Of a DNA stretch of 64,000 nucleotides, positions 1 to 64,000 are shown piece by piece; position 1 is the stretch's first letter, and each line of letters begins with the position of its first letter. Location: NCBI GenBank assembly GCA_964512915.1, contig CAZEKJ010000004.1, positions 41,347-105,346 of the forward strand, written 5' to 3'. The position numbers and the translations under genes were made by a program. This DNA comes from an uncultured Porphyromonadaceae bacterium. GTDB lineage: Bacteria; Bacteroidota; Bacteroidia; Bacteroidales; UBA12481. The notes beneath the pieces were generated by a model. That model was not told the origin of the DNA. It saw nothing but the letters and a program-made list of their open reading frames with translations, and searched no databases.

Positions 1-1080
1 AAATAAATACAATTCCGGCTTGAATTTCTGCTCCGGTCCCTGACGGATCTCCAGTCGGGCCAGACTCCCCTTCATCACGGAAAAATGAGTGTCGCCGGCC
101 CCTTCAGGAGCCTGGTAGTTCCAGATGACCGAAACTTTTACATTAACCCCTTTAAGCTCATAATTAATTTCCCCGTTGCAGGCAACCTGCAGGATCGAAT
201 CGGCATCCACATAAGGAACCAGAAAAGCGGGATAGGCCCCGGAGCCGGTAACCTCGGTAAACTGTCGTGGTTGAATCGCGGTGTTCCATTTCCGGCTGCT
301 GGATATTCTGATATCTTTTTGATAATCAATGATTTGCTCAGGAAAACAGGCCCACTGGACAAGATCGACCAGATGGGTGGTTACATCCACGATGCCCTCC
401 CCTTCCTGCTTCACGTCGAAAAACCAGGCGGGCCTTACCAGTCGTGAGCCGGAAACATATTTGAAAAAATGGTGAACGCTCTCTTTGGTTACGGCGGGAT
501 CATCGGGTGAGCCTTTCAGAAGCTCCCCGAAAACCTCCGTAATGTGCGAGATTTCCTTCTGCAGGATCGAACTGATCTCAAAGCGCTCGGTCATGATATC
601 ATAAAGCAACAATCCTTTTTCTTCGGCGGTTTTGAATGCCTGTTGCAGGATGGCAAAATCTTCTGAATTGATTGCCATCGGCTTATCGGAAAAAATATTC
701 AGGCCGCTCTCAATGGCTCTCCCTATGTATTCCGTTTTTCGTTCATTATTTCCTGCGAGAACCAGTACATTTCCCGGTTTCTCCTTCAGCATCCGGTTAA
801 AAAAATCAGGGCCGGTTACGCTTTTCAGGTTCCATTTAGCCGGATCGGCCTCCCGGGTCCGGTACCCTTCCACCCGTTTTTTAAAATCAGAGAGTTCCGG
901 CCCATCCGGTGCATATACGTAAACACTTGAATCCACCCCGGGATACATCGATTTCAGCACCAGCGCCGCATGAAAATGGCCCGGCTCCGCAACCATTAAG
1001 GTTACGGTTTGATCCGGCTTTTTTCCTTCGCAAGAAATCATCAATAATGATATAGAAAACAGGTACAGTATTTTTTTCAT
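1..1080 (-). CDS. Lipoprotein, possibly related to Gfo/Idh/MocA-type oxidoreductases; 3' end cut by window edge
   Basis: Absent from the ORF track because there is no stop inside the window. Manual minus-strand translation from ATG at 1080-1078 stays open in frame to base 1: MKKILYLFSISLLMISCEGKKPDQTVTLMVAEPGHFHAALV... Lipobox LMISC. Family assignment rests on general resemblance only. Confidence 0.5.
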   Translation of the reverse strand, partial: MKKILYLFSISLLMISCEGKKPDQTVTLMVAEPGHFHAALVLKSMYPGVDSSVYVYAPDGPELSDFKKRVEGYRTREADPAKWNLKSVTGPDFFNRMLKEKPGNVLVLAGNNERKTEYIGRAIESGLNIFSDKPMAINSEDFAILQQAFKTAEEKGLLLYDIMTERFEISSILQKEISHITEVFGELLKGSPDDPAVTKESVHHFFKYVSGSRLVRPAWFFDVKQEGEGIVDVTTHLVDLVQWACFPEQIIDYQKDIRISSSRKWNTAIQPRQFTEVTGSGAYPAFLVPYVDADSILQVACNGEINYELKGVNVKVSVIWNYQAPEGAGDTHFSVMKGSLARLEIRQGPEQKFKPELYLF

Positions 1081-1112
1081 GAATGCCCGAATTAATACAA
1101 CCCAAAACGCCA

Positions 1113-1146
1113 GAACCACGGGTCTACGGGAGGACCACGGGTCTTC
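1113..1146. repeat. Direct repeat of a GACC-ACG-GGTC mini-hairpin motif
   Basis: gaaccacgggtct (1113-1125) and ggaccacgggtct (1132-1144). The same GGACC-NNN-GGTCC core recurs at 5814-5832 and 16744-16762. Confidence 0.8.
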
Positions 1147-1183
1147 CCCTACCACGCACCACACCCACACTCACACTCCCCCA

Positions 1184-1214
1184 TGCCCTTGTGCCCTTGT
1201 GCCCTTGTGCCCTA
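1184..1214. repeat. 8-mer tandem array (GCCCTTGT) x3.5
   Basis: tgcccttgtgcccttgtgcccttgtgccct runs into the stop codon (1212-1214) of the oxidoreductase gene. Confidence 0.9.
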
Positions 1215-2627
1215 TAGCCCCAGGCTATCCGTCCCCCACGGCTTCCTCTGTTCCCTCCTCAGCAGCGCATTTGCCGCGTCGCTGTTGGTAAACCTTTCGT
1301 GTACCGGATCCCACTGCAGTTTCTTCGGAATCTTCATGGCGATATGACTCAGCAGGCAGGCCGAGCAGGAGCGGTGGGCGACCTCAACCGGCGCGATGGG
1401 CTGCTGGCGGGTTCGCATGGAGTCGATCCAGTTGCCGTAATGATTTGTGCTTTTAACCAGATGCATTTCATCGGGTCCGATCACGCTGGTTAGTAACTTC
1501 GGATCGCGGGCATCCAGTGACTTTTTGTTGGCATCGAAAGTTACCGGGTCGCTTTTTGTAGCCTGATAATTGCCCCTTGTAACAAAGATCCAGCCCTCGC
1601 TCCCTTCGAACTTCACCCCGTTCGGGCGGTCGCCGCTGACGAACATGGTTACTCCGTTAGCGTATTTGGCCTTAACCTCAAAGTCACCGTGCACATTCCA
1701 CAGTCCGCTTTTGGGGAAACTTGCTTTTGCCTCGATCTCAACGGGGCCCGTATATTCGGTTCCCATTCCCCAGTGGGCTATATCCAGATGGTGAGCACCC
1801 CAGCCGGTGATCATCCCGGCGCCGAACTGCTCGCAGCGGAGCCAGCCGGGACGGCTGTAGTCGGCCTGCGGGTGCACACGTTTTTCGGTATAAAACACTT
1901 TCTCGGTCGACCCCAGCCACATATCATAATTCAGGTTTTTCGGCACAGGCATCTCCGGTTCAACCTCACCGCCCGGATCGCCCGGCAAGCCGATCTGGAT
2001 GGTGTGCAGCTTTCCGATCCGCCCGTTACGAACCAGTTCACAGGCATATCGGAACTGTTCCGATGAACGCTGCTGGCTGCCGATCTGGAAAATAACCCCG
2101 GACCGGTGAACCGCATCGCTCAACTGCCGGCCTTCGGCAATGGTTAAGGAGGTTGGTTTTTGCAGATAGATATCCTTTCCGGCAAGGGCCGCCTCAATGG
2201 CCGGCTGGGAATGCCAGTGATCGGGAGTACTGATGATCACGGCATCAATATCAGCCTTCATGATCATCTCCCGATAATCCTCGAATAGCTTTACGTCCAC
2301 CTCTTTACGTCCATATTTCTTCATATAGAACGCCTCTATGAACTGCTTTCCCTCGCCCACCCGTTTGGAGTCGAGGTCACAGGCCGCCACAAAGCGGACG
2401 GCATCAAACGGCAGGGCGCCTGGCATATCGGCCTCTCGGGCGATCCTGCCGCAGCCGATCTGGCCGATCCGGATCAGGTTGCTCGGGGCACTTTTACCAA
2501 AAACAGTTGATGGAACGATGGTCGGAATGATAATGGTTCCCGCGGCGGCCAGGCCACTAAGGCGCAAAAACTTCCGGCGATCAAGGCGTTGATGTTTCAT
2601 ATAGTAAGGGTTATAGTATGAACGCAT
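1212..2627 (-). CDS. Gfo/Idh/MocA family oxidoreductase with Tat signal
   Basis: 471-aa ORF. Twin-arginine motif DRRKFLRLSGLAAAG. Rossmann motif GQIGCGRIA and the typical Gfo/Idh/MocA C-terminal half. The start may instead be the ATG at 2600 (MKHQRLDRRKF). Confidence 0.85.
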   Translation of the reverse strand: MRSYYNPYYMKHQRLDRRKFLRLSGLAAAGTIIIPTIVPSTVFGKSAPSNLIRIGQIGCGRIAREADMPGALPFDAVRFVAACDLDSKRVGEGKQFIEAFYMKKYGRKEVDVKLFEDYREMIMKADIDAVIISTPDHWHSQPAIEAALAGKDIYLQKPTSLTIAEGRQLSDAVHRSGVIFQIGSQQRSSEQFRYACELVRNGRIGKLHTIQIGLPGDPGGEVEPEMPVPKNLNYDMWLGSTEKVFYTEKRVHPQADYSRPGWLRCEQFGAGMITGWGAHHLDIAHWGMGTEYTGPVEIEAKASFPKSGLWNVHGDFEVKAKYANGVTMFVSGDRPNGVKFEGSEGWIFVTRGNYQATKSDPVTFDANKKSLDARDPKLLTSVIGPDEMHLVKSTNHYGNWIDSMRTRQQPIAPVEVAHRSCSACLLSHIAMKIPKKLQWDPVHERFTNSDAANALLRREQRKPWGTDSLGL

Positions 2628-2670
2628 TTATGCGTTCCCACGAAGATACAAACTAAACCGAATCCACTAT

Positions 2671-2743
2671 GTCATCCCGACGAAAGTCGGGATCCCCAGC
2701 CTCGGAGCAAATGTCAGGAGATCCCGATTTCCATCGGGATGAC
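2671..2743. repeat. Twin tetraloop hairpins (GAAA-loop family), inverted pair
   Basis: H1 gtc-atcccgac-gaaa-gtcgggat (2671-2693). H2 atcccgat-ttcc-atcgggat-gac (2721-2743). Outer gtcat/atgac ends are complementary. The same architecture occurs at 35129-35184 and 62428-62499. Confidence 0.9.
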
Positions 2744-2755
2744 AACCCTCAGGCC

Positions 2756-2785
2756 TAACCAGTAACCAGCAACCAGCAACCAGTC
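2756..2785. repeat. RGYAACY heptamer array
   Basis: taacc agtaacc agcaacc agcaacc ag, ending at the stop codon of ORF 2786. Confidence 0.9.
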
Positions 2786-3478
2786 TCACTCCTGCCGCCA
2801 CTTCCGCCTCACATGTTTCACGGTCTGGGTGCCGGTAAAGACGGTGTACCCGAAGGTGCCTCCGCCGGCCCGGATCACCTCACGCACGAAGCGGGTGCAA
2901 TACATATGGGTAGGTGCGCCGTAAAAAAGGAATTGCTGATCCTCAACCTCGGTGGCCTTCGCTACCATCCGCTTTAGATCAAGATTGTATACAATGGCGG
3001 TATGGATGGCCCCGTAAGATCTGAAAAACTTCTTGGCTCCCAGGTGTACCAGGACAGTATCCAGGTTGGAGATCCATCCGTTTTCAAGCCGCGCCTTAAT
3101 TTTCAGTTTCAATTCCGGCACGTGCCGGGCCGACCGCACCGTTCCGTAAAACTCCGGCCGCGGGCCCATCTGGTCGCGGCGATCGTCATACCGGCCAAAG
3201 TCATAATAACTAAGGTCACCGGTGGTGCCGTCTACCAGGATCACACCGGTATGGCCAACATTCGCATAATTATCTTTGTTGAAGTCAAACACATGTGCCC
3301 AAAAATTCCAGAAACTCCGGTATTGCGGGATCAGGATAGGCTTTTCGGGAAAATTCACCACAATGGCCATATCGCGGTTATCACGGCGGCCGGGAGGTTC
3401 CCGTAACGGATTCTCAGCCGGCAGCAAGCCAGGCAGGCATAAAAAAACAAGCAGTATGGAAAGCCGCAAAAGTTTCAT
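2786..3478 (-). CDS. Secreted hypothetical protein
   Basis: ORF 2786-3493; I prefer the ATG at 3478 (MKLLRLSILLVFLCLPGLLPAENP signal peptide). No family recognised with confidence. Confidence 0.5.
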   Translation of the reverse strand: MKLLRLSILLVFLCLPGLLPAENPLREPPGRRDNRDMAIVVNFPEKPILIPQYRSFWNFWAHVFDFNKDNYANVGHTGVILVDGTTGDLSYYDFGRYDDRRDQMGPRPEFYGTVRSARHVPELKLKIKARLENGWISNLDTVLVHLGAKKFFRSYGAIHTAIVYNLDLKRMVAKATEVEDQQFLFYGAPTHMYCTRFVREVIRAGGGTFGYTVFTGTQTVKHVRRKWRQE

Positions 3479-3504
3479 AAAAATCTGCGGCAAATATAAT
3501 AAGG

Positions 3505-5685
3505 TCAGCCGATAGTCAGGTACCGGAGCTGGTCAAGCATGATCGGGATATCATCGGCATCCACCCCGTGGCGAACCAGCTGCTCCCGGTCAGCATCAAA
3601 AAGACTGATGAATTCATCCATATCAATAACACCGCTTATCATGCTCTGCCTGTATCTTTCGAGTGCGGCTTCCCGATTCCCCTGGCACCATTCAAGGTGA
3701 CCGAGGTTTATGAAATCGAAATGACTGGGCTCTTTCTCCAGCAGTTTCTCATAATATTTTCTCGCCTGATCGAATTTTCCGAGCACAAACGAGCACCATG
3801 CAATCGGTCGCCAAACCTTTGTGTTCTCGGGCGACAGATACTCCACCTTGAAATAGGAACGGAGCGCTTCCTCGAAATTCTGAAGGTCCAGCAGGCAGTG
3901 GCCAATGGAAACCTGGGTACTGAGATCCTCTGAATCAAACAGTTCAGCCTGGCGGTAGTATTGAAGGGCATTATCGGGCTGCTTCAGGTACCGGTAACAA
4001 AGTCCTATTTTCTTGAGGTTCCAGATATTCTCAGGGAGCATCAGATCGGCCTTCAGATAATAATCCAATGCTTTCTGGAAATTACCGGTCTTCTGCCAGG
4101 CAAAACCTGATTTTTGCAGTACCTCGGCACTCATATCGCCTGCCTGCTCAAGCACTCCGAAAGCCTCTGCGGCCTCCCGGTAGTTCTTTTTCTGAAGGTA
4201 GAATCCCGCGATGGCATATAATGATTTGGAATCTCCCCGGAAAAGATCCCGGTAGAAATCCTTACGGTAAAAATCAAGTTTCCATCCGAAGAAATCATCA
4301 AAACCCTGCCGGTCGGGATAGAGTCTGAAAAACCGGTACAAATCCTGGGTGTACTGCCGGATCACTCTCCGCGACTGCTGCTGCGGGTCAATGAGCTTAT
4401 CGTCGTCGAGCATCTCCTTCAACTGGTCTGCTTCCGCTTTTAACCCGTCCGAGAGGAACTTCTGCATATCGGCCGGCATGCTGCGGATGCCGAAACAGAT
4501 ACTATATTTATCGGAATTGCATAAATAAAAACTTCGCTCAACCGATTCCAGGAATCCCTTCATCCAGGCAAACTCGCCCGAATTTTCCAGGGAGCCTATT
4601 TCGGGATGGTCGAGCGTGAACGGGAAAAACCAGTTGATCAGGTGCCGGAAGAAGGGGAAGCCTTTCAGGTTCTGGAAGGTGCCGATGAAAACGTCATCCC
4701 CTTCCATCTGCATCTCCGTGAGCTCCTGCATTTTATCCTTCAACCCGGGGGTGTCTTCAAATATCTCCTGCCATTCCGGGTTCTGATCATCCTTGAGGCT
4801 GTCTCCAAGAAGTTTATCGAGGTCCAGCTTGTTCCGGATCTGCGGGGTGAGCCGGATCATTTCGGGAAGAATCTCCTCCTGCATGCGGCGGCTGAGATTA
4901 TCGGTATCCCGGCTGCGGATCAGCTGCATGATCACCTCCTTGACCAGGAGCTTGAACTCCGGGTTTTCATCCATTACAAGGAGCCTCCCCCGTATTGCCG
5001 GATACCAGGCCAACCGGGCATCATATCGTGAAAAGGCCAGAAGCAGCCCGATCAAAGCACGCTGGCGTATCTCCTCATTCTCCTGCTCGAAGAAGCTGAA
5101 CAGCAGATTAAACTTGCGCTTGTCAAAATATCGGAATAAACTGAAATTCAAAGCAGTAACCATTAAGGCTTTTTCAGGAACCGACAGGGCTTTTGAATCC
5201 CGTGTCAACTCCACCAGGCGAACCTCCCGCTCACGGTATTCATCCGTCAGCCAGACCAGGTGGAAAAGGCGGGAGAGGTCCCGCATATATTCAGGCTGAT
5301 CCGGATTCAGCAGATCGGGGTCATCGAGATAATTCTGGATGAAAGTTTCCAGACCGGGATCATCGCGGAAAATTCGTTTCCTCACATACACATATTCCGT
5401 GGATACGCGGGTCAGCAGGCTTGAAGCCGCCCGGTCGTTGATTTCATATAAGTCCGATACAATTTTCCGGTAAATTTTCTGCCGCTCAGGGTCTTTGATT
5501 CCCTGCACGGTGTAGTTCAGCATGTACCGGTAGGTGGTGTCGATTTGTCCGAGCTCCTCCAGGGAAGCCTGCGCGCCGGTTTCCGCCAGCATAGGCCGGA
5601 GTTCGGCCATGGCCTCTTTCAGCCGCTTCACTGACAAAAGGTCATGAATCCGGCGCGCGGTGCTGAGAATTTCTTTTTCGTTCAT
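3505..5685 (-). CDS. TPR repeat-containing protein
   Basis: ORF 3505-5715 opens with TTG; the first ATG is at 5685 (MNEKEILSTARR). The C-terminal third has repeated TPR-like A/Y/L heptads (ALDYYLKA, ALQYYRQA, ALRSYFKV, ARKYYEKLL). Confidence 0.7.
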   Translation of the reverse strand: MNEKEILSTARRIHDLLSVKRLKEAMAELRPMLAETGAQASLEELGQIDTTYRYMLNYTVQGIKDPERQKIYRKIVSDLYEINDRAASSLLTRVSTEYVYVRKRIFRDDPGLETFIQNYLDDPDLLNPDQPEYMRDLSRLFHLVWLTDEYREREVRLVELTRDSKALSVPEKALMVTALNFSLFRYFDKRKFNLLFSFFEQENEEIRQRALIGLLLAFSRYDARLAWYPAIRGRLLVMDENPEFKLLVKEVIMQLIRSRDTDNLSRRMQEEILPEMIRLTPQIRNKLDLDKLLGDSLKDDQNPEWQEIFEDTPGLKDKMQELTEMQMEGDDVFIGTFQNLKGFPFFRHLINWFFPFTLDHPEIGSLENSGEFAWMKGFLESVERSFYLCNSDKYSICFGIRSMPADMQKFLSDGLKAEADQLKEMLDDDKLIDPQQQSRRVIRQYTQDLYRFFRLYPDRQGFDDFFGWKLDFYRKDFYRDLFRGDSKSLYAIAGFYLQKKNYREAAEAFGVLEQAGDMSAEVLQKSGFAWQKTGNFQKALDYYLKADLMLPENIWNLKKIGLCYRYLKQPDNALQYYRQAELFDSEDLSTQVSIGHCLLDLQNFEEALRSYFKVEYLSPENTKVWRPIAWCSFVLGKFDQARKYYEKLLEKEPSHFDFINLGHLEWCQGNREAALERYRQSMISGVIDMDEFISLFDADREQLVRHGVDADDIPIMLDQLRYLTIG

Positions 5686-5720
5686 ATCAGGATGGAACTG
5701 CAAAAACTGAACCAACGATA

Positions 5721-5752
5721 AGAGGGCAGAAGGCAGAAGGCAGAGGGCAAAA
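5721..5752. repeat. GGCAGRR heptamer array (solo arm)
   Basis: agagggcagaaggcagaaggcagagggcaaaaatcag is nearly identical to the left arm at 59378-59412. No complementary arm in this spacer. Confidence 0.85.
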
Positions 5753-5799
5753 ATCAGTAATAGGGAACAAGGAAGAGGAAAAAAGGAGGCATTTGCGGA

Positions 5800-5840
5800 A
5801 AGGCACGTGTAGCGGAGGACCCGTGGTCCTCCAGTGCCTT
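5800..5840 (-). terminator. GC-rich hairpin directly after the stop of the PKD/FISUMP gene
   Basis: aaggcac...ggaggacc-cgt-ggtcctcc...gtgcctt (inner stem 5814-5832, outer 5800-5806/5834-5840). A T-run follows on the minus strand only after about 25 nt, so terminator function is uncertain. Confidence 0.35.
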
Positions 5841-5841
5841 A

Positions 5842-7662
5842 TCAGTTTTCCTTCACGCACCGCACCGGCATGTAAATATTTGTTGGGCCGTGGCCTACCC
5901 AAAGGCCCTGGGTTGCCCGGTCGGTATTCCACATCCATATATCCGTCCTCAAATTATTGATATCATAAGGCTCCGTGGTTGAGAAGAACCAGGCTTTCTC
6001 ATAGGTTTCCTTGAAATTATAGACAGTATCGTATGGAGAGAATCCGCTGTACAGAACTGTGAACGTTGCGTAGCCCAGGTCCAGTCCGTTGAAATCATAC
6101 TTACCCCCGATCCGCAGCTCCCGGGCGCCCGACTCTCCGCCGACTGTGGTGATCAATGTCTCCCAGTCGTCCTTGGTGGGCAGTCGCCAGCCGGTCGGAC
6201 AAATAGTTACAAATTCATCATCGGCGCGGTTTACCACCACGGCACCGATCCGGTAGAGCTTGCCCACCTGGTCGCACCACCGGCTCTGTTCCATCAGGCA
6301 AATCCACTGGAGAAATCCTCCCGTAAGCTTCTGGGGTACGATAAAGTTCAGGTTTTGCGACATCCACCATTGGTCGCCGATTTTAACCGTACCGTAATGA
6401 TTCCCGTCGCGGGGATCCCTGAAAAAGCTGGTCGGGTTGGTGTTGGACGAAACGATCACACGCTTGCGGTCGGTTGAGGTAAGCCTTTCCTCATCCCGTA
6501 CCTGCAGCCCGATGTAGTATTCTCCCGGGGAGTCAAACTGATGGTAGGTCACCATCTCCCGGGTAAAAGGAGTATCCCAGGCGCCGTCACCATTGAAGTC
6601 CCAGCGCACCTCCAGTTCGCTCGGAGCCTGATAGTCATCCGAAGAGGACCAGGAACTCAGGTAAAACTGCGTGAGAATGTTCCCATAGTTTGACCCTACC
6701 TCGATTTTTGCTTTAGGGGGAAGGTTTTCATCGGCCACAAAAAACTCCTTAGAGATCTCGCTGAACAGGCGTGTTTCACGGTCATAGACCTTTAGCCTGA
6801 TGATCGCCGGGCCCTTTTGCCGGAATATCACGATCTGCTGTTTTTCAGGAACAGGAAGGGTCCACTCTACCCGGTCGGGCAAAAACCATGCGAACAGCAG
6901 TTCCCGGTTCGGGTATTTGAGATGCTTTGAACCCGATGCATCGAAAAGTATTGTGTCGCCCACACGGATGATCGAATCGGAGATAGAAAAATCCGCAACA
7001 ATCAGCGAATCCTCCATGGTTACAATCAGTTCCCGGCTGTAGGTTGCTGTTTTTCCTGCCGGGTCCTTCACTTCCAGTTTCGGCGTATATAAACCGGCAG
7101 CGTAATACTGGTAGCTGGTCACCGGATTTTTAGAGTAGTCCACGGTCCAGTGCCCGTCGCCCCGAAAATCCCATCGGAATTGGAGCTGGTTCAGTGAATC
7201 CTCGTCATCCAGGGTGAGGCTGGCATCAAACACGAATGAGGTCAGGATATTCCCTCTACCGGGAGTAACGGAAAATTCGGGTTTCGGAGCCGAATATCCC
7301 TGCTCCACCTGGACCATGACCTCCCCGGTGGTCAGTTGTTTCTTTCCATCGGCATATTCAAACTTGACCATGGCGTTCCCCGGTTTCAAAAACCGGTGGG
7401 TAACATTTGATGAAGTGCTGAACGGGGTATCCCAGGTTCCGTCGTTGTCCCAGTCCCAGCGGTAAAAGAGGGTCAACCCTTCCTTTTCACCGGTTACCGG
7501 TTCAACCGCTATCGTGAAATTATCCGTAGTCAGGCCTTTAGCCGGCTTAACGCTGATCGTGAGCTCAGGCAATGCCTCCGGATTCTGATCCTTCCTGCAG
7601 CCGGCCGCAATCAGCACAAGCAGAAGGAAAGCACTAAATCCGGAGAGGTACCCTGATCGCAT
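5842..7662 (-). CDS. Lipoprotein with repeated PKD-like domains and a C-terminal FISUMP (Fibrobacter succinogenes major paralogous) domain
   Basis: Lipobox LIAAGC. Four repeats of the W/RWDF-DG-W pattern (YRWDWDNDGTWD, FRWDFRGDGHW, VRWDFNGDGAWD). C-terminus GNHYGTVKIGDQWWMSQNL...GWRLPTKDDWETL is typical of TIGR02145-type domains. Confidence 0.75.
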   Translation of the reverse strand: MRSGYLSGFSAFLLLVLIAAGCRKDQNPEALPELTISVKPAKGLTTDNFTIAVEPVTGEKEGLTLFYRWDWDNDGTWDTPFSTSSNVTHRFLKPGNAMVKFEYADGKKQLTTGEVMVQVEQGYSAPKPEFSVTPGRGNILTSFVFDASLTLDDEDSLNQLQFRWDFRGDGHWTVDYSKNPVTSYQYYAAGLYTPKLEVKDPAGKTATYSRELIVTMEDSLIVADFSISDSIIRVGDTILFDASGSKHLKYPNRELLFAWFLPDRVEWTLPVPEKQQIVIFRQKGPAIIRLKVYDRETRLFSEISKEFFVADENLPPKAKIEVGSNYGNILTQFYLSSWSSSDDYQAPSELEVRWDFNGDGAWDTPFTREMVTYHQFDSPGEYYIGLQVRDEERLTSTDRKRVIVSSNTNPTSFFRDPRDGNHYGTVKIGDQWWMSQNLNFIVPQKLTGGFLQWICLMEQSRWCDQVGKLYRIGAVVVNRADDEFVTICPTGWRLPTKDDWETLITTVGGESGARELRIGGKYDFNGLDLGYATFTVLYSGFSPYDTVYNFKETYEKAWFFSTTEPYDINNLRTDIWMWNTDRATQGLWVGHGPTNIYMPVRCVKEN

Positions 7663-7665
7663 GGC

Positions 7666-8112
7666 TCACTGATTGAAGGTGATTATTTCTTTTATCCGCT
7701 CCCCCTTAACAATGGTGAGTCGGTCCATCGTCCATTTAGTCCCGAACCGGCCTCCGGGAAACCCATCCCAGAGACAGGTATCTCCAAGGCATGAGCAGGT
7801 GATCCCCGCCTGAAAATAGTAATCCCCGGGAGCGAGCCTGAAGGTATAGGTCCGCTCTCGGTCGGAAACGTTCGCACTGATCAGGAAATCCCCGCGGTAC
7901 AGGTTGTAGGCGTTCATGGCCAGGCTCAGGTCGATCCGGTGCACCCCACCGGGAGGAGCATTGCGTTCGGGCAGTGGAAAATCAAACTCCACGGTTCCCA
8001 GGGTGGGATCCGAAGTGGTGCCACCCGGATCCACCGGATCATCCGGATCGCAGGCCGCCAAAAGGATCAAACACACAACCAACCCTCTAATCCACTTATT
8101 TACTCTACTCAT
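7666..8112 (-). CDS. Small lipoprotein, hypothetical
   Basis: 148-aa ORF with lipobox LLAAC. Only 3 nt from the downstream PKD/FISUMP gene, so likely co-transcribed. Confidence 0.5.
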   Translation of the reverse strand: MSRVNKWIRGLVVCLILLAACDPDDPVDPGGTTSDPTLGTVEFDFPLPERNAPPGGVHRIDLSLAMNAYNLYRGDFLISANVSDRERTYTFRLAPGDYYFQAGITCSCLGDTCLWDGFPGGRFGTKWTMDRLTIVKGERIKEIITFNQ

Positions 8113-8133
8113 TACTTAACACTTAATCATTTT

Positions 8134-8180
8134 AATCATCGAATCAACGAATCATCAAATCATCAAATCAACGAATCAAC
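8134..8180. repeat. 8-mer tandem array (AATCAWCR) x6
   Basis: aatcatcg aatcaacg aatcatca aatcatca aatcaacg aatcaac. Covers the stop and last three codons of ORF 8168-9196. Confidence 0.9.
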
Positions 8181-9196
8181 TGCATCTCTCCTCCGTGAAC
8201 ATCCCTGAATCCCAGCTGTTGTGTTAATTCACTATGTGCCAATTCATTGACTGTTGTATTGGACAATTGAAGGTTATTTACGCTGGTTATCTGGATGGAG
8301 CTGAAAACCCCGGCCGCATTCACCAGATTGGTATACTGGTTGAGCGTATTGGAAATGGTGGTCTCCTGCAGGTCGGGAGAGACCAGCAAAGCCAGTTCCT
8401 CGCCGCCTTTGAAGAGACGATACTGCACATTGATCATATCCCTTACTACTGCCTGCTTAACCGGTACCTGCCTCACCATCTCCTCCAGAAAACGGTTCCC
8501 GCTGAACAGGTCGGTAATCTCTATTTCCTGTCCCAGTGACAGGATCGGACTCATCCGGATGACTACCTGATTCTGTGTGACTTCTCCTGATATTGAATCC
8601 TGATAATTAATGACGAATTCGCCCTGAAACACCCCATTCCCCTCACCGGGCGCCCATCGGGAGGTAAACTGGACACCGGTCTGAAGATTGATTTTCCTTC
8701 CCGGGATCTCCATCGGGTCATAAACCACCGGCCGCTGAGGCGGGATGGTTGTGCCCGTAACGATCCGGTCATCATCGGGAAAATGGACATACAGGCGGTA
8801 TTCCGTTCCCCTTTTCGGTATGAAACCGCATTTGAACAACCTGATATTGTCGGCCGGAAAGTATCCGGAATCCTTTGGCGGGGCCGCTGCCGGCTCAAAG
8901 CGAAAGATACGGGCCGGCATCCCGTTCGCCCACTCCTCCACATATACCACAACATCCAGGTTCCAGACGGTTGAGTCAGTAACCGGAGCTGCACCCGGAT
9001 CAGCCGGATCGGGCAGGTAGCTCCGCCCCAGCCTCACAAACTGTTCATCCACATCGGGATTCAGCAAACACCAGACCACCGGAACCGGATCGGATTCGAT
9101 ATTCAGATCGATCTCATTGGAGCAAGAGGAATGCAATAAGAGCAGGGAAACCGCCCCAAGGAAATAACCAACCGGATTTCTTAAAAATCGAAACAT
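8168..9196 (-). CDS. DUF4249-like lipoprotein
   Basis: ORF 8168-9238; ATG at 9196 gives MFRFLRNPVGYFLGAVSLLLLHSSC (lipobox). The N-terminal pattern (C..IDL......PVVWCLL.P....FVRL) resembles DUF4249. The last codons and the stop lie in an 8-mer array. Confidence 0.5.
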   Translation of the reverse strand: MFRFLRNPVGYFLGAVSLLLLHSSCSNEIDLNIESDPVPVVWCLLNPDVDEQFVRLGRSYLPDPADPGAAPVTDSTVWNLDVVVYVEEWANGMPARIFRFEPAAAPPKDSGYFPADNIRLFKCGFIPKRGTEYRLYVHFPDDDRIVTGTTIPPQRPVVYDPMEIPGRKINLQTGVQFTSRWAPGEGNGVFQGEFVINYQDSISGEVTQNQVVIRMSPILSLGQEIEITDLFSGNRFLEEMVRQVPVKQAVVRDMINVQYRLFKGGEELALLVSPDLQETTISNTLNQYTNLVNAAGVFSSIQITSVNNLQLSNTTVNELAHSELTQQLGFRDVHGGEMQLIR

Positions 9197-9259
9197 TCGA
9201 GTCGGATAAATAACCGAAAGTCTGTGGGGGCTGATCAAAGGTAGTGAATATTCTTATAT

Positions 9260-9540
9260 CCACCTCAACCCCGGTCCCCATAGCCGTCAACCTAAGGGAT
9301 TTCCATCTAGATAAACAAGGGCAAGAGGGCAAAAAGGCAGGAGTGCAAAAAGTAAAGGTTTAATAAGAAAAGACTTAAGTTGTAAGTGTGACCATCGGCA
9401 AGTGTGTGGTTTACTTTTTATTTTGCATGACTTAAAACTTTACTTCTTGTCTTTTTGCCCTCTTGCCCTTTTGCCCTAAGCCGGTTAGGCAGCCGAAATA
9501 TCCCTTAGGTTGACGGCTATGGGGTCGGGCGTTGAGGTGG
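9260..9540. repeat. 281-bp nested inverted-repeat element (outer 40-bp arms; inner GGGCAAR arms; AT-rich core)
   Basis: Outer arms 9260-9299 and 9501-9540 (ccacctcaac...catagccgtcaacctaaggga and its complement, about 4 mismatches). Inner arms 9315-9358 and 9438-9476 (gggcaagagggcaaaaag... / ctttttgccctcttgccc). The core contains agtaaagg and cttaag motifs shared with other copies. Confidence 0.9.
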
Positions 9541-9586
9541 ATCAGCACGAAAACAAGTACCTTCGCTACCCAAAAGACCAGCACGC

Positions 9587-11983
9587 ATGACCCGCTTATT
9601 CTGTATAAAAACCATGACCCGGATTTTCCTGTCGATTGCCCTCATAATAGCAGGACTTAGCACCTACGCCCAGTCCCCCTTCCGTGGCACCATTTCCGAA
9701 CCTTCCGCCCTGCTCGGCGGGATGCCGGCCGTGGCGCACTGGATCTGGCAGCCGGGCGAGGAGAATCCGAAGAACACCTACCTGCTGGTCCGGAAGTCGA
9801 TTGACTTTAAAAACAGGCCCGATAGTGTATTCGCCTATATATCTGCCTATTCCGTGGCTGATGTGTATGTCAACGGGGAGATGGTCGACCGCTGTCCGAT
9901 GAATTGCGACCCGGAATATCAGGTTTACGAGAAATTCAATTTAAGCCGCTATTTCCACGCCGGAACGAATACAATCACGGCCGTGGTGTACAATTTCGGA
10001 ATCGGGATGCACCACCGGATCAATGCCCGGGGCGGGTTCTTTTTCCAGGGCGAGGCTTTCCTGCCGGATAAAAAGACCAGCGGCATCAACACCGACGGCA
10101 GCTGGCGGGTTTCCGCCCTTAGCGGCTGGGCCACGGATACCGAATTGCGCACCGGGTCAGCAGAGGGTGCACCGAACCTCATCGGGTTTATTGAGCATTT
10201 CGATGCCCGCAAGATGCCACAAAACTGGCATTCGGCAATTTTCGATGACAGCGGATGGCAGGCGGCCAGCGTCATCGGTATTCCGCCCGTGGGTCCGTGG
10301 AAAAGTATCGTAACCGTAACCCGGCCGGTTCTCTTTCGCGAAACCATCTATCCGGTGAACCAGTGGACCGTGAACGGCTGGGTGATATATGACTTTGGCC
10401 GGGAGGTGACGGGAACGCCGGTGATCCGCCTGAAGGCCGGCAAGGAGGGCGCCGATATCACGCTGGGAACTGCCGAGCGCCTGCTGCCCGACGGCACCCC
10501 CGACTTTCAGCGGCGGGTTCGGTATGAGGACCATTACATCACCCGCAGCGGGGAGCAGCAGTGGAGCCCCTTCACCTGGCGCGGCTTCAGGTATCTCACG
10601 ATGCCGGTTAATTCCGATATTACCCTCATCGAACTCTCCGCCGTTGACCGCCATTTCAACCTGAGGGACGAAGGCGAGTTTGAATGCTCCGACCCCCTCC
10701 TCACCCGGATCTGGGAAACCGGCCGCTTCACGCTGAAATTATGCAGTCAGGATACCTACATGGACACCCCGTGGCGCGAGCAAACCCAGTACATCGCCGG
10801 GGATTCGCGCTACCTGCTGAAATATGCGTTCTATGCTTCCGGCCTCAGTTCGGAATTTTTAACCCGATATAATATCCTGTCGGGGGCCTGGTCGCAGCGC
10901 TGGGCCACCGACGGCTCCATCCGGTCGCGTTACCCCACCGACTGGCTCATCGGAGAGGGCACATCGGGATATCTGATTGATTATGAACTTGAATGGGTGA
11001 TTATGCTGGGCGAATACCTGGATTATTTCGGGAATTCCGATCTGATCCGACAGGTGTATCCCAACCTGGTTAAGCTGATGGCCCATTTCGAGACCCTCAT
11101 CGGGAAAGAACACGGGGTGCTTTCCGATATACCCGGCTGGATCGTGCTGGACCATCCGGATACCTACCCCATGGACCAGACGAAGGAGATAACGGGGTTG
11201 AATTGCCTGTACTACGCAGCGCTCAATACCGCGTCAAGACTGGCTGCGGAGGTCATGGCAGATCCGGTGCAGGGTGAAAAGTGGAAAAGTGAAAGAGTGA
11301 TACTCGGGGCCAATATCCGGAAATGGATGTGGTCGCCGGAGAAGAAAGTGTATGCCGACAGTTATGGCAGCAGCCAGTTCAGCCAGCAGACCCAGGTGTA
11401 TGCAATACTGTACGGGCTTGTCAATCAGGAAGATATTCCAGATGTAACCCGATATATCACGGAGCAGGGGCGAAAAAGCGAGATGTCGTTTGCCTATTAC
11501 GTGGTGGGGTCGGTTTTCGACCGCGAGCCGCAATGGGCGCTGGATTATATCCGCAAGAACTGGGGGGATCAGATGAAGCTCGCGTCGTTCAATGGCGGAT
11601 GGCAGGAGGGGTGGAATGTGGAAGAGTGGACGGGTGATATCGGTTCCACGTCGCATGCGTGGTGCTCGGGACCCACTGCACTGCTCCCGCAAAAGGTATT
11701 GGGGGTTGAGCCCATCAAGCCCGGCTGGAAAGAGTTCCGGGTTGCTCCGCATCCCGGCGACCTCACCTGGGCGCGGGGCGTGGTGCCCACACCTGCGGGC
11801 AGTATCATGATCAACTGGTCGCGGGACAATACTAAAATGAGTCTGTCGGTCGAGGTTCCCCGCGGCACCCGGGCATTGATCGATCTTCCCGCAGCGGCGA
11901 TCACCGTCGATGGCAAGTCCGTTAAGGGACCCGTTTGGGTGGCGGCGGGGGAGCATCAGGTGGAATGGATTTTGTTCCCGTAG
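9587..11983 (+). CDS. GH78-like (alpha-L-rhamnosidase-related) six-hairpin glycosidase
   Basis: 798-aa ORF. The signal peptide is best read from the second Met (9614, MTRIFLSIALIIAGLSTYAQ). Size and DTPWREQTQYIGD-type motif resemble the rhamnosidase catalytic-domain family. Its stop TAG is part of a conserved hairpin element. Confidence 0.6.
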   Translation: MTRLFCIKTMTRIFLSIALIIAGLSTYAQSPFRGTISEPSALLGGMPAVAHWIWQPGEENPKNTYLLVRKSIDFKNRPDSVFAYISAYSVADVYVNGEMVDRCPMNCDPEYQVYEKFNLSRYFHAGTNTITAVVYNFGIGMHHRINARGGFFFQGEAFLPDKKTSGINTDGSWRVSALSGWATDTELRTGSAEGAPNLIGFIEHFDARKMPQNWHSAIFDDSGWQAASVIGIPPVGPWKSIVTVTRPVLFRETIYPVNQWTVNGWVIYDFGREVTGTPVIRLKAGKEGADITLGTAERLLPDGTPDFQRRVRYEDHYITRSGEQQWSPFTWRGFRYLTMPVNSDITLIELSAVDRHFNLRDEGEFECSDPLLTRIWETGRFTLKLCSQDTYMDTPWREQTQYIAGDSRYLLKYAFYASGLSSEFLTRYNILSGAWSQRWATDGSIRSRYPTDWLIGEGTSGYLIDYELEWVIMLGEYLDYFGNSDLIRQVYPNLVKLMAHFETLIGKEHGVLSDIPGWIVLDHPDTYPMDQTKEITGLNCLYYAALNTASRLAAEVMADPVQGEKWKSERVILGANIRKWMWSPEKKVYADSYGSSQFSQQTQVYAILYGLVNQEDIPDVTRYITEQGRKSEMSFAYYVVGSVFDREPQWALDYIRKNWGDQMKLASFNGGWQEGWNVEEWTGDIGSTSHAWCSGPTALLPQKVLGVEPIKPGWKEFRVAPHPGDLTWARGVVPTPAGSIMINWSRDNTKMSLSVEVPRGTRALIDLPAAAITVDGKSVKGPVWVAAGEHQVEWILFP

Positions 11984-12006
11984 GGGCGTCCTGCGGACGC
12001 CCGTTT
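11984..12006 (+). terminator. Conserved GC hairpin (GTAGGGGCG-NN-C TGC G-NN-CGCCC RTTT family)
   Basis: gggcgtcc-tgc-ggacgccc-gttt immediately after the GH78-like stop. The TAG stop is part of the conserved gttcccgtagggg flank. Confidence 0.5.
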
Positions 12007-12020
12007 ACCCCCATTTCATG

Positions 12021-12070
12021 AATCGTGACGCGTGATGCGTGATGCGTGAAGCGAAAAAAAATCGTGACAG
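12021..12070. repeat. CGTGANS heptamer array plus A-tract
   Basis: cgtgacg cgtgatg cgtgatg cgtgaag cg aaaaaaaa tcgtgacagg. Confidence 0.9.
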
Positions 12071-12078
12071 GTTTGGTT

Positions 12079-12642
12079 TCAGAACTTACCGCTCACCCCC
12101 AGCCTCAGACTCCAGCTCGGTACCGTAGGAATGCCATAGCTATATTCTCCAAATATCCCGATATGCTTCGTTAGATAAAAAGCAAGACCGGCTCCATGAT
12201 GATATTGAAACTGAAAGCCACGCTGGGGAACATAACCTTCAGGCGAGGAAAAATAGATACCGCCATATCGGGCGAGCAAATATAAATCAAACCTGAAATC
12301 AGGCTTTTTAATCAGAAAAGATAGAGGATGAAAATTCAGTCCTACACCGAAAAATGGTGCATCATGATTTTCGCTGATAATATCCCCTGTTTGCGGCACG
12401 AAAGCGGTGAACCGGCTGTAGCCCAGATATCCGCCAACCTCAAGAAATTCAAGTAGTCCATAGTTCGCTTCAATCCGGTAATTCGGAAAAGTCGGTTTCA
12501 TTTTGGTCTTTGTCAACCATAAACCATCGTATCTTGCATATCCAGCCTTTAGGTTCCACCGGTCTTTGATGTAAGAATCCTGGGCATCAAGGGCCGGAAA
12601 CGAAGTGATTAATGCGAATAGGATCAGTATTTGTTTTTTCAT
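12079..12642 (-). CDS. Small outer-membrane beta-barrel-like protein (paralog 1)
   Basis: 187 aa. Signal peptide ending ALDAQ, alternating aromatic/glycine strands, and a C-terminal ...LRLGVSGKF ending in Phe. Confidence 0.45.
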   Translation of the reverse strand: MKKQILILFALITSFPALDAQDSYIKDRWNLKAGYARYDGLWLTKTKMKPTFPNYRIEANYGLLEFLEVGGYLGYSRFTAFVPQTGDIISENHDAPFFGVGLNFHPLSFLIKKPDFRFDLYLLARYGGIYFSSPEGYVPQRGFQFQYHHGAGLAFYLTKHIGIFGEYSYGIPTVPSWSLRLGVSGKF

Positions 12643-12700
12643 TGGGCTATTAATTTTCCCTGATAAACCTTGTCATAATCTTGTCTTAAGAACCAAAATC

Positions 12701-13267
12701 TCAATGGAATTTCAAACTCAACCCACACCTCAAACTCCCCGCAGGCTTCGCAAGCACACCATAACTGTATTCTCCGAAAACTCCGATATGCTTCGTAAGA
12801 TAAAAGGCAAGACCAGCTCCATGGTTATACTGAAAGTAAAATCCCCGTGCAGGCAGATACTCCGCCGGTGCAACCAGGTAATAGCCCCCGTATCGGGCCA
12901 GAAGATAAAGGTCAAAACGAAAATCGGGCTTTCTAATCAGGAAGGTTAACGGATGGAAGTTGAGGTTCAATCCGAGGAGTGGAGTGCCCACGTTCTTAGA
13001 ATCCCATTTCGACCACACCTGTTCAATTGTCCCAATCCATGTATATCCAAGGTAAACTCCCGCTTCCAGGAATTCCATGAAACCGTAGTTTGCCTCAACC
13101 CTGTAATCTGCATAGATAAATTTGGTGCTCCATTCGGGCGGATAAAAGCTGTCATTCTCGGCATATCCGGCCTTAATGTTCCACCGGTTTTTTATAAAGG
13201 AACCCTGTGCATTTCCAGAGAAAACACTGGTAATGAATACGATCATAAAGAGCATGCGCTTTTTCAT
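12701..13267 (-). CDS. Small outer-membrane beta-barrel-like protein (paralog 2)
   Basis: ORF 12701-13297; ATG at 13267 gives MKKRMLFMIVFITSVFSGNAQ. Clearly paralogous to 12079-12642 (shared blocks NLNFHPL.FLI.KPDFRFDLYLLARYGG, HGAGLAFYLTKHIG.FGEYSYG). Confidence 0.45.
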   Translation of the reverse strand: MKKRMLFMIVFITSVFSGNAQGSFIKNRWNIKAGYAENDSFYPPEWSTKFIYADYRVEANYGFMEFLEAGVYLGYTWIGTIEQVWSKWDSKNVGTPLLGLNLNFHPLTFLIRKPDFRFDLYLLARYGGYYLVAPAEYLPARGFYFQYNHGAGLAFYLTKHIGVFGEYSYGVLAKPAGSLRCGLSLKFH

Positions 13268-13275
13268 GAGTTTCG

Positions 13276-15723
13276 CTATTTTTCCTGATACAACCACTTC
13301 TTAAACTTTTCACCCGTGAATCTCTTGGGAACTTTCGTGGCTGTTCCATCAAAATACAATTTATAGGATACCGATGGGATGATCGGGAAGAAACTCATCT
13401 GGTACATATTGGTGGCCTTAAAATCGGTGAGGTTTTCCGGTCGCTCGATATAGTTATCGGTCCTGGTGTTGAAATAGTAGAAATAAGGGTTATGCCGGTT
13501 GTAAACGTTGTACACTGAGAATGTCCAGGTGGCCTTCCGGTTGCGTTTTGTAATCGTATTTAAGGTGGCTCCCACATCCAGCCGGTGGTAGTCTTTCATC
13601 CGGCCGCTGTTTCGATCCCCATACATCAGCACTTCATAATACCCAAGATTCCCGTTTTCATCGGGCTCGGTATCCAGAGTCAGTTGCCGGCCCAGAACCG
13701 GTGTATACGGCAAACCGGTCTGATAAACCCAGGTGAGGCTGGCCGACCATTTCTCATTGAACTTATGATTGATATTCAGCGATGCAGTATGCGGCCGGTC
13801 GAAATCAAAGGCAAATTCCTGTCCCTTATTGATTTGAGGGAATTGCCGCGTAGTCCGGGAGTAGGCATAGCTGGCAAAACCGGTCCAGTCGCCATATTGC
13901 TTTTTTACCAGGAATTCCACCCCGGCCGATCGCCCCGTTCCCCCGGTTACCACCTTGCTGCGCCAGTCGAGATCGCCCATCAGGCTTGAATACCCTTCCC
14001 GGTAAGTGGCCAGATTCGAAAGCGTTTTATAATATCCGGTTATTTCAGCGGCGTATTGGCCGTTATGGAAGCTGCTGTTCCATCCGAGTGTATACTGGTC
14101 GGACCGGGCCGGATCGATTCCGGCACCAGCCGGTACCCACACCTCATTATTCATCACGCTCCCGGCGGTAAAAAGAAGTTGTTCATTCTGGGTAACCCGC
14201 TGATAACTTGCAGAAAGCTGCTGATCAGGAGCCAGGGTCAAATTGATTCGGGCCCTCGGTTCAAGAGACATGGAACTGAATCCTTTGGTAAGATAACCAA
14301 CCCACCGTAATCCCAGATTGGCTTCAATCCTGCTGCCCAGAGAGAATTTATTATCCAGATAGAGTGCCGGTTCAAATGCTCTGAGCCGTTCAACTACCGG
14401 CTGTTGTTCCAATGTGGATTGATAATAGGAGTTCGGGATATGATCCAGGTATGAGGCCTGCAGTCCTGCATCGAGTGACCACCAGTTCAGAACCTGTACC
14501 TTGAGATTAGATCGTATCGACAGATCCGCCACCGATGAGAGATAATTGCGGTCGAATATCGGATGCTTGATGGAGTCGGTTATTGTATAATTCTGGAACA
14601 GGTTCAAACGATACCGCGTGTAAGAGAGGGTGTTGGTCATAAAAATCCGGGGGGATATTACGTGATTCCAACGGGCAGAAGCCAGCCAGTTACCCCATGC
14701 ATTCTTCAAATGACTCTTTTGAGTCTCCTTTACACCTCCTTTTTCATTTTTCTGCACCGACCAGTAGTTCAGATAATCATCCCCCTGGTAAAGATTCAGG
14801 TGAAAGCTGTTTCGTTCATCCGGTTTCCAGGTAAACTTCCCGTTCAGATCATGGAACCCATAAGCAACAACCAAACCATTCATATCGATGATCCTGGTAA
14901 CAGTCGCCATCAATGGATCGATCAGGGTTTTACGACCGGTGAGGATAAAGCTCGAATTCTTGAGTTTGGTTGGTCCCTCCACGGTAAATGACAGGTCCGT
15001 TACCCCCAGGCTTAATGATCCCTTCAAACTCGTCCGGTCCCCTTCACGCTGGGTAATATCCACCACCGAAGAAACCCGACCTCCAAACCGTGCCGGGAAA
15101 CCGCCCTTATAAAGATCAATCGAATTAATAATATCAGGATTAAACACCGACATGAACCCACCCAGATGGTTAACATAAATAACCGGAACATTATCAAACA
15201 GATACAGGTTTTGCCCCGGGTCCCCGCCTCTGACAAGAAGCAGGCTTGAACCCTCATTCTGGGCCTGGATACCAGGCAATAGCTGCATGCTTTTCAGCAC
15301 ATCGGGCTTGCCCCCCAGTGAGGGTAGCTGCCTGAGCTCACTGATTCGCAGGGTCGACACATTATTGACCGGTGTCCGTAATCCTTTAACTACCACTTCT
15401 CCCAGCTCCTCTCCCGGCACCAGCGCTACATCAATCAGGGTATCCTTTGGCACTGAAAAAGCCACCTCTGCAGGTTTATATCCGACATAGGATATCTTTA
15501 CCGTGCCTGGAATCCTGACCACGAAAGAAAAGTAACCGTTATTATCCGAAGAGGTTCCGCCTTTATCATGGGTCGAACGGATGTTAGCTCCGATTAACAG
15601 TTCACCGGAGTGTTGATCCCGCACGAACCCTGAAATCCGGGTCTGGCCCTGACCATGCATAGCCGGAAAGATAAAAAGCAATGACGCCAAGATCAGGAAT
15701 CTAAATACTATTTTGAATTTCAT
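13276..15723 (-). CDS. TonB-dependent receptor with N-terminal CarboxypepD_reg-like domain
   Basis: 815 aa. Signal peptide, ISGFVRDQHSGELLIGANI (carboxypeptidase-regulatory-like fold), a plug region (LLPGIQAQNEGSSLLLVRGG) and a long beta-barrel. Overlaps the upstream DUF4249 gene by 4 nt. Confidence 0.8.
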   Translation of the reverse strand: MKFKIVFRFLILASLLFIFPAMHGQGQTRISGFVRDQHSGELLIGANIRSTHDKGGTSSDNNGYFSFVVRIPGTVKISYVGYKPAEVAFSVPKDTLIDVALVPGEELGEVVVKGLRTPVNNVSTLRISELRQLPSLGGKPDVLKSMQLLPGIQAQNEGSSLLLVRGGDPGQNLYLFDNVPVIYVNHLGGFMSVFNPDIINSIDLYKGGFPARFGGRVSSVVDITQREGDRTSLKGSLSLGVTDLSFTVEGPTKLKNSSFILTGRKTLIDPLMATVTRIIDMNGLVVAYGFHDLNGKFTWKPDERNSFHLNLYQGDDYLNYWSVQKNEKGGVKETQKSHLKNAWGNWLASARWNHVISPRIFMTNTLSYTRYRLNLFQNYTITDSIKHPIFDRNYLSSVADLSIRSNLKVQVLNWWSLDAGLQASYLDHIPNSYYQSTLEQQPVVERLRAFEPALYLDNKFSLGSRIEANLGLRWVGYLTKGFSSMSLEPRARINLTLAPDQQLSASYQRVTQNEQLLFTAGSVMNNEVWVPAGAGIDPARSDQYTLGWNSSFHNGQYAAEITGYYKTLSNLATYREGYSSLMGDLDWRSKVVTGGTGRSAGVEFLVKKQYGDWTGFASYAYSRTTRQFPQINKGQEFAFDFDRPHTASLNINHKFNEKWSASLTWVYQTGLPYTPVLGRQLTLDTEPDENGNLGYYEVLMYGDRNSGRMKDYHRLDVGATLNTITKRNRKATWTFSVYNVYNRHNPYFYYFNTRTDNYIERPENLTDFKATNMYQMSFFPIIPSVSYKLYFDGTATKVPKRFTGEKFKKWLYQEK

Positions 15724-16643
15724 CGTTTCCTGGGTTCAGGGTAAATAACTTCAGACCGATACACGGAGAAACCGGCCACAATCCCCATGGCGTTCCTGAC
15801 ATTCGAATAGAGCGGGAACGCATGGTAAGGACCGAATTGAAAATCGGGAAAGCGTCCGGTATTATACAGGTGTAACTGCTTTAAATACTGGTAGTAGTGC
15901 CAGGAAATCGATATAAAATCTACAGTAATCGGATAATACGATTCCAACATGACATAGTCCGGGGGTGGTCCATTATAGCCGTATGAGGAAGCATTGTAAT
16001 AATCAACCTGAAGAGTATAGGTGCTGTCCATAATATTCCCGGTGCTGAACACGGCAACCGGCAATCCTTCCGTAAGAAGGAGAGGATCTTTAAATTCACA
16101 CAGGGGTTTAAGCCTCCAGGAGGAAAACAGTGTGCTGTCGCGAATCATAACCTGAAAGTATTGAGTCTTTTTCCGGTCGACCGGGAAAGTAATCCGCACT
16201 CCTGGGTAAGAGTACCCCTCCTCATTAATTTCTGCAAAATTGATGTGTTCAACTGCCAATAGTTTTACTGGTGCGGGAATCGTGTCTGTTGCCGTAATCT
16301 CAGGGAATCCGGGAACCATAACCTGAATCCGGTAGATATTACCTGCCTTTGCTTTGGCATTGCTGTGATAATACCCGTTACCTGCATGAGGCAGGTTACC
16401 CAGGAGTGTATCATTCACAAAACAGCTCACAGTGGCATGATCCACCAGCGTAAGCGGAACGGTATCCAGCTTTCCCGACAGAGAAACATGGACCTTAATC
16501 AGGCTGTCAGCGGCCAGATAGCTGTTAACGGCCGGAACCGGGGTGAAATCGGGGAATTCATCCTGCACCAGCTCCCGGCAGCCGGTCAGCAACAAAAAGG
16601 CAAGTAATCCCGATAACGGAAGTAAACGACCAATTCGCACCAT
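15720..16643 (-). CDS. DUF4249 family lipoprotein
   Basis: 307 aa with lipobox LLLTGC. Its position directly upstream of, and overlapping, the TonB-dependent receptor is the usual DUF4249 context. Confidence 0.6.
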   Translation of the reverse strand: MVRIGRLLPLSGLLAFLLLTGCRELVQDEFPDFTPVPAVNSYLAADSLIKVHVSLSGKLDTVPLTLVDHATVSCFVNDTLLGNLPHAGNGYYHSNAKAKAGNIYRIQVMVPGFPEITATDTIPAPVKLLAVEHINFAEINEEGYSYPGVRITFPVDRKKTQYFQVMIRDSTLFSSWRLKPLCEFKDPLLLTEGLPVAVFSTGNIMDSTYTLQVDYYNASSYGYNGPPPDYVMLESYYPITVDFISISWHYYQYLKQLHLYNTGRFPDFQFGPYHAFPLYSNVRNAMGIVAGFSVYRSEVIYPEPRKR

Positions 16644-16710
16644 GGGTCAAATTTTTCAGTAAGTGAAGATCCTGAAGAACAAGGGGGATGATCAAAGGTA
16701 CGAAAAAAAT

Positions 16711-16737
16711 CGTGACGCGTGATGCGTGACCCGTGAT
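16711..16737. repeat. CGTGANS heptamer array
   Basis: Preceded by cgaaaaaaat: cgtgacg cgtgatg cgtgacc cgtgat. Confidence 0.9.
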
Positions 16738-16743
16738 TTGTGT

Positions 16744-16762
16744 GGCGGACCCGTGGTCCGCC
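16744..16762. repeat. GGACC-CGT-GGTCC-type mini-hairpin
   Basis: ggcggacc-cgt-ggtccgcc, a perfect 8-bp stem. Confidence 0.85.
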
Positions 16763-16775
16763 CGGTATTGGGGCT

Positions 16776-17018
16776 GGGACAAAATGATAGTCACCCTCGG
16801 AGTCTGCTACAAATTGCCACTAGCTTTAGCTAGTGGTTTATGTTGATTCACAGTATTTTATGGGCTTAAGCCCAATTTTTATCTCCTGAATTTACCCAAT
16901 CAATCATCAGGAACAGAGTTGGCCTAAAGGCCTCAATGTTCTATTTATCAACGCATTCCACTAGCTAAAGCTAGTGGCAACTGGTAGTGGGCTCCAAGGG
17001 TCACTATCATTTTGTCCC
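16776..17018. other. 243-nt multi-stem structured element (candidate MITE or structured RNA)
   Basis: Terminal 21-nt inverted repeat gggacaaaatgatagtcaccc / gggtcactatcattttgtccc (1 mismatch). Internal mirrored hairpins ccactagc-ttta-gctagtgg (16817-16836) and ccactagc-taaa-gctagtgg (16968-16987). Central palindromes gggcttaagccc (16862-16873) and ggcc-taaa-ggcc (16921-16932). Confidence 0.8.
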
Positions 17019-17071
17019 ATCCATGTTTTGTCCCCCTCCAACATATAGAAGCTCCTCCCAACCCTCAATAT

Positions 17072-17119
17072 CACATTGGCAAATTGGTAAATTGGCACAT
17101 TACCACATTGGCACATTAC
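17072..17119. repeat. 8-mer tandem array (CACATTGG-type) x6
   Basis: cacattgg caaattgg taaattgg cacattac cacattgg cacattac. Overlaps the GH92 stop (17116-17118). Confidence 0.9.
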
Positions 17120-19356
17120 TTCATTGAAATTCTCAGCTCCCCGCCAGCCGTGATTTCCTGATGTGTGATGTACATCCGATCGAGTGGTTTGTCATTCAAG
17201 GTGATACTTTTAATATAGAAATTCTGCGGTGTAAGGTTTTCGGCCGTTACCGTGAATTTCTTGTCGCCCGGCAGGTTGATGCTCACTTTGCTGAACGACG
17301 GGGTGCCGATCTGGTAAATTCCGTTGGCGGGGTTCATCGGGTAAAAGCCCATGGCGCTGAACACGTACCAGGCCGACATGGCGCCGCAGTCTTCATTGCC
17401 GCACAGGCCATCGGGCTGGTCGGTATAAAGGGTGGTGCAGATCCGATGGACGATCTCCTGGGTTTTTTCCGGTGCACCGGCGAGGTTATACAGATATGCC
17501 ACATGGTGGCTGGGCTCATTGCCCTGTGCATACTGGCCCACCATGCCGGAAATATCGGGAGAGGCATTGGCGCCTTCTACCTTGGCGGTGGTATTGAACA
17601 ACGAATCGAGCCGGGCCACGAACCGGTCCCGTCCCCCCATCAGGCTGATCAGGTCATCGGGATCCTGGGGAACAAACCAGGTGTACTGCCAGGAGTTGCC
17701 TTCGGTAAAATCGTGCACATCGTGACTGCTGTAAAGCGGATTAAAATTCTGCCGCCAGCTGCCATCAGACATACGGCCGCGCATAAACCGGGTTTCCGGA
17801 TCGAATACATTCCGATAGTTCTTCGACCGGGTCATGAAGTACTGGTAATCTTCTTCCTTTCCGAGTTTCTTTGCCATCTGCGCGATACACCAGTCGTCAT
17901 AGGCATATTCCAGAGTCTGGGATACCGACTGGTTCTCCAGGTCGGCGGGAAGGTACCCGAAAGCCTTGTAGTTTTTAAGTCCGCGCCCGTCATCCAAGGC
18001 ACTCTTCTTCATATCGGAATAAGCCTTCTCATAATCAAAAGGAAATCCCTTGAGAGCTGCATCCACGATAACCGGAATGGCGTGATAACCAATCATGCAA
18101 TTTGTTTCGCATCCCTCCAGGGTCCAGACCGGCAGGAGTCCGCTTTCATCGGCATGGGCCAGCATGGCCTTTATCAGGTCCGGAATACGCTCGGGCTGAA
18201 CCAGGGTAAACAGCGGGTGTGCCGAACGGAAAGTATCCCACAGGGAGTAGACGGTATAGTTATTCCAGCCATCGGCCTGTTTAACCGTCCGTGCGCTGTC
18301 GCTGCCCCGGTACCTGCCGTCAGTATCAGAAAAAAGTGACGGGGCAATCATTGAGTGATAAAGCGCTGTATAAAAGACAGTCTTGAGCCTATTATCCGAT
18401 GTACTGGCTTCGATTTTACCTAATTCCTGATTCCACTTTTCCCGTGCAGCCTTCTTTACTTTATCGAATTTCCACTCGGAATTCTCAGTTCTCAAATTCG
18501 CCAAAGCTCCCTGCTCATCCACCGGAGAGATTCCCACTTTCATCAGCAGTTCGCCTCCTTTGCCAAAGGAGAGGATTGCCTCAGTATATTTTCCGCTCAC
18601 GTTCCTCATTCCGGGGTTCTCGAGTCCGGTTTTATATAGCATAAAAGATGAAATCGGCCGGTTGAAGACGGCTGCAAACCAAACCTGCTGATTGTTGGCC
18701 CACCCTTTGGATTTGCGGTATCCGGTTATCAGGGTATCGTTTTCAACCCTGATAAAGGTGGCAGCAGGGGCATCCCAGTTAATGGCAAAACCCAGGTCGA
18801 GCATGAGGTTGGCCGCCTCTCCCTCGGGATACCGGTACCGGTGCATGGCTGTCCGCTCCGTGGCGGTAAGTTCAACTTTAATGGGATTCTGACGGGTTTC
18901 GGCATCCCGCAGGGTGACCCTGTAATAACCGGGCGAAGCCGATTCATCATCATGGGAGAACACTGCCTTGAACCGCTGGTGAAACTCTTTTCCGCCATGG
19001 TATTCTGAAGCCGGGAGGTTCCGGGTGGTGGGCTGGAACAATATATCAGCCAGGTCTCCGATACCCGTACCGCTAAGATGCTTATGGGAGAAGCCCACGA
19101 TTATCGAATCGGAATAGTTATACCCCGAACACCAGTCCCATCCGTTTGTTCCATTATCAGGGCTCACCTGAACCATGCCAAAGGGGAGTACAGCGCCCGG
19201 AAAGGTATGGCCGTGGGCGGCGGTTCCGATGAAGGGGTTTACGTATTTTGAATAATCTTCCTGGACGGTATCGGAACAAGATGTGAGGAGGAAGGCGAAA
19301 GGAAAAAGGCGAAAGGCGAAAGAAAGACTTAAGACAAAAGACTTTAAAGAGTTCAT
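17116..19356 (-). CDS. GH92 alpha-mannosidase
   Basis: 746 aa. Canonical GH92 N-terminus VNPFIGTAAHGHTFPGAVLPFGMVQVSPDN, with full-length similarity to alpha-1,2-mannosidases. Residues 11-22 of the signal peptide are encoded by a heptamer repeat arm. Confidence 0.9.
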   Translation of the reverse strand: MNSLKSFVLSLSFAFRLFPFAFLLTSCSDTVQEDYSKYVNPFIGTAAHGHTFPGAVLPFGMVQVSPDNGTNGWDWCSGYNYSDSIIVGFSHKHLSGTGIGDLADILFQPTTRNLPASEYHGGKEFHQRFKAVFSHDDESASPGYYRVTLRDAETRQNPIKVELTATERTAMHRYRYPEGEAANLMLDLGFAINWDAPAATFIRVENDTLITGYRKSKGWANNQQVWFAAVFNRPISSFMLYKTGLENPGMRNVSGKYTEAILSFGKGGELLMKVGISPVDEQGALANLRTENSEWKFDKVKKAAREKWNQELGKIEASTSDNRLKTVFYTALYHSMIAPSLFSDTDGRYRGSDSARTVKQADGWNNYTVYSLWDTFRSAHPLFTLVQPERIPDLIKAMLAHADESGLLPVWTLEGCETNCMIGYHAIPVIVDAALKGFPFDYEKAYSDMKKSALDDGRGLKNYKAFGYLPADLENQSVSQTLEYAYDDWCIAQMAKKLGKEEDYQYFMTRSKNYRNVFDPETRFMRGRMSDGSWRQNFNPLYSSHDVHDFTEGNSWQYTWFVPQDPDDLISLMGGRDRFVARLDSLFNTTAKVEGANASPDISGMVGQYAQGNEPSHHVAYLYNLAGAPEKTQEIVHRICTTLYTDQPDGLCGNEDCGAMSAWYVFSAMGFYPMNPANGIYQIGTPSFSKVSINLPGDKKFTVTAENLTPQNFYIKSITLNDKPLDRMYITHQEITAGGELRISMK

Positions 19357-19460
19357 GGGTGATGGGTTTTATCAATGATTACAAATATACACCCAAAGCC
19401 CTCTTTATAACTTAAGATCTTAACTCTTTCTTTCGCCTTTCGCCTTTCGCCTTTCGCCTT
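19292..19460. repeat. Hairpin element with AAGGCGA heptamer arms enclosing the GH92 start codon
   Basis: Left arm 19292-19326 (aaggcgaaaggaaaaaggcgaaaggcgaaagaaag). Right arm 19427-19460 (ctttctttcgcctttcgcctttcgcctttcgcct). About 100-nt core with cttaag motifs and the GH92 ATG (19356-19354). Confidence 0.9.
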
Positions 19461-20434
19461 TATTTCTTCCCTTTTGCAAACAGATCCCACGCCAGCGAGC
19501 TGGCCCCGAGCACCGCGGAATTCTTGCTATTGAGCCCTGAGGGCAGGAGTTTGACTTTACCCTTATAGATAAACAGCAGGTTATCTTCAAATGCGCGGAG
19601 TGTTGGTTCCATAAGGAGTCCCTTTGCCAGGGTGAGCCCGCCGAAAAGAAAAATAGCTTCGGGGTTGGTATGGGCGACTACATCGGCCAGCTTCAGTCCG
19701 AGCATTTCACCTGTGTGCTCAAAAGCGCGGATAGCCAGAATGTCACCACGCTCAGCTGCTTCTGCAATATTCAGGGAGGTCATCTGATTGAAGCTAAGGT
19801 CCCTCAGTTCCGAGGGTTCAAGGGAGTCCGACATGATTTTGAAAAGGGTGCGCTTAAGACCGGTCGCTGACACGTATGTTTCGAGGCAGCCCATTCGTCC
19901 GCATCCGCACTCACGGTTGGTACGGCCCGGCCGTACAATGGTGTGCCCCACTTCGCCGGCGAAACCGTCCTGACCATAGACCAGTTTTCCGTCAATCACA
20001 ATGCCGGATCCGACCCCGGTACCGAGTGTAATGACCACGAAATTCTTCATCCCCTGTGCCGCTCCGTAAACCATTTCGCCCACTGCCGCAGCATTGGCGT
20101 CGTTGGTTACCAGCACCGGCCAGTCGGTATGCTCATGAATAAGATCTGCCAGCGGGGTTATTCCCTTCCACGCCAGGTCGGCCGGATGTTCAATGGTTCC
20201 CTTGTTGATGTTCCCCATCGGTGCCCCGATGCCTATGCCAATGACCTCAAGCGGTTCCGCTACTTTCTTTTGAAGCATTTTTACTTTCTCCCACATGGCT
20301 GCAACAAAAACTTCCGGTTCCGCAAAATTCACGGTAGAAATCCTGTCTTCTGCCAAAAAATGTCCATGGGAATCCACAAAAGCAAAGTCGGTGTTAGTGC
20401 CGCCGATATCAATGCCGAGCGCAACTTTTTTCAT
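19460..20434 (-). CDS. ROK family sugar kinase (glucokinase-like)
   Basis: 324 aa. DIGGTNTDFA ATP-binding N-terminus and the ROK zinc motif CGCGRMGCLETYVS. Confidence 0.85.
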   Translation of the reverse strand: MKKVALGIDIGGTNTDFAFVDSHGHFLAEDRISTVNFAEPEVFVAAMWEKVKMLQKKVAEPLEVIGIGIGAPMGNINKGTIEHPADLAWKGITPLADLIHEHTDWPVLVTNDANAAAVGEMVYGAAQGMKNFVVITLGTGVGSGIVIDGKLVYGQDGFAGEVGHTIVRPGRTNRECGCGRMGCLETYVSATGLKRTLFKIMSDSLEPSELRDLSFNQMTSLNIAEAAERGDILAIRAFEHTGEMLGLKLADVVAHTNPEAIFLFGGLTLAKGLLMEPTLRAFEDNLLFIYKGKVKLLPSGLNSKNSAVLGASSLAWDLFAKGKK

Positions 20435-20624
20435 AATGAACTACGAATGAAGTGTTGGGTATAAGGTATTGGGGGCAATTTAAAAAAACCGCGCAAAGAT
20501 TCAAACAGCCCATCTGAAAACATGATAAAAATCAGTTTTATTTAGATTGATTCCGGATAACGGCCTGACTATGGGCAGATTCGATTTTTTCCCTACTTTT
20601 CAGGCCAAATCATAGGGAGGAATC

Positions 20625-20942
20625 ATGAGGATAACTGTTTTATTAGCCTTTCTGGTTGTCATGACCGGTGCCTGCAAACAGAAAACCAGTACAAATCAAT
20701 CCCTTGCCGATGCAAAACCGGTAACGGTTGAGATGGGTGTGACTGGAATGACCTGCATGGGGTGTGTGGAAACGGTTCGATCTAGCATTGCACAGCTCGA
20801 AGGTATTGATACAGTGATGGTATCGCTGGACAGTGCGAGGGCTACCGTGACGTATCGTCCCGGCAAGGTTGATACCTTAAAGATCCGCGATGCAGTAGAG
20901 CTTAACGGGTATAAAATATCGGGCATAAAAACCGTACAATAA
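20625..20942 (+). CDS. Heavy-metal-associated (HMA) domain lipoprotein, copper-chaperone-like
   Basis: 105 aa with lipobox MTGAC and the metal-binding motif GMTCMGCVETV. First gene of the respiratory cluster. Confidence 0.8.
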   Translation: MRITVLLAFLVVMTGACKQKTSTNQSLADAKPVTVEMGVTGMTCMGCVETVRSSIAQLEGIDTVMVSLDSARATVTYRPGKVDTLKIRDAVELNGYKISGIKTVQ

Positions 20943-20948
20943 GCATTT

Positions 20949-21923
20949 ATGGAAGAAGACATCAAGAAAACGGGCGACGAGGAAGAGGGGAAAATCAACG
21001 AGACTTCGCGCCGGGATTTCATGAAGAAATTCGGATTGTACGGAGCGGCAACGGTTGCCGGTTCCGCTGCATTATACACCGGGTACCGGTTCGAGAAGGA
21101 CAAGCCTAACCAGGACATGGTCAGGGTGCTCACTGAAGATAACCGTTTGGTACTGGTGCCCAAGGCCGAGATCGAGGCTATCAATCCGAGTCTGAAAACA
21201 CTTCAGACGAAGGGACGTGAAGGTATTGAAGGCCGGAGATGGGTAATGGTTATCGATCTTGCGAAATGCAGAAATGCGCGCAAGTGCGTTGATTCATGTC
21301 AGAGCGCCCACCACCTCCGTCCGTACGAATACCATATCAATACGCTGGCCATGCAGGAGTCGAAGAACACGGCGCCCTATTTCATGCCCAAGCCCTGCCA
21401 GCACTGCGACAATCCGCCGTGTGTTTCTGTTTGCCCGGTGGATGCAACCTACAAGCGCCAGGACGGAATCGTTCTGATCGACAATGAACGCTGCATCGGC
21501 TGCCGCTTCTGCATGGCCGCCTGCCCTTACTCGGCCAGGATGTTTCACTGGCAGGAGCCTCAAAACAGCGAGGAAGACAAAGGGAAAACCTACAACGTTG
21601 AGCTTAATGTTCCGCAGAAGAAAGGTACCATCTCCAAGTGCCTGTTCAGTGCCGACCGTCTGCGGGAGGGAAAGCTCCCCTATTGCGTTTCGGCGTGCCC
21701 GAACGGGGTCTTTTATTTCGGTGATGAGAACGAGGACTCAGTTACCAACGGAACCACCAAGGAGACTGTCCGCTTCAGCGAACTGATCCGGAACAACAGT
21801 GGCTACCGGCTGATGCCTGAACTGGGGACCGATCCGAGGGTTTACTACCTGCCGCCAAAGAACCGGCTGTTTGAGTTCCCCGAAGAGAGCCTTCTTGATG
21901 ACGAACATGATGATCACGTTTAA
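20949..21923 (+). CDS. Tat-exported 4Fe-4S ferredoxin-type subunit (NrfC/PsrB/ActB2-like)
   Basis: 324 aa. Tat motif SRRDFMKKFG. Cysteine clusters CRNARKCVDSC, CQHCDNPPCVSVCP, CIGCRFCMAACP and CLFSADR...CVSACP. Confidence 0.8.
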   Translation: MEEDIKKTGDEEEGKINETSRRDFMKKFGLYGAATVAGSAALYTGYRFEKDKPNQDMVRVLTEDNRLVLVPKAEIEAINPSLKTLQTKGREGIEGRRWVMVIDLAKCRNARKCVDSCQSAHHLRPYEYHINTLAMQESKNTAPYFMPKPCQHCDNPPCVSVCPVDATYKRQDGIVLIDNERCIGCRFCMAACPYSARMFHWQEPQNSEEDKGKTYNVELNVPQKKGTISKCLFSADRLREGKLPYCVSACPNGVFYFGDENEDSVTNGTTKETVRFSELIRNNSGYRLMPELGTDPRVYYLPPKNRLFEFPEESLLDDEHDDHV

Positions 21924-21935
21924 TCCCGCCAGACC

Positions 21936-24251
21936 ATGGAAATGACCAATCCTTACCAGTCAGCTGAACCCGGCCGTTTGGATCGGGTAGCTTCTGACAT
22001 CCTCCGCAACGTCAGGCTCAACAAGGGATTCATGATCTGGATGGGTTTCCTGTCCGTTGGACTTCTTGCCTGCCTTTTCGCCTACACCATACAGCTCCGC
22101 GAGGGCCTCGGGGTTACCGGTCTCCGCGACCATACCAGCTGGGGCATGTATATTGCCAACTTCGTTTTCTTTGTAGCCTCCTCCCTGATCGGCATGCTGA
22201 TCAGCTCCGTTCTCGGGCTGATCGGATTCAAGTGGGTTATCCCGATTGCACGAATTGCTGAAATAATAGCGGTGGCTTTCGCGGCAGTGGCAGGCCTCGT
22301 GATTATCAGCGACATGGGCCGCCCCGACCGGCTTCCCTATGTGTTCCTGCATGGAAGGCTGCAGTCTCCCATTCTTTGGGATGTGACTGTGGTCACCACC
22401 TATTTTCTTGTCAGCTTCCTGCTCTACTTCCTGCCGATGCTGCCCGACCTGGCAGTAGCGAAAGGCAGGATTACACATCTGCCAAAGTGGCTCCAATGGC
22501 TTTATAATATTGCCTCTTTCAACTGGATCCACAAATCGGAACAATATAAGATTCTGTTCCGGATGACGCGAACTCTGCTGATATTAATTGTACCCCTGGC
22601 CTTCGCCATTCATACGGTCACCTCCTGGCTTTTTGCAGTAACTGTAAGGCCCGGGTGGGACAGTACGATCTTTGGCCCCTATTTTATCTCAGGCGCCTTT
22701 GTTTCGGGCTCAGCCGCGGTGATCATCGCTATGTTTTTCTTCAGGAACAGCTTCAGGCTGCATAACTATTTAACGCCCTATCATTTTGATAAAATGGCCA
22801 AACTTCTTGGTTTGGTGGCCATTGTCTATTTTTATTTTAATCTGAACGAATTTCTGGTTCCGGTCTATAAACTCAAGAAATTTGAAGCGCTTCACCTTCA
22901 GGAGCTGTTTACTGGAAGTCACGCACTCCTCTTCTGGGGCACTCAGTTACTCGGACTTATTATCCCGATATTTCTCCTGTTCCTTAAGCCGATGCGGAAA
23001 CCGCTTCCGCTCACCATCATTGCACTTTTTGTCTTTGCCGGCTCCTGGCTCAAGCGGTTCATTATTGTGGTTCCGGTTCAGGAACATCCTTTCCTGCCCA
23101 AACAGAACGTTCCCGTGGAGTGGATGGTCTACACCCCCACCCTCATCGAAGTAGCTGTCACGGTTGCTTCCATGATCATGGTCCTGATGATTATCACGAT
23201 CCTGGCGAAGACCTTTCCGGTATTGCCGATCGTGGAGATTGCCGCGGAAGAGGGACCGCAGAACGCAGACAGAGGACTGCAGGAAGACAGTCAAAACGAA
23301 GTAACTGGTAACAGAGGTTCTCGGAAGAACTCAGGCGGTCTGCCGTCTGCGGTCTGCGGTCTTTTTCTGCTGATGCTGGTACCTGCTGTCTCGCAGGCAC
23401 AAACCTGGGAAACACCAGCAGAAAAAAAGACCAAGCTCGCCGATTTCAAGTTCGACGAGACGACCGTTAAGGCCGGCGCCGTGATTTACCAGGTAAACTG
23501 CAAATCGTGCCATGGCGATCCGGGCAAGAATAATGTTACCCAGCTGGTACCTCTTCCCCCTGATATCGTTTCAGAGCAGTTGCAAAGAAATACCGACGGA
23601 GAGCTATATTATAAACTGCAAACGGGGAAAGGCCAGATGCCAGCCTTTGGTATGGCGCTGACCTCGCCTGAACTGTGGCAGGTGATTGCTTACATGAGGA
23701 GTTTTAACCCAAATTACACCCAGGAGGTCGCCACAAAGGGGGGCCTTGACACACGCTACAGTGATGTGAAAATTACCTTGGCGGCGATGAATGATACGAT
23801 CCTGAAGGCCACCATATCGGGCCTGGAAAACAATATCCGCATTCCCATCCCCGCGGTTGAAGCCAGGGTTTTTGCGCACCGGTATTTTGGTCACCTTCCC
23901 CTGGATGAACCGAAATCCTCCGATCCTGCCGGCATCATTCTTTTCAACATTCCTTCCGATCTACCCGCCGATACGGCCGGAAGGGTCAAACTGATGGTCA
24001 CGCTGACGAATGAAGACCAGTTTGGTGCCGTTGAAACTGACAGCATCCTTGAATTCGGGAAGGAAACACATCCGGTAAGCCTCCGCGCTAAGAGGGCCAT
24101 GTGGAACACGGGTAACAGAGCCCCGATCTGGCTGACTATCGCCTACCCGCTCGGCCTCCTCATTGTGCTCGCAGTCATCGGTTCCATCCTCCTTCAACTG
24201 CGGGAAATATTCTATATCGGTAAAAGGAGCAAGAACGAAAATAAATTGTAA
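21936..24251 (+). CDS. NrfD/PsrC/ActC-like quinol-interacting membrane subunit fused to a monoheme cytochrome c domain and a C-terminal anchored domain
   Basis: 771 aa in one uninterrupted frame. About 440 aa of polytopic NrfD-like sequence (GVTGLRDHTSWGMYIANFVFFVASS...), then a charged linker, a TM segment (SAVCGLFLLMLVPAV), heme site CKSCHG with distal GQMPAF, about 150 aa of unknown fold, and a final TM followed by KRSKNENKL. Confidence 0.75.
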   Translation: MEMTNPYQSAEPGRLDRVASDILRNVRLNKGFMIWMGFLSVGLLACLFAYTIQLREGLGVTGLRDHTSWGMYIANFVFFVASSLIGMLISSVLGLIGFKWVIPIARIAEIIAVAFAAVAGLVIISDMGRPDRLPYVFLHGRLQSPILWDVTVVTTYFLVSFLLYFLPMLPDLAVAKGRITHLPKWLQWLYNIASFNWIHKSEQYKILFRMTRTLLILIVPLAFAIHTVTSWLFAVTVRPGWDSTIFGPYFISGAFVSGSAAVIIAMFFFRNSFRLHNYLTPYHFDKMAKLLGLVAIVYFYFNLNEFLVPVYKLKKFEALHLQELFTGSHALLFWGTQLLGLIIPIFLLFLKPMRKPLPLTIIALFVFAGSWLKRFIIVVPVQEHPFLPKQNVPVEWMVYTPTLIEVAVTVASMIMVLMIITILAKTFPVLPIVEIAAEEGPQNADRGLQEDSQNEVTGNRGSRKNSGGLPSAVCGLFLLMLVPAVSQAQTWETPAEKKTKLADFKFDETTVKAGAVIYQVNCKSCHGDPGKNNVTQLVPLPPDIVSEQLQRNTDGELYYKLQTGKGQMPAFGMALTSPELWQVIAYMRSFNPNYTQEVATKGGLDTRYSDVKITLAAMNDTILKATISGLENNIRIPIPAVEARVFAHRYFGHLPLDEPKSSDPAGIILFNIPSDLPADTAGRVKLMVTLTNEDQFGAVETDSILEFGKETHPVSLRAKRAMWNTGNRAPIWLTIAYPLGLLIVLAVIGSILLQLREIFYIGKRSKNENKL

Positions 24252-24260
24252 GATTCAATT

Positions 24261-24318
24261 AACCGGTAACCGGCAACGGGTAACCGGCAACCAGTTTTAA
24301 CCTGTAACCAGTAACAAG
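24261..24318. repeat. RGYAACY heptamer array
   Basis: aaccggtaaccggcaacgggtaaccggcaaccag...aacctgtaaccagtaacaag, between the NrfD-cyt c stop and the DoxX start. Confidence 0.9.
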
Positions 24319-24321
24319 AAT

Positions 24322-24687
24322 ATGACCGCACTAACCACCATCGGCCGCATACTATATGCATTGCCTTTTGCAGTTTTCGGGATCAACCATTTCATTATGA
24401 AAGATTTCTACCTGGGTGAGCTTACTTCATTCATTCCATTCGGAGGATACATGATCCTGCTGACCGGGGTAGTATTGTTACTCACCAGCATTTCGATCAT
24501 GACCAAAAAGTATGTGAAGGTCAGCACGCTCACGTTAGCCGCACTGCTATTTCTGTTCATTGCCACCATTCATATTCCGCAGCTGTTCGATGCGGATAAG
24601 CATATGATTGCCATGATTGCATTGCTGAAGGATGTTTCGTTGCTGGGTGGCAGCCTGATGATTGCCGGAATGACCAAAAACACGTGA
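24322..24687 (+). CDS. DoxX family membrane protein
   Basis: 121 aa, four predicted TM segments, N-terminus IGRILYALPFAVFGINHF typical of DoxX. Confidence 0.6.
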   Translation: MTALTTIGRILYALPFAVFGINHFIMKDFYLGELTSFIPFGGYMILLTGVVLLLTSISIMTKKYVKVSTLTLAALLFLFIATIHIPQLFDADKHMIAMIALLKDVSLLGGSLMIAGMTKNT

Positions 24688-24712
24688 CGCATACATGCGT
24701 CCGTTCCCGTAG

Positions 24713-24736
24713 GGGCGAGCTGCGCTCGCCCGTTTT
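24713..24736 (+). terminator. Conserved GC hairpin plus T-run after DoxX
   Basis: gttcccgtag-gggcgagc-tgc-gctcgccc-gtttt. Same flanks as 11984 with a covarying stem interior. Confidence 0.55.
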
Positions 24737-24757
24737 GCCATCGAGTAGATAAAGCAC

Positions 24758-24790
24758 AGTTAAGGTATAGTTAAGGTATAGTTAAGGGAA
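24758..24790. repeat. 11-mer tandem repeat x3 abutting the SCO1 start codon
   Basis: agttaaggtat agttaaggtat agttaagggaa, then t-ATG (24792). Confidence 0.9.
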
Positions 24791-24791
24791 T

Positions 24792-25568
24792 ATGAGACAA
24801 ATAATAGTAGTTATTTTATTAATGTCCGGTCTTTCAGGTTTCGCACAGACTGATCTGCCGGCGCTGCCGAAAATAGAGATCGGCATTGAGGAAAAACTCG
24901 GTGAAACGATTCCTCTCGGACTAAAATTCCTGAATGAATCCGGAGATACGGTAACATTGGGGCAGCTGATCGACAAGCCCACTGTTCTCTCTTTTGTATA
25001 TTTTGATTGTCCCAGCATCTGCGGACCGTTCCAGTCGGGGATTTCAGAAGTGATACCCAAGGTGGGCATGGAACTGGGCAAGGACTATCAGATTATCACC
25101 ATCAGCTTTAATCCCCAGGATACCCCGGAAAGGGCAGTTCTCAAAAAGGTTAACTATATCCAGCAAATACCTGAGGATCTGAGTAAATCATGGATATATC
25201 TCACCGGCTGGCAGGAAAATATTACCAAAATAACCGATGCAGTGGGATATCATTACAAACCTACCGGGCTTGATTTCGCACATCCATCGGCACTAATCAT
25301 TCTGAGTCCCCAGGGCAAGATCACGCGCTATCTGTTTGGAATCAGTTTTCTACCCTTCGACCTGAAAATGGCGCTGATAGAAGCCCAGAAAGGACTTGCC
25401 CGGCCAGCCATAAACAAGGTTCTGGAGCTTTGCTTTGGCTATGATAATAAAAGCCGCGGATACACCCTTCAGGTTACGAGGATCGTTGGGAGCATTACGA
25501 TTCTGGCTGCGTTGATTGTCCTGGCGGTACTGATCTTCAAGAAACGAAAAAAAACAGTTAAATCCTGA
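24792..25568 (+). CDS. SCO1/SenC family copper chaperone for cytochrome oxidase assembly
   Basis: 258 aa. Thioredoxin-like CxxxC motif FVYFDCPSICGP, a downstream conserved His (FAHPS), and a C-terminal TM segment. Confidence 0.8.
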   Translation: MRQIIVVILLMSGLSGFAQTDLPALPKIEIGIEEKLGETIPLGLKFLNESGDTVTLGQLIDKPTVLSFVYFDCPSICGPFQSGISEVIPKVGMELGKDYQIITISFNPQDTPERAVLKKVNYIQQIPEDLSKSWIYLTGWQENITKITDAVGYHYKPTGLDFAHPSALIILSPQGKITRYLFGISFLPFDLKMALIEAQKGLARPAINKVLELCFGYDNKSRGYTLQVTRIVGSITILAALIVLAVLIFKKRKKTVKS

Positions 25569-25572
25569 TATA

Positions 25573-27186
25573 ATGAGCACCAGCGAAACGCACGGTCAAG
25601 TAAGTTATCTCGAGCATCAAGGGAAGTACAAAGGGTTACTGGGTTGGCTAACATCAACCGACCACAAGAAGATTGCACTTCTGTACATGTACAGCATGCT
25701 TGTATTTTTCTCAGTGGCTGCCATACTTGGGCTACTAATGACTATAGAGAAGGCGGCACCCGGGCAGGACATCATGTCGGCGCAGCAGTATAACGGATTC
25801 TTTACCATTCATGGGGTGATCATGATCTTCATCATCGTGATTCCCGGTCTGGCTGCGGTCTTTGGCAACTTCGCCCTACCGATTATGATCGGTGCGCGGG
25901 ATGTAGCCTTTCCGAAGCTGAACCTGTTTTCCTGGTATCTGTATATCATCGGTGGCATCCTGGGCGTTCTTTCCCAGTTTGCAGGTGACGGACCTCCGGA
26001 TACCGGCTGGACCTTCTATGTCCCCTACAGTGCAGAATCCTCCACGAACGTAATATTCGCCCTTACGGCGGCTTTTATTCTCGGATTCTCAAGCATCCTA
26101 ACAGGCCTGAACTTTATTGTTACCATTCACCGCATGCGTGCTCCGGGGATGACCTTTTTCAAGATGCCTCTGTTCCCCTGGTCGCTCTATGCCACCGCAT
26201 GGATACAGTTGCTGGCAACGCCGATCGTCGGGATCACCCTGCTGATGGTCATTGCCGAGCGGGTGCTCCATATCGGGTTCTTTGATCCTGCCCTTGGAGG
26301 AGACCCGGTGCTCTTTCAGCACCTCTTCTGGATCTATTCCCATCCTGCGGTTTATATCATGATACTGCCCGCGATGGGTGTCGTCACTGAAATATTCCCG
26401 ACATTCAGCCAGAAACCGGTTTTCGGATATGGCGCCATCGCAATTTCATCCCTTGCAATCGCATTTGTCGGGTATTTCGTCTGGGGTCACCACATGTTCA
26501 CCTCCGGAATCAGCTACTGGTCGAGATGGTTTTTCTCCTTCCTCACCTTTATCGTTGCCGTTCCGAGTGCCATCAAGGTATTCAACTGGGTGAGCACGAT
26601 GTATGGCGGGTCCATCGATATGAAGCCGCCTCTTCTCTATGCAATTTCCTTTATCTTTCTATTCATGATCGGCGGCTTTACCGGACTCACCCTTGGCTCC
26701 CTGGCTACCAACATCCATTTGCATGACACCGCCTTTATCGTAGCTCATTTCCACTATATCATTTTTGGAGGGATGGGATTTGCCTTCTTCGCGGGTATCC
26801 ACTACTGGTACCCCAAAATTTACGGCAGAATGTACAGCAACCGATGGGCCTACATTGGCTGGGGATTTCTTTTTACCGGGTTTAACCTGCTCTATTTTCC
26901 CCAGTTCATTATCGGAATACAGGGCATGCCAAGAAGGTATTTTGATTATCTGCCCGAGTTTCAATGGGGCCACTTCCTCTCCCTGATCGGTGCCATTATT
27001 TTATTATCGGGCTTCATTATCATGGTATCCAACCTCATCTATCACAGGAAGAAAGGTGCCATTGCCCCGGCCAATCCGTGGAAAGGCGTAACGCTCGAAT
27101 GGCAGATACCGTCACCGCCGCCGTTAGAGAATTTCGATGAAATTCCAACCATAACAAGGAAACCGTATTTCTTTGGAAAAGATTAA
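25573..27186 (+). CDS. ctaD: Cytochrome c oxidase subunit I
   Basis: 537 aa with hallmark heme-copper oxidase blocks: FFTIHGVIMIF, GWTFYVPY, LFWIYSHPAVYIMILP, HHMF, VAHFHYIIFGG. Confidence 0.95.
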   Translation: MSTSETHGQVSYLEHQGKYKGLLGWLTSTDHKKIALLYMYSMLVFFSVAAILGLLMTIEKAAPGQDIMSAQQYNGFFTIHGVIMIFIIVIPGLAAVFGNFALPIMIGARDVAFPKLNLFSWYLYIIGGILGVLSQFAGDGPPDTGWTFYVPYSAESSTNVIFALTAAFILGFSSILTGLNFIVTIHRMRAPGMTFFKMPLFPWSLYATAWIQLLATPIVGITLLMVIAERVLHIGFFDPALGGDPVLFQHLFWIYSHPAVYIMILPAMGVVTEIFPTFSQKPVFGYGAIAISSLAIAFVGYFVWGHHMFTSGISYWSRWFFSFLTFIVAVPSAIKVFNWVSTMYGGSIDMKPPLLYAISFIFLFMIGGFTGLTLGSLATNIHLHDTAFIVAHFHYIIFGGMGFAFFAGIHYWYPKIYGRMYSNRWAYIGWGFLFTGFNLLYFPQFIIGIQGMPRRYFDYLPEFQWGHFLSLIGAIILLSGFIIMVSNLIYHRKKGAIAPANPWKGVTLEWQIPSPPPLENFDEIPTITRKPYFFGKD

Positions 27187-27195
27187 GTTAACAAT

Positions 27196-27807
27196 ATGAC
27201 GAACCCAATGCACGACGAACATCACGATCACCTGGGATCCAAGATGGGGATGTGGCTGTTCATTTTCACCGAACTGTTCCTTTTTGGAGGATTGTTCCTG
27301 GTATATGCCGTTTTCAGAGCCAAATATGGCGAAGATTTCCACCATGCAGCTGAAGAGTTGAACGTCTTTATCGGAACGCTCAATACGGTGGTGCTGCTGA
27401 TCAGCAGTATGACCGTTGCCATGTCGATCTCAGCCATCCAGAAAGGTGACTCAGGAAGAGCGATCAGGCTGCTGCTCCTCACGATAGTTCTGGCTCTGGT
27501 TTTCATGGTTAACAAATACTTCGAATGGGGACATAAATTCGAGTTCAAACTCTATCCCGGATCACCGGTCCTTGGAAACCTGCCAAAAGGTGAGCTTCTT
27601 TTCTTCGGGCTCTATTTTATGATGACGGGACTGCATGCCCTCCACGTGATAATTGGTTGTGTCCTGCTGGGAATCACCATCCCGAAGATTGCCAAAAAGC
27701 AGGTCACCAGTGAACGCTTCACCTTTCTGGAAAACGCAGGGCTATACTGGCACCTGGTGGATTTTATATGGATATTCCTGTTTCCGATGATGTATCTTAT
27801 TACATGA
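27196..27807 (+). CDS. ctaE: Cytochrome c oxidase subunit III
   Basis: 203 aa. MGMWLFIFTELFLFGGLF and the C-terminal YWHLVDFIWIFLFP are typical of subunit III. Confidence 0.85.
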   Translation: MTNPMHDEHHDHLGSKMGMWLFIFTELFLFGGLFLVYAVFRAKYGEDFHHAAEELNVFIGTLNTVVLLISSMTVAMSISAIQKGDSGRAIRLLLLTIVLALVFMVNKYFEWGHKFEFKLYPGSPVLGNLPKGELLFFGLYFMMTGLHALHVIIGCVLLGITIPKIAKKQVTSERFTFLENAGLYWHLVDFIWIFLFPMMYLIT

Positions 27808-27925
27808 TGGGTTTCGGGTATCAGGTATCGGGTTTGGGGTTTGGGGTTTGAGGTTTGGGGTTTGAGGTTTGAGGTTTGGGGTTTATTTGAGATTTGTTTT
27901 TTGAGGTTTGAGATTTGAAAATACA
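27808..27925. repeat. G/T-rich GGTTTGR/GGGGTTT array between coxIII and coxIV
   Basis: gggtttggggtttggggtttgaggtttggggtttgaggtttgaggtttggggttt... Four GGGG runs lie within 27830-27884 on the coding (+) strand. Confidence 0.9.
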
Positions 27926-27928
27926 GTT

Positions 27929-28207
27929 ATGGAGAAGAATCATATTTCAAGTTATACGTCGCACGGGATTGTGCTGACGGCTTTGCTGGCACTTACGGCA
28001 GTATCAGTTTTGGTTGCAGAGCTGCACCTTGGAGCTATTTCGGTTGCCGTGGCGCTCCTGGTGGCGTCAATTAAAGGGACAACCGTGCTTACCTACTTTA
28101 TGCACCTGAAATACGAGAGCACCTTTTTCAAAGTGATGGTGGTGGGTGTTTTTGTGATGTATGCACTCATAATCATATTTACTTTTTCCGATTATTTATT
28201 TCGCTAA
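27929..28207 (+). CDS. Cytochrome c oxidase subunit IV family small membrane protein
   Basis: ORF 27908-28207 opens with TTG inside the repeat array; the ATG at 27929 gives MEKNHISSYTSHGIV... Three TM segments in the prokaryotic CoxIV position. Confidence 0.6.
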   Translation: MEKNHISSYTSHGIVLTALLALTAVSVLVAELHLGAISVAVALLVASIKGTTVLTYFMHLKYESTFFKVMVVGVFVMYALIIIFTFSDYLFR

Positions 28208-28222
28208 TAAAAAACAAGCACC

Positions 28223-29143
28223 ATGTTTGAAGGAGCATCTAACCTGGCTGACGGCGTTGACCGGGCGTTTGTTTTCATCTTTTCGATATCGGCCTTTTTC
28301 ATTATCGGCATCACCGCATTCATGATCTGGATCGTGATCCGGTATAACCGGAAAAAGGGAAAGCCCGCCATGCAATTTACCGGCAATAACACCCTTGAAG
28401 CAATCTGGATCGTGATTCCGCTGATTATTGTATTGGCCATGTTCTATTATGGATGGATCGGTTTTGCCCCGATGAGGAAAGTGCCGGCCGATGCCATGAA
28501 AGTGACTGCCATCGGAAGGATGTGGGAATGGTCCTTCGATTATGGCAACGGGAAGATTTCCAAAATCATGGTGGTCCCGGCCGATAAGCCGATAAGAGTG
28601 GACCTGCTTTCGGTTGATGTCAATCACAGTTTTTTTGTACCGGCATTCCGGGTCAAGGAGGATGTGGTGCCCGGATACGATAATTACCTGTGGTTCTCCG
28701 CCTTCAGGGTTGGCGAATATGATATTTTATGCACGGAGTATTGTGGGTTGATGCACTCAGCCATGGTCTCAACCGTAAAGGTGGTTCCGGAAGCTGAATT
28801 CATCGCCTGGCTCGACTCCCTTCCTGCAACCGGAGATATTCCTGAGCCGGAAGGTCTGACCCTGCTGAAGAATACAGGGTGCATCGCCTGCCATTCCCTC
28901 GATGGAGTCCGCCTGGTAGGTCCCAGTTTTAAAGGTTTCTATGGCAAGACCCACACCGTGGTTGAAGAGGGTGCGGAGAAGGAGGTTGAGGTTAATGATG
29001 AGTATATCAGGAGTTCTATTCTTGAACCCAACAAACAGGTAGTCAAGGGTTTTAGTAAAGGATTAATGCAGGCGTACGGCAATGTGGTGAATGAAGATCA
29101 GATCAAGCTGATGATTGAATATCTCAGGACCCTGAAAGAATAA
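28223..29143 (+). CDS. ctaC: Cytochrome c oxidase subunit II with C-terminal cytochrome c domain (caa3-type)
   Basis: 306 aa. CuA site HSFFVPAF...CTEYCGLMHSAM and C-terminal heme site GCIACHS. Confidence 0.9.
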   Translation: MFEGASNLADGVDRAFVFIFSISAFFIIGITAFMIWIVIRYNRKKGKPAMQFTGNNTLEAIWIVIPLIIVLAMFYYGWIGFAPMRKVPADAMKVTAIGRMWEWSFDYGNGKISKIMVVPADKPIRVDLLSVDVNHSFFVPAFRVKEDVVPGYDNYLWFSAFRVGEYDILCTEYCGLMHSAMVSTVKVVPEAEFIAWLDSLPATGDIPEPEGLTLLKNTGCIACHSLDGVRLVGPSFKGFYGKTHTVVEEGAEKEVEVNDEYIRSSILEPNKQVVKGFSKGLMQAYGNVVNEDQIKLMIEYLRTLKE

Positions 29144-29158
29144 TACCCTATATTCCCC

Positions 29159-30007
29159 TTGCTGGCTGCCATTCTCAAACTGATCAAGTATAAGCTGTCT
29201 CTGGCGGTAACCTTGTCGGCCACCATGGGATTTTTCCTGTTCCGTAAGGGCCCCGACCCGGCCCTGCCAGTGCTTATTGCCGGCGTGTTCATGCTGGCAG
29301 GCGGATCCGCCGCACTGAATGAATATCAGGAAAGAAAATTGGATGCCATGATGGGCCGCACCCGCAACCGGCCAATACCGTCCGGAATCATCAATCCCCT
29401 CTCAGCACTCGCTATTTCAGCCGGCTTAATCCTGACGGGCCTTCTCCTGCTCTCCCGCTTCGGCATCACCCCAGTTTTTCTTGGGGCGTTCAACCTATTG
29501 CTTTATAATGGTTTATACACCCCGATGAAGGTACGCAACTCATTTGCGGTGATTCCGGGAGGACTTGTGGGAGCGATCCCTCCTGTTATAGGCTGGAGCG
29601 CTGCAGGCGGGCCTCTGTTTCATCCCAATATCCTGTTTATTGCAACCCTGATGTTCCTGTGGCAATTGCCCCACTTCTGGCTGTTGATTATACGGTATGG
29701 GAAGGAATATGAAGCGGCAGGATTCTCTACCCTTAAAAGGTATCTCGACGACAATCAGATTAAACGGCTGATCTTCTTTTGGATGGCCGTTTCCTCGGTT
29801 TTCCTCCTGACGGCACCGCTGTTTGGCATCCTGATTGATCTGTGGGTTTTCCTTCTCCTGGCACTCCTGAACGTGCTCTTTATCGGATTCTTCTATTACG
29901 TGCTGTTCCTGAATCCATCGGAGAAACGGATCCGGCTCATCTTCATCCTCACCAACGTATTTCTGACGGTGGTGCTGGGGATGCTGATATTGAATTCCCT
30001 TGCGTAA
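29159..30007 (+). CDS. ctaB: Protoheme IX farnesyltransferase (heme O synthase)
   Basis: 282 aa, polytopic UbiA-family protein. Motif NEYQERKLDAMMGRTRNRPIPSG. Starts at TTG 29159, 16 nt after the ctaC stop. Confidence 0.75.
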   Translation: MLAAILKLIKYKLSLAVTLSATMGFFLFRKGPDPALPVLIAGVFMLAGGSAALNEYQERKLDAMMGRTRNRPIPSGIINPLSALAISAGLILTGLLLLSRFGITPVFLGAFNLLLYNGLYTPMKVRNSFAVIPGGLVGAIPPVIGWSAAGGPLFHPNILFIATLMFLWQLPHFWLLIIRYGKEYEAAGFSTLKRYLDDNQIKRLIFFWMAVSSVFLLTAPLFGILIDLWVFLLLALLNVLFIGFFYYVLFLNPSEKRIRLIFILTNVFLTVVLGMLILNSLA

Positions 30008-30021
30008 CTTACTGCCTGTAA

Positions 30022-30068
30022 GGGCGACCTGCGGTCGCCCATTTAAACCGGGCGACCGCAGGTCGCCC
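30022..30068. terminator. Two copies of the GGGCGACC-TGC-GGTCGCCC hairpin in opposite orientation between convergent genes
   Basis: 30022-30040 (+ sense, after ctaB, followed by attta). 30050-30068 (minus sense, after the SIS gene, followed by ggttt on the minus strand). Confidence 0.45.
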
Positions 30069-30079
30069 CTACTGGGACG

Positions 30080-31093
30080 CTAGACGAAAAATTCGTTGCC
30101 GATTTTGCGGGCGCGGGTGGGCTTGTCGAGATCGATGCCCAGAGCCAGTCCGATCTCTACCAACAGGTTCCAGCCGGCAGCCAGCTCCACATAAGGAGCC
30201 ATTTTCCCCCCGTCAGGAATAATAAAAGTGGGGAAAGAAGTCTGCCTGGATGATATCGCAATCACCTTCATGCCGACACCCTTGACGAGGCACTCCATGA
30301 ACTTTTCCTCTTCACTATGGAAGGGCTCAACAATGATCACCACCTCATTCTTGTCCATCACTTCCTCGATACCGTGCACTGCGTAAGTACCTTCCAGGAA
30401 ATCAGATTTCTTGCGGGTGATTTCGTTGGTTTTGAGGGTCAGCTCTTCAACTACTCCATTGTTCCTGCCGGCGAAATAGATCTTGTCGGCATTCTTTGCC
30501 GCCAGGATTATTTCAGGATCAATCACGGAGGTCAGGGCGGTATCAATCTGGTCGGGCAGCTCATCAAACCCGCACATGCACTTGCCGAGCATCTGGCGGA
30601 TCATGGCATCGTAAAAAAGGCCCTGTTCGATCACCGACTTGGTTGCTGCCACCGCATCTTCCTTGCCGCAGTTCAGTACATGGGTCTCATGTGCAAGCTC
30701 GGCCAGCTTGGTATTTTCATTGGCAGTCAGTCCGAAAAGCGCATCATGCCCCTCCTCGCGGAGTTTCATGAAAAGTCTTACCACCTCCTTGGTTTTCCCG
30801 GAGTTGGAGGCGCCGAAAACAGCAAGGTCCTTAAGCGCATACTCCATCGCCTGGGTAGATCCATCGGTATAAACCGGAATTTTCGCGCCCCATTTCAGGA
30901 TGTCATACATCGCCCGTTTGGCAGGAAAAATCCGGCTGCTGCCCTCACCGGTGAGAAAGAGGCCCTTTTTCGCCATGGCCTTTTCGGCATACGAGGCGGC
31001 CACCATCGGGTCAAATTTCCTGACTACCTCAGTTGTTTCCATCATTTCACGCACGAGTGCGAAGGTTGCGTACTTGCTGTCTTGTAGGTTCAT
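30080..31093 (-). CDS. SIS domain sugar-phosphate isomerase/deaminase-like protein (AgaS/GlmS-C-like)
   Basis: 337 aa with two SIS-like halves and the phosphosugar-binding block FGASNSGKTKEVV. Confidence 0.65.
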   Translation of the reverse strand: MNLQDSKYATFALVREMMETTEVVRKFDPMVAASYAEKAMAKKGLFLTGEGSSRIFPAKRAMYDILKWGAKIPVYTDGSTQAMEYALKDLAVFGASNSGKTKEVVRLFMKLREEGHDALFGLTANENTKLAELAHETHVLNCGKEDAVAATKSVIEQGLFYDAMIRQMLGKCMCGFDELPDQIDTALTSVIDPEIILAAKNADKIYFAGRNNGVVEELTLKTNEITRKKSDFLEGTYAVHGIEEVMDKNEVVIIVEPFHSEEEKFMECLVKGVGMKVIAISSRQTSFPTFIIPDGGKMAPYVELAAGWNLLVEIGLALGIDLDKPTRARKIGNEFFV

Positions 31094-31109
31094 AGTGTAG
31101 AATTTAAAT

Positions 31110-31266
31110 GGCCTCCCTGCGGTCGGCTAACAGGCCCTTCGGGCTAAAAGGGGCTTCGCCCTAACAGGCATTTGGCAATTTCTCTATTAGCGCGAAGCGC
31201 CTGTTAGGAGCGCAGCGACCTCTTAGGAGCGAAGCGACCTATTAGCGAGCGCAGCGAGCCTATTAT
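31110..31266. repeat. Modular linker-plus-mini-hairpin element, copy 1
   Basis: Left half: cctccctgcggtcggc-taacagg-cccttcgggc-taaaagg-ggcttcgccc-taacagg. Right half: tattag-cgcgaagcgc-ctgttagg-agcgcagcga-cctcttagg-agcgaagcga-cctattag-cgagcgcagcgag-cctatta. Confidence 0.9.
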
Positions 31267-31267
31267 A

Positions 31268-32032
31268 TTATTTATACTTCACAAACTCCCTAAGTTCCTC
31301 CTGCACCACCGGATCTTTCTGAAACCCACCTCCGAGGTGTTGCCAGAATACCTCTGCATATTCAACGCCAACCATGGCGCCGTAATCTTTGTTACCCTGA
31401 TAAACCACTCCGAAGAAATCATCCATCTTGTGCATCACCTTCATGAGTTCTTTCTGCGATTCATGATACTGCAGCATTTCCTGCTTGGTGTCCATTACGG
31501 AAGTCACATCCACGAAGAAATGCGGGGTGACGATCGGGGCACCGATCGGGTCCGTCAGGGTCAGGGGTGCAGTGTGGTAGAGCAGCGGGGTGATCTCAAG
31601 CGGCTTTTCCGTAACCGGTACATTCGGCAGGGTAGCCACCATGGTGGCAGCTTCCACAATGTTGCAGGTTGCACGGTGGTCGGCATGATAATCCATCGGA
31701 AGATGGGTCATAACAATGCCCGCCTTATATTCCCTGATAATCCGGATCACATCAAGCCTGAAATCCTCATTATCAAACAGATACCCGTCGCGTCCTCCGA
31801 GGCAGATATATTCGGCGTCCAGAACGGCAGCAGCCTTACGGGCTTCTTCTCTCCGGATGGCTATGGTTTTGTCTTCCGTTGAACCGATCCCGCCCATTCC
31901 GCCGGCAGTAAGGGTGACAATAACGATTTTGTATCCTTTGTCTTTCAGATGCTTAAGTGTACCGGCATTCCATGCTTCCGTATCATCCGGATGAGCATGG
32001 ACAGAGACGACGACGTTGTTAAATTTTCGCAT
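31268..32032 (-). CDS. PIG-L/LmbE family N-acetylglucosaminyl deacetylase
   Basis: 254 aa with the signature VVSVHAHPDDTE. Overlaps the upstream PFK gene by 14 nt. Confidence 0.8.
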   Translation of the reverse strand: MRKFNNVVVSVHAHPDDTEAWNAGTLKHLKDKGYKIVIVTLTAGGMGGIGSTEDKTIAIRREEARKAAAVLDAEYICLGGRDGYLFDNEDFRLDVIRIIREYKAGIVMTHLPMDYHADHRATCNIVEAATMVATLPNVPVTEKPLEITPLLYHTAPLTLTDPIGAPIVTPHFFVDVTSVMDTKQEMLQYHESQKELMKVMHKMDDFFGVVYQGNKDYGAMVGVEYAEVFWQHLGGGFQKDPVVQEELREFVKYK

Positions 32033-33212
32033 GTAATCTGGTGAATTCAGGTAGCTTTCCTATAAGAGGGCGAATATAATCCAAAAAGGCATTGCTGACA
32101 AAATTTCCCTCCGCATTGAAATACTCTTTCGGCATCGGTTTCGCATGGACCGCCACATCTTTCAGGAGGGCCTTCCCAAACCGGCATTCATAGGGATCGT
32201 TATGAACTCTTTCGAGCGTAACCATGAAGCCCGATTCGCCGTTTTCAGCCAGCCGAACCGCTTCTTTGCCGGCGTGATAAGCCTCGTCAAGGTCCAGTTC
32301 CACGGCATTAACAAAATCTGACATGATGAGCGACTCCGTGATCTGAAATTCGCCGCGGAAACCAAATTCCTGACTGATCATTTTGTGCAGGTTCAATCCG
32401 ACGCTGGCTCCGCCCATGGCGCCAAACTCAGTATTGTTAAACTTATCTTTCGTGAGAGAGGCGCTCACGGCCGTGCCATCCGCATATTTCAACCCTTCGC
32501 CGCAAACAACCGACACCCAGCCGTACTTTTTATATACCCCATCCACATCCCTGAGAAATTTTTCCCGGTCAAAGGCAAATTCAGGACAATAGATCAGGTG
32601 GGGAGCATCCTCTTCATTATGCTTAGCGATGGCAGTGGCAGCACCCAGCCAGCCTGCATCCCTTCCAATTGTCTGATATACTACGAATTGATCGACTTTC
32701 TTCATATCCCTGGCCAATACCCCCCCCTGCATGACATTGAGGATATTGCTTTTGGCAGCCGAAGGAAAGCCGGGTGTATGATCCGTTCCAAACAGGTCAT
32801 TATCAACCGTTTTCGGAACCCCTACCCCGATCAGTTCATACCCCTGGGTTTTGCAGTACGCCTCCACCCGGTTGATTGTATCCATGGTGTCATTTCCCCC
32901 GATCAGGAAGAAATAGTGAATATCATGCTTTTTCAGCACCTCAAGAATTCTCGGAAAATCCTCATCCTTGAGCTTATGCCGGGAGGATCCGAGGGCCGAG
33001 CCCGGGGTTTTCCTCAGGCCCTTAATCACCTCTTTCGGCTGCTTGCCGAAATCGATCAGCCACTCATTCATGAACCCTTCGATTCCATAGTTCATGCCGT
33101 ATACTTCACCTATCTTTTCCGATTTCATGGCGGCCTTCACCACCCCGGCCAGACTCGAATTGATCACTGAGGTGGGTCCGCCTGACTGGCCGATGATGCA
33201 GTTTGATTTCAT
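32019..33212 (-). CDS. Phosphofructokinase family protein, PPi-dependent type likely
   Basis: 397 aa. IGQSGGPTSVINSSLAG, FFLIGGNDTMDT and PKTVDNDL blocks are typical of the PFK/PFP family. Confidence 0.85.
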   Translation of the reverse strand: MKSNCIIGQSGGPTSVINSSLAGVVKAAMKSEKIGEVYGMNYGIEGFMNEWLIDFGKQPKEVIKGLRKTPGSALGSSRHKLKDEDFPRILEVLKKHDIHYFFLIGGNDTMDTINRVEAYCKTQGYELIGVGVPKTVDNDLFGTDHTPGFPSAAKSNILNVMQGGVLARDMKKVDQFVVYQTIGRDAGWLGAATAIAKHNEEDAPHLIYCPEFAFDREKFLRDVDGVYKKYGWVSVVCGEGLKYADGTAVSASLTKDKFNNTEFGAMGGASVGLNLHKMISQEFGFRGEFQITESLIMSDFVNAVELDLDEAYHAGKEAVRLAENGESGFMVTLERVHNDPYECRFGKALLKDVAVHAKPMPKEYFNAEGNFVSNAFLDYIRPLIGKLPEFTRLHAKI

Positions 33213-33234
33213 GCTAAATTGTTAATTAATATTT

Positions 33235-33404
33235 CTAAAAGGCTCGGCTTTAGCCTCGCTAAAAGGTCGCTGCGCTCCTAAAAGGGGCTGAAGCCCTAAC
33301 TCGCACGACGGTTGCCTCTCTATTAGCGCGAAGCGCCTGTTAGCGACCGCAGGGAGCCTTTTAGCGAGGCGTTAGCCGAGCCTCTTAGGAGTGAAGCGAC
33401 CTGT
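33235..33404. repeat. Modular linker-plus-mini-hairpin element, copy 2
   Basis: ctaaaagg-ctcggctttagcctcgc-taaaagg-tcgctgcgctc-ctaaaagg-ggctgaagccc-taac ... tattag-cgcgaagcgc-ctgttag-cgaccgcagggag-ccttttag-cgaggcgttagccgag-cctcttagg-agtgaagcga-cctgtt. Confidence 0.9.
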
Positions 33405-34085
33405 TCATTCTTTTCGTTCAAACACCAACTCCCCAAAATACTCCGGCCGGTGATAATCGGGCTTCTCTGTGCCCACCGGATTCCAGGTCAGATAGTGGGG
33501 CTGCGTGAGTTTATCCCCGCATTTATAAAAGTTTGCCTTGAAAGTTTTTCCCCCGAGGCTCCCGATCTCTTTGCCGGCAAAGGCTTCAACCGGGATGGCA
33601 ATGGTCAGTTCCCAGGATTGTTCTCCTCTCTTTTCGCTGAAGGGTTTGGTTCCCATGGTTCCCATCCTGCGTATCTTGCTGATATAGGACGGATCAACCT
33701 TTTTGCTGTCGGCCCGGCCCGTCCCCTTGCCCAGGAGACAGGTTCCTATCGGGTTAAACTCAAAATTGTAATAGATCCCGTCGGAGTCGGGGGATACAAA
33801 GAATTCTACGCATGAATCTTCGCAAACACTTTCGTTGGAACTATCTTTTTCGGCCAGTACGAAGTTCTCCGTAACATAATACTTCAGGTAAATTTCAGAA
33901 TCTCCGTATCCGATATTGAATCGCACGGCCGGTTTATTGACATATCCATCCCAATTAACCGTACTGATTTCATGGCCTTTACCGAGGGCATCGAGGGCTT
34001 TTGAAACCTCATTCAGATCCGGCTGAGGAGCAGAAAACCCCAGCCAGGGAACCATAATAGTCTTCATTAGTAATTCTAGTAGCAT
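33405..34085 (-). CDS. Carbohydrate-binding family 9-like (DOMON-like) protein
   Basis: 226 aa. VEFFVSPDSDGIYYNFEFNPIGT and the FYKCGDKL...YLTWNP pattern resemble CBM9-like domains. Weak call. Confidence 0.45.
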   Translation of the reverse strand: MLLELLMKTIMVPWLGFSAPQPDLNEVSKALDALGKGHEISTVNWDGYVNKPAVRFNIGYGDSEIYLKYYVTENFVLAEKDSSNESVCEDSCVEFFVSPDSDGIYYNFEFNPIGTCLLGKGTGRADSKKVDPSYISKIRRMGTMGTKPFSEKRGEQSWELTIAIPVEAFAGKEIGSLGGKTFKANFYKCGDKLTQPHYLTWNPVGTEKPDYHRPEYFGELVFERKE

Positions 34086-34090
34086 TTTTT

Positions 34091-34154
34091 CGTGATACGT
34101 AAAGCGTAACGCGTGAATAACAATCTCTTAACTCTCTTAACTTCCTTAACTCCC
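34091..34154. repeat. Degenerate CGTGA-type array followed by a 9-mer array (TCTCTTAAC x3)
   Basis: cgtgatacgtaaagcgtaacgcgtgaataac, then tctcttaac tctcttaac ttccttaac tccc. The 9-mer array covers the ROK stop (34146-34148). Confidence 0.85.
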
Positions 34155-35099
34155 GACCTCCTTCCAGGCAAGCCCGGATGCCCCTAAAATCGCGGCATCG
34201 GCCTCTTTGAGGCTCGATGGAATGATTTTCAGGGATTTTCGGTAATAGCCCATGATATTTTCATCCACGAACCGGCTGAGCGGGTCGAGCAGCAGGTCGC
34301 CCGACTGAGCCAGTCCGCCGAAGAGGAAGATCGCTTCCGGGCTGCAGAAGGCAGCCGCATTATTGATCGCGGTAGCGAGCATTTCGGCGGTCTGTTCAAA
34401 GGCGGCCAGTGCTATCTGGTCTCCGTTGTTTGCCGCTTCCGCAATGGCTTTTGAGGTCAATTCATCTGCGGGAATTTTCCGGAGCGGACTTGGATCGCGG
34501 CGTTCGGCGAACAGTTCCAGCACCGTTTTTACAATACCCGTGGCTGAGACATAGGCTTCCAGGCATCCCTGCCGTCCGCAGCCGCATTCCCTTCCGAAAG
34601 GTTCCATTGTGAGGTGTCCCATCTCCCCGGCAAATCCGGTATGGCCGTATACCAGCTCGCCGTTAATGACGATCCCGCTGCCCAGCCCGGTTCCGAGGGT
34701 GAGAATGATGAAATTCTTCATCCCCTTGGCGCCACCGTAGATCATTTCCCCCAAGGCGGCAGCATTGGCATCGTTGGTGAGAACAACCGGCACCGGGTAA
34801 TATTTTCCGAACAGTTTCGCCAGCGGGACAATTCCTTTCCAGTTGAGGTTAGGCGCATGCTCGATGGTCCCCTTGTAATAGTTGCCGTTGGGTGCCCCGA
34901 TGCCGATGGCCTTAAGCTCCACGTCACCGGAATCTCTCAGTAAACTCTGGATTTCCCGGTGCACGGCTTCCACGAAATCTTCGGCTTTCTTATACGTTGC
35001 CGTCAATACCTTTCCCTGTGCCAGTATCCGGGCGTCGCGGTCAACCACCCCGATCTTGGTGTTCGTTCCCCCGATGTCGATTCCGATTGTAACTTCCAT
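34146..35099 (-). CDS. ROK family sugar kinase (second copy)
   Basis: 317 aa. GIDIGGTNTKIG and the ROK zinc motif CGCGRQGCLEAYVS. Paralog of 19460-20434. Confidence 0.8.
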   Translation of the reverse strand: MEVTIGIDIGGTNTKIGVVDRDARILAQGKVLTATYKKAEDFVEAVHREIQSLLRDSGDVELKAIGIGAPNGNYYKGTIEHAPNLNWKGIVPLAKLFGKYYPVPVVLTNDANAAALGEMIYGGAKGMKNFIILTLGTGLGSGIVINGELVYGHTGFAGEMGHLTMEPFGRECGCGRQGCLEAYVSATGIVKTVLELFAERRDPSPLRKIPADELTSKAIAEAANNGDQIALAAFEQTAEMLATAINNAAAFCSPEAIFLFGGLAQSGDLLLDPLSRFVDENIMGYYRKSLKIIPSSLKEADAAILGASGLAWKEVGS

Positions 35100-35128
35100 T
35101 ATTGTAGTGTGTTAGTCTAATCCTGTCT

Positions 35129-35184
35129 GTCATCCTGGCGAAAGCCAGGATCTCCCAGGGGATCCCGACTTTCGTCGGGATGAC
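35129..35184. repeat. Twin tetraloop hairpins (GAAA-loop family)
   Basis: gtc-atcctggc-gaaa-gccaggat (35129-35151) and atcccgac-tttc-gtcgggat-gac (35162-35184). Confidence 0.9.
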
Positions 35185-35189
35185 AACCC

Positions 35190-36623
35190 CTAACCGGCTC
35201 CCAGCACCTCCGGCCTCTCCCTGTGCACCTTCATCACCATTTCCCCGAACAGGGTGTTCGCCCAGGCGAACCATTTCCGCGTAAAGTTAGCAGGATCATC
35301 CTTATGGAAAGATTCGTGCATAAATCCGGTTCCGGCATGTGTGGCCTTCAGGCTTGCCAGGCAGAAGCGGATCTCTTCGTCATCCTGCGAGGTAAGCGCC
35401 CGCATGGTGAGGCCCAGCGGCCAGATCATGTCCATTCCGGTATGCGGACCGCCGATTCCCTGAGCAGCTGTTCCTTTGAAATAATAGGGGTTCGAATCAC
35501 TGAGGACAAACTTCCGGGTGTTCCGGTACATGTCATCACCGAGGCTCAGACCCGTCAGGTATGGAATGGACAGCAAGCTTGGCACATTTGCGTCATCCAT
35601 ATAGAGCCGGTTGCCGAATCCGTCAGCCTCAAACGCAAAAATGCGCCCGAATTTCTCATGCTCGCGAAGCCCGTATGAATAAACCGCTGCCTCAACCTCA
35701 TCAGCAAACGCCCGGCACTCGCTGGCCAGGGAATGGTTATTCTTTACCCCGATTTGTATCTCTGCCAATTGCCTCAGACTGGCAACGGCAAAAAGGTTTG
35801 ACGGGATCAGGAAAGGATAGATCGTGGCATCATCAGATGGCCGGAATATGGAGCAAATCATTCCTACCGGCTTTATCGGGTTTCCCCATCCTCCGCCGGC
35901 AACGGTATCGGTTTGCCAACCGGTTACCCGCTGGAATTTATAGGGCCCTCTGTTATTTTTCCGCTGCTGCTCCCTGAAAGTCTTGATCACGAGGCCCATG
36001 GCCCGGTCCCAGTCGGCATCAAAGACCGAAGTGTCTCCCGTTGCTTTCCAGTAACCGTGAGCCAGCCGGATTGGGTAACAGAGCGAATCCACCTCCCATT
36101 TTCTTTCGTGAAGCTCGGGTTTCATATCGGTCAGGTCATCCTTCCAGGGACTGCCGGTGGGGCCGTCGTTGAATGCGTTTGCATAGGGATCGATAAGGAT
36201 GCACTGAACCTGACGGTTGATAACCCCCGCCAAAAGTTTTTTCAGTTTCGGGTCCTTTGCAGCCAGCGGCAGATAGGGCCATACCTGGGCTGTTGAATCC
36301 CGCAGCCACATGGCATGGATATCCCCGGTAATCACAAAGGTATCAGGCTTGCCATTCTTTTCAGAATACGTTACGGTAGTATCCAGGGTATTCGGGAAAC
36401 AGTTCCCGAAAAGCCAGGACAGCTCAGGATCCCTGATGGCAGACTGGATCTCGCGAATCGTCTCCTCCACCGCTTCCGATGTGAAATTCCGGTCCTTTAA
36501 CGGCGGCCTTTTCGACTCATACCCAAACTCTTCCATCGCCCTCCCCATCACGCCGGTCCCCCCGGCCAACAAGGCACCCCCTGCAAAGCCCGCTGCTTTA
36601 AGAAATTTCCTCCTGTCAGTCAT
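35190..36623 (-). CDS. GH125 exo-alpha-1,6-mannosidase with Tat signal
   Basis: ORF 35190-36755. The first 44 codons are a read-through of heptamer arrays. The ATG at 36623 gives MTDRRKFLKAAGFAGGALLAG. GH125 hallmark FVITGDIHAMWLRDS. Confidence 0.85.
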   Translation of the reverse strand: MTDRRKFLKAAGFAGGALLAGGTGVMGRAMEEFGYESKRPPLKDRNFTSEAVEETIREIQSAIRDPELSWLFGNCFPNTLDTTVTYSEKNGKPDTFVITGDIHAMWLRDSTAQVWPYLPLAAKDPKLKKLLAGVINRQVQCILIDPYANAFNDGPTGSPWKDDLTDMKPELHERKWEVDSLCYPIRLAHGYWKATGDTSVFDADWDRAMGLVIKTFREQQRKNNRGPYKFQRVTGWQTDTVAGGGWGNPIKPVGMICSIFRPSDDATIYPFLIPSNLFAVASLRQLAEIQIGVKNNHSLASECRAFADEVEAAVYSYGLREHEKFGRIFAFEADGFGNRLYMDDANVPSLLSIPYLTGLSLGDDMYRNTRKFVLSDSNPYYFKGTAAQGIGGPHTGMDMIWPLGLTMRALTSQDDEEIRFCLASLKATHAGTGFMHESFHKDDPANFTRKWFAWANTLFGEMVMKVHRERPEVLGAG

Positions 36624-36658
36624 TCGGCATGTATTAATAATTTTGTACCTTTTTATAT

Positions 36659-36705
36659 CGTGAACCGTGAAGCGTGAAGCGTGAAGCGTGAACCGTGAAC
36701 CGAGA
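36659..36705. repeat. CGTGANS heptamer array x6
   Basis: cgtgaac cgtgaag cgtgaag cgtgaag cgtgaac cgtgaac cgaga. Confidence 0.95.
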
Positions 36706-36708
36706 ATC

Positions 36709-36757
36709 AGCAACTGGTAACCGGTAACTGGTAACCGGTAACTGGTAACCGGCACCC
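36709..36757. repeat. RGYAACY heptamer array x7
   Basis: agcaact ggtaacc ggtaact ggtaacc ggtaact ggtaacc ggcaccc, ending at the flippase stop. Confidence 0.95.
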
Positions 36758-38199
36758 TACCCCCTCACCACCATCCTCACCATCCCCATCACATTGATCA
36801 GGTTGAGGACAAAGGCGAGAAGCATTGCTGCTGCCATCAGTCCGAGGAACCCGATCCACCACACTATTTCCAGATGAACGGCTCCGTAACCCATAAGGAT
36901 TACACCCCCGATATAGATGATCAGCTTAATTATCAGTTTATTGTTAAACCCGAATTTGAAAACGCGGGCGGATATCAGGTATTGCGAGAGTCCCGCGAAT
37001 CCCTGCGTTGCCAGGCAGGCAATGGCGGCTCCGAGCGCATGGTAGCGGGGAATTAATAACAAGTTCAATATCAGGTTAATGCCAACTGCAATTGCGGGTG
37101 ACAGGTTAAGTTCCCTGAGGTTTCCGGGTGCGGTGAGCAGGGTGCCGAAAATAATAGTTCCGCACATGCCCAGGAAAGAAACCATCAGGATGCCAAAGAA
37201 GCCGGCCGATTCATGAATATTCTCATCATAGAGAATGCCCATGATCTCGGTCCGGTAAAAATGCGAGCCGATTGCCAGCGCAATCATCGGAATAAAAAGT
37301 ATCAGGGAGGAAAGAAGGGTTAATTCATGCGGATTCTGCCGGTCCTTGATCATTTTGCTGAACATTGGCAGCAACAGCACTGCGAAAAGAAGCGCAAACT
37401 GGTATGCGGCATCGAAAATCCTGAATCCATTCTGATATATTCCTGCCTGCATCTTGCCATCAGCGCCCAACATTTCCTTGAGCAGTACTATATCAATACG
37501 GGTATAGGCAGTCATCAGCAAAACAAGGAGCGCATAAGGTGCTGATTGCTTAATGATTACAAGTATAAACTTCCGGTCATACTTATATTTGGGAAATTTG
37601 GATTTAGCAGCCACAATTAAAAAACAAACAATCGCCGTTATGGCATAGGCTGCAGTCTGCGCGTAGATAAACCATTCAATGGTGACCGGTGTACTGAGAA
37701 CATTGCCCCACAGCAATATGGCACAAAAAACAATCATTAGCGTGCGGTCGAGGACCGAAATCACCGAATTAACCGTGTGCATTTGCATCCCTGCAATGTT
37801 CGACCTGAGATACAGGGCAAAGGAAATCAGAACCTGATTAAAAGCAAGCAGCATCAGGATGCGGATCTCCCGGACCGTATGCTCCAACAACAGTGCAACA
37901 AGCAGAACAACAATACAATATAAAAATGCCAGAATAAACTTAATGACCACCAGGTTAGAAAAATGTTTCTGGAGCAGCTGATGGTTTTGGGATATATTCC
38001 GGTTATTGTAGTTCGTAATTCCGAGATCCAGTAAAATATTGATCAGGAGTGAAATGTTGAATAAGGCCGAATAGAGCCCGAATTCGTCAGCCCCAACCAG
38101 ATTCTGCATATTCCGGTCGATCCCAAAAATCCATAACGGCTTGATCAGAAGATTCAGCAGGATGATCAGAACCAGGTTTGTGACGAATTTCCTTTTCAA
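36757..38199 (-). CDS. Polysaccharide/oligosaccharide flippase (Wzx/MOP superfamily)
   Basis: 480 aa with about 12-14 TM segments and typical flippase composition. Confidence 0.65.
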   Translation of the reverse strand: MKRKFVTNLVLIILLNLLIKPLWIFGIDRNMQNLVGADEFGLYSALFNISLLINILLDLGITNYNNRNISQNHQLLQKHFSNLVVIKFILAFLYCIVVLLVALLLEHTVREIRILMLLAFNQVLISFALYLRSNIAGMQMHTVNSVISVLDRTLMIVFCAILLWGNVLSTPVTIEWFIYAQTAAYAITAIVCFLIVAAKSKFPKYKYDRKFILVIIKQSAPYALLVLLMTAYTRIDIVLLKEMLGADGKMQAGIYQNGFRIFDAAYQFALLFAVLLLPMFSKMIKDRQNPHELTLLSSLILFIPMIALAIGSHFYRTEIMGILYDENIHESAGFFGILMVSFLGMCGTIIFGTLLTAPGNLRELNLSPAIAVGINLILNLLLIPRYHALGAAIACLATQGFAGLSQYLISARVFKFGFNNKLIIKLIIYIGGVILMGYGAVHLEIVWWIGFLGLMAAAMLLAFVLNLINVMGMVRMVVRG

Positions 38200-38325
38200 A
38201 AGTTTTTTGATTTATCCGATTAATCCATTTACCAGGCGAATCGACCGAAATCATTGGCCAAATGTAGTAATTTTAACTATTGGAAATCGCTGACTTTTAC
38301 CAGCTTTAGCCTTAATCCATTTACC

Positions 38326-39873
38326 ATGAAATACTTACCCATCGTCCTCCTCACGCTTTTTTTGGGTGCCGCCTGCGCCAACCAGGAAAAAACCGGGAAC
38401 CGAGTTCCTGAGCGCACGATTCTAACGAAAACCGTCATGCTCGACAAGATCAAAGGGGGCTGGGCCGGACAGGTTATCGGATGCACCTTTGGCGGTCCCA
38501 CAGAGTTTGGCTACAAAGGAACCATGATCCAGGATTACCAGCCGATACCCTGGGATAGCGATCGCATTGCCTGGTATTTCGAAAATGCGCCGGGTTTGTA
38601 TGACGATGTATACATGGACCTCACTTTTGTCGACGTAATGAACAAGGAGGGCATTGATGCGCCGGCATCGAGTCACGCCAAGGCGTTTGCGCATGCGGTC
38701 TATCCGCTCTGGCATGCCAATCAGGCAGCCCGGCATAACATCCTCCACGGCATTATGCCTCCCGAATCGGGCCATTGGCTCAACAATCCCCATTCCGATG
38801 ATATCGATTTTCAAATCGAGGCTGACTTTGCCGGACTAATGTCGCCCGGAATGCCGAACGCCTCCTCCGGGATCTGCGACCGGATAGGCCATATCATGAA
38901 CTATGGTGACGGATGGTATGGTGGCGTGTACCTTGCTGCCATGTACAGTCTGGCCTTTGTGAGCCATGATATCGAATTTATTGTGGAGGAAGGGCTGAAG
39001 ACCATCCCGGCTGAATCCAGCTTCTATCGGTGTATTCAGGATGTCATTGGCGCATACAAGAAGGATCCCTCCGACTGGAAAGCAGCATGGTTTGCAGTTG
39101 AACGAAATTGGGCGGCCGAAGTGGGCTGTCCCGATGGAGTTTTCAGGCCTTTTAATATCGATGCAAAGGTGAATTCGGCCTATGTAGTGATCGGACTTTT
39201 ATACGGCAGAGGGGATTTTGCCAGGACCCTGCAGATAGCTGCGCGATGCGGGCAGGATTCCGACTGTAACCCTGCCAGTGCCGGGGGGATACTGGGTACG
39301 GTGCTGGGCTATGACAAGATTCCGGGATTCTGGCTTGAGGCTCTCATACCAATTGAAAACGAGCCGTTCTCCTTCACAAACCTATCACTGTCTGATGTTT
39401 ATGAATCCAGTTTCAAGCATGCACTTGAGATGGTAACAAAAAATGGCGGAGCCATTGATGGCGAAAATGTGACCATTGCTTCACAGATACCCCAGCCGGT
39501 GAAACTGGAGCAGGGCTTTACCGGTTATTATCCGGTTGAGCGGCGCAGAATCGGGACCGATATTGAGACCACGGCAGAGATCCGGTTTGAGGGAACGGGT
39601 TTTGTGCTCACCGGTGAGGTGGACCGTGATTCATTCCGAAAAAAAATTCCAGGGGTTATAGATGTTGAAATGGTAGTGGATGATTTGGCTCCGGTTGCTT
39701 TTGCCATGCCCCTGAATGATCTGAGGCGGAGGCTGGAGGTGGCCTGGATGTTCGGCCTTACCGACGGACCCCACGTGATCCGGCTGAAAATCCTCAATCC
39801 ATGGGAAGCCGGCCGCATCCGGACCGGCGACCTCATCATTTACCGGTCGCAGCCATTCAATCCGGGGATCTGA
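38326..39873 (+). CDS. ADP-ribosylglycohydrolase family lipoprotein
   Basis: ORF 38254-39873; ATG at 38326 gives MKYLPIVLLTLFLGAAC (lipobox). Family motifs KIKGGWAGQVIGCTFGGPTEF and GQDSDCNPASAGGILG. Confidence 0.75.
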   Translation: MKYLPIVLLTLFLGAACANQEKTGNRVPERTILTKTVMLDKIKGGWAGQVIGCTFGGPTEFGYKGTMIQDYQPIPWDSDRIAWYFENAPGLYDDVYMDLTFVDVMNKEGIDAPASSHAKAFAHAVYPLWHANQAARHNILHGIMPPESGHWLNNPHSDDIDFQIEADFAGLMSPGMPNASSGICDRIGHIMNYGDGWYGGVYLAAMYSLAFVSHDIEFIVEEGLKTIPAESSFYRCIQDVIGAYKKDPSDWKAAWFAVERNWAAEVGCPDGVFRPFNIDAKVNSAYVVIGLLYGRGDFARTLQIAARCGQDSDCNPASAGGILGTVLGYDKIPGFWLEALIPIENEPFSFTNLSLSDVYESSFKHALEMVTKNGGAIDGENVTIASQIPQPVKLEQGFTGYYPVERRRIGTDIETTAEIRFEGTGFVLTGEVDRDSFRKKIPGVIDVEMVVDDLAPVAFAMPLNDLRRRLEVAWMFGLTDGPHVIRLKILNPWEAGRIRTGDLIIYRSQPFNPGI

Positions 39874-39903
39874 TATTTTCCTTACTCTGATTATCTTTGC
39901 CCG

Positions 39904-41079
39904 ATGGTCATTGCTGTCAACTGCCGCTTACTTCAGAAGAACAGGCTCGAGGGCATCGGGTGGTTCACCTATGAAACGCTCAGGCGCATCACACGTGATC
40001 ATCCTGAGCATCAGTTCATCTTCATTTTCGACCGCCCCTATTCATCGGAGTTTATTTTTTCTGATAATATAACCCCGGTGGTGGCCGGATTTCCTACACG
40101 CCACCCCATTTTGTGGCTGCTTTGGTTTGAGGTGGTGATCCCCCGGGTGCTAAGAAAATACAAGGCTGATATTTTCTTTTCCCCGGATGGATTTCTCTCC
40201 CTGCGCACCCGGGTGAAATCGATCCCCGTGATCCATGACATCAGTTTTGTGCACCGGCCCGGTGACCTGCCCTTCTGGCCGCGTGTCTATTACAACTATT
40301 TCTTTCCCCGGTTTGCCCGGAAAGCCTACCGGATCTGCACTGTATCACAGCACAGCCAGAAAGACATGAACCGCACCTGGGATACTGCCCGGGCCATTGT
40401 ACGGGTGGTTCACAACGGCGCCAATGCCGCCTACCAGCCCCTCACCCCTGAAGAGATCCGTGCCACACGGGAAAAATATACCGGGGGTCAGCCTTATTTT
40501 CTGTATGTGGGTTCACTCCACCCCCGGAAAAATGTCGGCAACCTGCTGGATGCCTATGACCGGTTTTCCAGCGAAAACGGGCCGGACGTGAGGATGGTTG
40601 TGGTTGGGGAGAGGATGTGGAAGAAGAACGTGACGCGTGACACGAAAAACGTGATGCGAAACACGGATTCTTTCGGATCACGCATCACGCGTCACGATCC
40701 TCCCGTTTTGTTCACCGGCCGTCTCGAGCCCGATGAACTTCGCCTGGTGATGGGCGCTGCACTGGCCCTGACCTTTGTTCCCTGGTATGAAGGTTTTGGC
40801 ATACCGGTGGTGGAGGCGATGGCAGCAGGTGTGCCGGTACTGACCTCCCATGTGACCTCCCTGCCTGAAGTGGGCGGCGAGGCGGTTCTCTATGCCGATC
40901 CCGCCTCAGTGGAAAGCATTGCGGAGGGCATGACGCGATTAGCCGCTGATGAAAAATTGCGACATGACCTCATCGAAAAAGGGCTCGAACGGTCAAGGAG
41001 CTTCAGCTGGGACAAGACCGCGCGGAAGGTTTGGCTGACGATAGATACGGTGATCAGGGCGATACGAACGTACAAGTAA
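39904..41079 (+). CDS. Glycosyltransferase family 4 (GT-B, group 1)
   Basis: 391 aa with the C-terminal motif EGFGIPVVEAMAAGVPVLTS. Carries an in-frame palindromic repeat element at 40629-40696. Confidence 0.8.
   Translation: MVIAVNCRLLQKNRLEGIGWFTYETLRRITRDHPEHQFIFIFDRPYSSEFIFSDNITPVVAGFPTRHPILWLLWFEVVIPRVLRKYKADIFFSPDGFLSLRTRVKSIPVIHDISFVHRPGDLPFWPRVYYNYFFPRFARKAYRICTVSQHSQKDMNRTWDTARAIVRVVHNGANAAYQPLTPEEIRATREKYTGGQPYFLYVGSLHPRKNVGNLLDAYDRFSSENGPDVRMVVVGERMWKKNVTRDTKNVMRNTDSFGSRITRHDPPVLFTGRLEPDELRLVMGAALALTFVPWYEGFGIPVVEAMAAGVPVLTSHVTSLPEVGGEAVLYADPASVESIAEGMTRLAADEKLRHDLIEKGLERSRSFSWDKTARKVWLTIDTVIRAIRTYK
40629..40696. repeat. Palindromic CGTGAYG-type element inserted in frame inside the GT4 gene
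   Basis: cgtgacgcgtga (40629-40640) pairs with tcacgcgtcacg (40685-40696). cgtgatgcg (40650-40658) pairs with cgcatcacg (40681-40689). Translated as NVTRDTKNVMRNTDSFGSRITRHD. Confidence 0.85.
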
Positions 41080-41260
41080 CAGGTCGCTGCGCTCGCTAAA
41101 AGGCCTCCCTGCGGTCGGCTAATAGGCCCTTCGGGCTAATAGGGGCTTCGCCCTAACAGGCAATTGTGTTCATGCTCTATTAGCCCGAAGGGCCTATTAG
41201 CCGACCGCAGGGAGGCCTCTTAGCGAGGCGCCAGCCGATCCTCTTAGGAGCGCAGCGACC
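41077..41260. repeat. Modular linker-plus-mini-hairpin element, copy 3 (best long hairpin)
   Basis: taacagg-tcgctgcgctc-gctaaaagg-cctccctgcggtcggc-taatagg-cccttcgggc-taatagg-ggcttcgccc-taacagg ... tattag-cccgaagggc-ctattag-ccgaccgcagggagg-cctcttag-cgaggcgccagccgatc-ctcttagg-agcgcagcga. Three module pairs are exactly complementary. The first TAA is the GT4 stop. Confidence 0.9.
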
Positions 41261-41277
41261 CATTTATTTTAATTACC

Positions 41278-41907
41278 ATGCCAAAAGATCGTACCCACCC
41301 CACCCTCCTGCCTTCCCCCAGCCTCGCTACTGCCGGCTGCGATGAGGCGGGCCGCGGCTGCCTGGCCGGGCCGGTGTTCGCCGCCGCGGTGATCCTGCCG
41401 GCTGGGTTTACGCATCCCGATCTCAACGATTCCAAGCAGATGAGCATGAAGAACCGCAACCGGCTGCGTTTGGTGATCGAGGATTCGGCGCTGGCCTGGG
41501 CCGTAGCCCGGGTCGAGGCAGAAGAGATTGATGAGATCAACATTCTCAATGCCAGCATTCTGTCCATGCATCGGGCCCTATCGGAATTAAAAATAAAACC
41601 GGAATTGCTCCTGATCGACGGTCATCGGTTCAAACCCTGGTCCGATGTTCCACACCGTTGTGAAATAAAGGGTGATGGGCGATTCCTTTGCATCGCCGCC
41701 GCCTCCGTACTGGCCAAAACCCACAGGGATGAATACATGCTGGGAATCCATCAGGAGTTTCCTCATTATCACTGGGATCACAACATGGGCTACCCCACAC
41801 GGGAACATCGGGATGCGATACGCCGTGAAGGGATCACTCCGCATCACCGGAAGAGTTTCAGGCTGCTCGACGGGCAGATGGAGATCCCGTTTATGATTGA
41901 CGATTGA
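41278..41907 (+). CDS. rnhB: Ribonuclease HII
   Basis: 209 aa with canonical [25 protein letters not shown] and ASVLAK blocks. The last codons and the stop lie in a GATTGAC array. Confidence 0.9.
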
Positions 41908-41930
41908 CGATTGACAATTGACGATTTGAT
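41895..41930. repeat. GATTGAC heptamer array x5
   Basis: gattgac gattgac gattgac aattgac gatttga. Encodes the last residues (IDD) and the stop of RNase HII. Confidence 0.9.
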
Positions 41931-41972
41931 GCCATATATTGCTACTTTTCTCCCTCTAAAACATTCTACCCA

Positions 41973-43640
41973 ATGAAACATCTTTTCCCCATAATCGGAA
42001 TGCTGCTGCTGGCCTCCTGCCAGCCCAAGGAAGTGCCACTAACCCGTGAACAGGTTGACAAGGCCTGGAAGGAGGGGACGACCTTAGACCTGACAGGTTT
42101 TGAAAACCTAGACCTGACAGGTTTCCAAAACCTGTCAGGTCTGTTCGCCCGCCAACCGGTTAAGGACGACAAGGGCTTCAACGTCCTCGTCGACCTGGCG
42201 CATGAGTGTTCTTTTTACCTGATGTGGACGTTGCCGGAGCAGCTGAACAAGCTGGGATACCGGTCGCTGGGCAGTCACGCCACGATCAACTCCGCCATGG
42301 ATCCGAACGGAGAAAGCCGGGTGCGGATTCTCTGGGATACGGTCAATAAGATCTATCCGTTTGTTTGGTGGCCGAACCCCAAATACCATGTGGCGATCAC
42401 CGGACAGTTCAATCCGAAAGCCCAGGATTATACCGATGCGGAGATTACCTCCCTGGTAAATTTCGTTAAGAAGGGCGGCGGACTGATCATCCAGACGGAT
42501 AACCGCAAGCTTAAAGGCGGCCCCGGCAAGCCGGGCGTTGCCGATAGTTCCTGGTCGGTGCGGAAGCTGGTAAAAGCTTTCAATGCTGAAGTTATGGATG
42601 AGCCGGTTAAACTGACTTTTGGTAAGGGACGTGTTCTGATTACCGGTAATACAAAAGACCTGAAATATCCCAGGAATGCCACGGATGTTCAGAAAGACTC
42701 GGTTGACCTTGTGGTTGGCGGGTACCTGGCCTGGCTGACGGAAAAGCAGAAACGGCTGAAGGATGAGCCCATCATGCCACAGACCATGGAAGGCGGCGGC
42801 CCCATTTATCCCGAGCTTGAAGAGAATTTCAGCAACATCGTGTTTTATTACGCGGCCAATCAGAAAACTGAGCTGCTGAGCGTAGTCAAGAATGATGTAC
42901 CCAAGGCCCAAACTTTTATCCAGGAGAGGCTCCCCTCAACACCGACAGCCGAACCGATGTACCTGATCCTTTGCGCCGGCGGTGGCGGCGGATGGGCCGT
43001 GAATATCTACAAGCCAAAGGAAAATGGAATCATCAGTCTGGATGGTCACGGAATCCTTTCGATCTTCGGTCACGAGCTCGCGCATACCATGTATGGCCCA
43101 GCCAATGATGAGGGGAATGTTGCCGGCATCACGCCGATCCCGAACCGCGGCGAGGCCCATGCCGGTTGGTTCCAGGGAAAGGTAAACGCCCTTTTCGATT
43201 CAACGTTGCGCGATAAGGCTAACCGCGACTGTAACCTGATGTTTGCCTTTGACCCGAAGGGTAACGCCATGGATCTGGCCACCTGCTACGAGAATGAGGC
43301 CATGAACAAGCAGTGGGGGTATGGTAAAGACTGGCACAAGACCTGGTATATCTGGCAAAAGCTGGACGACCGGTATGGTCCCGGCTGGTATCCGAAATGG
43401 AGATATGTGCAGCACACAAGATGGAAAAATGATCCTGAGCACCGTCTAAGCTGGGACGAGATGATTGAGGACATGAGCATTGCCGTAGGCGAGGACCTCT
43501 TTCCTTTCTTCATCAAACTGGGAACCACACTGGATAAAAAGCGCCTCGAGCAGATCGATTATAATGGAGCGACCATTAAATTACCGGTAGCGCCGATAGA
43601 GGTGACGATGGCGGGGGCGGTTCGCATCGAAGCAATATAA
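41973..43640 (+). CDS. Lipoprotein with HExxH zinc-metalloprotease-like motif
   Basis: 555 aa with lipobox LLLASC and HELAHTMYG at about aa 370. N-terminal linker residues about 37-57 are encoded by a palindromic repeat cluster. Confidence 0.5.
   Translation: MKHLFPIIGMLLLASCQPKEVPLTREQVDKAWKEGTTLDLTGFENLDLTGFQNLSGLFARQPVKDDKGFNVLVDLAHECSFYLMWTLPEQLNKLGYRSLGSHATINSAMDPNGESRVRILWDTVNKIYPFVWWPNPKYHVAITGQFNPKAQDYTDAEITSLVNFVKKGGGLIIQTDNRKLKGGPGKPGVADSSWSVRKLVKAFNAEVMDEPVKLTFGKGRVLITGNTKDLKYPRNATDVQKDSVDLVVGGYLAWLTEKQKRLKDEPIMPQTMEGGGPIYPELEENFSNIVFYYAANQKTELLSVVKNDVPKAQTFIQERLPSTPTAEPMYLILCAGGGGGWAVNIYKPKENGIISLDGHGILSIFGHELAHTMYGPANDEGNVAGITPIPNRGEAHAGWFQGKVNALFDSTLRDKANRDCNLMFAFDPKGNAMDLATCYENEAMNKQWGYGKDWHKTWYIWQKLDDRYGPGWYPKWRYVQHTRWKNDPEHRLSWDEMIEDMSIAVGEDLFPFFIKLGTTLDKKRLEQIDYNGATIKLPVAPIEVTMAGAVRIEAI
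42084..42142. repeat. Palindromic AGACCTGWCAGGTYT cluster inside a CDS
   Basis: Copies of agacctgacaggttt at 42086-42100 and 42110-42124, the complement aacctgtcaggtct at 42129-42142, and ggtttt-g-aaaacc at 42095-42107. Translated as TLDLTGFENLDLTGFQNLSGL. Confidence 0.85.
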
Positions 43641-43826
43641 AAACAGGTCGCTGCGCTCCTAAAAGGCCTCCCTGCGGTCGGCTAAAAGGCTCCCTTCGGT
43701 CGCTAACAGGCGCTTCGCGCTAATAACGCTTTATAGCTATTGATTGTTAGGGCGAAACCCCTTTTAGCCGACCGCAGGGAGGCCTTTTAGGAGCGCAGCG
43801 ACCTGTTACCGAGCGAAGCGAGGACA
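43638..43826. repeat. Modular linker-plus-mini-hairpin element, copy 4
   Basis: aaacagg-tcgctgcgctc-ctaaaagg-cctccctgcggtcggc-taaaagg-ctcccttcggtcgc-taacagg-cgcttcgcgc ... ttag-ggcgaaacccc-ttttag-ccgaccgcagggagg-ccttttagg-agcgcagcga-cctgtta-ccgagcgaagcgagg. Fills the whole convergent spacer. Confidence 0.9.
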
Positions 43827-44759
43827 TTACATCCACTTATTCTTCCGCATCAGCACCACCCCAACAACAGCAAGTGCTGCAGCGGCCAGAGCGATGCCGA
43901 TAAAGGCTATGCTGCTGTCCTCCATGAAGTTTCTGATGTTCATGCCGAAGAAGCTGGCAACCATGGTCGGAATTGCCAGTGCAATTGTGATGATGGTGAG
44001 TTTCCTCATCACAATGTTCAGGTTGTTGGAGATAACCGAAGCAAAGGCATCCATCATCCCGCTTAAAATGTCGCTGTATACGTGGGTCATCTCAATGGCC
44101 TGCTTGATCTCGATGATCACATCCTCAACCAGCTCCTCATCCACTTCATTTTTCTTGAAATAGCGGGAATTGCGCAGCTTGGTGATCAGGATTTCGTTGG
44201 ACCGCAGTGAGGTATTAAAATAAACCAGGCACTTTTCCATCAGGAGCAATTTATGCAGCTCCTCATTTTTGGTCGATTTCTCAAGTGCCTGTTCAATCTT
44301 GTAGGTTTCGGTATTGATTTGCTTCAGGAACTTCAGATAGGTGATGGTGGAGTAATCGATGATATGAAACAGAAACTCGATCTTGTTCTCGTAATCCACC
44401 TGCTTCTTGATATTCTTGGAAAAAACCTCTGCGAGAACATCGTTGTGCTGATAGCCCAGAACGATAAGGGCATCATCGGAAAGCAATACGCCTAGCGGCA
44501 TGGTGGCAAAAGGAAGGCCATTATCGCGGTTGTAATACGGCACCCGGTAAATCATGTATAACTTCCCTTCATCCACCTCCATACGAGATCGTTCGTCGAC
44601 GTCCATGATGTCATTCAGGAAATCTTCATCGATCTTAAAGGTGGTCTTCAAAATATTGAGCTCCTCAATGGTAGGGGAGACCGCATTGATGACAGCACCT
44701 TTGATGTACGTTTGAAGTGGGAGCAGGCCGTTTTTAACGATTTGCCAGTACGTAATCAT
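43827..44759 (-). CDS. corA: CorA family magnesium/cobalt transporter
   Basis: 310 aa with two C-terminal TM segments and the signature FFGMN. Confidence 0.85.
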   Translation of the reverse strand: MITYWQIVKNGLLPLQTYIKGAVINAVSPTIEELNILKTTFKIDEDFLNDIMDVDERSRMEVDEGKLYMIYRVPYYNRDNGLPFATMPLGVLLSDDALIVLGYQHNDVLAEVFSKNIKKQVDYENKIEFLFHIIDYSTITYLKFLKQINTETYKIEQALEKSTKNEELHKLLLMEKCLVYFNTSLRSNEILITKLRNSRYFKKNEVDEELVEDVIIEIKQAIEMTHVYSDILSGMMDAFASVISNNLNIVMRKLTIITIALAIPTMVASFFGMNIRNFMEDSSIAFIGIALAAAALAVVGVVLMRKNKWM

Positions 44760-44830
44760 AAGTAACCTCCGTTTTTAAGTCCGCCAGAAGTACTTATGTG
44801 ACCTCTGGAGGACTAGTTACACCTGTAGTT
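44760..44830 (-). promoter_or_regulatory. Possible structured corA leader with sequestered Shine-Dalgarno
   Basis: Minus-strand RNA ...gtaactagtcctccagaggtcacataagtacttctggcggacttaaaaacGGAGGttactt-ATG. cctcc and gtaa can pair with GGAGGttac. A nested hairpin ccagagg/cttctgg is also possible. Confidence 0.25.
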
Positions 44831-44921
44831 ATCCGCGTGATAGTCGTCCATATGCAGTTTTAATGCGGTGCAAAAGTAACACTTTTTTCTTTCGTATAAA
44901 GCTAGATTGGGTGGATTTTTT

Positions 44922-45080
44922 GTTACTGGTTAAGATCGGTTGCCGGTTGCCGGTTGCCAGTTGCCGGTTGGGCCAGAACTAGTTTCCAATAATAATGAAT
45001 AACCTGAAATTTCGGTCCTGGCTCAAAAAACTGGTAACCGGCAACCGGCAACCGGTAACTGCTAATAACCAACCAGTAAC
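44922..45080. repeat. 159-bp hairpin element with GGTTGCC / GGCAACC heptamer arms in the corA-typA divergent spacer
   Basis: Outer gttactggtt (44922-44931) pairs with aaccagtaac (45071-45080). ggttgccggttgccggttgccagttgccggttgggccag faces ctggc...ctggtaaccggcaaccggcaaccggtaac. About 40-nt AT-rich loop. Confidence 0.9.
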
Positions 45081-45088
45081 TTTTTTCG

Positions 45089-45096
45089 TACCTTTG
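45089..45096 (+). promoter_or_regulatory. Candidate Bacteroidota -7 promoter box (TAnnTTTG) upstream of typA
   Basis: tacctttg, 26 nt upstream of the typA ATG. No clear -33 TTTG seen. Confidence 0.3.
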
Positions 45097-45121
45097 CGCC
45101 CTCAAATTACGAAAGGGAAAC

Positions 45122-46903
45122 ATGTACGAAATCAGAAATATAGCGATCATTGCCCACGTCGATCATGGTAAGACGACCCTGGTTGATCGCATTCTGCACC
45201 AGGTTAAATTGTTCCGCGACAATCAGGAGATGGGCGAGCTGATACTCGACAGCAATGATCTGGAGCGTGAACGCGGGATCACCATCCTGGCCAAAAACGT
45301 ATCGGTGCGCTACAAAGGCGTTAAAATCAACATTATTGACACCCCCGGTCACGCCGATTTTGGCGGAGAGGTTGAACGCGTGCTCAACATGGCCGACGGG
45401 GTCCTGCTTCTGGTGGATGCTTTTGAAGGTCCGATGCCGCAAACCCGGTTTGTTCTCCAGAAGGCCCTGCATCTGAACCTGAAACCCATTGTGGTGATCA
45501 ACAAGGTTGATAAACCGAACTGTAAGCCCGATGAGGTTCACGAGCAGGTTTTCGAGCTGATGATGCACCTCGATGCCAACAATGAGCAGTTGGATTTTCC
45601 GGTTGTTTATGGTTCATCGAAAGAGGGCTGGATGGGACCCGACTGGAAAACCCCGACCGAGGACGTTACCTATCTTCTTGACACTATTCTCGAGCACATC
45701 CCTGAGGCACCGTTTAACGAGGGTACCCCTCAGATGATGATCACCTCCCTGGATTATTCATCCTATGTTGGCCGTATTGCAGTGGGTCGCCTCCTGCGCG
45801 GAACCATGCAGACCGGCATGTGGGTCTCATTGGTCAAGCAGCATGGGCTGGTCCAGAAGGAGCAGATCAAGGAATTATACCTGTTTGAAGGCCTCGGAAA
45901 AGAAAAAATAAAGACACCTGTAAGATCCGGTGAAATAATTGCCCTTATGGGACTGGAAGGATTTGAAATCGGTGACACGGTTGCCGATGCGGAGAATCCG
46001 GAAGCCCTGGTTCCGATCAAGGTTGATGAACCCACGATGAGCATGCTCTTCACCATCAACAACTCACCCTTTTACGGACAGGACGGGAAATTTGTCACCT
46101 CAAGACATCTGCGGGAGCGGCTTTTCCGGGAGACTGAGAAGAACCTCGCCATGCGGGTTGAGGAAACCGATTCACCGGAAATGCTGAACGTATACGGCAG
46201 GGGAATCCTTCACCTTTCCATCCTGGTGGAGACCATGCGCCGTGAAGGATATGAATTCCAGATGGGCCAGCCAAAGGTACTGCTGAAGGAGATCGACGGA
46301 GTGACACATGAACCGGTTGAAAACCTGGTGATTAATGTACCCGAAATGTTTCAGGGTAAAGTCATTGAAGCCGTAACCGCCCGTCGGGGTGAACTTCTGA
46401 ATATCGAGCACAAGGGCGACCAGAACAGTCTTACCTTCCGCATTCCGTCGCGGGGACTGATGGGCCTCTCAAACCAGGTGCTCACCCTGACTACCGGTCA
46501 GGCCATTATCGCACACCGTTTTGAATCCTACATGCCCTACCGTGGGGATATCAATACCAAGCGCAACGGCGCACTCATCGCACTCGAAACAGGCCAGGCC
46601 ATCGCCTATGCCATCGATAAGCTCCAGGATCGCGGCGTTTTCTTTGTTCCGGCCGGCGAACCTGTTTATAAGGGCCAGGTAATTGGCGAGCACATCCGCC
46701 CCACCGACCTGGTAATCAATTTGAGTAAAACCAAAAAGCTCACCAACATGCGGGCTTCGGGTTCCGATGAAAAGACTTCAATCCCGCCGCCACGCCTCTT
46801 CTCCCTCGAACAGTATATGGAGTATATCGGGGATGACGAATACCTCGAGGTGACTCCGAAAAATCTGAGACTGAGGAAGATTAATCTGAATGTGAAAACC
46901 TGA
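45122..46903 (+). CDS. typA: Translational GTPase TypA/BipA
   Basis: 593 aa. G-domain motifs [17 protein letters not shown] and NKVD, with full-length TypA-like sequence. Confidence 0.95.
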
Positions 46904-46906
46904 TAA

Positions 46907-47036
46907 GGGGCAGGAGGGCATTCCTTAGGGCAGGAGGGCAAAAGGGCAGGAGGGCAGGAAGTAAAGGTCAAATCTTAAAACTTAAAGTCTTAAGCCTTTA
47001 CTTTCTGCCCTCCTGCCCTTTCTGCCCTTCTGCCCT
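46907..47036. repeat. Hairpin element with GGGCAGGA/GGCAGAA arms
   Basis: ...tagggcaggagggcaaaagggcaggagggcaggaagtaaagg (to 46967) faces cctttactttctgccctcctgccctttctgcccttctgcccta (46994-47036). The core contains cttaaaacttaaagtcttaag. The right arm includes the stop of ORF 47035. Confidence 0.9.
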
Positions 47037-48951
47037 AATAAATCACCATCTGCCTGGTCTGGTTGAGCGAACCGGCTTTAAGGGTGTAATAATAAACGCC
47101 AGATTCGAGGCCTGAGGCATCCAGATTAAGAATATGTTTTCCTGCAGGCCTGAATCCTTCACGTAAAACCTTCACCTTGCGTCCGGTGAGGTCCATAATC
47201 TCAAAGTTTACGTCCGTTCCGTTTACCAGTTCATAGGCAATATCCGTTGATCCGTTGAAAGGGTTCGGAAAGTTCTGCCCAAGTGAGGCGTTTGAAATCA
47301 GGGGATCAATACCGTCGATCAGGTTACTGTGGTCGTTCAGGTTCAGCCGGCACATCAGGTTTCGTCTTCCTGAGAAAGCACCCATGCCTTCCTCAGTATT
47401 TCCGTCATAAATACCAATGGTTGTTGGAGCAATCATTTTCAGCGTGCGGTCGGTTCCGATTTTCAACCCTTTGGCCCTTCTGGTCAGATAATCCGTATGC
47501 ATGTCCCATTGCGAAATACCTGCATAGACCAGATCACCGGCCTTGAGGAACTCAGTTTCGCCGTCCTTGCTGAAAGGCATGGTGATCCAGGTATTGAACA
47601 TAGAGGAATCCAGGGTCATCATATCCGTAACCAGTACTTTAACCGGGAATAGATCATCCCCCTCCTGTGGTTTCAGCCAGAGCTGGAACTGAAATTCAAT
47701 CAGGCCGTCGGCCAGGCCGCCCATGATGTAGGTTGATATGGAGCTGACCTCGCAATCCTTGTAAATCGGCAGGATCGATCCGGTAAAATAATCTTCGCAG
47801 GAGAGCTTGTCAATCGGGCCATACCGTTCAAAAAGGTAGGACCAGGCAAGGTCGGGTGAATCATCTGAAGTGGAATAGATACTGTCGTTCACATGAAAGA
47901 TGAATTCCGATTTATTATTCTCCGGGGTCTGTTCGTTCATGCCGGTCTTGAAATCATAGGTCACTTTATAATGACCAAACTCCTCGGGAATAAACTTGTC
48001 GGTGATCTTGAGCGTATCCAGATATCCGGTGGCCAGATCAATGGTTTCAGTAGTTTTGTGCCAGATCTGCTGGTTGTTTTTGGTGATTGTGACATCCATG
48101 TAAACATCTTCCTGATCATATTCCCCGAAATTAAGCACACTGGATTCCCAGTTGAAGAGGCCGAGAGTTCCGTTAAGCTGGCTTTTCGGAATCATGTTAA
48201 AAGGGGTCATCGGGGTTTCCTGATCGCCGTTGTCCCATCCTGCTGTAAAATGCTTCAGCCGCAGGTCATAATCCCAGGCTTCTGCCAGCTGAAAATCATC
48301 CAACACCCAGAAGTACCATTGGGTATTTCCATAATGCAGCTGGATAATAACATCCGGCTGACCGGCAGCGATCTCGGAGATGTTGGCTTCAAAAACAACT
48401 GGCTTACCAGGGGCAGCATCATTCGGGCGGTCCTTGTGCTGAACGCCGAAACCGACGTTATAAATCGCCCAGCGGGTGCCGCCGTCGACCGATACCTTCA
48501 ACTCCTGCAATCCGGGGCCCCCGTTCATGAAATGTGTCTCATAACGGACCACAACGGTACCGTGTGCACTGCAGTTGAAATGGGGAAATTCGATGGTGTT
48601 GTTGACCACCGTTGCAGGATCCTTGAATTCGTTGTAAACTGCCAGAGGGATCCCGAGATAACCGTTCCGGCCGGAGGTTGATTCAAATGGCGGTTCCTGG
48701 GCAAACTGTGCCCTGATACTGTCATAGGGCATCCACTTAAAATTATAACCAATGTCGTCCGGATCGATCAGTTTATATCCATCCGGCATTTTCCAGCCCT
48801 TCGGATCTGTGGGATCGCCCCAGTCAAAATCTTCATAGAAAAAAACCTGCCCGTTGCCTTTCAGGGAAGGGGGGACAGTTTTAGTCTGGGCATTCATTGT
48901 CATCAGCCCGGCCAGGGCGAGAAACATCAGAATAAGGGTAAATTTTCTCAT
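47035..48951 (-). CDS. Secreted hypothetical protein with T9SS type A C-terminal sorting domain
   Basis: 638 aa. Signal peptide, and a C-terminal LGQNFPNPFNGSTDIAYEL...GVYYYTLKAG pattern typical of Por/T9SS CTDs. Confidence 0.65.
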   Translation of the reverse strand: MRKFTLILMFLALAGLMTMNAQTKTVPPSLKGNGQVFFYEDFDWGDPTDPKGWKMPDGYKLIDPDDIGYNFKWMPYDSIRAQFAQEPPFESTSGRNGYLGIPLAVYNEFKDPATVVNNTIEFPHFNCSAHGTVVVRYETHFMNGGPGLQELKVSVDGGTRWAIYNVGFGVQHKDRPNDAAPGKPVVFEANISEIAAGQPDVIIQLHYGNTQWYFWVLDDFQLAEAWDYDLRLKHFTAGWDNGDQETPMTPFNMIPKSQLNGTLGLFNWESSVLNFGEYDQEDVYMDVTITKNNQQIWHKTTETIDLATGYLDTLKITDKFIPEEFGHYKVTYDFKTGMNEQTPENNKSEFIFHVNDSIYSTSDDSPDLAWSYLFERYGPIDKLSCEDYFTGSILPIYKDCEVSSISTYIMGGLADGLIEFQFQLWLKPQEGDDLFPVKVLVTDMMTLDSSMFNTWITMPFSKDGETEFLKAGDLVYAGISQWDMHTDYLTRRAKGLKIGTDRTLKMIAPTTIGIYDGNTEEGMGAFSGRRNLMCRLNLNDHSNLIDGIDPLISNASLGQNFPNPFNGSTDIAYELVNGTDVNFEIMDLTGRKVKVLREGFRPAGKHILNLDASGLESGVYYYTLKAGSLNQTRQMVIY

Positions 48952-49002
48952 AGGAAGGGGTGTTGGTTAATAGGGAGGAAAGATAAAAGATTTTTCTATT
49001 CA

Positions 49003-49200
49003 TTGCAGGCGCAGGGGGTGGAACAAAAGAGGGCAGAAGGGCAGGAGGGCAGAAGGGCAAAAAGTAAAGGATAAAAATAATAGGTAACAAAATACTAGTA
49101 TGTTTATAATGTGCGCCTTAAACTACTTATCACTTTTCACTTTCCTTTCTGCCCTTCTGCCCTCCTGCCCTTCTGCCCTCTTTTGTCCCACCCCCTGCAA
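49003..49200. repeat. Hairpin element with 49-bp near-perfect GGGCAGAA/GGGCAGGA arms
   Basis: 49011-49059 (gcagggggtggaacaaaagagggcagaagggcaggagggcagaagggca) is the reverse complement of 49150-49198 with one mismatch. 90-nt AT-rich spacer. Sits in a divergent promoter region. Confidence 0.95.
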
Positions 49201-49256
49201 CCATTGCACGTTACGTTAAAATTCCGTAACATCAGGTTATAAAATCTTTCCAACCT

Positions 49257-51659
49257 ATGAAACCCAACCTTCTATTTATCAGCCTGATAATCGTTACCCT
49301 GGGGTACGGATGCGATCAGGGTAAAAACGAAAAATCACTGAAATTATGGTACGATAAACCGGCCGATGCTTCCATTCCGGATGACAGGAACGGATGGAAA
49401 AACGATGCGGAGTGGCTGAAAGCGCTGCCTATCGGGAACGGGAGTGTAGGGGGAATGGTTTACGGGGATGTGAACGCCGAACGTATTCAGCTGAATGAAA
49501 AATCGTTATGGTCAGGATCCCCCACCGACAATGACAATCCCCTATCGTATGGGGCCATCGATTCGATCCGGAATTTACTCTATGCAGGTAAATACAGGGA
49601 GGCCCATCAGATGGCTGAAAGGACTCAGATTTGCAAGGGGGCGGGATCGGGCCATGGGAACGGGGCCAACGTGCCGTTCGGCTGTTACCAGACGCTGGGC
49701 GACCTGCGGCTGGATTTCGGCAAGAGCGATCCGTATCAGAGTTATTACAGAGAGCTCGATTTGAGTACCGGCGTAGTAACGGTTCGGTATGAACAGAATG
49801 GAATTCGTTTCACAAGGGAGGTTTTCGTCAGTTATCCCGATCAGGTACTGGTTATCAGGCTGAAATCCGATAAAAAGGGCAGTCTCAGCTTTTCGGCCAC
49901 GATGGACCGGCCCGAGCGGTTTGTCACATCGGTTAGGGATGGACAGCTGATCATGACCGGCCGCATGGATAACGGTCAGGGCGGCGACGGGATGAGTTAC
50001 CTGGCTCGGGTGAAAGCGGTGAATTCGGGCGGTACCGTGGAGTTGTCGGGCGATAAAATGATCGTTACGGATGCCGATGCGGTCACCCTGCTTCTGGCTG
50101 CCGGAACGGATTATCAGTTAAAGACTCCGGATTACACGGGGGCAGAGTTTGTGCAGGCTACTGCCGACCGGATTGCCCAAGCGGAAAAACGCTCCTTCTC
50201 ATCCTTGCTGCAGCGTCATCGGGATGATTTCTCGGCCCTGATGGACCGGGTGGAGTTTTCCCTGGAGAGTCCGGTTTCCGCCGATACCCTACCCACCGAC
50301 CAGCGCCTGGTTAATTTTAAGGAAAGCAAGAATGACCCGGGACTTACCGAACTCTATTTCCAGTACGGGCGCTACCTTCTGGTGGCCTCCTCGCGGCCCG
50401 GCAGTCTGCCGGCCAACCTGCAGGGAATCTGGGCCAACAAGATCCAGACGCCCTGGAACTGTGATTATCACACCGATATTAATATCCAGATGAACTACTG
50501 GCCGGTGGAGGTAACGAACCTCTCCGAGCTGCAGATGCCCCTCACCGAACTGGTTGAATCTCTGGTTGTTCCCGGAAGCAAAACGGCTCAGGTTCACTAC
50601 CGGGCAGGCGGCTGGTGCGTGCATCCGATCACCAATGTGTTCGGATTTACTGCACCGGGCGAATGGCCGAGCTGGGGTCTTCACCTCGGAGCCGGCGCCT
50701 GGATGGTGCAGCATCTGTGGGAACATTTCGCCTTTACGGGTGACAAGGAATACCTCAAAAGGGTATACCCCGTGATGACAGGATCGGCTCAGTTTTACCT
50801 CGACTGGCTGGTAAAGGATCCGGTTTCGGGCAAACTGGTATCCGGACCGGCCTCATCACCAGAGAACTCATTCAAGGCGCCTGACGGGAGCATCGGTTAC
50901 CTGACCATGGGTCCGTCGCATGACCAGCAGGTGATCTGGGATCTCTTTACCAACCTGATTGAAGCCGCTGATATACTGGGAATTAAAGATGACTTCATCG
51001 GTCGGGTTTCAGAAGCCCGGAACAATCTCCTCCTTCCGAAAATCGGGTCCGATGGCCGTCTGATGGAGTGGCCGGTTGAATTTGTGGAACCCGAACCGGG
51101 CCACCGGCACATGTCGCACCTGTTTGCCCTGCATCCCGGTCGGCAGATCACCTCCCAAACTCCTGAAATGCAGGCTGCCGCAAGAAAGTCGCTAGAATTC
51201 AGGCTGTCCAACGGGGGCGGTCACACCGGCTGGAGCGCCGCGTGGCTGGTCAACCTCTGGTCGAGGCTGGGCGACGGGGATGCCGCTCAAAAAGCCATCG
51301 ACGTGCTGCTCACCAAATGCACCAGTCCGAATTTCTTCGACCTGCATCCGCCGTTCCAGATCGACGGCAACTTCGGCGCCACCGCCGGCATCGCCGAGAT
51401 GCTGCTCCAGAGCCACACCGGCGAAATCGTGCTGCTCCCTGCCCTTCCCGCCGCCTGGCCAAACGGGGAAATTGAAGGATTGGTTGCCCGCGGAGGCTTT
51501 GTGGTGGAAATGGAGTGGAAAGAGGGTAAGCTGGTGAAGGCAACAATCCTTTCTAAGAACGGGGGTAAGTGTCCCGTAAGTTATCAGGGGAAGAAAAAGG
51601 AATTTGAGACAAAGGCGGGGGAGCAGGTGAACCTTAGACCTGTCAGCTTCGAGCCATAA
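49257..51659 (+). CDS. GH95 family glycoside hydrolase (alpha-L-fucosidase-like)
   Basis: 800 aa. N-terminal LWYDKPA...[18 protein letters not shown] and NLQGIWA...[18 protein letters not shown] blocks are typical of GH95. Confidence 0.85.
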
Positions 51660-51761
51660 CTACTTGATTTATTCATGATTATTAGCTTATTTAGATTTGT
51701 TTTTAATAATAACCCGTTGAGGATTAGTATGTTAAAAATCAGATTTTCACCTGTCAGGTTT
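51631..51761. repeat. Possible AT-rich insertion bounded by ACCTGTCAGG palindromes at the GH95/GH29 junction
   Basis: accttagacctgtcag (51631-51646; the first 12 nt are identical to 42081-42092) and cacctgtcaggttt (48-61). The interior is markedly AT-rich and contains the GH95 stop and the GH29 ATG. Confidence 0.35.
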
Positions 51762-53606
51762 ATCCTTGTACTAACCATCCTGGTGACCGATTTCTTTCTC
51801 GGCCCACAGGCTCTTGCGCAAAGCTCGCCCAAGCCCTACGGTCCGGTCCCAAGTTCAGCCCAGCTGAAATGGCACCAGACCGAACTGTACGGACTGATTC
51901 ATTTCTCCACCACCACGTATGCCAATCTGGAGTGGGGCTACGGCAATGAACCGGCCAAAAACTTCAATCCGAAGGAATTCGATGCCGACCAGATTGCGGC
52001 GGCTGCCAAGGCTGGCGGACTGCGCGGACTCATCCTGGTAACCAAGCACCACTGCGGGTTCTGCCTCTGGCCCTCGAAATACAACGACACCTATTCGGTG
52101 AAAAACTCGCCGTGGAAAGACGGTCAGGGCGACATGGTAAAAGACTACGCAGATGCCTGCAAAAAGTACGGGCTGAAGTTCGGCGTCTACCTTTCGCCGT
52201 GGGACCGCAACCACAAAGACTACGGCAAGGCGGAGTACATCACCTACTATATGAACCAGTTACGCGAATTGCTCACCAACTATGGCCCGATATATGAGGT
52301 TTGGCTCGACGGCGCCAACGGGGGCGATGGCTGGTATGGCGGGGCGAAAGAGAAGCGCACCATCGATAAAAACAACTACTATCCGTTTGAAAAGATCTTT
52401 GAACTGGTGTACGAGCTCCAGCCGAATGCTATCGTGTTCAGCGATATCGGTCCCGGTGCCCGCTGGGTGGGCAATGAATCGGGCTGGGCCAACGATCCCT
52501 GCTGGGCCACCTTCACGCCCAAAAACCGGGATGGCGAAAACCTGAAGCCGGTGCCGGGGAACACGAAATATGAAGAGGGCCTGAGCGGTCATCGGGATGG
52601 AAAATTCTGGATCCCGGCCGAGAGTGATTTCCCGCTGCGACAGGGCTGGTTCTATCATCCCGATCAGAAGCCGAGAACGCCGGAAAATCTCTGGAAAACC
52701 TACCTCGAATCGGTGGGCCGGGGCACGGCCATGAATATCGGGCTGGCGCCGGATACCCGCGGCCTCCTCTGCGATGCTGACGTGAAATCGCTGGAAGGGT
52801 TTGGCCGGATACTGGAGGGTACCTTTAAAACCAACCTGGCAAAGCAGGCCAAAATCACCGCGGGAAATATCAGGAATAACAGCATAACCTATAATGTTGA
52901 CCGGCTGGTGGATGACAGCAACGACACCTATTGGGCCACCGACGATATCGTGACCAACTGCGGCGTGGTGTTTGATTTTGACGAAGCGGTTACCTTCAAC
53001 GTGGTGCGGTTTCGCGAATATCTGCCTTTGGGACAGCGGGTTGATGGCTGGTCGGTGGACACCTGGACCGGCACCGGCTGGAAAGAGCTGGCCTCCGGAC
53101 AATCCATCGGGGCCTGCCGGATTGTGGAGACCGATCCGGTAAAAACCACAAAAATCAGGTTCCGGATCACCCATTCACCGGTTTGTCCGGCCATTTCCGA
53201 TTTTGGACTGTATCTTAAATCATCAGGCCTAAATCCCGATGATGAGGCCAAAGCAGAGATCCTGAAATCCATGCAGCAGTCGCAGGACTACTGGAACTCC
53301 GGCAATCTCGACGGGTTCATGCACAACTACTGGCACTCCGATTCCCTCAAGTTCGTGGGCAAAACCGGCATCACTTACGGCTGGGATGCAACGCTGAAAC
53401 GCTACAAGGCCAGCTATCCCGATAAATCCAGGCAGGGTACATTAAAATTCGACTACCTCCATCTCGATAAAATAAGTGACGATGGATGGTATCAGGTTGG
53501 CAAATACACACTTACCCGCGACAAAGACACCTCATCAGGCCATTTCATGCTAATTTGGAGGAAAATCGACGGGCAGTGGCGGATTGTGGCGGATCATTCG
53601 TCGTGA
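51729..53606 (+). CDS. GH29 alpha-L-fucosidase with F5/8 type C-like and C-terminal DUF4440/SnoaL-like domains
   Basis: ORF 51675-53606; ATG at 51729 gives the signal peptide MLKIRFSPVRFILVLTILV. Catalytic region SSAQLKWHQTELYGLIHF...TKHHCGFCLWPS. C-terminal YWNSGNLDGFM...WRKIDGQWRIVADH. Confidence 0.8.
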   Translation: MLKIRFSPVRFILVLTILVTDFFLGPQALAQSSPKPYGPVPSSAQLKWHQTELYGLIHFSTTTYANLEWGYGNEPAKNFNPKEFDADQIAAAAKAGGLRGLILVTKHHCGFCLWPSKYNDTYSVKNSPWKDGQGDMVKDYADACKKYGLKFGVYLSPWDRNHKDYGKAEYITYYMNQLRELLTNYGPIYEVWLDGANGGDGWYGGAKEKRTIDKNNYYPFEKIFELVYELQPNAIVFSDIGPGARWVGNESGWANDPCWATFTPKNRDGENLKPVPGNTKYEEGLSGHRDGKFWIPAESDFPLRQGWFYHPDQKPRTPENLWKTYLESVGRGTAMNIGLAPDTRGLLCDADVKSLEGFGRILEGTFKTNLAKQAKITAGNIRNNSITYNVDRLVDDSNDTYWATDDIVTNCGVVFDFDEAVTFNVVRFREYLPLGQRVDGWSVDTWTGTGWKELASGQSIGACRIVETDPVKTTKIRFRITHSPVCPAISDFGLYLKSSGLNPDDEAKAEILKSMQQSQDYWNSGNLDGFMHNYWHSDSLKFVGKTGITYGWDATLKRYKASYPDKSRQGTLKFDYLHLDKISDDGWYQVGKYTLTRDKDTSSGHFMLIWRKIDGQWRIVADHSS

Positions 53607-53738
53607 CGACGCAAGCGTGCGCCCGCGTAACGCACCTGTAGGGGCGAACCCGCGGTTCACCCGGGATGGTTCGTGGGGAGTGACCAGTGACCAGTGACCA
53701 GTGACCAGTGACCAGTTCGTGATGCGTGACGCGTGAAG
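53602..53738. repeat. Composite spacer: CGTGA-like tract, GC hairpin, (GTGACCA)x5, CGTGAYG x3
   Basis: 53602-53635 cgtgacgacgcaagcgtgcgcccgcgtaacgcac. 53636-53666 ctgtaggggcgaacccgcggttcacccggg. 53680-53714 five perfect gtgacca. 53718-53738 cgtgatg cgtgacg cgtgaag. Confidence 0.95.
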
Positions 53739-53764
53739 GGAGCACGTTACGGGAAGTGTGAATT

Positions 53765-54790
53765 TTAATCAGGATCCCTTAGCCATCGGTCAATACTTCG
53801 GGCAACCATCTCTGGATTGGGTAAGAGTGTTTTATAATATTCCGGCAGCTCCGGGGTTGTGCTGTAAGTAGCAACCCCAATGGGAAGCATCGAGCTTTTC
53901 AAGGAATATTCAACGACCAGCCGCTTTTTGTTTTTACAAATTATGATCCCGATTGAGTCATTTTCATTTGGGAGTTTAACCTGATCATTCAGCACAGCCA
54001 AATAAAACTCCATTTTCCCTTTGTATTCCGGTTTAAAAGCACCGGTCTTCAGTTCAATGGCGACCAAACTTTGAAGCCTTCTGTGGTATAAAAGTAGGTC
54101 GATATAATATTCTTCATCCTCTACCCCCAAACGATATTGATTACCGATAAAGCTAAAGTCATCGCCGAGCTCAATCAAAAACCCACGAATGTTTTTCAGC
54201 AGCGCAAGTTCAAGTTCATGTTCGCTGTGATTATCAGACAATTCCAGGAAATCAAAAGTATAATGATCTTTAACAGCCAGTTTTCTTTGGGCCTGATATT
54301 TCTCTGGAACCGTCTGGTCAAAATTGGTTTGATTGAGCGTATATTTTTCATAAGTCCGGTTATCAATCTGATGGTCAAGGACCCTTGATGTCCAACCAAA
54401 CCTTTTTGCCGCAAGGAGATAAAACAGACGTTCGGATCTAGTCTTGCATTTTGAAAAAATTATGACGTTATGAGAAAAGCTAATTTCTCCAGTCAATGAC
54501 TGGAGAATTGTATCACCTTGATATTCCGTGTAATACTGGACCATGTTCCATAAATTAGTTGTGGAATACCCCCGCTGTCCGGGAAACTCCTTTTGAAGGT
54601 CGGCAGCCAGGGTTTCAACGACTGACTTACCCCAACCCTCCACTTTTTGCTTCTCCGCGATCATCTTACCCCGATCCCAGTAGAGGGCAACCAGTTCTTT
54701 ATTAACCGATCTCAAAGCCTCATACTGTGCTGACCGGATGCGGTCTTTAACTTCAACAAAGAAATCGCGATACTCTTTCGGTGATTCCAT
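53765..54790 (-). CDS. YhcG-like PDDEXK nuclease (DUF1016 family)
   Basis: 341 aa. N-terminal IRSAQYEALRSVNKELVALYWDRGKMI and the C-terminal D...ELK core (DLLLYHRRLQSLVAIELK). Visibly AT-richer than its flanks. Confidence 0.75.
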   Translation of the reverse strand: MESPKEYRDFFVEVKDRIRSAQYEALRSVNKELVALYWDRGKMIAEKQKVEGWGKSVVETLAADLQKEFPGQRGYSTTNLWNMVQYYTEYQGDTILQSLTGEISFSHNVIIFSKCKTRSERLFYLLAAKRFGWTSRVLDHQIDNRTYEKYTLNQTNFDQTVPEKYQAQRKLAVKDHYTFDFLELSDNHSEHELELALLKNIRGFLIELGDDFSFIGNQYRLGVEDEEYYIDLLLYHRRLQSLVAIELKTGAFKPEYKGKMEFYLAVLNDQVKLPNENDSIGIIICKNKKRLVVEYSLKSSMLPIGVATYSTTPELPEYYKTLLPNPEMVARSIDRWLRDPD

Positions 54791-54883
54791 GATAGGGTAT
54801 TTCCCTATTTAGATGCTGCCGAGAGCATAGAATGGAGAAAACACCTGGAAAACTTTTGTGCTTTATTAAACCTCCCGACAAAA

Positions 54884-54969
54884 CGTGAGGCGTGACGCGT
54901 GATGCGAAAAACCGGTAACTGGTAACCGGCAACCAGCAACCAGCAACCAGCAACTAGTAACCAGCAACC
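54884..54969. repeat. CGTGANS x3 followed by RGYAACY x8
   Basis: cgtgagg cgtgacg cgtgatg cg aaaaacc, then ggtaact ggtaacc ggcaacc agcaacc agcaacc agcaact agtaacc agcaacc. The last units encode AGY-stop of GH29 (54954). Confidence 0.95.
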
Positions 54970-56378
54970 TTCACCACCACTGCCTCCTGTTTCGCCAACT
55001 CCTCCCGCATCGCCTTTGGGATTACCACTAACAGTCCATCCGGCGTCATCTTGCTTTTCAGGGTTTTATTGCCAGCAACCAGGGTAGCGGTGAGTTTGCC
55101 TTTTAATTGGGTTTTGATGATCAGGTTCTCGGGCAATGCCACCTCATCGTTATCGGGCATATAAATGGCGTAAATCGTTTTGTCACCTTTTGCCGTGTAG
55201 GCGATCTTGCCTTGCTGGAAGGGCTCCACCGGGGTGGTTCCATAGATGGCTTCTCCATTGACCGACAGCCATTTGCCCATGCCTTCCAGACGCTGATACA
55301 CGGCCGGCTCAAATTCGCCGGTGCCTTTGGGACCCACACCCAGCAGAAGGTTGCCGCCTTTGGCCACGATCTTCACCAGCAGCTGAACCAGTTCCTTTAC
55401 GGATTTATAATTATCACCGGGCACCCAGCCCCAGGCGCCGCCCATCGTGATGCAGCTTTCCCACGGCACGGCGAGGGCTTTCTCGGGGGTCTTCTGTTCG
55501 GGAGTCAGGTAATCCTCATATTCGCTCTTCACCCAGCGGTCGACCACCAGCATTCCGGGATTCGCCTTACGGGCGCGGGCCGCGATGGTTTTCATGTCGA
55601 TATCCATATCGTGCGGATACTTGCAGAATTCGGCAACCTTGGGCGTGATGGAGGATTTCGGCATCACCCAGCAGCCATCGAGCCAGAGAATATCCACTTT
55701 CCCGTACTCGGTTGTGATCTCATTAATCTGATTCTGTGTGTATTCCACGAACTTCTTCCATCGCTCCGGATGCTGGGTGATGTCGTAGGTGGGATTCCGG
55801 TCCTTCGGCGGATAATAGGGCCACCAGAAATAGGGGGTGGTCCAGTCGGGCTTCGAGAAATAGGCGCCCACGGCCATCCCCTCGGCACGACAGGCATTCA
55901 TGATCTCCTTGTATACGTTAGATTTCGGATTGGTCGAGAATGGGGTTCCCTTGTCGGTCACCTTAAAATCGGTGTATTTGGTATCATACAGACAGAACCC
56001 GTCATGATGTTTCGTGCTGTAAATCATATACTTTGCCCCCGATCCCTTGAATGCTTTCGCCCATTTCTGCGGATCGAACTGAACCGGATTGAATTTCGAT
56101 TTGTTATTCCGATAATCGGTTGCGTACTTATAGTAGTCGTCATACCCGGGCCGGGTGATCCAGTCCTCCGGGCAAAGTCCCCAGGATTCAATCACGCCAT
56201 CCACCGAGTACAAGCCCATGTGAATGAGCAATCCAAACTTGTACCCCTGCCAGGTATTCAGATTTTCGAGCACCTTCGGATCCTTGGGCCAGACGTAGGT
56301 ATCGGGCTCAGATTGGGCGGAGAGGTTGAAAGAAGCCAGGATCAGAAAAAGGCTGAGTAGGGTTGCTAAGCGTTTCAT
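54954..56378 (-). CDS. GH29 alpha-L-fucosidase
   Basis: 474 aa. Signal peptide and the YKFGLLIHMGLYS...STKHHDGFCLYDT blocks. The last three codons and the stop lie in a heptamer array. Confidence 0.85.
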   Translation of the reverse strand: MKRLATLLSLFLILASFNLSAQSEPDTYVWPKDPKVLENLNTWQGYKFGLLIHMGLYSVDGVIESWGLCPEDWITRPGYDDYYKYATDYRNNKSKFNPVQFDPQKWAKAFKGSGAKYMIYSTKHHDGFCLYDTKYTDFKVTDKGTPFSTNPKSNVYKEIMNACRAEGMAVGAYFSKPDWTTPYFWWPYYPPKDRNPTYDITQHPERWKKFVEYTQNQINEITTEYGKVDILWLDGCWVMPKSSITPKVAEFCKYPHDMDIDMKTIAARARKANPGMLVVDRWVKSEYEDYLTPEQKTPEKALAVPWESCITMGGAWGWVPGDNYKSVKELVQLLVKIVAKGGNLLLGVGPKGTGEFEPAVYQRLEGMGKWLSVNGEAIYGTTPVEPFQQGKIAYTAKGDKTIYAIYMPDNDEVALPENLIIKTQLKGKLTATLVAGNKTLKSKMTPDGLLVVIPKAMREELAKQEAVVVKVAGY

Positions 56379-56414
56379 GGGGATAGTTGGTTTTTCGGGA
56401 TAAAAATAAGAAAA

Positions 56415-56453
56415 GTTGCTGGTTGCCAGTTGCCGGTTGCCGGTTGCCGGTTT
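56415..56453. repeat. GGTTGCC heptamer array (reverse orientation of the RGYAACY family)
   Basis: gttgct ggttgcc agttgcc ggttgcc ggttgcc ggttt. Inverted relative to 54914-54969 across the GH29 gene. Confidence 0.95.
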
Positions 56454-56505
56454 ATCGGAAAATTGGCATCTTTATAATTCTGATAAACCTATAAAACTGT
56501 TTCCG

Positions 56506-59364
56506 ATGATTCGCCTCTTTGTATGTGCATCAATGTTCTGTATGTTCCTGGCCGGCTCCGGCCAAAACATCGGCACTTTCGATTATTTCGCAAACAACTG
56601 GAATGTGGCCGGATTGAAGGACTACCCGCGGGGAGCACGGATCAGTCCGGAAAACCTTGTGTATCTGGATGAATCAAACGGGGTAGTTGAAATCCGATAT
56701 GGAACAAATCTTACACCGCTGAGCCGGAAAGAGGGCAAGCTGGCCTGGGAGGGCTGGATGCCGATCATGCAGGTTCAGTCGGCTGAGGGCGGTATCCGCT
56801 ATGATTTTACCATCTGGGCGACCCCGATGCCGGATGTTAAAGAGTGGCAAAAGGCTTTCGACTGGCCGACGGAAGGGGAGAATTTCGCGGTCTGGATCCG
56901 GTATACGGCGACCAATACGTCCTCAAACCCGGCCCGGGCGCGGTTACATATCGGAATAAAACCAATAAAAAACTACGGTAATCATCTGATTGATAAAATA
57001 CTGGCTCCCGGTGAAACATTGGAGCAGGCAGCCCGGTATCCATTCTTTTCCATCAAAAATCCTGATGCGCTTACGGCTGCCGATTATAAGACCTGGTTTG
57101 ACCGGACAGTCGGATATTGGCATGAAATAAAGAGTTCCATCGCCCTGATCGAGGTTCCGGAGAAAAAGGCAACGGATGCCTTGAAGGCTGCGCATGTTTG
57201 CCAGATGATCGCCAATGATCTCGGGGAGGTTCGCGGCGGCGAAGGGTTTTATGATGAGTTCTACATCCGCGACGGGGCGTATCAGGTTATGGAACTGGAG
57301 GAGGCCGGCATGTGGGAGGCTGCGCGAAAATCCATCGAATTATATCTGCCCAGGCAGCGGGAGGACGGCCGTTTTGAATCGCACACCGGGCAATTTGACG
57401 CAAACGGTCAGGCTCCCTGGGTGTTGTGGCAGTATTACAAGATGACCGCCGACCGGGCTTTTCTGGAGCGGGTGTATCCGAAGATGCGGAAGTCGGCCGA
57501 CTGGACTATCGGAACTCTTAAGGAAACACAGAATGACCCGGAATACCCCGGGCTGCTCCCGAAGGCTTTGGCAGACGGGGAATATCTGTGGGCGGGTCAG
57601 AACCATATCGTCGGGTATGATTTCTGGAACCTGCGGGGTTTGCTCGTGACGGCGGATGCTGCGCGAATCCTTGGAAAGATGGATGAGGCATCGGAATTGA
57701 ACAGGATTGCTGAACAATACCGCTCGGCGATTAATGCGGCCATGAAGAAAAACGGATTGGCACATTTTCCCCCGAGCTGGGAGCTTATCGGGACTCATTG
57801 GGGCAATACCGAAACCCTCTGGCCCACTCCGATCTTTCCGAAAACCGATTCACGGGTGACTTCCCTGGTGGATTTTCTCAGAAACGATTTTGTGGGTGGA
57901 TATGCGGAAGGAACGATCCGATGGAACGGGTACCCGGATGTGATCCATCCCTATATGGGGGCGTACACGACCATGGCCGACCTCAGTTTGGGCAACGACG
58001 AGCGCGTGGTGGAGGATTTTTATTGGTATCTCCTCCATTCGACCGCAGCGCATGCGTTTCCGGAAGGAATATTCTATAAAACGCAGACCGCCTGGGGCAA
58101 TACGATACCACATGTTACCGGGGCCTGCAACTATGCGATCATGCTGCGGCACATGCTGGTTCATGAAGAGGGCGATGAGCTGCACCTGCTAAAGGCCGTG
58201 CCAGACGGGTGGCTGGCCGACGGGAAAGAGATCCGGATTGAGCGGCTGCCCACCTGGTTTGGGAATGTGACGATGGTCATTAAGGGGACAAAAGAAGGCG
58301 TTGAGGTAAAATTTGAAGGTCCCAACCGGGAGAAACCAGCCAGGATTTTTCTTCACCTGCCGGATAACCGCAAGCTGGTGAGTCCGTTGCCGGGTGTTGT
58401 GGTTGAGCTCCGCAAACCGCAGTCTGTACAGTGGAATTTTGAGAAGGTGGTAAAACAGTACCAGGCAATGCAGGAGAAGCCGGTGACTAGCATTCGTTTT
58501 GGCATGATGACCGATGTGCACAAGGATATCATGCATGATGCGGACCAGCGGTTAACCTCCTTTGTGAAAGAGATGACCGCCATTCAGCCGGACTTCACCA
58601 TTCATCTCGGCGATTTTTGTCAGCCTGCAGCCAAAAACCGGGAGTTTCTGGGGATCTGGAATTCCTTTCCCGGAGCCCGGTATCATGTATTGGGCAATCA
58701 CGATATGGACGGGGGATTCAGCCGTGACTCGACTGTTTCATTTTACGGGGCAAAGGGGAAATACTATTCCTATGACCGGGGTGATTTTCATTTTGTGGTG
58801 CTGGATGCTAACGAGGTGAATCCATCGCCATCCCGGCCGGCAGGCTATGCACATTATATCGGGAAAGAACAGCAGGATTGGCTTCGAAAGGACCTGGGCA
58901 AATCGAAACATCCGACGGTTGTTTTTTCCCATCAGCCCCTTCCCACCGGTATTGACAACTCCAAAGAGATCCTGGCCCTGCTGGCGGAAGCCGGAAAAGC
59001 AAATCCTGCCGGAAAGGTGATCGCCTGCTTCAACGGCCACGACCATGCCGATCAGGTTAAAAAAACCGGGGACATCTGGTTCATCCAGGTCAACTCTATG
59101 TCGTACGACTGGCTGGGTGATGCCTATGTGCATAAAAGTTACCCGGATTCGATACATAAAAACTACCCGGCTATTCAGTATACCGCACCTTACAAGGATC
59201 CGCTTTGGGCTGTTGTCACGCTAAGTTCAGACGGTACCATTAAAATTCAGGGAAGGAAAAGTGAGTGGGTAGGGTCTTCGCCGATGGAACTGAAGCATCC
59301 GGGGAAAGGGGGCGGAATGAAGTTTTCGGCGGGGATTATGGATACAGTACTTCTGTTGAAATAG
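56506..59364 (+). CDS. Large secreted protein: N-terminal (alpha/alpha)6-like domain fused to a C-terminal calcineurin-like metallophosphoesterase domain
   Basis: ORF 56416-59364; the first 30 codons read through a heptamer array. The ATG at 56506 gives MIRLFVCASMFCMFLAGSGQ. The C-terminal 280 aa carry phosphoesterase motifs (MTDVHKD, LGDF, GNHD, FSHQP, NGHDH). Confidence 0.55.
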   Translation: MIRLFVCASMFCMFLAGSGQNIGTFDYFANNWNVAGLKDYPRGARISPENLVYLDESNGVVEIRYGTNLTPLSRKEGKLAWEGWMPIMQVQSAEGGIRYDFTIWATPMPDVKEWQKAFDWPTEGENFAVWIRYTATNTSSNPARARLHIGIKPIKNYGNHLIDKILAPGETLEQAARYPFFSIKNPDALTAADYKTWFDRTVGYWHEIKSSIALIEVPEKKATDALKAAHVCQMIANDLGEVRGGEGFYDEFYIRDGAYQVMELEEAGMWEAARKSIELYLPRQREDGRFESHTGQFDANGQAPWVLWQYYKMTADRAFLERVYPKMRKSADWTIGTLKETQNDPEYPGLLPKALADGEYLWAGQNHIVGYDFWNLRGLLVTADAARILGKMDEASELNRIAEQYRSAINAAMKKNGLAHFPPSWELIGTHWGNTETLWPTPIFPKTDSRVTSLVDFLRNDFVGGYAEGTIRWNGYPDVIHPYMGAYTTMADLSLGNDERVVEDFYWYLLHSTAAHAFPEGIFYKTQTAWGNTIPHVTGACNYAIMLRHMLVHEEGDELHLLKAVPDGWLADGKEIRIERLPTWFGNVTMVIKGTKEGVEVKFEGPNREKPARIFLHLPDNRKLVSPLPGVVVELRKPQSVQWNFEKVVKQYQAMQEKPVTSIRFGMMTDVHKDIMHDADQRLTSFVKEMTAIQPDFTIHLGDFCQPAAKNREFLGIWNSFPGARYHVLGNHDMDGGFSRDSTVSFYGAKGKYYSYDRGDFHFVVLDANEVNPSPSRPAGYAHYIGKEQQDWLRKDLGKSKHPTVVFSHQPLPTGIDNSKEILALLAEAGKANPAGKVIACFNGHDHADQVKKTGDIWFIQVNSMSYDWLGDAYVHKSYPDSIHKNYPAIQYTAPYKDPLWAVVTLSSDGTIKIQGRKSEWVGSSPMELKHPGKGGGMKFSAGIMDTVLLLK

Positions 59365-59377
59365 CGAGATCAAACAT

Positions 59378-59531
59378 AAGGCAGAAGGCAGAGGGCAGAA
59401 GGCAAAAATTAGGACGAAGAAAAATGAAAAAAGAAGGAAACTGCTTCTAATCCAACTTGTTACTTAACTTGATTCTTAAGGATTAAGGACTTAAGACTAA
59501 TTTTTGCCTTCTGCCCTCTGCCCTCTGCCTT
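59378..59531. repeat. Hairpin element (GGCAGAR arms, 35-bp inverted repeat with 1 mismatch), copy A
   Basis: Left arm 59378-59412 aaggcagaaggcagagggcagaaggcaaaaattag. Right arm 59497-59531 is its complement apart from one base. 84-nt core. Confidence 0.95.
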
Positions 59532-59568
59532 GTTCTCCCACGACCACCTTTCCTAATACCAAAAATCC

Positions 59569-60696
59569 ATGACCCGCCACGAACGACTTCTTCGATCCCT
59601 CCGCGGCCTCCCGGTCGATCGCCCACCCGTCTGTTTCTACGAAATAAACGGCTACGACGAGCATCCGGAAGATCCTGATCCGTTCAATATTTTCTCCCAT
59701 CCCTCCTGGAAACCTCTAATCTACCTGGCCCGGGAGAAAACCGACCGGATCATCATGCGGGGCGTGGCTTTCAAGGAGATCGCCCCCGACCCGATCGGCC
59801 ACATTGCCGCCGATCAAACCACCCTAAAAAACGGCTCCCGGTACATCCGGCGAACCGTTCATGCGGGCAGGCGCATCCTGACCATGGAGACCCGTCAGGA
59901 TCCGGATATCAACACCATCTGGACCACCGAGCCGCTGCTCAAGGATCTGGATGATCTGGATGCGTTCCTTGAACTCCCCGTTTTCGGTGCCGGTGAAACC
60001 GTGAATGCCATTGAATTCCTTAAAGTTGAAGCCGATATCGGAGATACAGGTTTGGTCATGATCGACACGCCCGATCCGCTTTGCCTGGCTGCACTCCTCT
60101 TCGACATGAGCAATTACACCATGGTTGCCCTCACCGAACCCGAGCGCTTTCATAAATTACTGCAACGGTTCTCCGAGGTTCTCCTTGCCAAAACGGAGGA
60201 AGTTGCAAAACTCCTCCCCGGCCGCCTCTGGCGCATTTACGGTCCGGAGTTCGCCTCCCCGCCCTACCTGCCGCCTTATCTGTTCCGTGAATATGTATCC
60301 CGATATGTTGGCCCGATGATCGACCTGATCCACCAATCGGGCGGGTTTGCCCGGGTTCACTGTCATGGCAACATCCGCGACATCCTCGATGATATTGCAG
60401 CCATGGGTGCCGATGCCATTGACCCGATCGAGCCCCCGCCCCAGGGCGATGTAACGCTAAAATATGTAAGGGAACGCTACGGCGACCGCCTTGTCCTCTT
60501 CGGCAACCTCGAATGTGCCGATCTCGAAAACCTCCCGACTTCCGAATTTGAAAAGAAAATCCGCCAGGCCCTCGACGAAGGCACCGCCGGCTCCGGCCGC
60601 GGCTTCGTACTTATGCCCTCTGCTTCGCCATATGGGAGGGTGCTGGGGGAGCGTGCAATGAGGAACTATGAGGCGATGATCCGGGTAATACAATAA
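59569..60696 (+). CDS. Uroporphyrinogen decarboxylase (URO-D) family protein, MtaA/CmuA-like
   Basis: 375 aa. N-terminal MTRHERLLRSLRGLPVDRPPV and a C-terminal HCHGN...DPIEP pattern typical of the URO-D superfamily. Flanked by two inverted copies of one repeat element. Confidence 0.65.
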   Translation: MTRHERLLRSLRGLPVDRPPVCFYEINGYDEHPEDPDPFNIFSHPSWKPLIYLAREKTDRIIMRGVAFKEIAPDPIGHIAADQTTLKNGSRYIRRTVHAGRRILTMETRQDPDINTIWTTEPLLKDLDDLDAFLELPVFGAGETVNAIEFLKVEADIGDTGLVMIDTPDPLCLAALLFDMSNYTMVALTEPERFHKLLQRFSEVLLAKTEEVAKLLPGRLWRIYGPEFASPPYLPPYLFREYVSRYVGPMIDLIHQSGGFARVHCHGNIRDILDDIAAMGADAIDPIEPPPQGDVTLKYVRERYGDRLVLFGNLECADLENLPTSEFEKKIRQALDEGTAGSGRGFVLMPSASPYGRVLGERAMRNYEAMIRVIQ

Positions 60697-60841
60697 GGCA
60701 GAGGGTAGAAGGCAGAAGGCAGAAATTAGTCTTAAGTCCTTAATCCTTAAGAATCAAGTTAAGTAACAAGTTGGACTAGAAGCAGTTTATTTCTTTTCAC
60801 CTATTTCTTCTTACTAATTTCTGCCTTCTGCCCTCTGCCTT
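60695..60841. repeat. Hairpin element (GGCAGAR arms), copy B, inverted relative to copy A
   Basis: Arms 60695-60729 and 60814-60841. The 84-nt core (60730-60813) is the reverse complement of the copy A core (first 45 nt identical, about 85 percent overall by eye). Confidence 0.95.
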
Positions 60842-60886
60842 GTAAATATCTATATATGTTGTATTTTTACTTCAAATAGCCTTACT

Positions 60887-62386
60887 ATGAAACTGCCCGT
60901 CTCCGTCAATAACCGGCTTTCCATCACCGGCGCCATCGTGGCCAGCATCAGTCTGATGTTCATCATCTTCTTTTTTATCATCAGCCTGTTCTATACCGAA
61001 GGCGGTAACTACCTGGGCCTATTCACCTACATTATCCTTCCGGTATTCCTGATTCTCGGCCTGATCCTGATACCCATCGGGATGGTTGGGAAAATGAAGC
61101 GGATGAAACGAGGTATTGAAGAGGTAAAAGGTAAGCCCTGGATCATAGATTTTACCGATAAACGGCACCGGAATGCCACATTTGTTTTTGCCATGGGTAC
61201 GGTAGTTCTTCTCTTTCTATCGGGGATTGGAAGCTATGAGGCCTTTCATTACAGCGAATCCGTTCAGTTCTGCGGTACAACCTGCCACAAGGTTATGGAG
61301 CCGGAACACACTGCCTATCAGGGATCTGAACACGCCAACGTTGCCTGCGTAGAATGCCATGTTGGCGCCGGCGCCGACTGGTATATCAGATCGAAACTTT
61401 CCGGACTCCGACAGGTTTGGGCGGTTATCACCAATAGTTACCCTCGCCCGATACCTACCCCGATAGTGGATCTGCGGCCTGCGCGGGAAACCTGTGAACA
61501 CTGCCACTGGCCGGCGAAGTTCTATGCGCACAAACTGGTATCAGAGAAACACTATCTGGCCGATTCTGCCAATACCGAGTGGAATATAGACCTTCGGATG
61601 AAAATCGCCGCCTCACACAGCGCCCTGGGAAATACCGGCGGAATCCACTGGCATATCAATCCTGATATTAAAATCGAATACATTGATGCCCTGGGCGACC
61701 GTGAGATGCTTCCGTGGGTCCGTAGTATTAACCTGATCACCGGCGATACCACGATATACATGGATTCCGAGAACCCGGCCAGCGACTCAATCATGCATGC
61801 TGTTGAACCCCGTACCATGGACTGCATGGATTGCCACACACGCCCGTCGCACAAATACCGGACTCCACAAACATTTGTAGATGAAGCGATTGCAGCAGGC
61901 GAGATATCCGTTACCCTGCCGGAAATTAAAAAAATCAGCATGGAAGTCCTGCGCACAGAGTACTTCAACCGCCAGGGCGCCCAGGACACCATCCGCCAAA
62001 CCATCGATGCATTCTACAAGGATACCTATCCCGATATTTATGCCAACCGCAAATCCGACGTGGATCAGGCTATTGCAGGAGTTTTAGCTGGATATGCCAA
62101 AAACATATTCCCCGAAATGAAAGCCAGCTGGGATGCGTACCCTGATCACATCGGACATATTGAATACGGCGGCTGTTTCCGGTGCCACAACGATAAACAT
62201 CAGAGTAAATCGGGTAAAGTAATCTCACGAGACTGCAACCTCTGCCACAACATCATGACTCAGGGGACTCCGCAAAACCTGGAAGTGGCTCCGTTTAATG
62301 GTCAACTGGAATTCAAACACCCCGTTGACATTGAGGATGCATGGAAGGAGATGGCTTGTACGGAGTGCCACAGAAAGCTGTACTAG
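60887..62386 (+). CDS. Membrane-anchored multiheme cytochrome c (NapC/NirT-like N-terminus, seven heme sites)
   Basis: 499 aa with N-terminal TM segments. Six CxxCH sites (CVECH, CEHCH, CMDCH, CFRCH, CNLCH, CTECH) plus one CGTTCH (CX3CH) at the position of the NapC-type FCxxCH. Confidence 0.75.
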   Translation: MKLPVSVNNRLSITGAIVASISLMFIIFFFIISLFYTEGGNYLGLFTYIILPVFLILGLILIPIGMVGKMKRMKRGIEEVKGKPWIIDFTDKRHRNATFVFAMGTVVLLFLSGIGSYEAFHYSESVQFCGTTCHKVMEPEHTAYQGSEHANVACVECHVGAGADWYIRSKLSGLRQVWAVITNSYPRPIPTPIVDLRPARETCEHCHWPAKFYAHKLVSEKHYLADSANTEWNIDLRMKIAASHSALGNTGGIHWHINPDIKIEYIDALGDREMLPWVRSINLITGDTTIYMDSENPASDSIMHAVEPRTMDCMDCHTRPSHKYRTPQTFVDEAIAAGEISVTLPEIKKISMEVLRTEYFNRQGAQDTIRQTIDAFYKDTYPDIYANRKSDVDQAIAGVLAGYAKNIFPEMKASWDAYPDHIGHIEYGGCFRCHNDKHQSKSGKVISRDCNLCHNIMTQGTPQNLEVAPFNGQLEFKHPVDIEDAWKEMACTECHRKLY

Positions 62387-62427
62387 TTGCCAGTTGCCGG
62401 TTACCGGTTACCGGTTGGGCCAGAGCG
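62384..62427. repeat. GGTTRCC heptamer array ending in ccggttgggccaga
   Basis: tagttgccagttgccggttaccggttaccggttgggccagagc. Same terminal motif as 44957-44978. Its first tag is the cytochrome stop codon. Confidence 0.9.
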
Positions 62428-62499
62428 GTCATCCTGACGGAAGTCAGGATCCCCTTGCGGTGCATTGAGGGTTGGGATTCCTGCTTTCGCCGGAATGAC
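62428..62499. repeat. Twin tetraloop hairpins (GGAA / TTTC loops)
   Basis: gtc-atcctgac-ggaa-gtcaggat (62428-62450) and attcctgc-tttc-gccggaat-gac (62477-62499, one mismatch). Confidence 0.85.
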
Positions 62500-62512
62500 A
62501 TTAGTTGCTCCG

Positions 62513-62544
62513 ACTGGTCACTGGTTACTGGTCACTGGTCACTC
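62513..62544. repeat. ACTGGTC heptamer array (reverse of GTGACCA family)
   Basis: actggtc actggtt actggtc actggtc actc. Runs into the stop of the GRE activase gene. Confidence 0.9.
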
Positions 62545-63451
62545 ATCCTCCAACGCTCACCGGCAACCCATACTCTGTAAATACTCTAATAGCCATCTCT
62601 ATTTCCCCCCTCGTGGGTTCTGCCAGTCCGGCCTGGTCGTATTGCTGTCCCAGCTTGTTGTGCTTATTTATGGCGATATTATGGTAAGCCAGGAGGTTGA
62701 CCTGTTTTGGAGGACCATCCAGTGCGGCAATGAATGATGCGGTTTGCCTGAGGTTCTCAGGGTCACTGTTCACTCCGCTGATCAATGGAATCCTGATGTT
62801 GATCTCTGCCCCCGATTCAGCCAGTATCTGAAGATTTGAAAGGATTTTTTCATTGCCCACCCCAGTGAACCTCTTGTGCTTTTCGGAATCCATGTGCTTC
62901 AGGTCGTAAAGGAATAGGTCGGTCCGCTTTGCGACCTCCAGAAGAGTTTCTGTTTTTGCAAAGCCCGATGTATCCACCGCCCTGTGAATCCCCTCGCTGC
63001 CGCAGGCATCCAGCAGTTCAATCAGAAAATCAGGCTGTTGCAGCGGTTCACCACCCGATATGGTGATCCCGCCTGCAGACTGGTCCATCATCACGGTTTC
63101 GCGCCTCACCACCTTCATCACTTCCTCCACGGTAGCCGGATAACCCGACATTTCCATGGCCTTCGTTGGACATACATCGGCACAAATCCCACAAAGATCG
63201 CAGGCATCCACATCGGTAAAAATTCCATCCGGAGTGAGCTTCAGGGCATGCTGCGGACAATTCTCCACGCAGGTGCTGCAGCCGATACATTTCGCCTTCG
63301 AATACATTTTCTGCACATGCGGGGAAATGCTCTCCGGATTATGGCACCACAGGCAATTCAACGGGCAGCCCTTGAGGAAAACCGTAATCCTTATACCCGG
63401 ACCATCGTTGATCGAATAGGGTTTAATATCGAAGAGCAGTGCCTGAGCCAT
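62543..63451 (-). CDS. Glycyl-radical enzyme activating protein (radical SAM)
   Basis: 302 aa. GPGIRITVFLKGCPLNCLWCHNPE and two ferredoxin-type clusters (CIGCSTCVENCP, CDLCGICADVCP). Confidence 0.85.
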   Translation of the reverse strand: MAQALLFDIKPYSINDGPGIRITVFLKGCPLNCLWCHNPESISPHVQKMYSKAKCIGCSTCVENCPQHALKLTPDGIFTDVDACDLCGICADVCPTKAMEMSGYPATVEEVMKVVRRETVMMDQSAGGITISGGEPLQQPDFLIELLDACGSEGIHRAVDTSGFAKTETLLEVAKRTDLFLYDLKHMDSEKHKRFTGVGNEKILSNLQILAESGAEINIRIPLISGVNSDPENLRQTASFIAALDGPPKQVNLLAYHNIAINKHNKLGQQYDQAGLAEPTRGEIEMAIRVFTEYGLPVSVGG

Positions 63452-63541
63452 TTTATACTTTGAAGTATGAAGTTAGAATTGAGAGATTCGAATGCAGAAT
63501 TCCGAATTCCGAAATATCAGATTCAAGTACCTCCTTCTTCA

Positions 63542-63575
63542 ATTAGCACATTAGCACATTAGCATATTAGCACAT
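63542..63575. repeat. 8-mer tandem array (ATTAGCAC) x4
   Basis: attagcac attagcac attagcat attagcac attta. Abuts the GRE stop codon (63576-63578). Confidence 0.95.
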
Positions 63576-64000
63576 TTACAGAATTTCATTCTGCGTACGT
63601 TCGATAACCTCGATCTGAAGATCATCGTTCATGTCGTTGAAATAGTCGCTGTAGCCGGCCATCCGAACGAGGAGATCCTTATACTCATCGGGAGTCTGGC
63701 GGGCGGCCATGAGGGTGGCGGTGTCAACGATGTTGAACTGAACATGGTGCCCGCCGAGGGTGAAATAACTGCGGATCAGCTGACCCAGTTTTGCAATATC
63801 CTGATCGCGTTTCAGCAGGCTCGGCAGGAATCGCAGGTTCAGCAGGGTTCCGCCAGATTTGGTCTGGTCGAGCTTCGAAAGCGACCGTATTACAGCGGTG
63901 GGGCCATGGGTGTCGCAACCGTGCGACGGTGAGGTGCCGTCGGAGATCGATTTTCCGGCCAGCCTGCCGTTCGGCATGGCACCCAGCACCTTGCCGAAAT
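63576..64000 (-). CDS. Glycyl radical enzyme (PFL/glycerol dehydratase family), C-terminal part; 5' end beyond window
   Basis: Glycine-radical motif LLVRMAGYSDYF near the C-terminus. The frame stays open to the right window edge, and the Met at 63989 is internal. Confidence 0.85.
   Translation of the reverse strand, partial: FGKVLGAMPNGRLAGKSISDGTSPSHGCDTHGPTAVIRSLSKLDQTKSGGTLLNLRFLPSLLKRDQDIAKLGQLIRSYFTLGGHHVQFNIVDTATLMAARQTPDEYKDLLVRMAGYSDYFNDMNDDLQIEVIERTQNEIL

Follow-up and report, generated by a model that had tools for sequence, protein, structure and literature searches.

Hairpin repeats with arms of tandem 7- or 8-base units: a dispersed, miniature-transposon-like family in several uncultured Bacteroidetes genomes

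Introduction

Among the bacterial MITEs, the Correia/NEMIS elements of Neisseria, the pneumococcal RUP, ERIC and the cyanobacterial Nezha are described in literature (PMC3733652). The hairpin elements analyzed here, which were found in a 64-kb stretch of uncultured Bacteroidales DNA (hereafter the window), resemble MITEs in several respects. They are 130–290 nt long, do not contain a fitting ORF, are bounded by inverted repeats (IRs), occur in multiple copies and are located in spacers beside coding sequence; they form robust hairpins on transcription, and their presence varies between relatives, as in MITEs (PMC3733652). However, their IRs reach up to about 60 nt and consist of tandem 7–8-nt units that vary between copies and between arms, and neither a target-site duplication (TSD) nor a related transposase was found.

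REP/REPIN sequences, which depend on RAYT tyrosine transposases, are likewise built from two inverted modules and a spacer that together form a hairpin, are located downstream of genes, occur in mosaic and nested arrangements, and have no TSD (PMC3116915, PMC3733652). GTAG-tagged small hairpins even coexist with the elements in the genomes studied here. The arms of the elements themselves are, in contrast to those of REP/REPIN, not 20–40-bp GTAG/CGTC-tagged palindromes, and their ends consist of GGGGCTGGGMCAAAAT or of bare arrays.

STRR sequences are the short tandemly repeated repetitive heptamers of heterocystous cyanobacteria. Direct repeats of the heptamer TAACTGA are present in Beggiatoaceae, Cyanobacteria and five Bacteroidetes (PMC4679880). 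Like these arrays, the repeats described here are abundant between genes, draw their tandem 7-nt units on a small repertoire, are located near start or stop codons, are specific to a lineage and are missing at the orthologous spacers of closely related genomes; the window units AACTGGT, TAACCAG and ACTGGTC moreover resemble the STRR/TAACTGA heptamers. Unlike them, the arrays of our elements are not merely direct repeats, as complementary inverted arrays surround a core and thereby constitute a defined dispersed element. In addition, half of the copies use 8-mers, and e9, e46 and e49 fit the STRR description only loosely. To our knowledge, STRR and TAACTGA arrays are recognised without an accepted origin or function.

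Foldback (FB) elements of Drosophila have long inverted arms of short tandem subrepeats; the arms vary in length and in their number of units, and the central domain is variable or missing. The nematode Tm1 is reported as another eukaryotic foldback element (PMC3169594). Such foldback elements are the closest architectural analogues of our elements, with which they share subrepeat arms, a variable unit number and a variable centre. The eukaryotic elements are, however, far larger and have known transposases and TSDs, and no homology is implied. Searches of the literature gave no description of a bacterial foldback element whose arms consist of tandem subrepeats. Within the Bacteroidales, tandem repeats inside a MITE are reported for the 'minisatellite within a MITE' of Porphyromonas gingivalis (PMC4596501). 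Its minisatellite, with units of about 22–23 bp, is internal and lies between ordinary TIRs, whereas in our elements the units are the inverted arms themselves.

Architecture and membership of the family

The loci belong to a real family of dispersed, fast-turning-over non-coding repeats that is present in several uncultured Bacteroidetes genomes and is most like a miniature transposon. A profile HMM (nhmmer), trained on copies from other genomes only with the window copies left out, matched all six paired loci of the window over their full length: e49 (E 3e-40), e9 (2e-28) and e46 (2e-25) strongly, and e59 (1e-12), e60 (2e-9) and e19 (3e-6) more weakly. The proposal of the initial annotation that these loci share one architecture and form one family is thereby confirmed with a model built from MAG copies. 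Arm-only matches were obtained at 1184–1216 and 5719–5752, so that the window holds six paired hairpin copies, each with an IR (6/6), and two half copies. The features are listed in Table 1.

Table 1. Hairpin elements and related features of the window
Feature	Positions	Strand	Description
Solo arm-type array	1184–1216	-	CAAGGGCA on the - strand; adjoins stop codon at 1212; profile E 0.002, arm only
Half element	5719–5752	+	Solo purine arm (AGRGGCA units) with AAAATCAG junction; without partner arm
Outer IR around e9	9258–9542	.	ATCCACCTCAACCCC...CCATAGCCGTCAACCTAAGG; 9258–9300/9500–9542, 43 nt, 93%
e9	9315–9477	.	IR 9317–9342/9445–9470; 8-mer units GGGCAAGA/GGGCAAAA
T16	16770–17024	.	255-nt IR element; IR of 104 nt, 78%; without arrays
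e19	19286–19474	.	IR 19292–19351/19401–19460, 60 nt, 82%; 7-mer AAGGCGA arms
e44	44927–45075	.	Array arm, AT-rich core and complementary arm from heptamer CGGTTGC; fold -81.9 kcal/mol, z -11.7
e46	46907–47036	.	IR 46941–46967/46995–47021, 27 nt, 96%; 27-nt loop; 8-mer arms
e49	49011–49198	.	Arms 49011–49069/49140–49198, 59 nt, 95% complementary; 70-nt loop
e59	59378–59531	+	IR 59378–59412/59497–59531, 35 nt, 97%; 7-mer AAGGCAG arms, AAATTAG junction
e60	60695–60841	-	IR 60695–60717/60819–60841, 23 nt, 96%

In the window, the arms of the hairpins measure 23–60 nt, are 82–97% complementary and are built of tandem 7- or 8-base units, with an 8-mer class (GGGCAGRA) and two 7-mer classes (AAGGCAG and AAGGCGA). 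The arms had initially been described as heptamer arrays, which is accurate for e19, e59, e60 and the arm at 5721, whereas e9, e46 and e49 consist of 8-mers. The solo arm reported at 5721–5752 is present (5721–5749), and the arm pair singled out as the best, 49011–49059 against 49150–49198, indeed has 49 bp with one mismatch, A/G at position 12. The arm is joined to the core by a short junction, AAGTAAAG or AAATTAG. The AT-rich core of 27–100 nt differs by subfamily and is followed by the complement of terminus, arm and junction. Unit number can be unequal between the two arms of one copy, as in L007, e60 and e46. In all elements in which the order was scored (20/20), the purine arm is located 5′ and the pyrimidine arm 3′, as predicted by common descent and not by independent palindromisation.

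An optional part of the family anatomy is the outer terminus GGGGCTGGGMCAAAAT, which is conserved in full-length copies and present in e49, T16 and the MAG copies; that of e49 had been missed initially. From outside to inside, e49 consists of the outer terminus GGGGGTGGAACAAAAG, (GGGCAGRA)x4, AAGTAAAG, the 70-nt AT-rich core, (TTCTGCCC)x4 and the complement of the terminus. T16 ends in GGGGCTGGGACAAAAT...ATTTTGTCCCATCC, which is the family outer terminus with 0 mismatches. As T16 carries this terminus without arrays, the terminus marks a broader group of elements than those with arrays.

Across genomes, the arms and the AAGTAAAG junction are the conserved parts, while the cores fall into unrelated subfamilies. 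Core similarity exists at the subfamily level only, i.e., between e59 and e60, within the Loclat group and between L078 and L096. Element e60 is another copy of e59, reversed in core orientation, and the two cores are about 90% identical (core z 42). A comparison of the cores of e9, e19, e46 and e49 showed no significant likeness outside the junction and the GACTTAAG motifs. The core motif GACTTAAG is common to different arm classes, and all four of its occurrences in the window are inside elements, as are five of the six of AAGTAAAG and 9 of the 16 of CTTAAG. In e9, AAGTAAAG flanks the core on both sides and GACTTAAG is located within it; the core of e19 holds GACTTAAG/CTTAAG. The same architecture is found in e44, which does not match the family profile HMM.

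Genomic context

The genome as a whole appears to have an excess of short, STRR-like tandem arrays of 7–8-nt units, of which the elements are a specialised component. The window contains 39 such arrays, which often abut stop codons. Intergenic sequence makes up 8.4% of the window, and 31 of the arrays are located there, with four more in over-extended ORF starts. Many arrays and arms begin 0–15 nt from a stop codon. The units come from a small repertoire that recurs across loci and genomes. Comparison of 92–95% relatives shows spacers that keep an array, as S3, S6 and S7 do, but have its units replaced by others.

As had been noted initially, copies are found in divergent, convergent and tandem spacers; they show no preference for an orientation or a context. 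Divergent (promoter) spacers hold three of seven window hairpins, among them e49, which separates a T9SS-tail gene (-) from a GH95 gene (+). Element e46 occupies a whole convergent spacer and adjoins both stop codons (BipA, 46903; T9SS gene, 47035). The right arm of e19, in a tandem (-) spacer, adjoins the stop of a ROK gene (19460), and the left arm of e60 begins on the URO-D stop codon (TAA|GGCAG). Elements e59 and e60 show their opposite core orientations within one transcription direction. Outside the window, copy L045 has a stop codon on one side and a classical terminator on the other, which implies that it is transcribed.

Copies in other genomes

In an arm-only pattern scan, paired +/- arms about 110 nt apart were found at seven loci of Loclat_bin-03441 and two of AM-2014_bin-1198, and paired arms were also found in one Porphyromonadaceae MAG. 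Six viral contigs bear solo arrays only, and a viral vehicle was rejected on this basis. Copies L007 and L105 are, by eye, about 97% identical over about 190 nt including the core, while their flanks are unrelated. Nesting recurs as well: the composite of e9 within an outer IR has counterparts in Loclat_bin-03441 (L023 and L007), all three being nested in an GTCAACCTAAGG IR, and L028 is nested in another palindrome. Half elements are found at 5719–5752 and at L009, L015 and L103, in addition to a right arm at L122.

At orthologous spacers of 92–95% relatives, elements are absent or partial. The spacers orthologous to that of e59, 39 nt long in the 94% relative and 11 nt long in the 84% relative, lack the element, and the e60 site of the 94% relative retains a decayed right arm only. 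The 84% relative does carry an e59-type element, but at a different site. The presence/absence variation on which the initial reading of mobility depended was thus seen at e59 and e60. An exact empty site with precise junctions was not obtained from these relatives, as their spacers are too diverged to define insertion boundaries.

Ends and mobility

No transposase is encoded in the 64-kb window, in agreement with the initial annotation, and no Y1/HUH gene either. Target-site duplications, which had been proposed as a check, were not found: no direct repeat is present in the 12 nt on either side of eight copies that bear the terminus. The Loclat loci analysed, about 95 kb in total, contain no autonomous parent that shares the terminus; all terminus occurrences there are element ends. 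In the metagenome collection, a T16-specific 22-mer had 0 matches; the general terminus pattern had three, all of which are chance matches inside coding sequence. The GGGGWSAS motif of TIRYT-associated TIRs (PMC3733652) does not, by inspection, match the outer terminus. The ends of the elements, GGGGCTGGG... or bare arrays, do not carry a GTAG tag, and a strict GTAG-REP hairpin pattern had 0 matches in the window. Looser GTAG-like, REP-like small hairpins were seen by eye in the same genomes.

Folding and RNA signals

Folding of both strands, another check proposed initially, showed that the elements are very stable on either strand and fold far beyond shuffled sequences. For e49, the energy is -123.9 kcal/mol as RNA (z -16.7) and -71.4 as DNA (z -15.2); the two strands reach -90/-85.5 for e46 and -55.5/-60.3 for e60. 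Rfam 15 gave 0 matches at the gathering score, and a permissive Rfam scan gave only sub-threshold, generic long-hairpin hits to eukaryotic miRNA precursor models, so that a known RNA family was rejected. Intrinsic terminators, which have a short GC-rich stem, a 3–8-nt loop and a U-tract, were rejected as well, the elements having stems of 23–60 bp, loops of 27–100 nt and no T-run. A terminator/promoter scan gave site counts equal to the shuffled expectation and no site at the elements (45–62 kb). Mismatches of the G.U type (33) and A.C type (about 25) are roughly balanced; strand-specific RNA selection was rejected on this count, as nothing in it indicates selection on one RNA strand.

Do the two arms evolve together?

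The initial annotation concluded that, within a copy, both arms evolve in concert. This claim is only weakly supported. In the GGGCARRA class, an arm pairs with its own partner in 93.8% of cells and with shuffled partners in 91.7 ± 0.6%, and the own partner ranks 1–13 of 21 among the candidate partner arms. Most of the 'different yet complementary' appearance of the arms is the result of a shared low-complexity consensus plus co-inheritance. The part of the claim that stands is a modest but real signal. It consists of an excess of double-change cells (22 against 13.8 ± 3.7 expected; reached in 14 of 500 shuffles), of two clean changes carried on both arms among the e59-type copies (e59 and L125) and of differing arm classes that share GACTTAAG. 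On the other hand, the arms of single copies can differ by whole units and several transitions (the outer arms of e46, L045, L020 and L041), and the cores of the related copies e59 and e60 are asymmetric.

Origin of the elements

Template switching at quasi-palindromes is an established mutational mechanism in bacteria. With slightly better than even confidence, we take the loci to be copies of a non-autonomous, foldback-type dispersed repeat, similar to MITEs and REPINs, in a clade of uncultured Bacteroidales and some other Bacteroidetes. Copies have been duplicated to new intergenic sites, lost or halved, and nested in other palindromes. Arm complementarity would mainly reflect descent from a palindromic progenitor together with the shared low-complexity consensus. 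Replication slippage may alter unit number and spread unit variants along the array. Now and then, template switching within a molecule at the quasi-palindromes may carry a change from one arm over to the other, which could be the source of the few symmetric differences. The elements are probably selfish or a neutral filler of the non-essential parts of spacers. Once transcribed, they would fold into hairpins of very high stability within the 3′ or 5′ UTR, and are then likely to influence mRNA stability or termination as a side effect. Against this reading stand the lack of a TSD at the eight terminus-bearing copies, of a transposase in the window, of an autonomous parent in the Loclat loci and the two metagenome scans, and of an exact empty site. 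Two further observations serve as a counterpoint. Firstly, an array that is conserved in a spacer with changed units could point to in-situ rewriting rather than transposition. Secondly, given the heterogeneous cores, the 'one element' may consist of arms recruited around different centres.

A different origin, which we consider unlikely, is that the hairpins are host-selected structures formed in place, i.e., STRR-like gene-end arrays that were shaped into hairpins and whose complementarity is kept by selection on the fold. They would then act as bidirectional terminators, as stabilisers of mRNA 3′ ends or as platforms for protein binding. The very stable folds of either strand are consistent with this, as are the start of arrays and arms close to stops, the exact filling of a convergent spacer by e46, transcription of L045, the maintenance of arrays at S3, S6 and S7, and own-partner pairing that slightly exceeds the shuffled control; e44 even reaches the same architecture from a different heptamer. 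However, termination is not needed in the divergent spacers that hold three of the seven hairpins, both core orientations of e59/e60 are found in the same transcriptional context, and the elements have neither a U-tract nor a site in the terminator scan. The balanced mismatches favour neither strand, and close relatives that lack an element at the orthologous site do not have an equivalent hairpin instead. Near-identical copies at unrelated sites argue for duplication and not convergence, and the uniform arm order fits descent.

Alternatively, in a strong version of the initial reading, the second arm could be regenerated from the first at each transposition or duplication, by snap-back synthesis starting from a half element or by systematic arm-to-arm conversion within a single-stranded hairpin intermediate, and possibly by an HUH/Y1-type enzyme. 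The arms of a copy would then match automatically, and their sequence could drift from copy to copy. Half elements, copies nested in the loops of other palindromes, the symmetric element-specific changes of e59 and L125, and differing arm classes around one common core motif are in line with such a mechanism, and the lack of a TSD is shared with IS200/IS605 and REP-type single-strand transposition. The GTAG-tagged, REP-like hairpins in the same genomes hint at a RAYT-type enzyme, as is established for REPs. We nevertheless hold this to be rather improbable: unit differences and transitions between the arms of e46 (outer arms), L045, L020 and L041 are unexpected for freshly copied arms, own-partner pairing within a class is barely above shuffled, the e59/e60 cores are asymmetric, the element ends carry no GTAG tag and the window contains no Y1/HUH gene or transposase.

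A more speculative idea, to which we attach a low probability, is that the hairpins are the outcome of a process, not recognised so far, by which 7–8-nt arrays are written and rewritten at the borders of genes and inverted arrays are kept matched. Candidates for it are a dedicated polymerase that works reiteratively or by template switching, a nuclease system, and an HUH-type cycle of single-strand transposition on hairpins, and the same process could also be behind the cyanobacterial STRR arrays and the TAACTGA repeats of Beggiatoaceae. Compatible with it are the replacement of units while the array persists between the 92–95% relatives, a small unit repertoire that recurs across phyla, and the start of some arrays inside the stop codon region.

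Lastly, a chance inverted juxtaposition of independent low-complexity arrays in short spacers, as might be suggested by their density (at least 31 of 39 within the intergenic 8.4% of the window) and by the fact that any GGGCARRA arm pairs about 92% with any complementary arm, is extremely improbable and effectively refuted by complementarity that reaches past the arrays into unique junctions (AAGTAAAG/CTTTACTT, AAATTAG/CTAATTT) and outer termini, besides the constant arm order, the homologous cores of e59/e60 and of the Loclat copies, and the full-length profile matches.

Returning to the foldback-type repeat, this lineage offers a tractable handle on heptamer arrays, as one class of them is packaged as a delimited, multi-copy hairpin with conserved termini. 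At orthologous sites, graded relatives (94% and 84%) differ by gained, lost and halved copies and by replaced units. Should the arms homogenise, the elements would provide a natural bacterial system for the concerted evolution of inverted arrays by slippage and quasi-palindrome template switching. The repeats may also break MAG assemblies, as contigs of relatives apparently end or gap nearby. Moreover, they inflate mechanically called ORFs, and therefore matter for the annotation of uncultured Bacteroidales genomes. At gene ends, they abut or overlap stop codons and alter C-termini, and they bracket differences in gene content between relatives.

Hairpin elements of one family

The hairpin loci of the initial annotation are confirmed. 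The six paired elements (e9, e19, e46, e49, e59 and e60, named by their position in kb) consist of a purine arm, i.e., a run of tandem 7- or 8-nt units, a junction, an AT-rich core and a complementary arm. All were recovered by an inverted-repeat search across the whole window, as was the outer inverted repeat that surrounds e9, and a solo purine arm is present at 5721–5749. The arms of e49 are 59 nt long, 95% complementary and 70 nt apart, and their outer 49 nt differ at a single position, as had been noted. Elements e59 and e60 are one element in opposite orientations, with a core identity of ~90%. The arms had been described as heptamer arrays, which holds for e19 (AAGGCGA) and for e59, e60 and the solo arm (AAGGCAG), but e9, e46 and e49 are built from 8-mers (GGGCAGRA). 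The core motifs are concentrated in the elements, which contain 4/4 of the occurrences of GACTTAAG in the 64 kb, 9/16 of CTTAAG and 5/6 of AAGTAAAG. On either strand, and with RNA or DNA parameters, folding stability is far above that of dinucleotide shuffles: e49 reaches −123.9 kcal/mol as RNA (z −16.7) and −71.4 as DNA (z −15.2), and the two strands give −90/−85.5 kcal/mol for e46 and −55.5/−60.3 for e60.

A pattern for the arm only, RGGCARRAGGGCARRARGGCA, which assumes neither core nor second arm, matched 115 stretches in the genome collection. The matches in Bacteroidetes MAGs are +/− pairs ~110 nt apart, with seven paired-arm loci in Loclat_bin-03441, two in AM-2014_bin-1198 and one in a Porphyromonadaceae MAG; additional paired copies were found by eye in L023, L072 and L118. 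The MAG copies start with a terminus GGGG(G)CTGGGCCAAAATA, followed by (GGGCAGRA)n, AAG[GT]AAAG and the AT-rich core, after which come CTTTACTT, (TYCTGCCC)n and TTTTGGCCCAGCCCC. The outer terminus is present in e49 (GGGGGTGGAACAAAAG / CTTTTGTCCCACCCCC); elsewhere in the window it occurs only at the ends of T16, an inverted-repeat element. A profile HMM trained on twelve MAG copies only matched full-length exactly the six paired loci that had been proposed as one family, with E-values from 3e-40 (e49) to 3e-6 (e19), and additionally matched arms alone at 1184–1216 and 5719–5752. It did not recognize e44, a hairpin of the same architecture with CGGTTGC units. Arms and junction are conserved across genomes, not the core, as the cores fall into unrelated subfamilies. 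In all 20 elements examined, the purine-rich arm is 5′ and the pyrimidine-rich arm 3′, an order predicted by descent from one progenitor architecture and not by independent palindromization of arrays.

T16 itself is 255 nt long, with 104-nt arms at 78% and no arrays. Its terminus, GGGGCTGGGACAAAAT, is also that of e49 and of the MAG copies, and its interior holds the mini-hairpins CCACTAGCTTTAGCTAGTGG, GGGCTTAAGCCC and GGCCTAAAGGCC.

Mobility and turnover

Dispersal and presence/absence variation largely support reading the elements as a mobile, MITE-like family; against it, eight copies that bear the terminus show no target-site duplication and no autonomous parent was found in ~95 kb of Loclat loci and two metagenome scans. 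Two copies, L007 and L105, are ~97% identical (by eye) over ~190 nt including the core, with unrelated flanks. Copies are repeatedly nested in other palindromes: e9, L023 and L007 lie within a GTCAACCTAAGG inverted repeat and L028 within AGCCCTGAAA/TTTCAGGGCT.

Orthologous loci, fetched via the gene bracketed by e59 and e60, are syntenic with the window from 51.6 to 64 kb. The metallophosphatase–URO-D spacer measures 204 nt with e59 in the window, 39 nt in the 92–95% relatives, where an unrelated ATTAGC-type repeat takes its place, and 11 nt in the 84% relative. 3′ of URO-D, the 94% relatives carry a different small hairpin and then a lone, decayed right arm, TTTGCCTTCTGCCTTCTGTCCTCTGTC. It is the orthologue of e60's right arm, with left arm and core missing. 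A second right arm with e60-type core-edge motifs lies in the 94% relative past an extra Fib_succ_major gene, just upstream of the cytochrome gene. In the 84% relative, another spacer (S6) holds a complete e59-type element, with arms of 66 nt, that surrounds a nested 'TGTCATCC' hairpin; in the window, this hairpin is nested in S6 between non-matching arrays. These differences clearly contradict the alternative of the same elements at all sites in relatives.

Elements and arrays also bracket differences in gene content. The 89% relatives lack the T9SS-tail gene that lies between e46 and e49, and have GH95 directly after BipA; the 94% relative has the additional Fib_succ_major gene in the region equivalent to e60, and 3.5 kb more genes where the window has arrays alone. 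The URO-D-like protein ends in ...EAMIRVIQ* in the window, with its stop fused to the arm (TAA/GGCAG), and in ...EAMVRRDA* in the 94% relative, with the stop within a hairpin. Loclat_bin-03441 has, directly upstream of its GH95 orthologue (62% amino acid identity), a family member that lacks the outer terminus and whose core is different (a GC mini-hairpin). Its relative position is that of e49, which could reflect an ancient common insertion or a site used repeatedly.

Pairing between the arms

That the two arms of a copy evolve together is supported only weakly. In a gapped arm-versus-arm matrix of 21 elements, the own partner is the best match only where unit classes differ; its rank within the GGGCARRA class is anywhere from 1st to 13th. 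In an alignment of 15 elements covering 27 stem pairs, pairing holds in 93.8% of cells versus 91.7 ± 0.6% after partners have been exchanged at random between elements (0/500 shuffles), a significant but tiny effect, and double-change cells number 22 versus 13.8 ± 3.7 (14/500). Since this control keeps shared ancestry, most of the excess is explained by the two arms being inherited together. Mismatches are balanced (33 G.U, ~25 of A.C type), and thus do not indicate that one transcribed strand is under selection.

Two clean both-arm changes were found among three related e59-type elements: the innermost unit is AAGGCAA on both arms of e59 and AAGGCAG on both arms of e60 and L125, and the outermost is AAGGCAT on both arms of L125. 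Moreover, the GGGCAGRA, AAGGCAG and AAGGCGA classes (and GGCRCAA in the remnant of a relative) differ by 1–2 bases per unit throughout both arms, and have the core motif GACTTAAG in common. Such symmetric and class-level changes need arm-to-arm homogenization or selection for pairing. Unit number differs between the arms of single copies, which is visible replication slippage, and quasi-palindrome template switching is an established mechanism; together they give the simplest account of these changes.

Short tandem arrays at gene boundaries

The hairpin elements are a subset of a wider array phenomenon, a genome-wide excess of 7–8-nt tandem arrays. By TRF, the window contains 39 arrays with a period of 7 or 8 and 2.8 or more copies (6.1 per 10 kb). 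The intergenic 8.4% of the window holds 31 of these, and another four fall at ORF starts, probably over-extended ones; ~15 arrays are no more than 15 nt from a stop codon. The recurring units are few: CGTGAYG, GGTTRCC/AACCGGT, GGGCAGR(A), AGTGACC/ACTGGTC and ATTAGCAC. One array begins within a gene end (CGTCGTGA/GGCGTGACGCGTGATG). Density per 10 kb is 5.7 and 2.7 at two loci of the 92–95% relative, 2.4 in the 84% relative, and 1.4, 0.5 and 0 in three BipA-region relatives. Compared with the 92–95% relative, some arrays are orthologous and have changed copy number (GTTGCCG, spacer S3), and others have given way to arrays of other units in the same spacer (S6, S7, the e59 site).

A GGTTTGA array of 13 copies is also present, a CGTGAYG array 3′ of a fucosidase gene begins in the last codons, and the composite stop-(RCYGGTT)n-(CRTCACG)n-60 to 100 nt-start occurs twice on the − strand. 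Two IMG/VR viral contigs show this multi-array habit too, with tracts of several adjacent 6–8-nt arrays (GGCTACA, GGATCAG, GGGCAAG, GGGCAGGA; AAAGGGCT) without paired arms.

The window is a stretch of ordinary chromosomal DNA from an uncultured Bacteroidales bacterium, with genes including a T9SS-tail protein, DUF4249, GH92/95/125, fucosidases, cytochrome oxidase, BipA and RNase HII; BipA has a best identity of 92%, and ~75% to Lentimicrobium. A 177-kb NCBI contig encodes a URO-D-like protein with 100% identity to that of the window. No transposase is encoded within the window, as had been noted, and Pfam gave no match for five small ORFs. Mechanically called ORFs (TTG/GTG starts) overrun arrays 5′; their true starts are probably downstream, because the orthologue alignment starts at residue 3–69.

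Relation to known repeats

The elements are not canonical terminators, as a terminator scan placed no site at any of them in 45–62 kb, and no Rfam family matches them. The nearest architecture is that of eukaryotic foldback elements, in which tandem subrepeats make up the inverted arms; no bacterial description of such arms was found in the literature. The arrays match cyanobacterial STRR sequences. The element is a foldback-type bacterial repeat with STRR-like arrays as arms. In size, lack of coding capacity, inverted ends, dispersal and location, it works like bacterial MITEs and REPINs (PMC3733652, PMC3116915), but it lacks the TSD of classical MITEs and the GTAG tag of REPs. Heptamer direct repeats are intergenic in Beggiatoaceae, Cyanobacteria and a few Bacteroidetes and missing from the orthologous spacers of close relatives; the window arrays match these descriptions, including this absence (PMC4679880). 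The element itself is probably selfish filler, valuable for the access it offers to short tandem arrays at gene boundaries, whose biology is unexplained.

Other repeats alongside the family

Coordinates of the features in the window and at other loci.
Feature	Window	Other loci
Arms of e49	49011–49069 / 49140–49198	
Outer inverted repeat around e9	9258–9300 / 9500–9542	
e44	44927–45075	
T16	16770–17024	
7–8-nt arrays, examples	2756–2784, 12016–12053, 24260–24292, 27810–27918, 36657–36752, 53679–53736, 54881–54969, 56415–56452, 62381–62543, 63542–63576	
Composite arrays	36657–36752, 54881–54969	
Arrays overrun by called ORFs	56416–56452, 19292–19356, 36657–36755	
CGTGAYG array at fucosidase gene end	53595–53606	L122 940–975
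Viral array tracts		L132 672–900; L134 7360–7460
T9SS-tail gene difference	46904–49256	L004–L006 11783–11883
Fib_succ_major difference	60697–60886	L124 3964–6348
3.5-kb difference	54791–54953	L122 2034–5551
URO-D-like C-terminus	60670–60700	L122 11100–11135
Member upstream of GH95; e49	48952–49256	L078 6715–6972
CTAAAAGGCCTCCCTGCGGTCGG / GGCTAATAGGCCCTTCGGG hairpins	31125–31265, 33235–33388, 41092–41227, 43642–43807	
TGTCATCCCGAC...GTCGGGATGACA repeat	2670–2744, ~62425–62502	L125 ~15535–15700
Small GC-rich hairpins	~5807–5836, ~16740–16763, 30015–30075, ~53625–53665	L001 11783–11805; L105 ~1190–1215; L122 ~11113–11142
AAAGTTG[CG]CAACTTTA(T) motif	~56455–56480	L122 ~7040–7062; L125 ~7068–7090; L015 ~385–440; L045 ~2385–2410
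CTCTGTGGTCCTCTGTGTAA...TTACACAGAGG...CCACAGAGGACCACAGAG repeat		L020 ~310–380; L125 ~6895–6990, 11165–11200

A second, unrelated family of intergenic hairpin repeats has 17–21-nt units (CTAAAAGGCCTCCCTGCGGTCGG / GGCTAATAGGCCCTTCGGG) and inverted arms of up to 51 nt that are 98–100% complementary. A third, small palindromic repeat of the TGTCATCCCGAC...GTCGGGATGACA type is nested between arrays at spacer S6 in both the window and the 84% relative. Small GC-rich hairpins, e.g., GTAGCGGAGGACCCGTGGTCCTCC, GTAGGGACGCATATTTGCGTCC and GTAGAGACGCATAATAATGCGTCTCTAC, many of them behind GTAG or GTGG, are similar to GTAG-tagged REPs, and such REPs would imply that these genomes encode a RAYT-type enzyme. 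The palindromic motif AAAGTTG[CG]CAACTTTA(T) is found repeatedly upstream of genes in several of the genomes and may be a promoter or operator element, and a further hairpin repeat, CTCTGTGGTCCTCTGTGTAA...TTACACAGAGG...CCACAGAGGACCACAGAG, is found across genomes.
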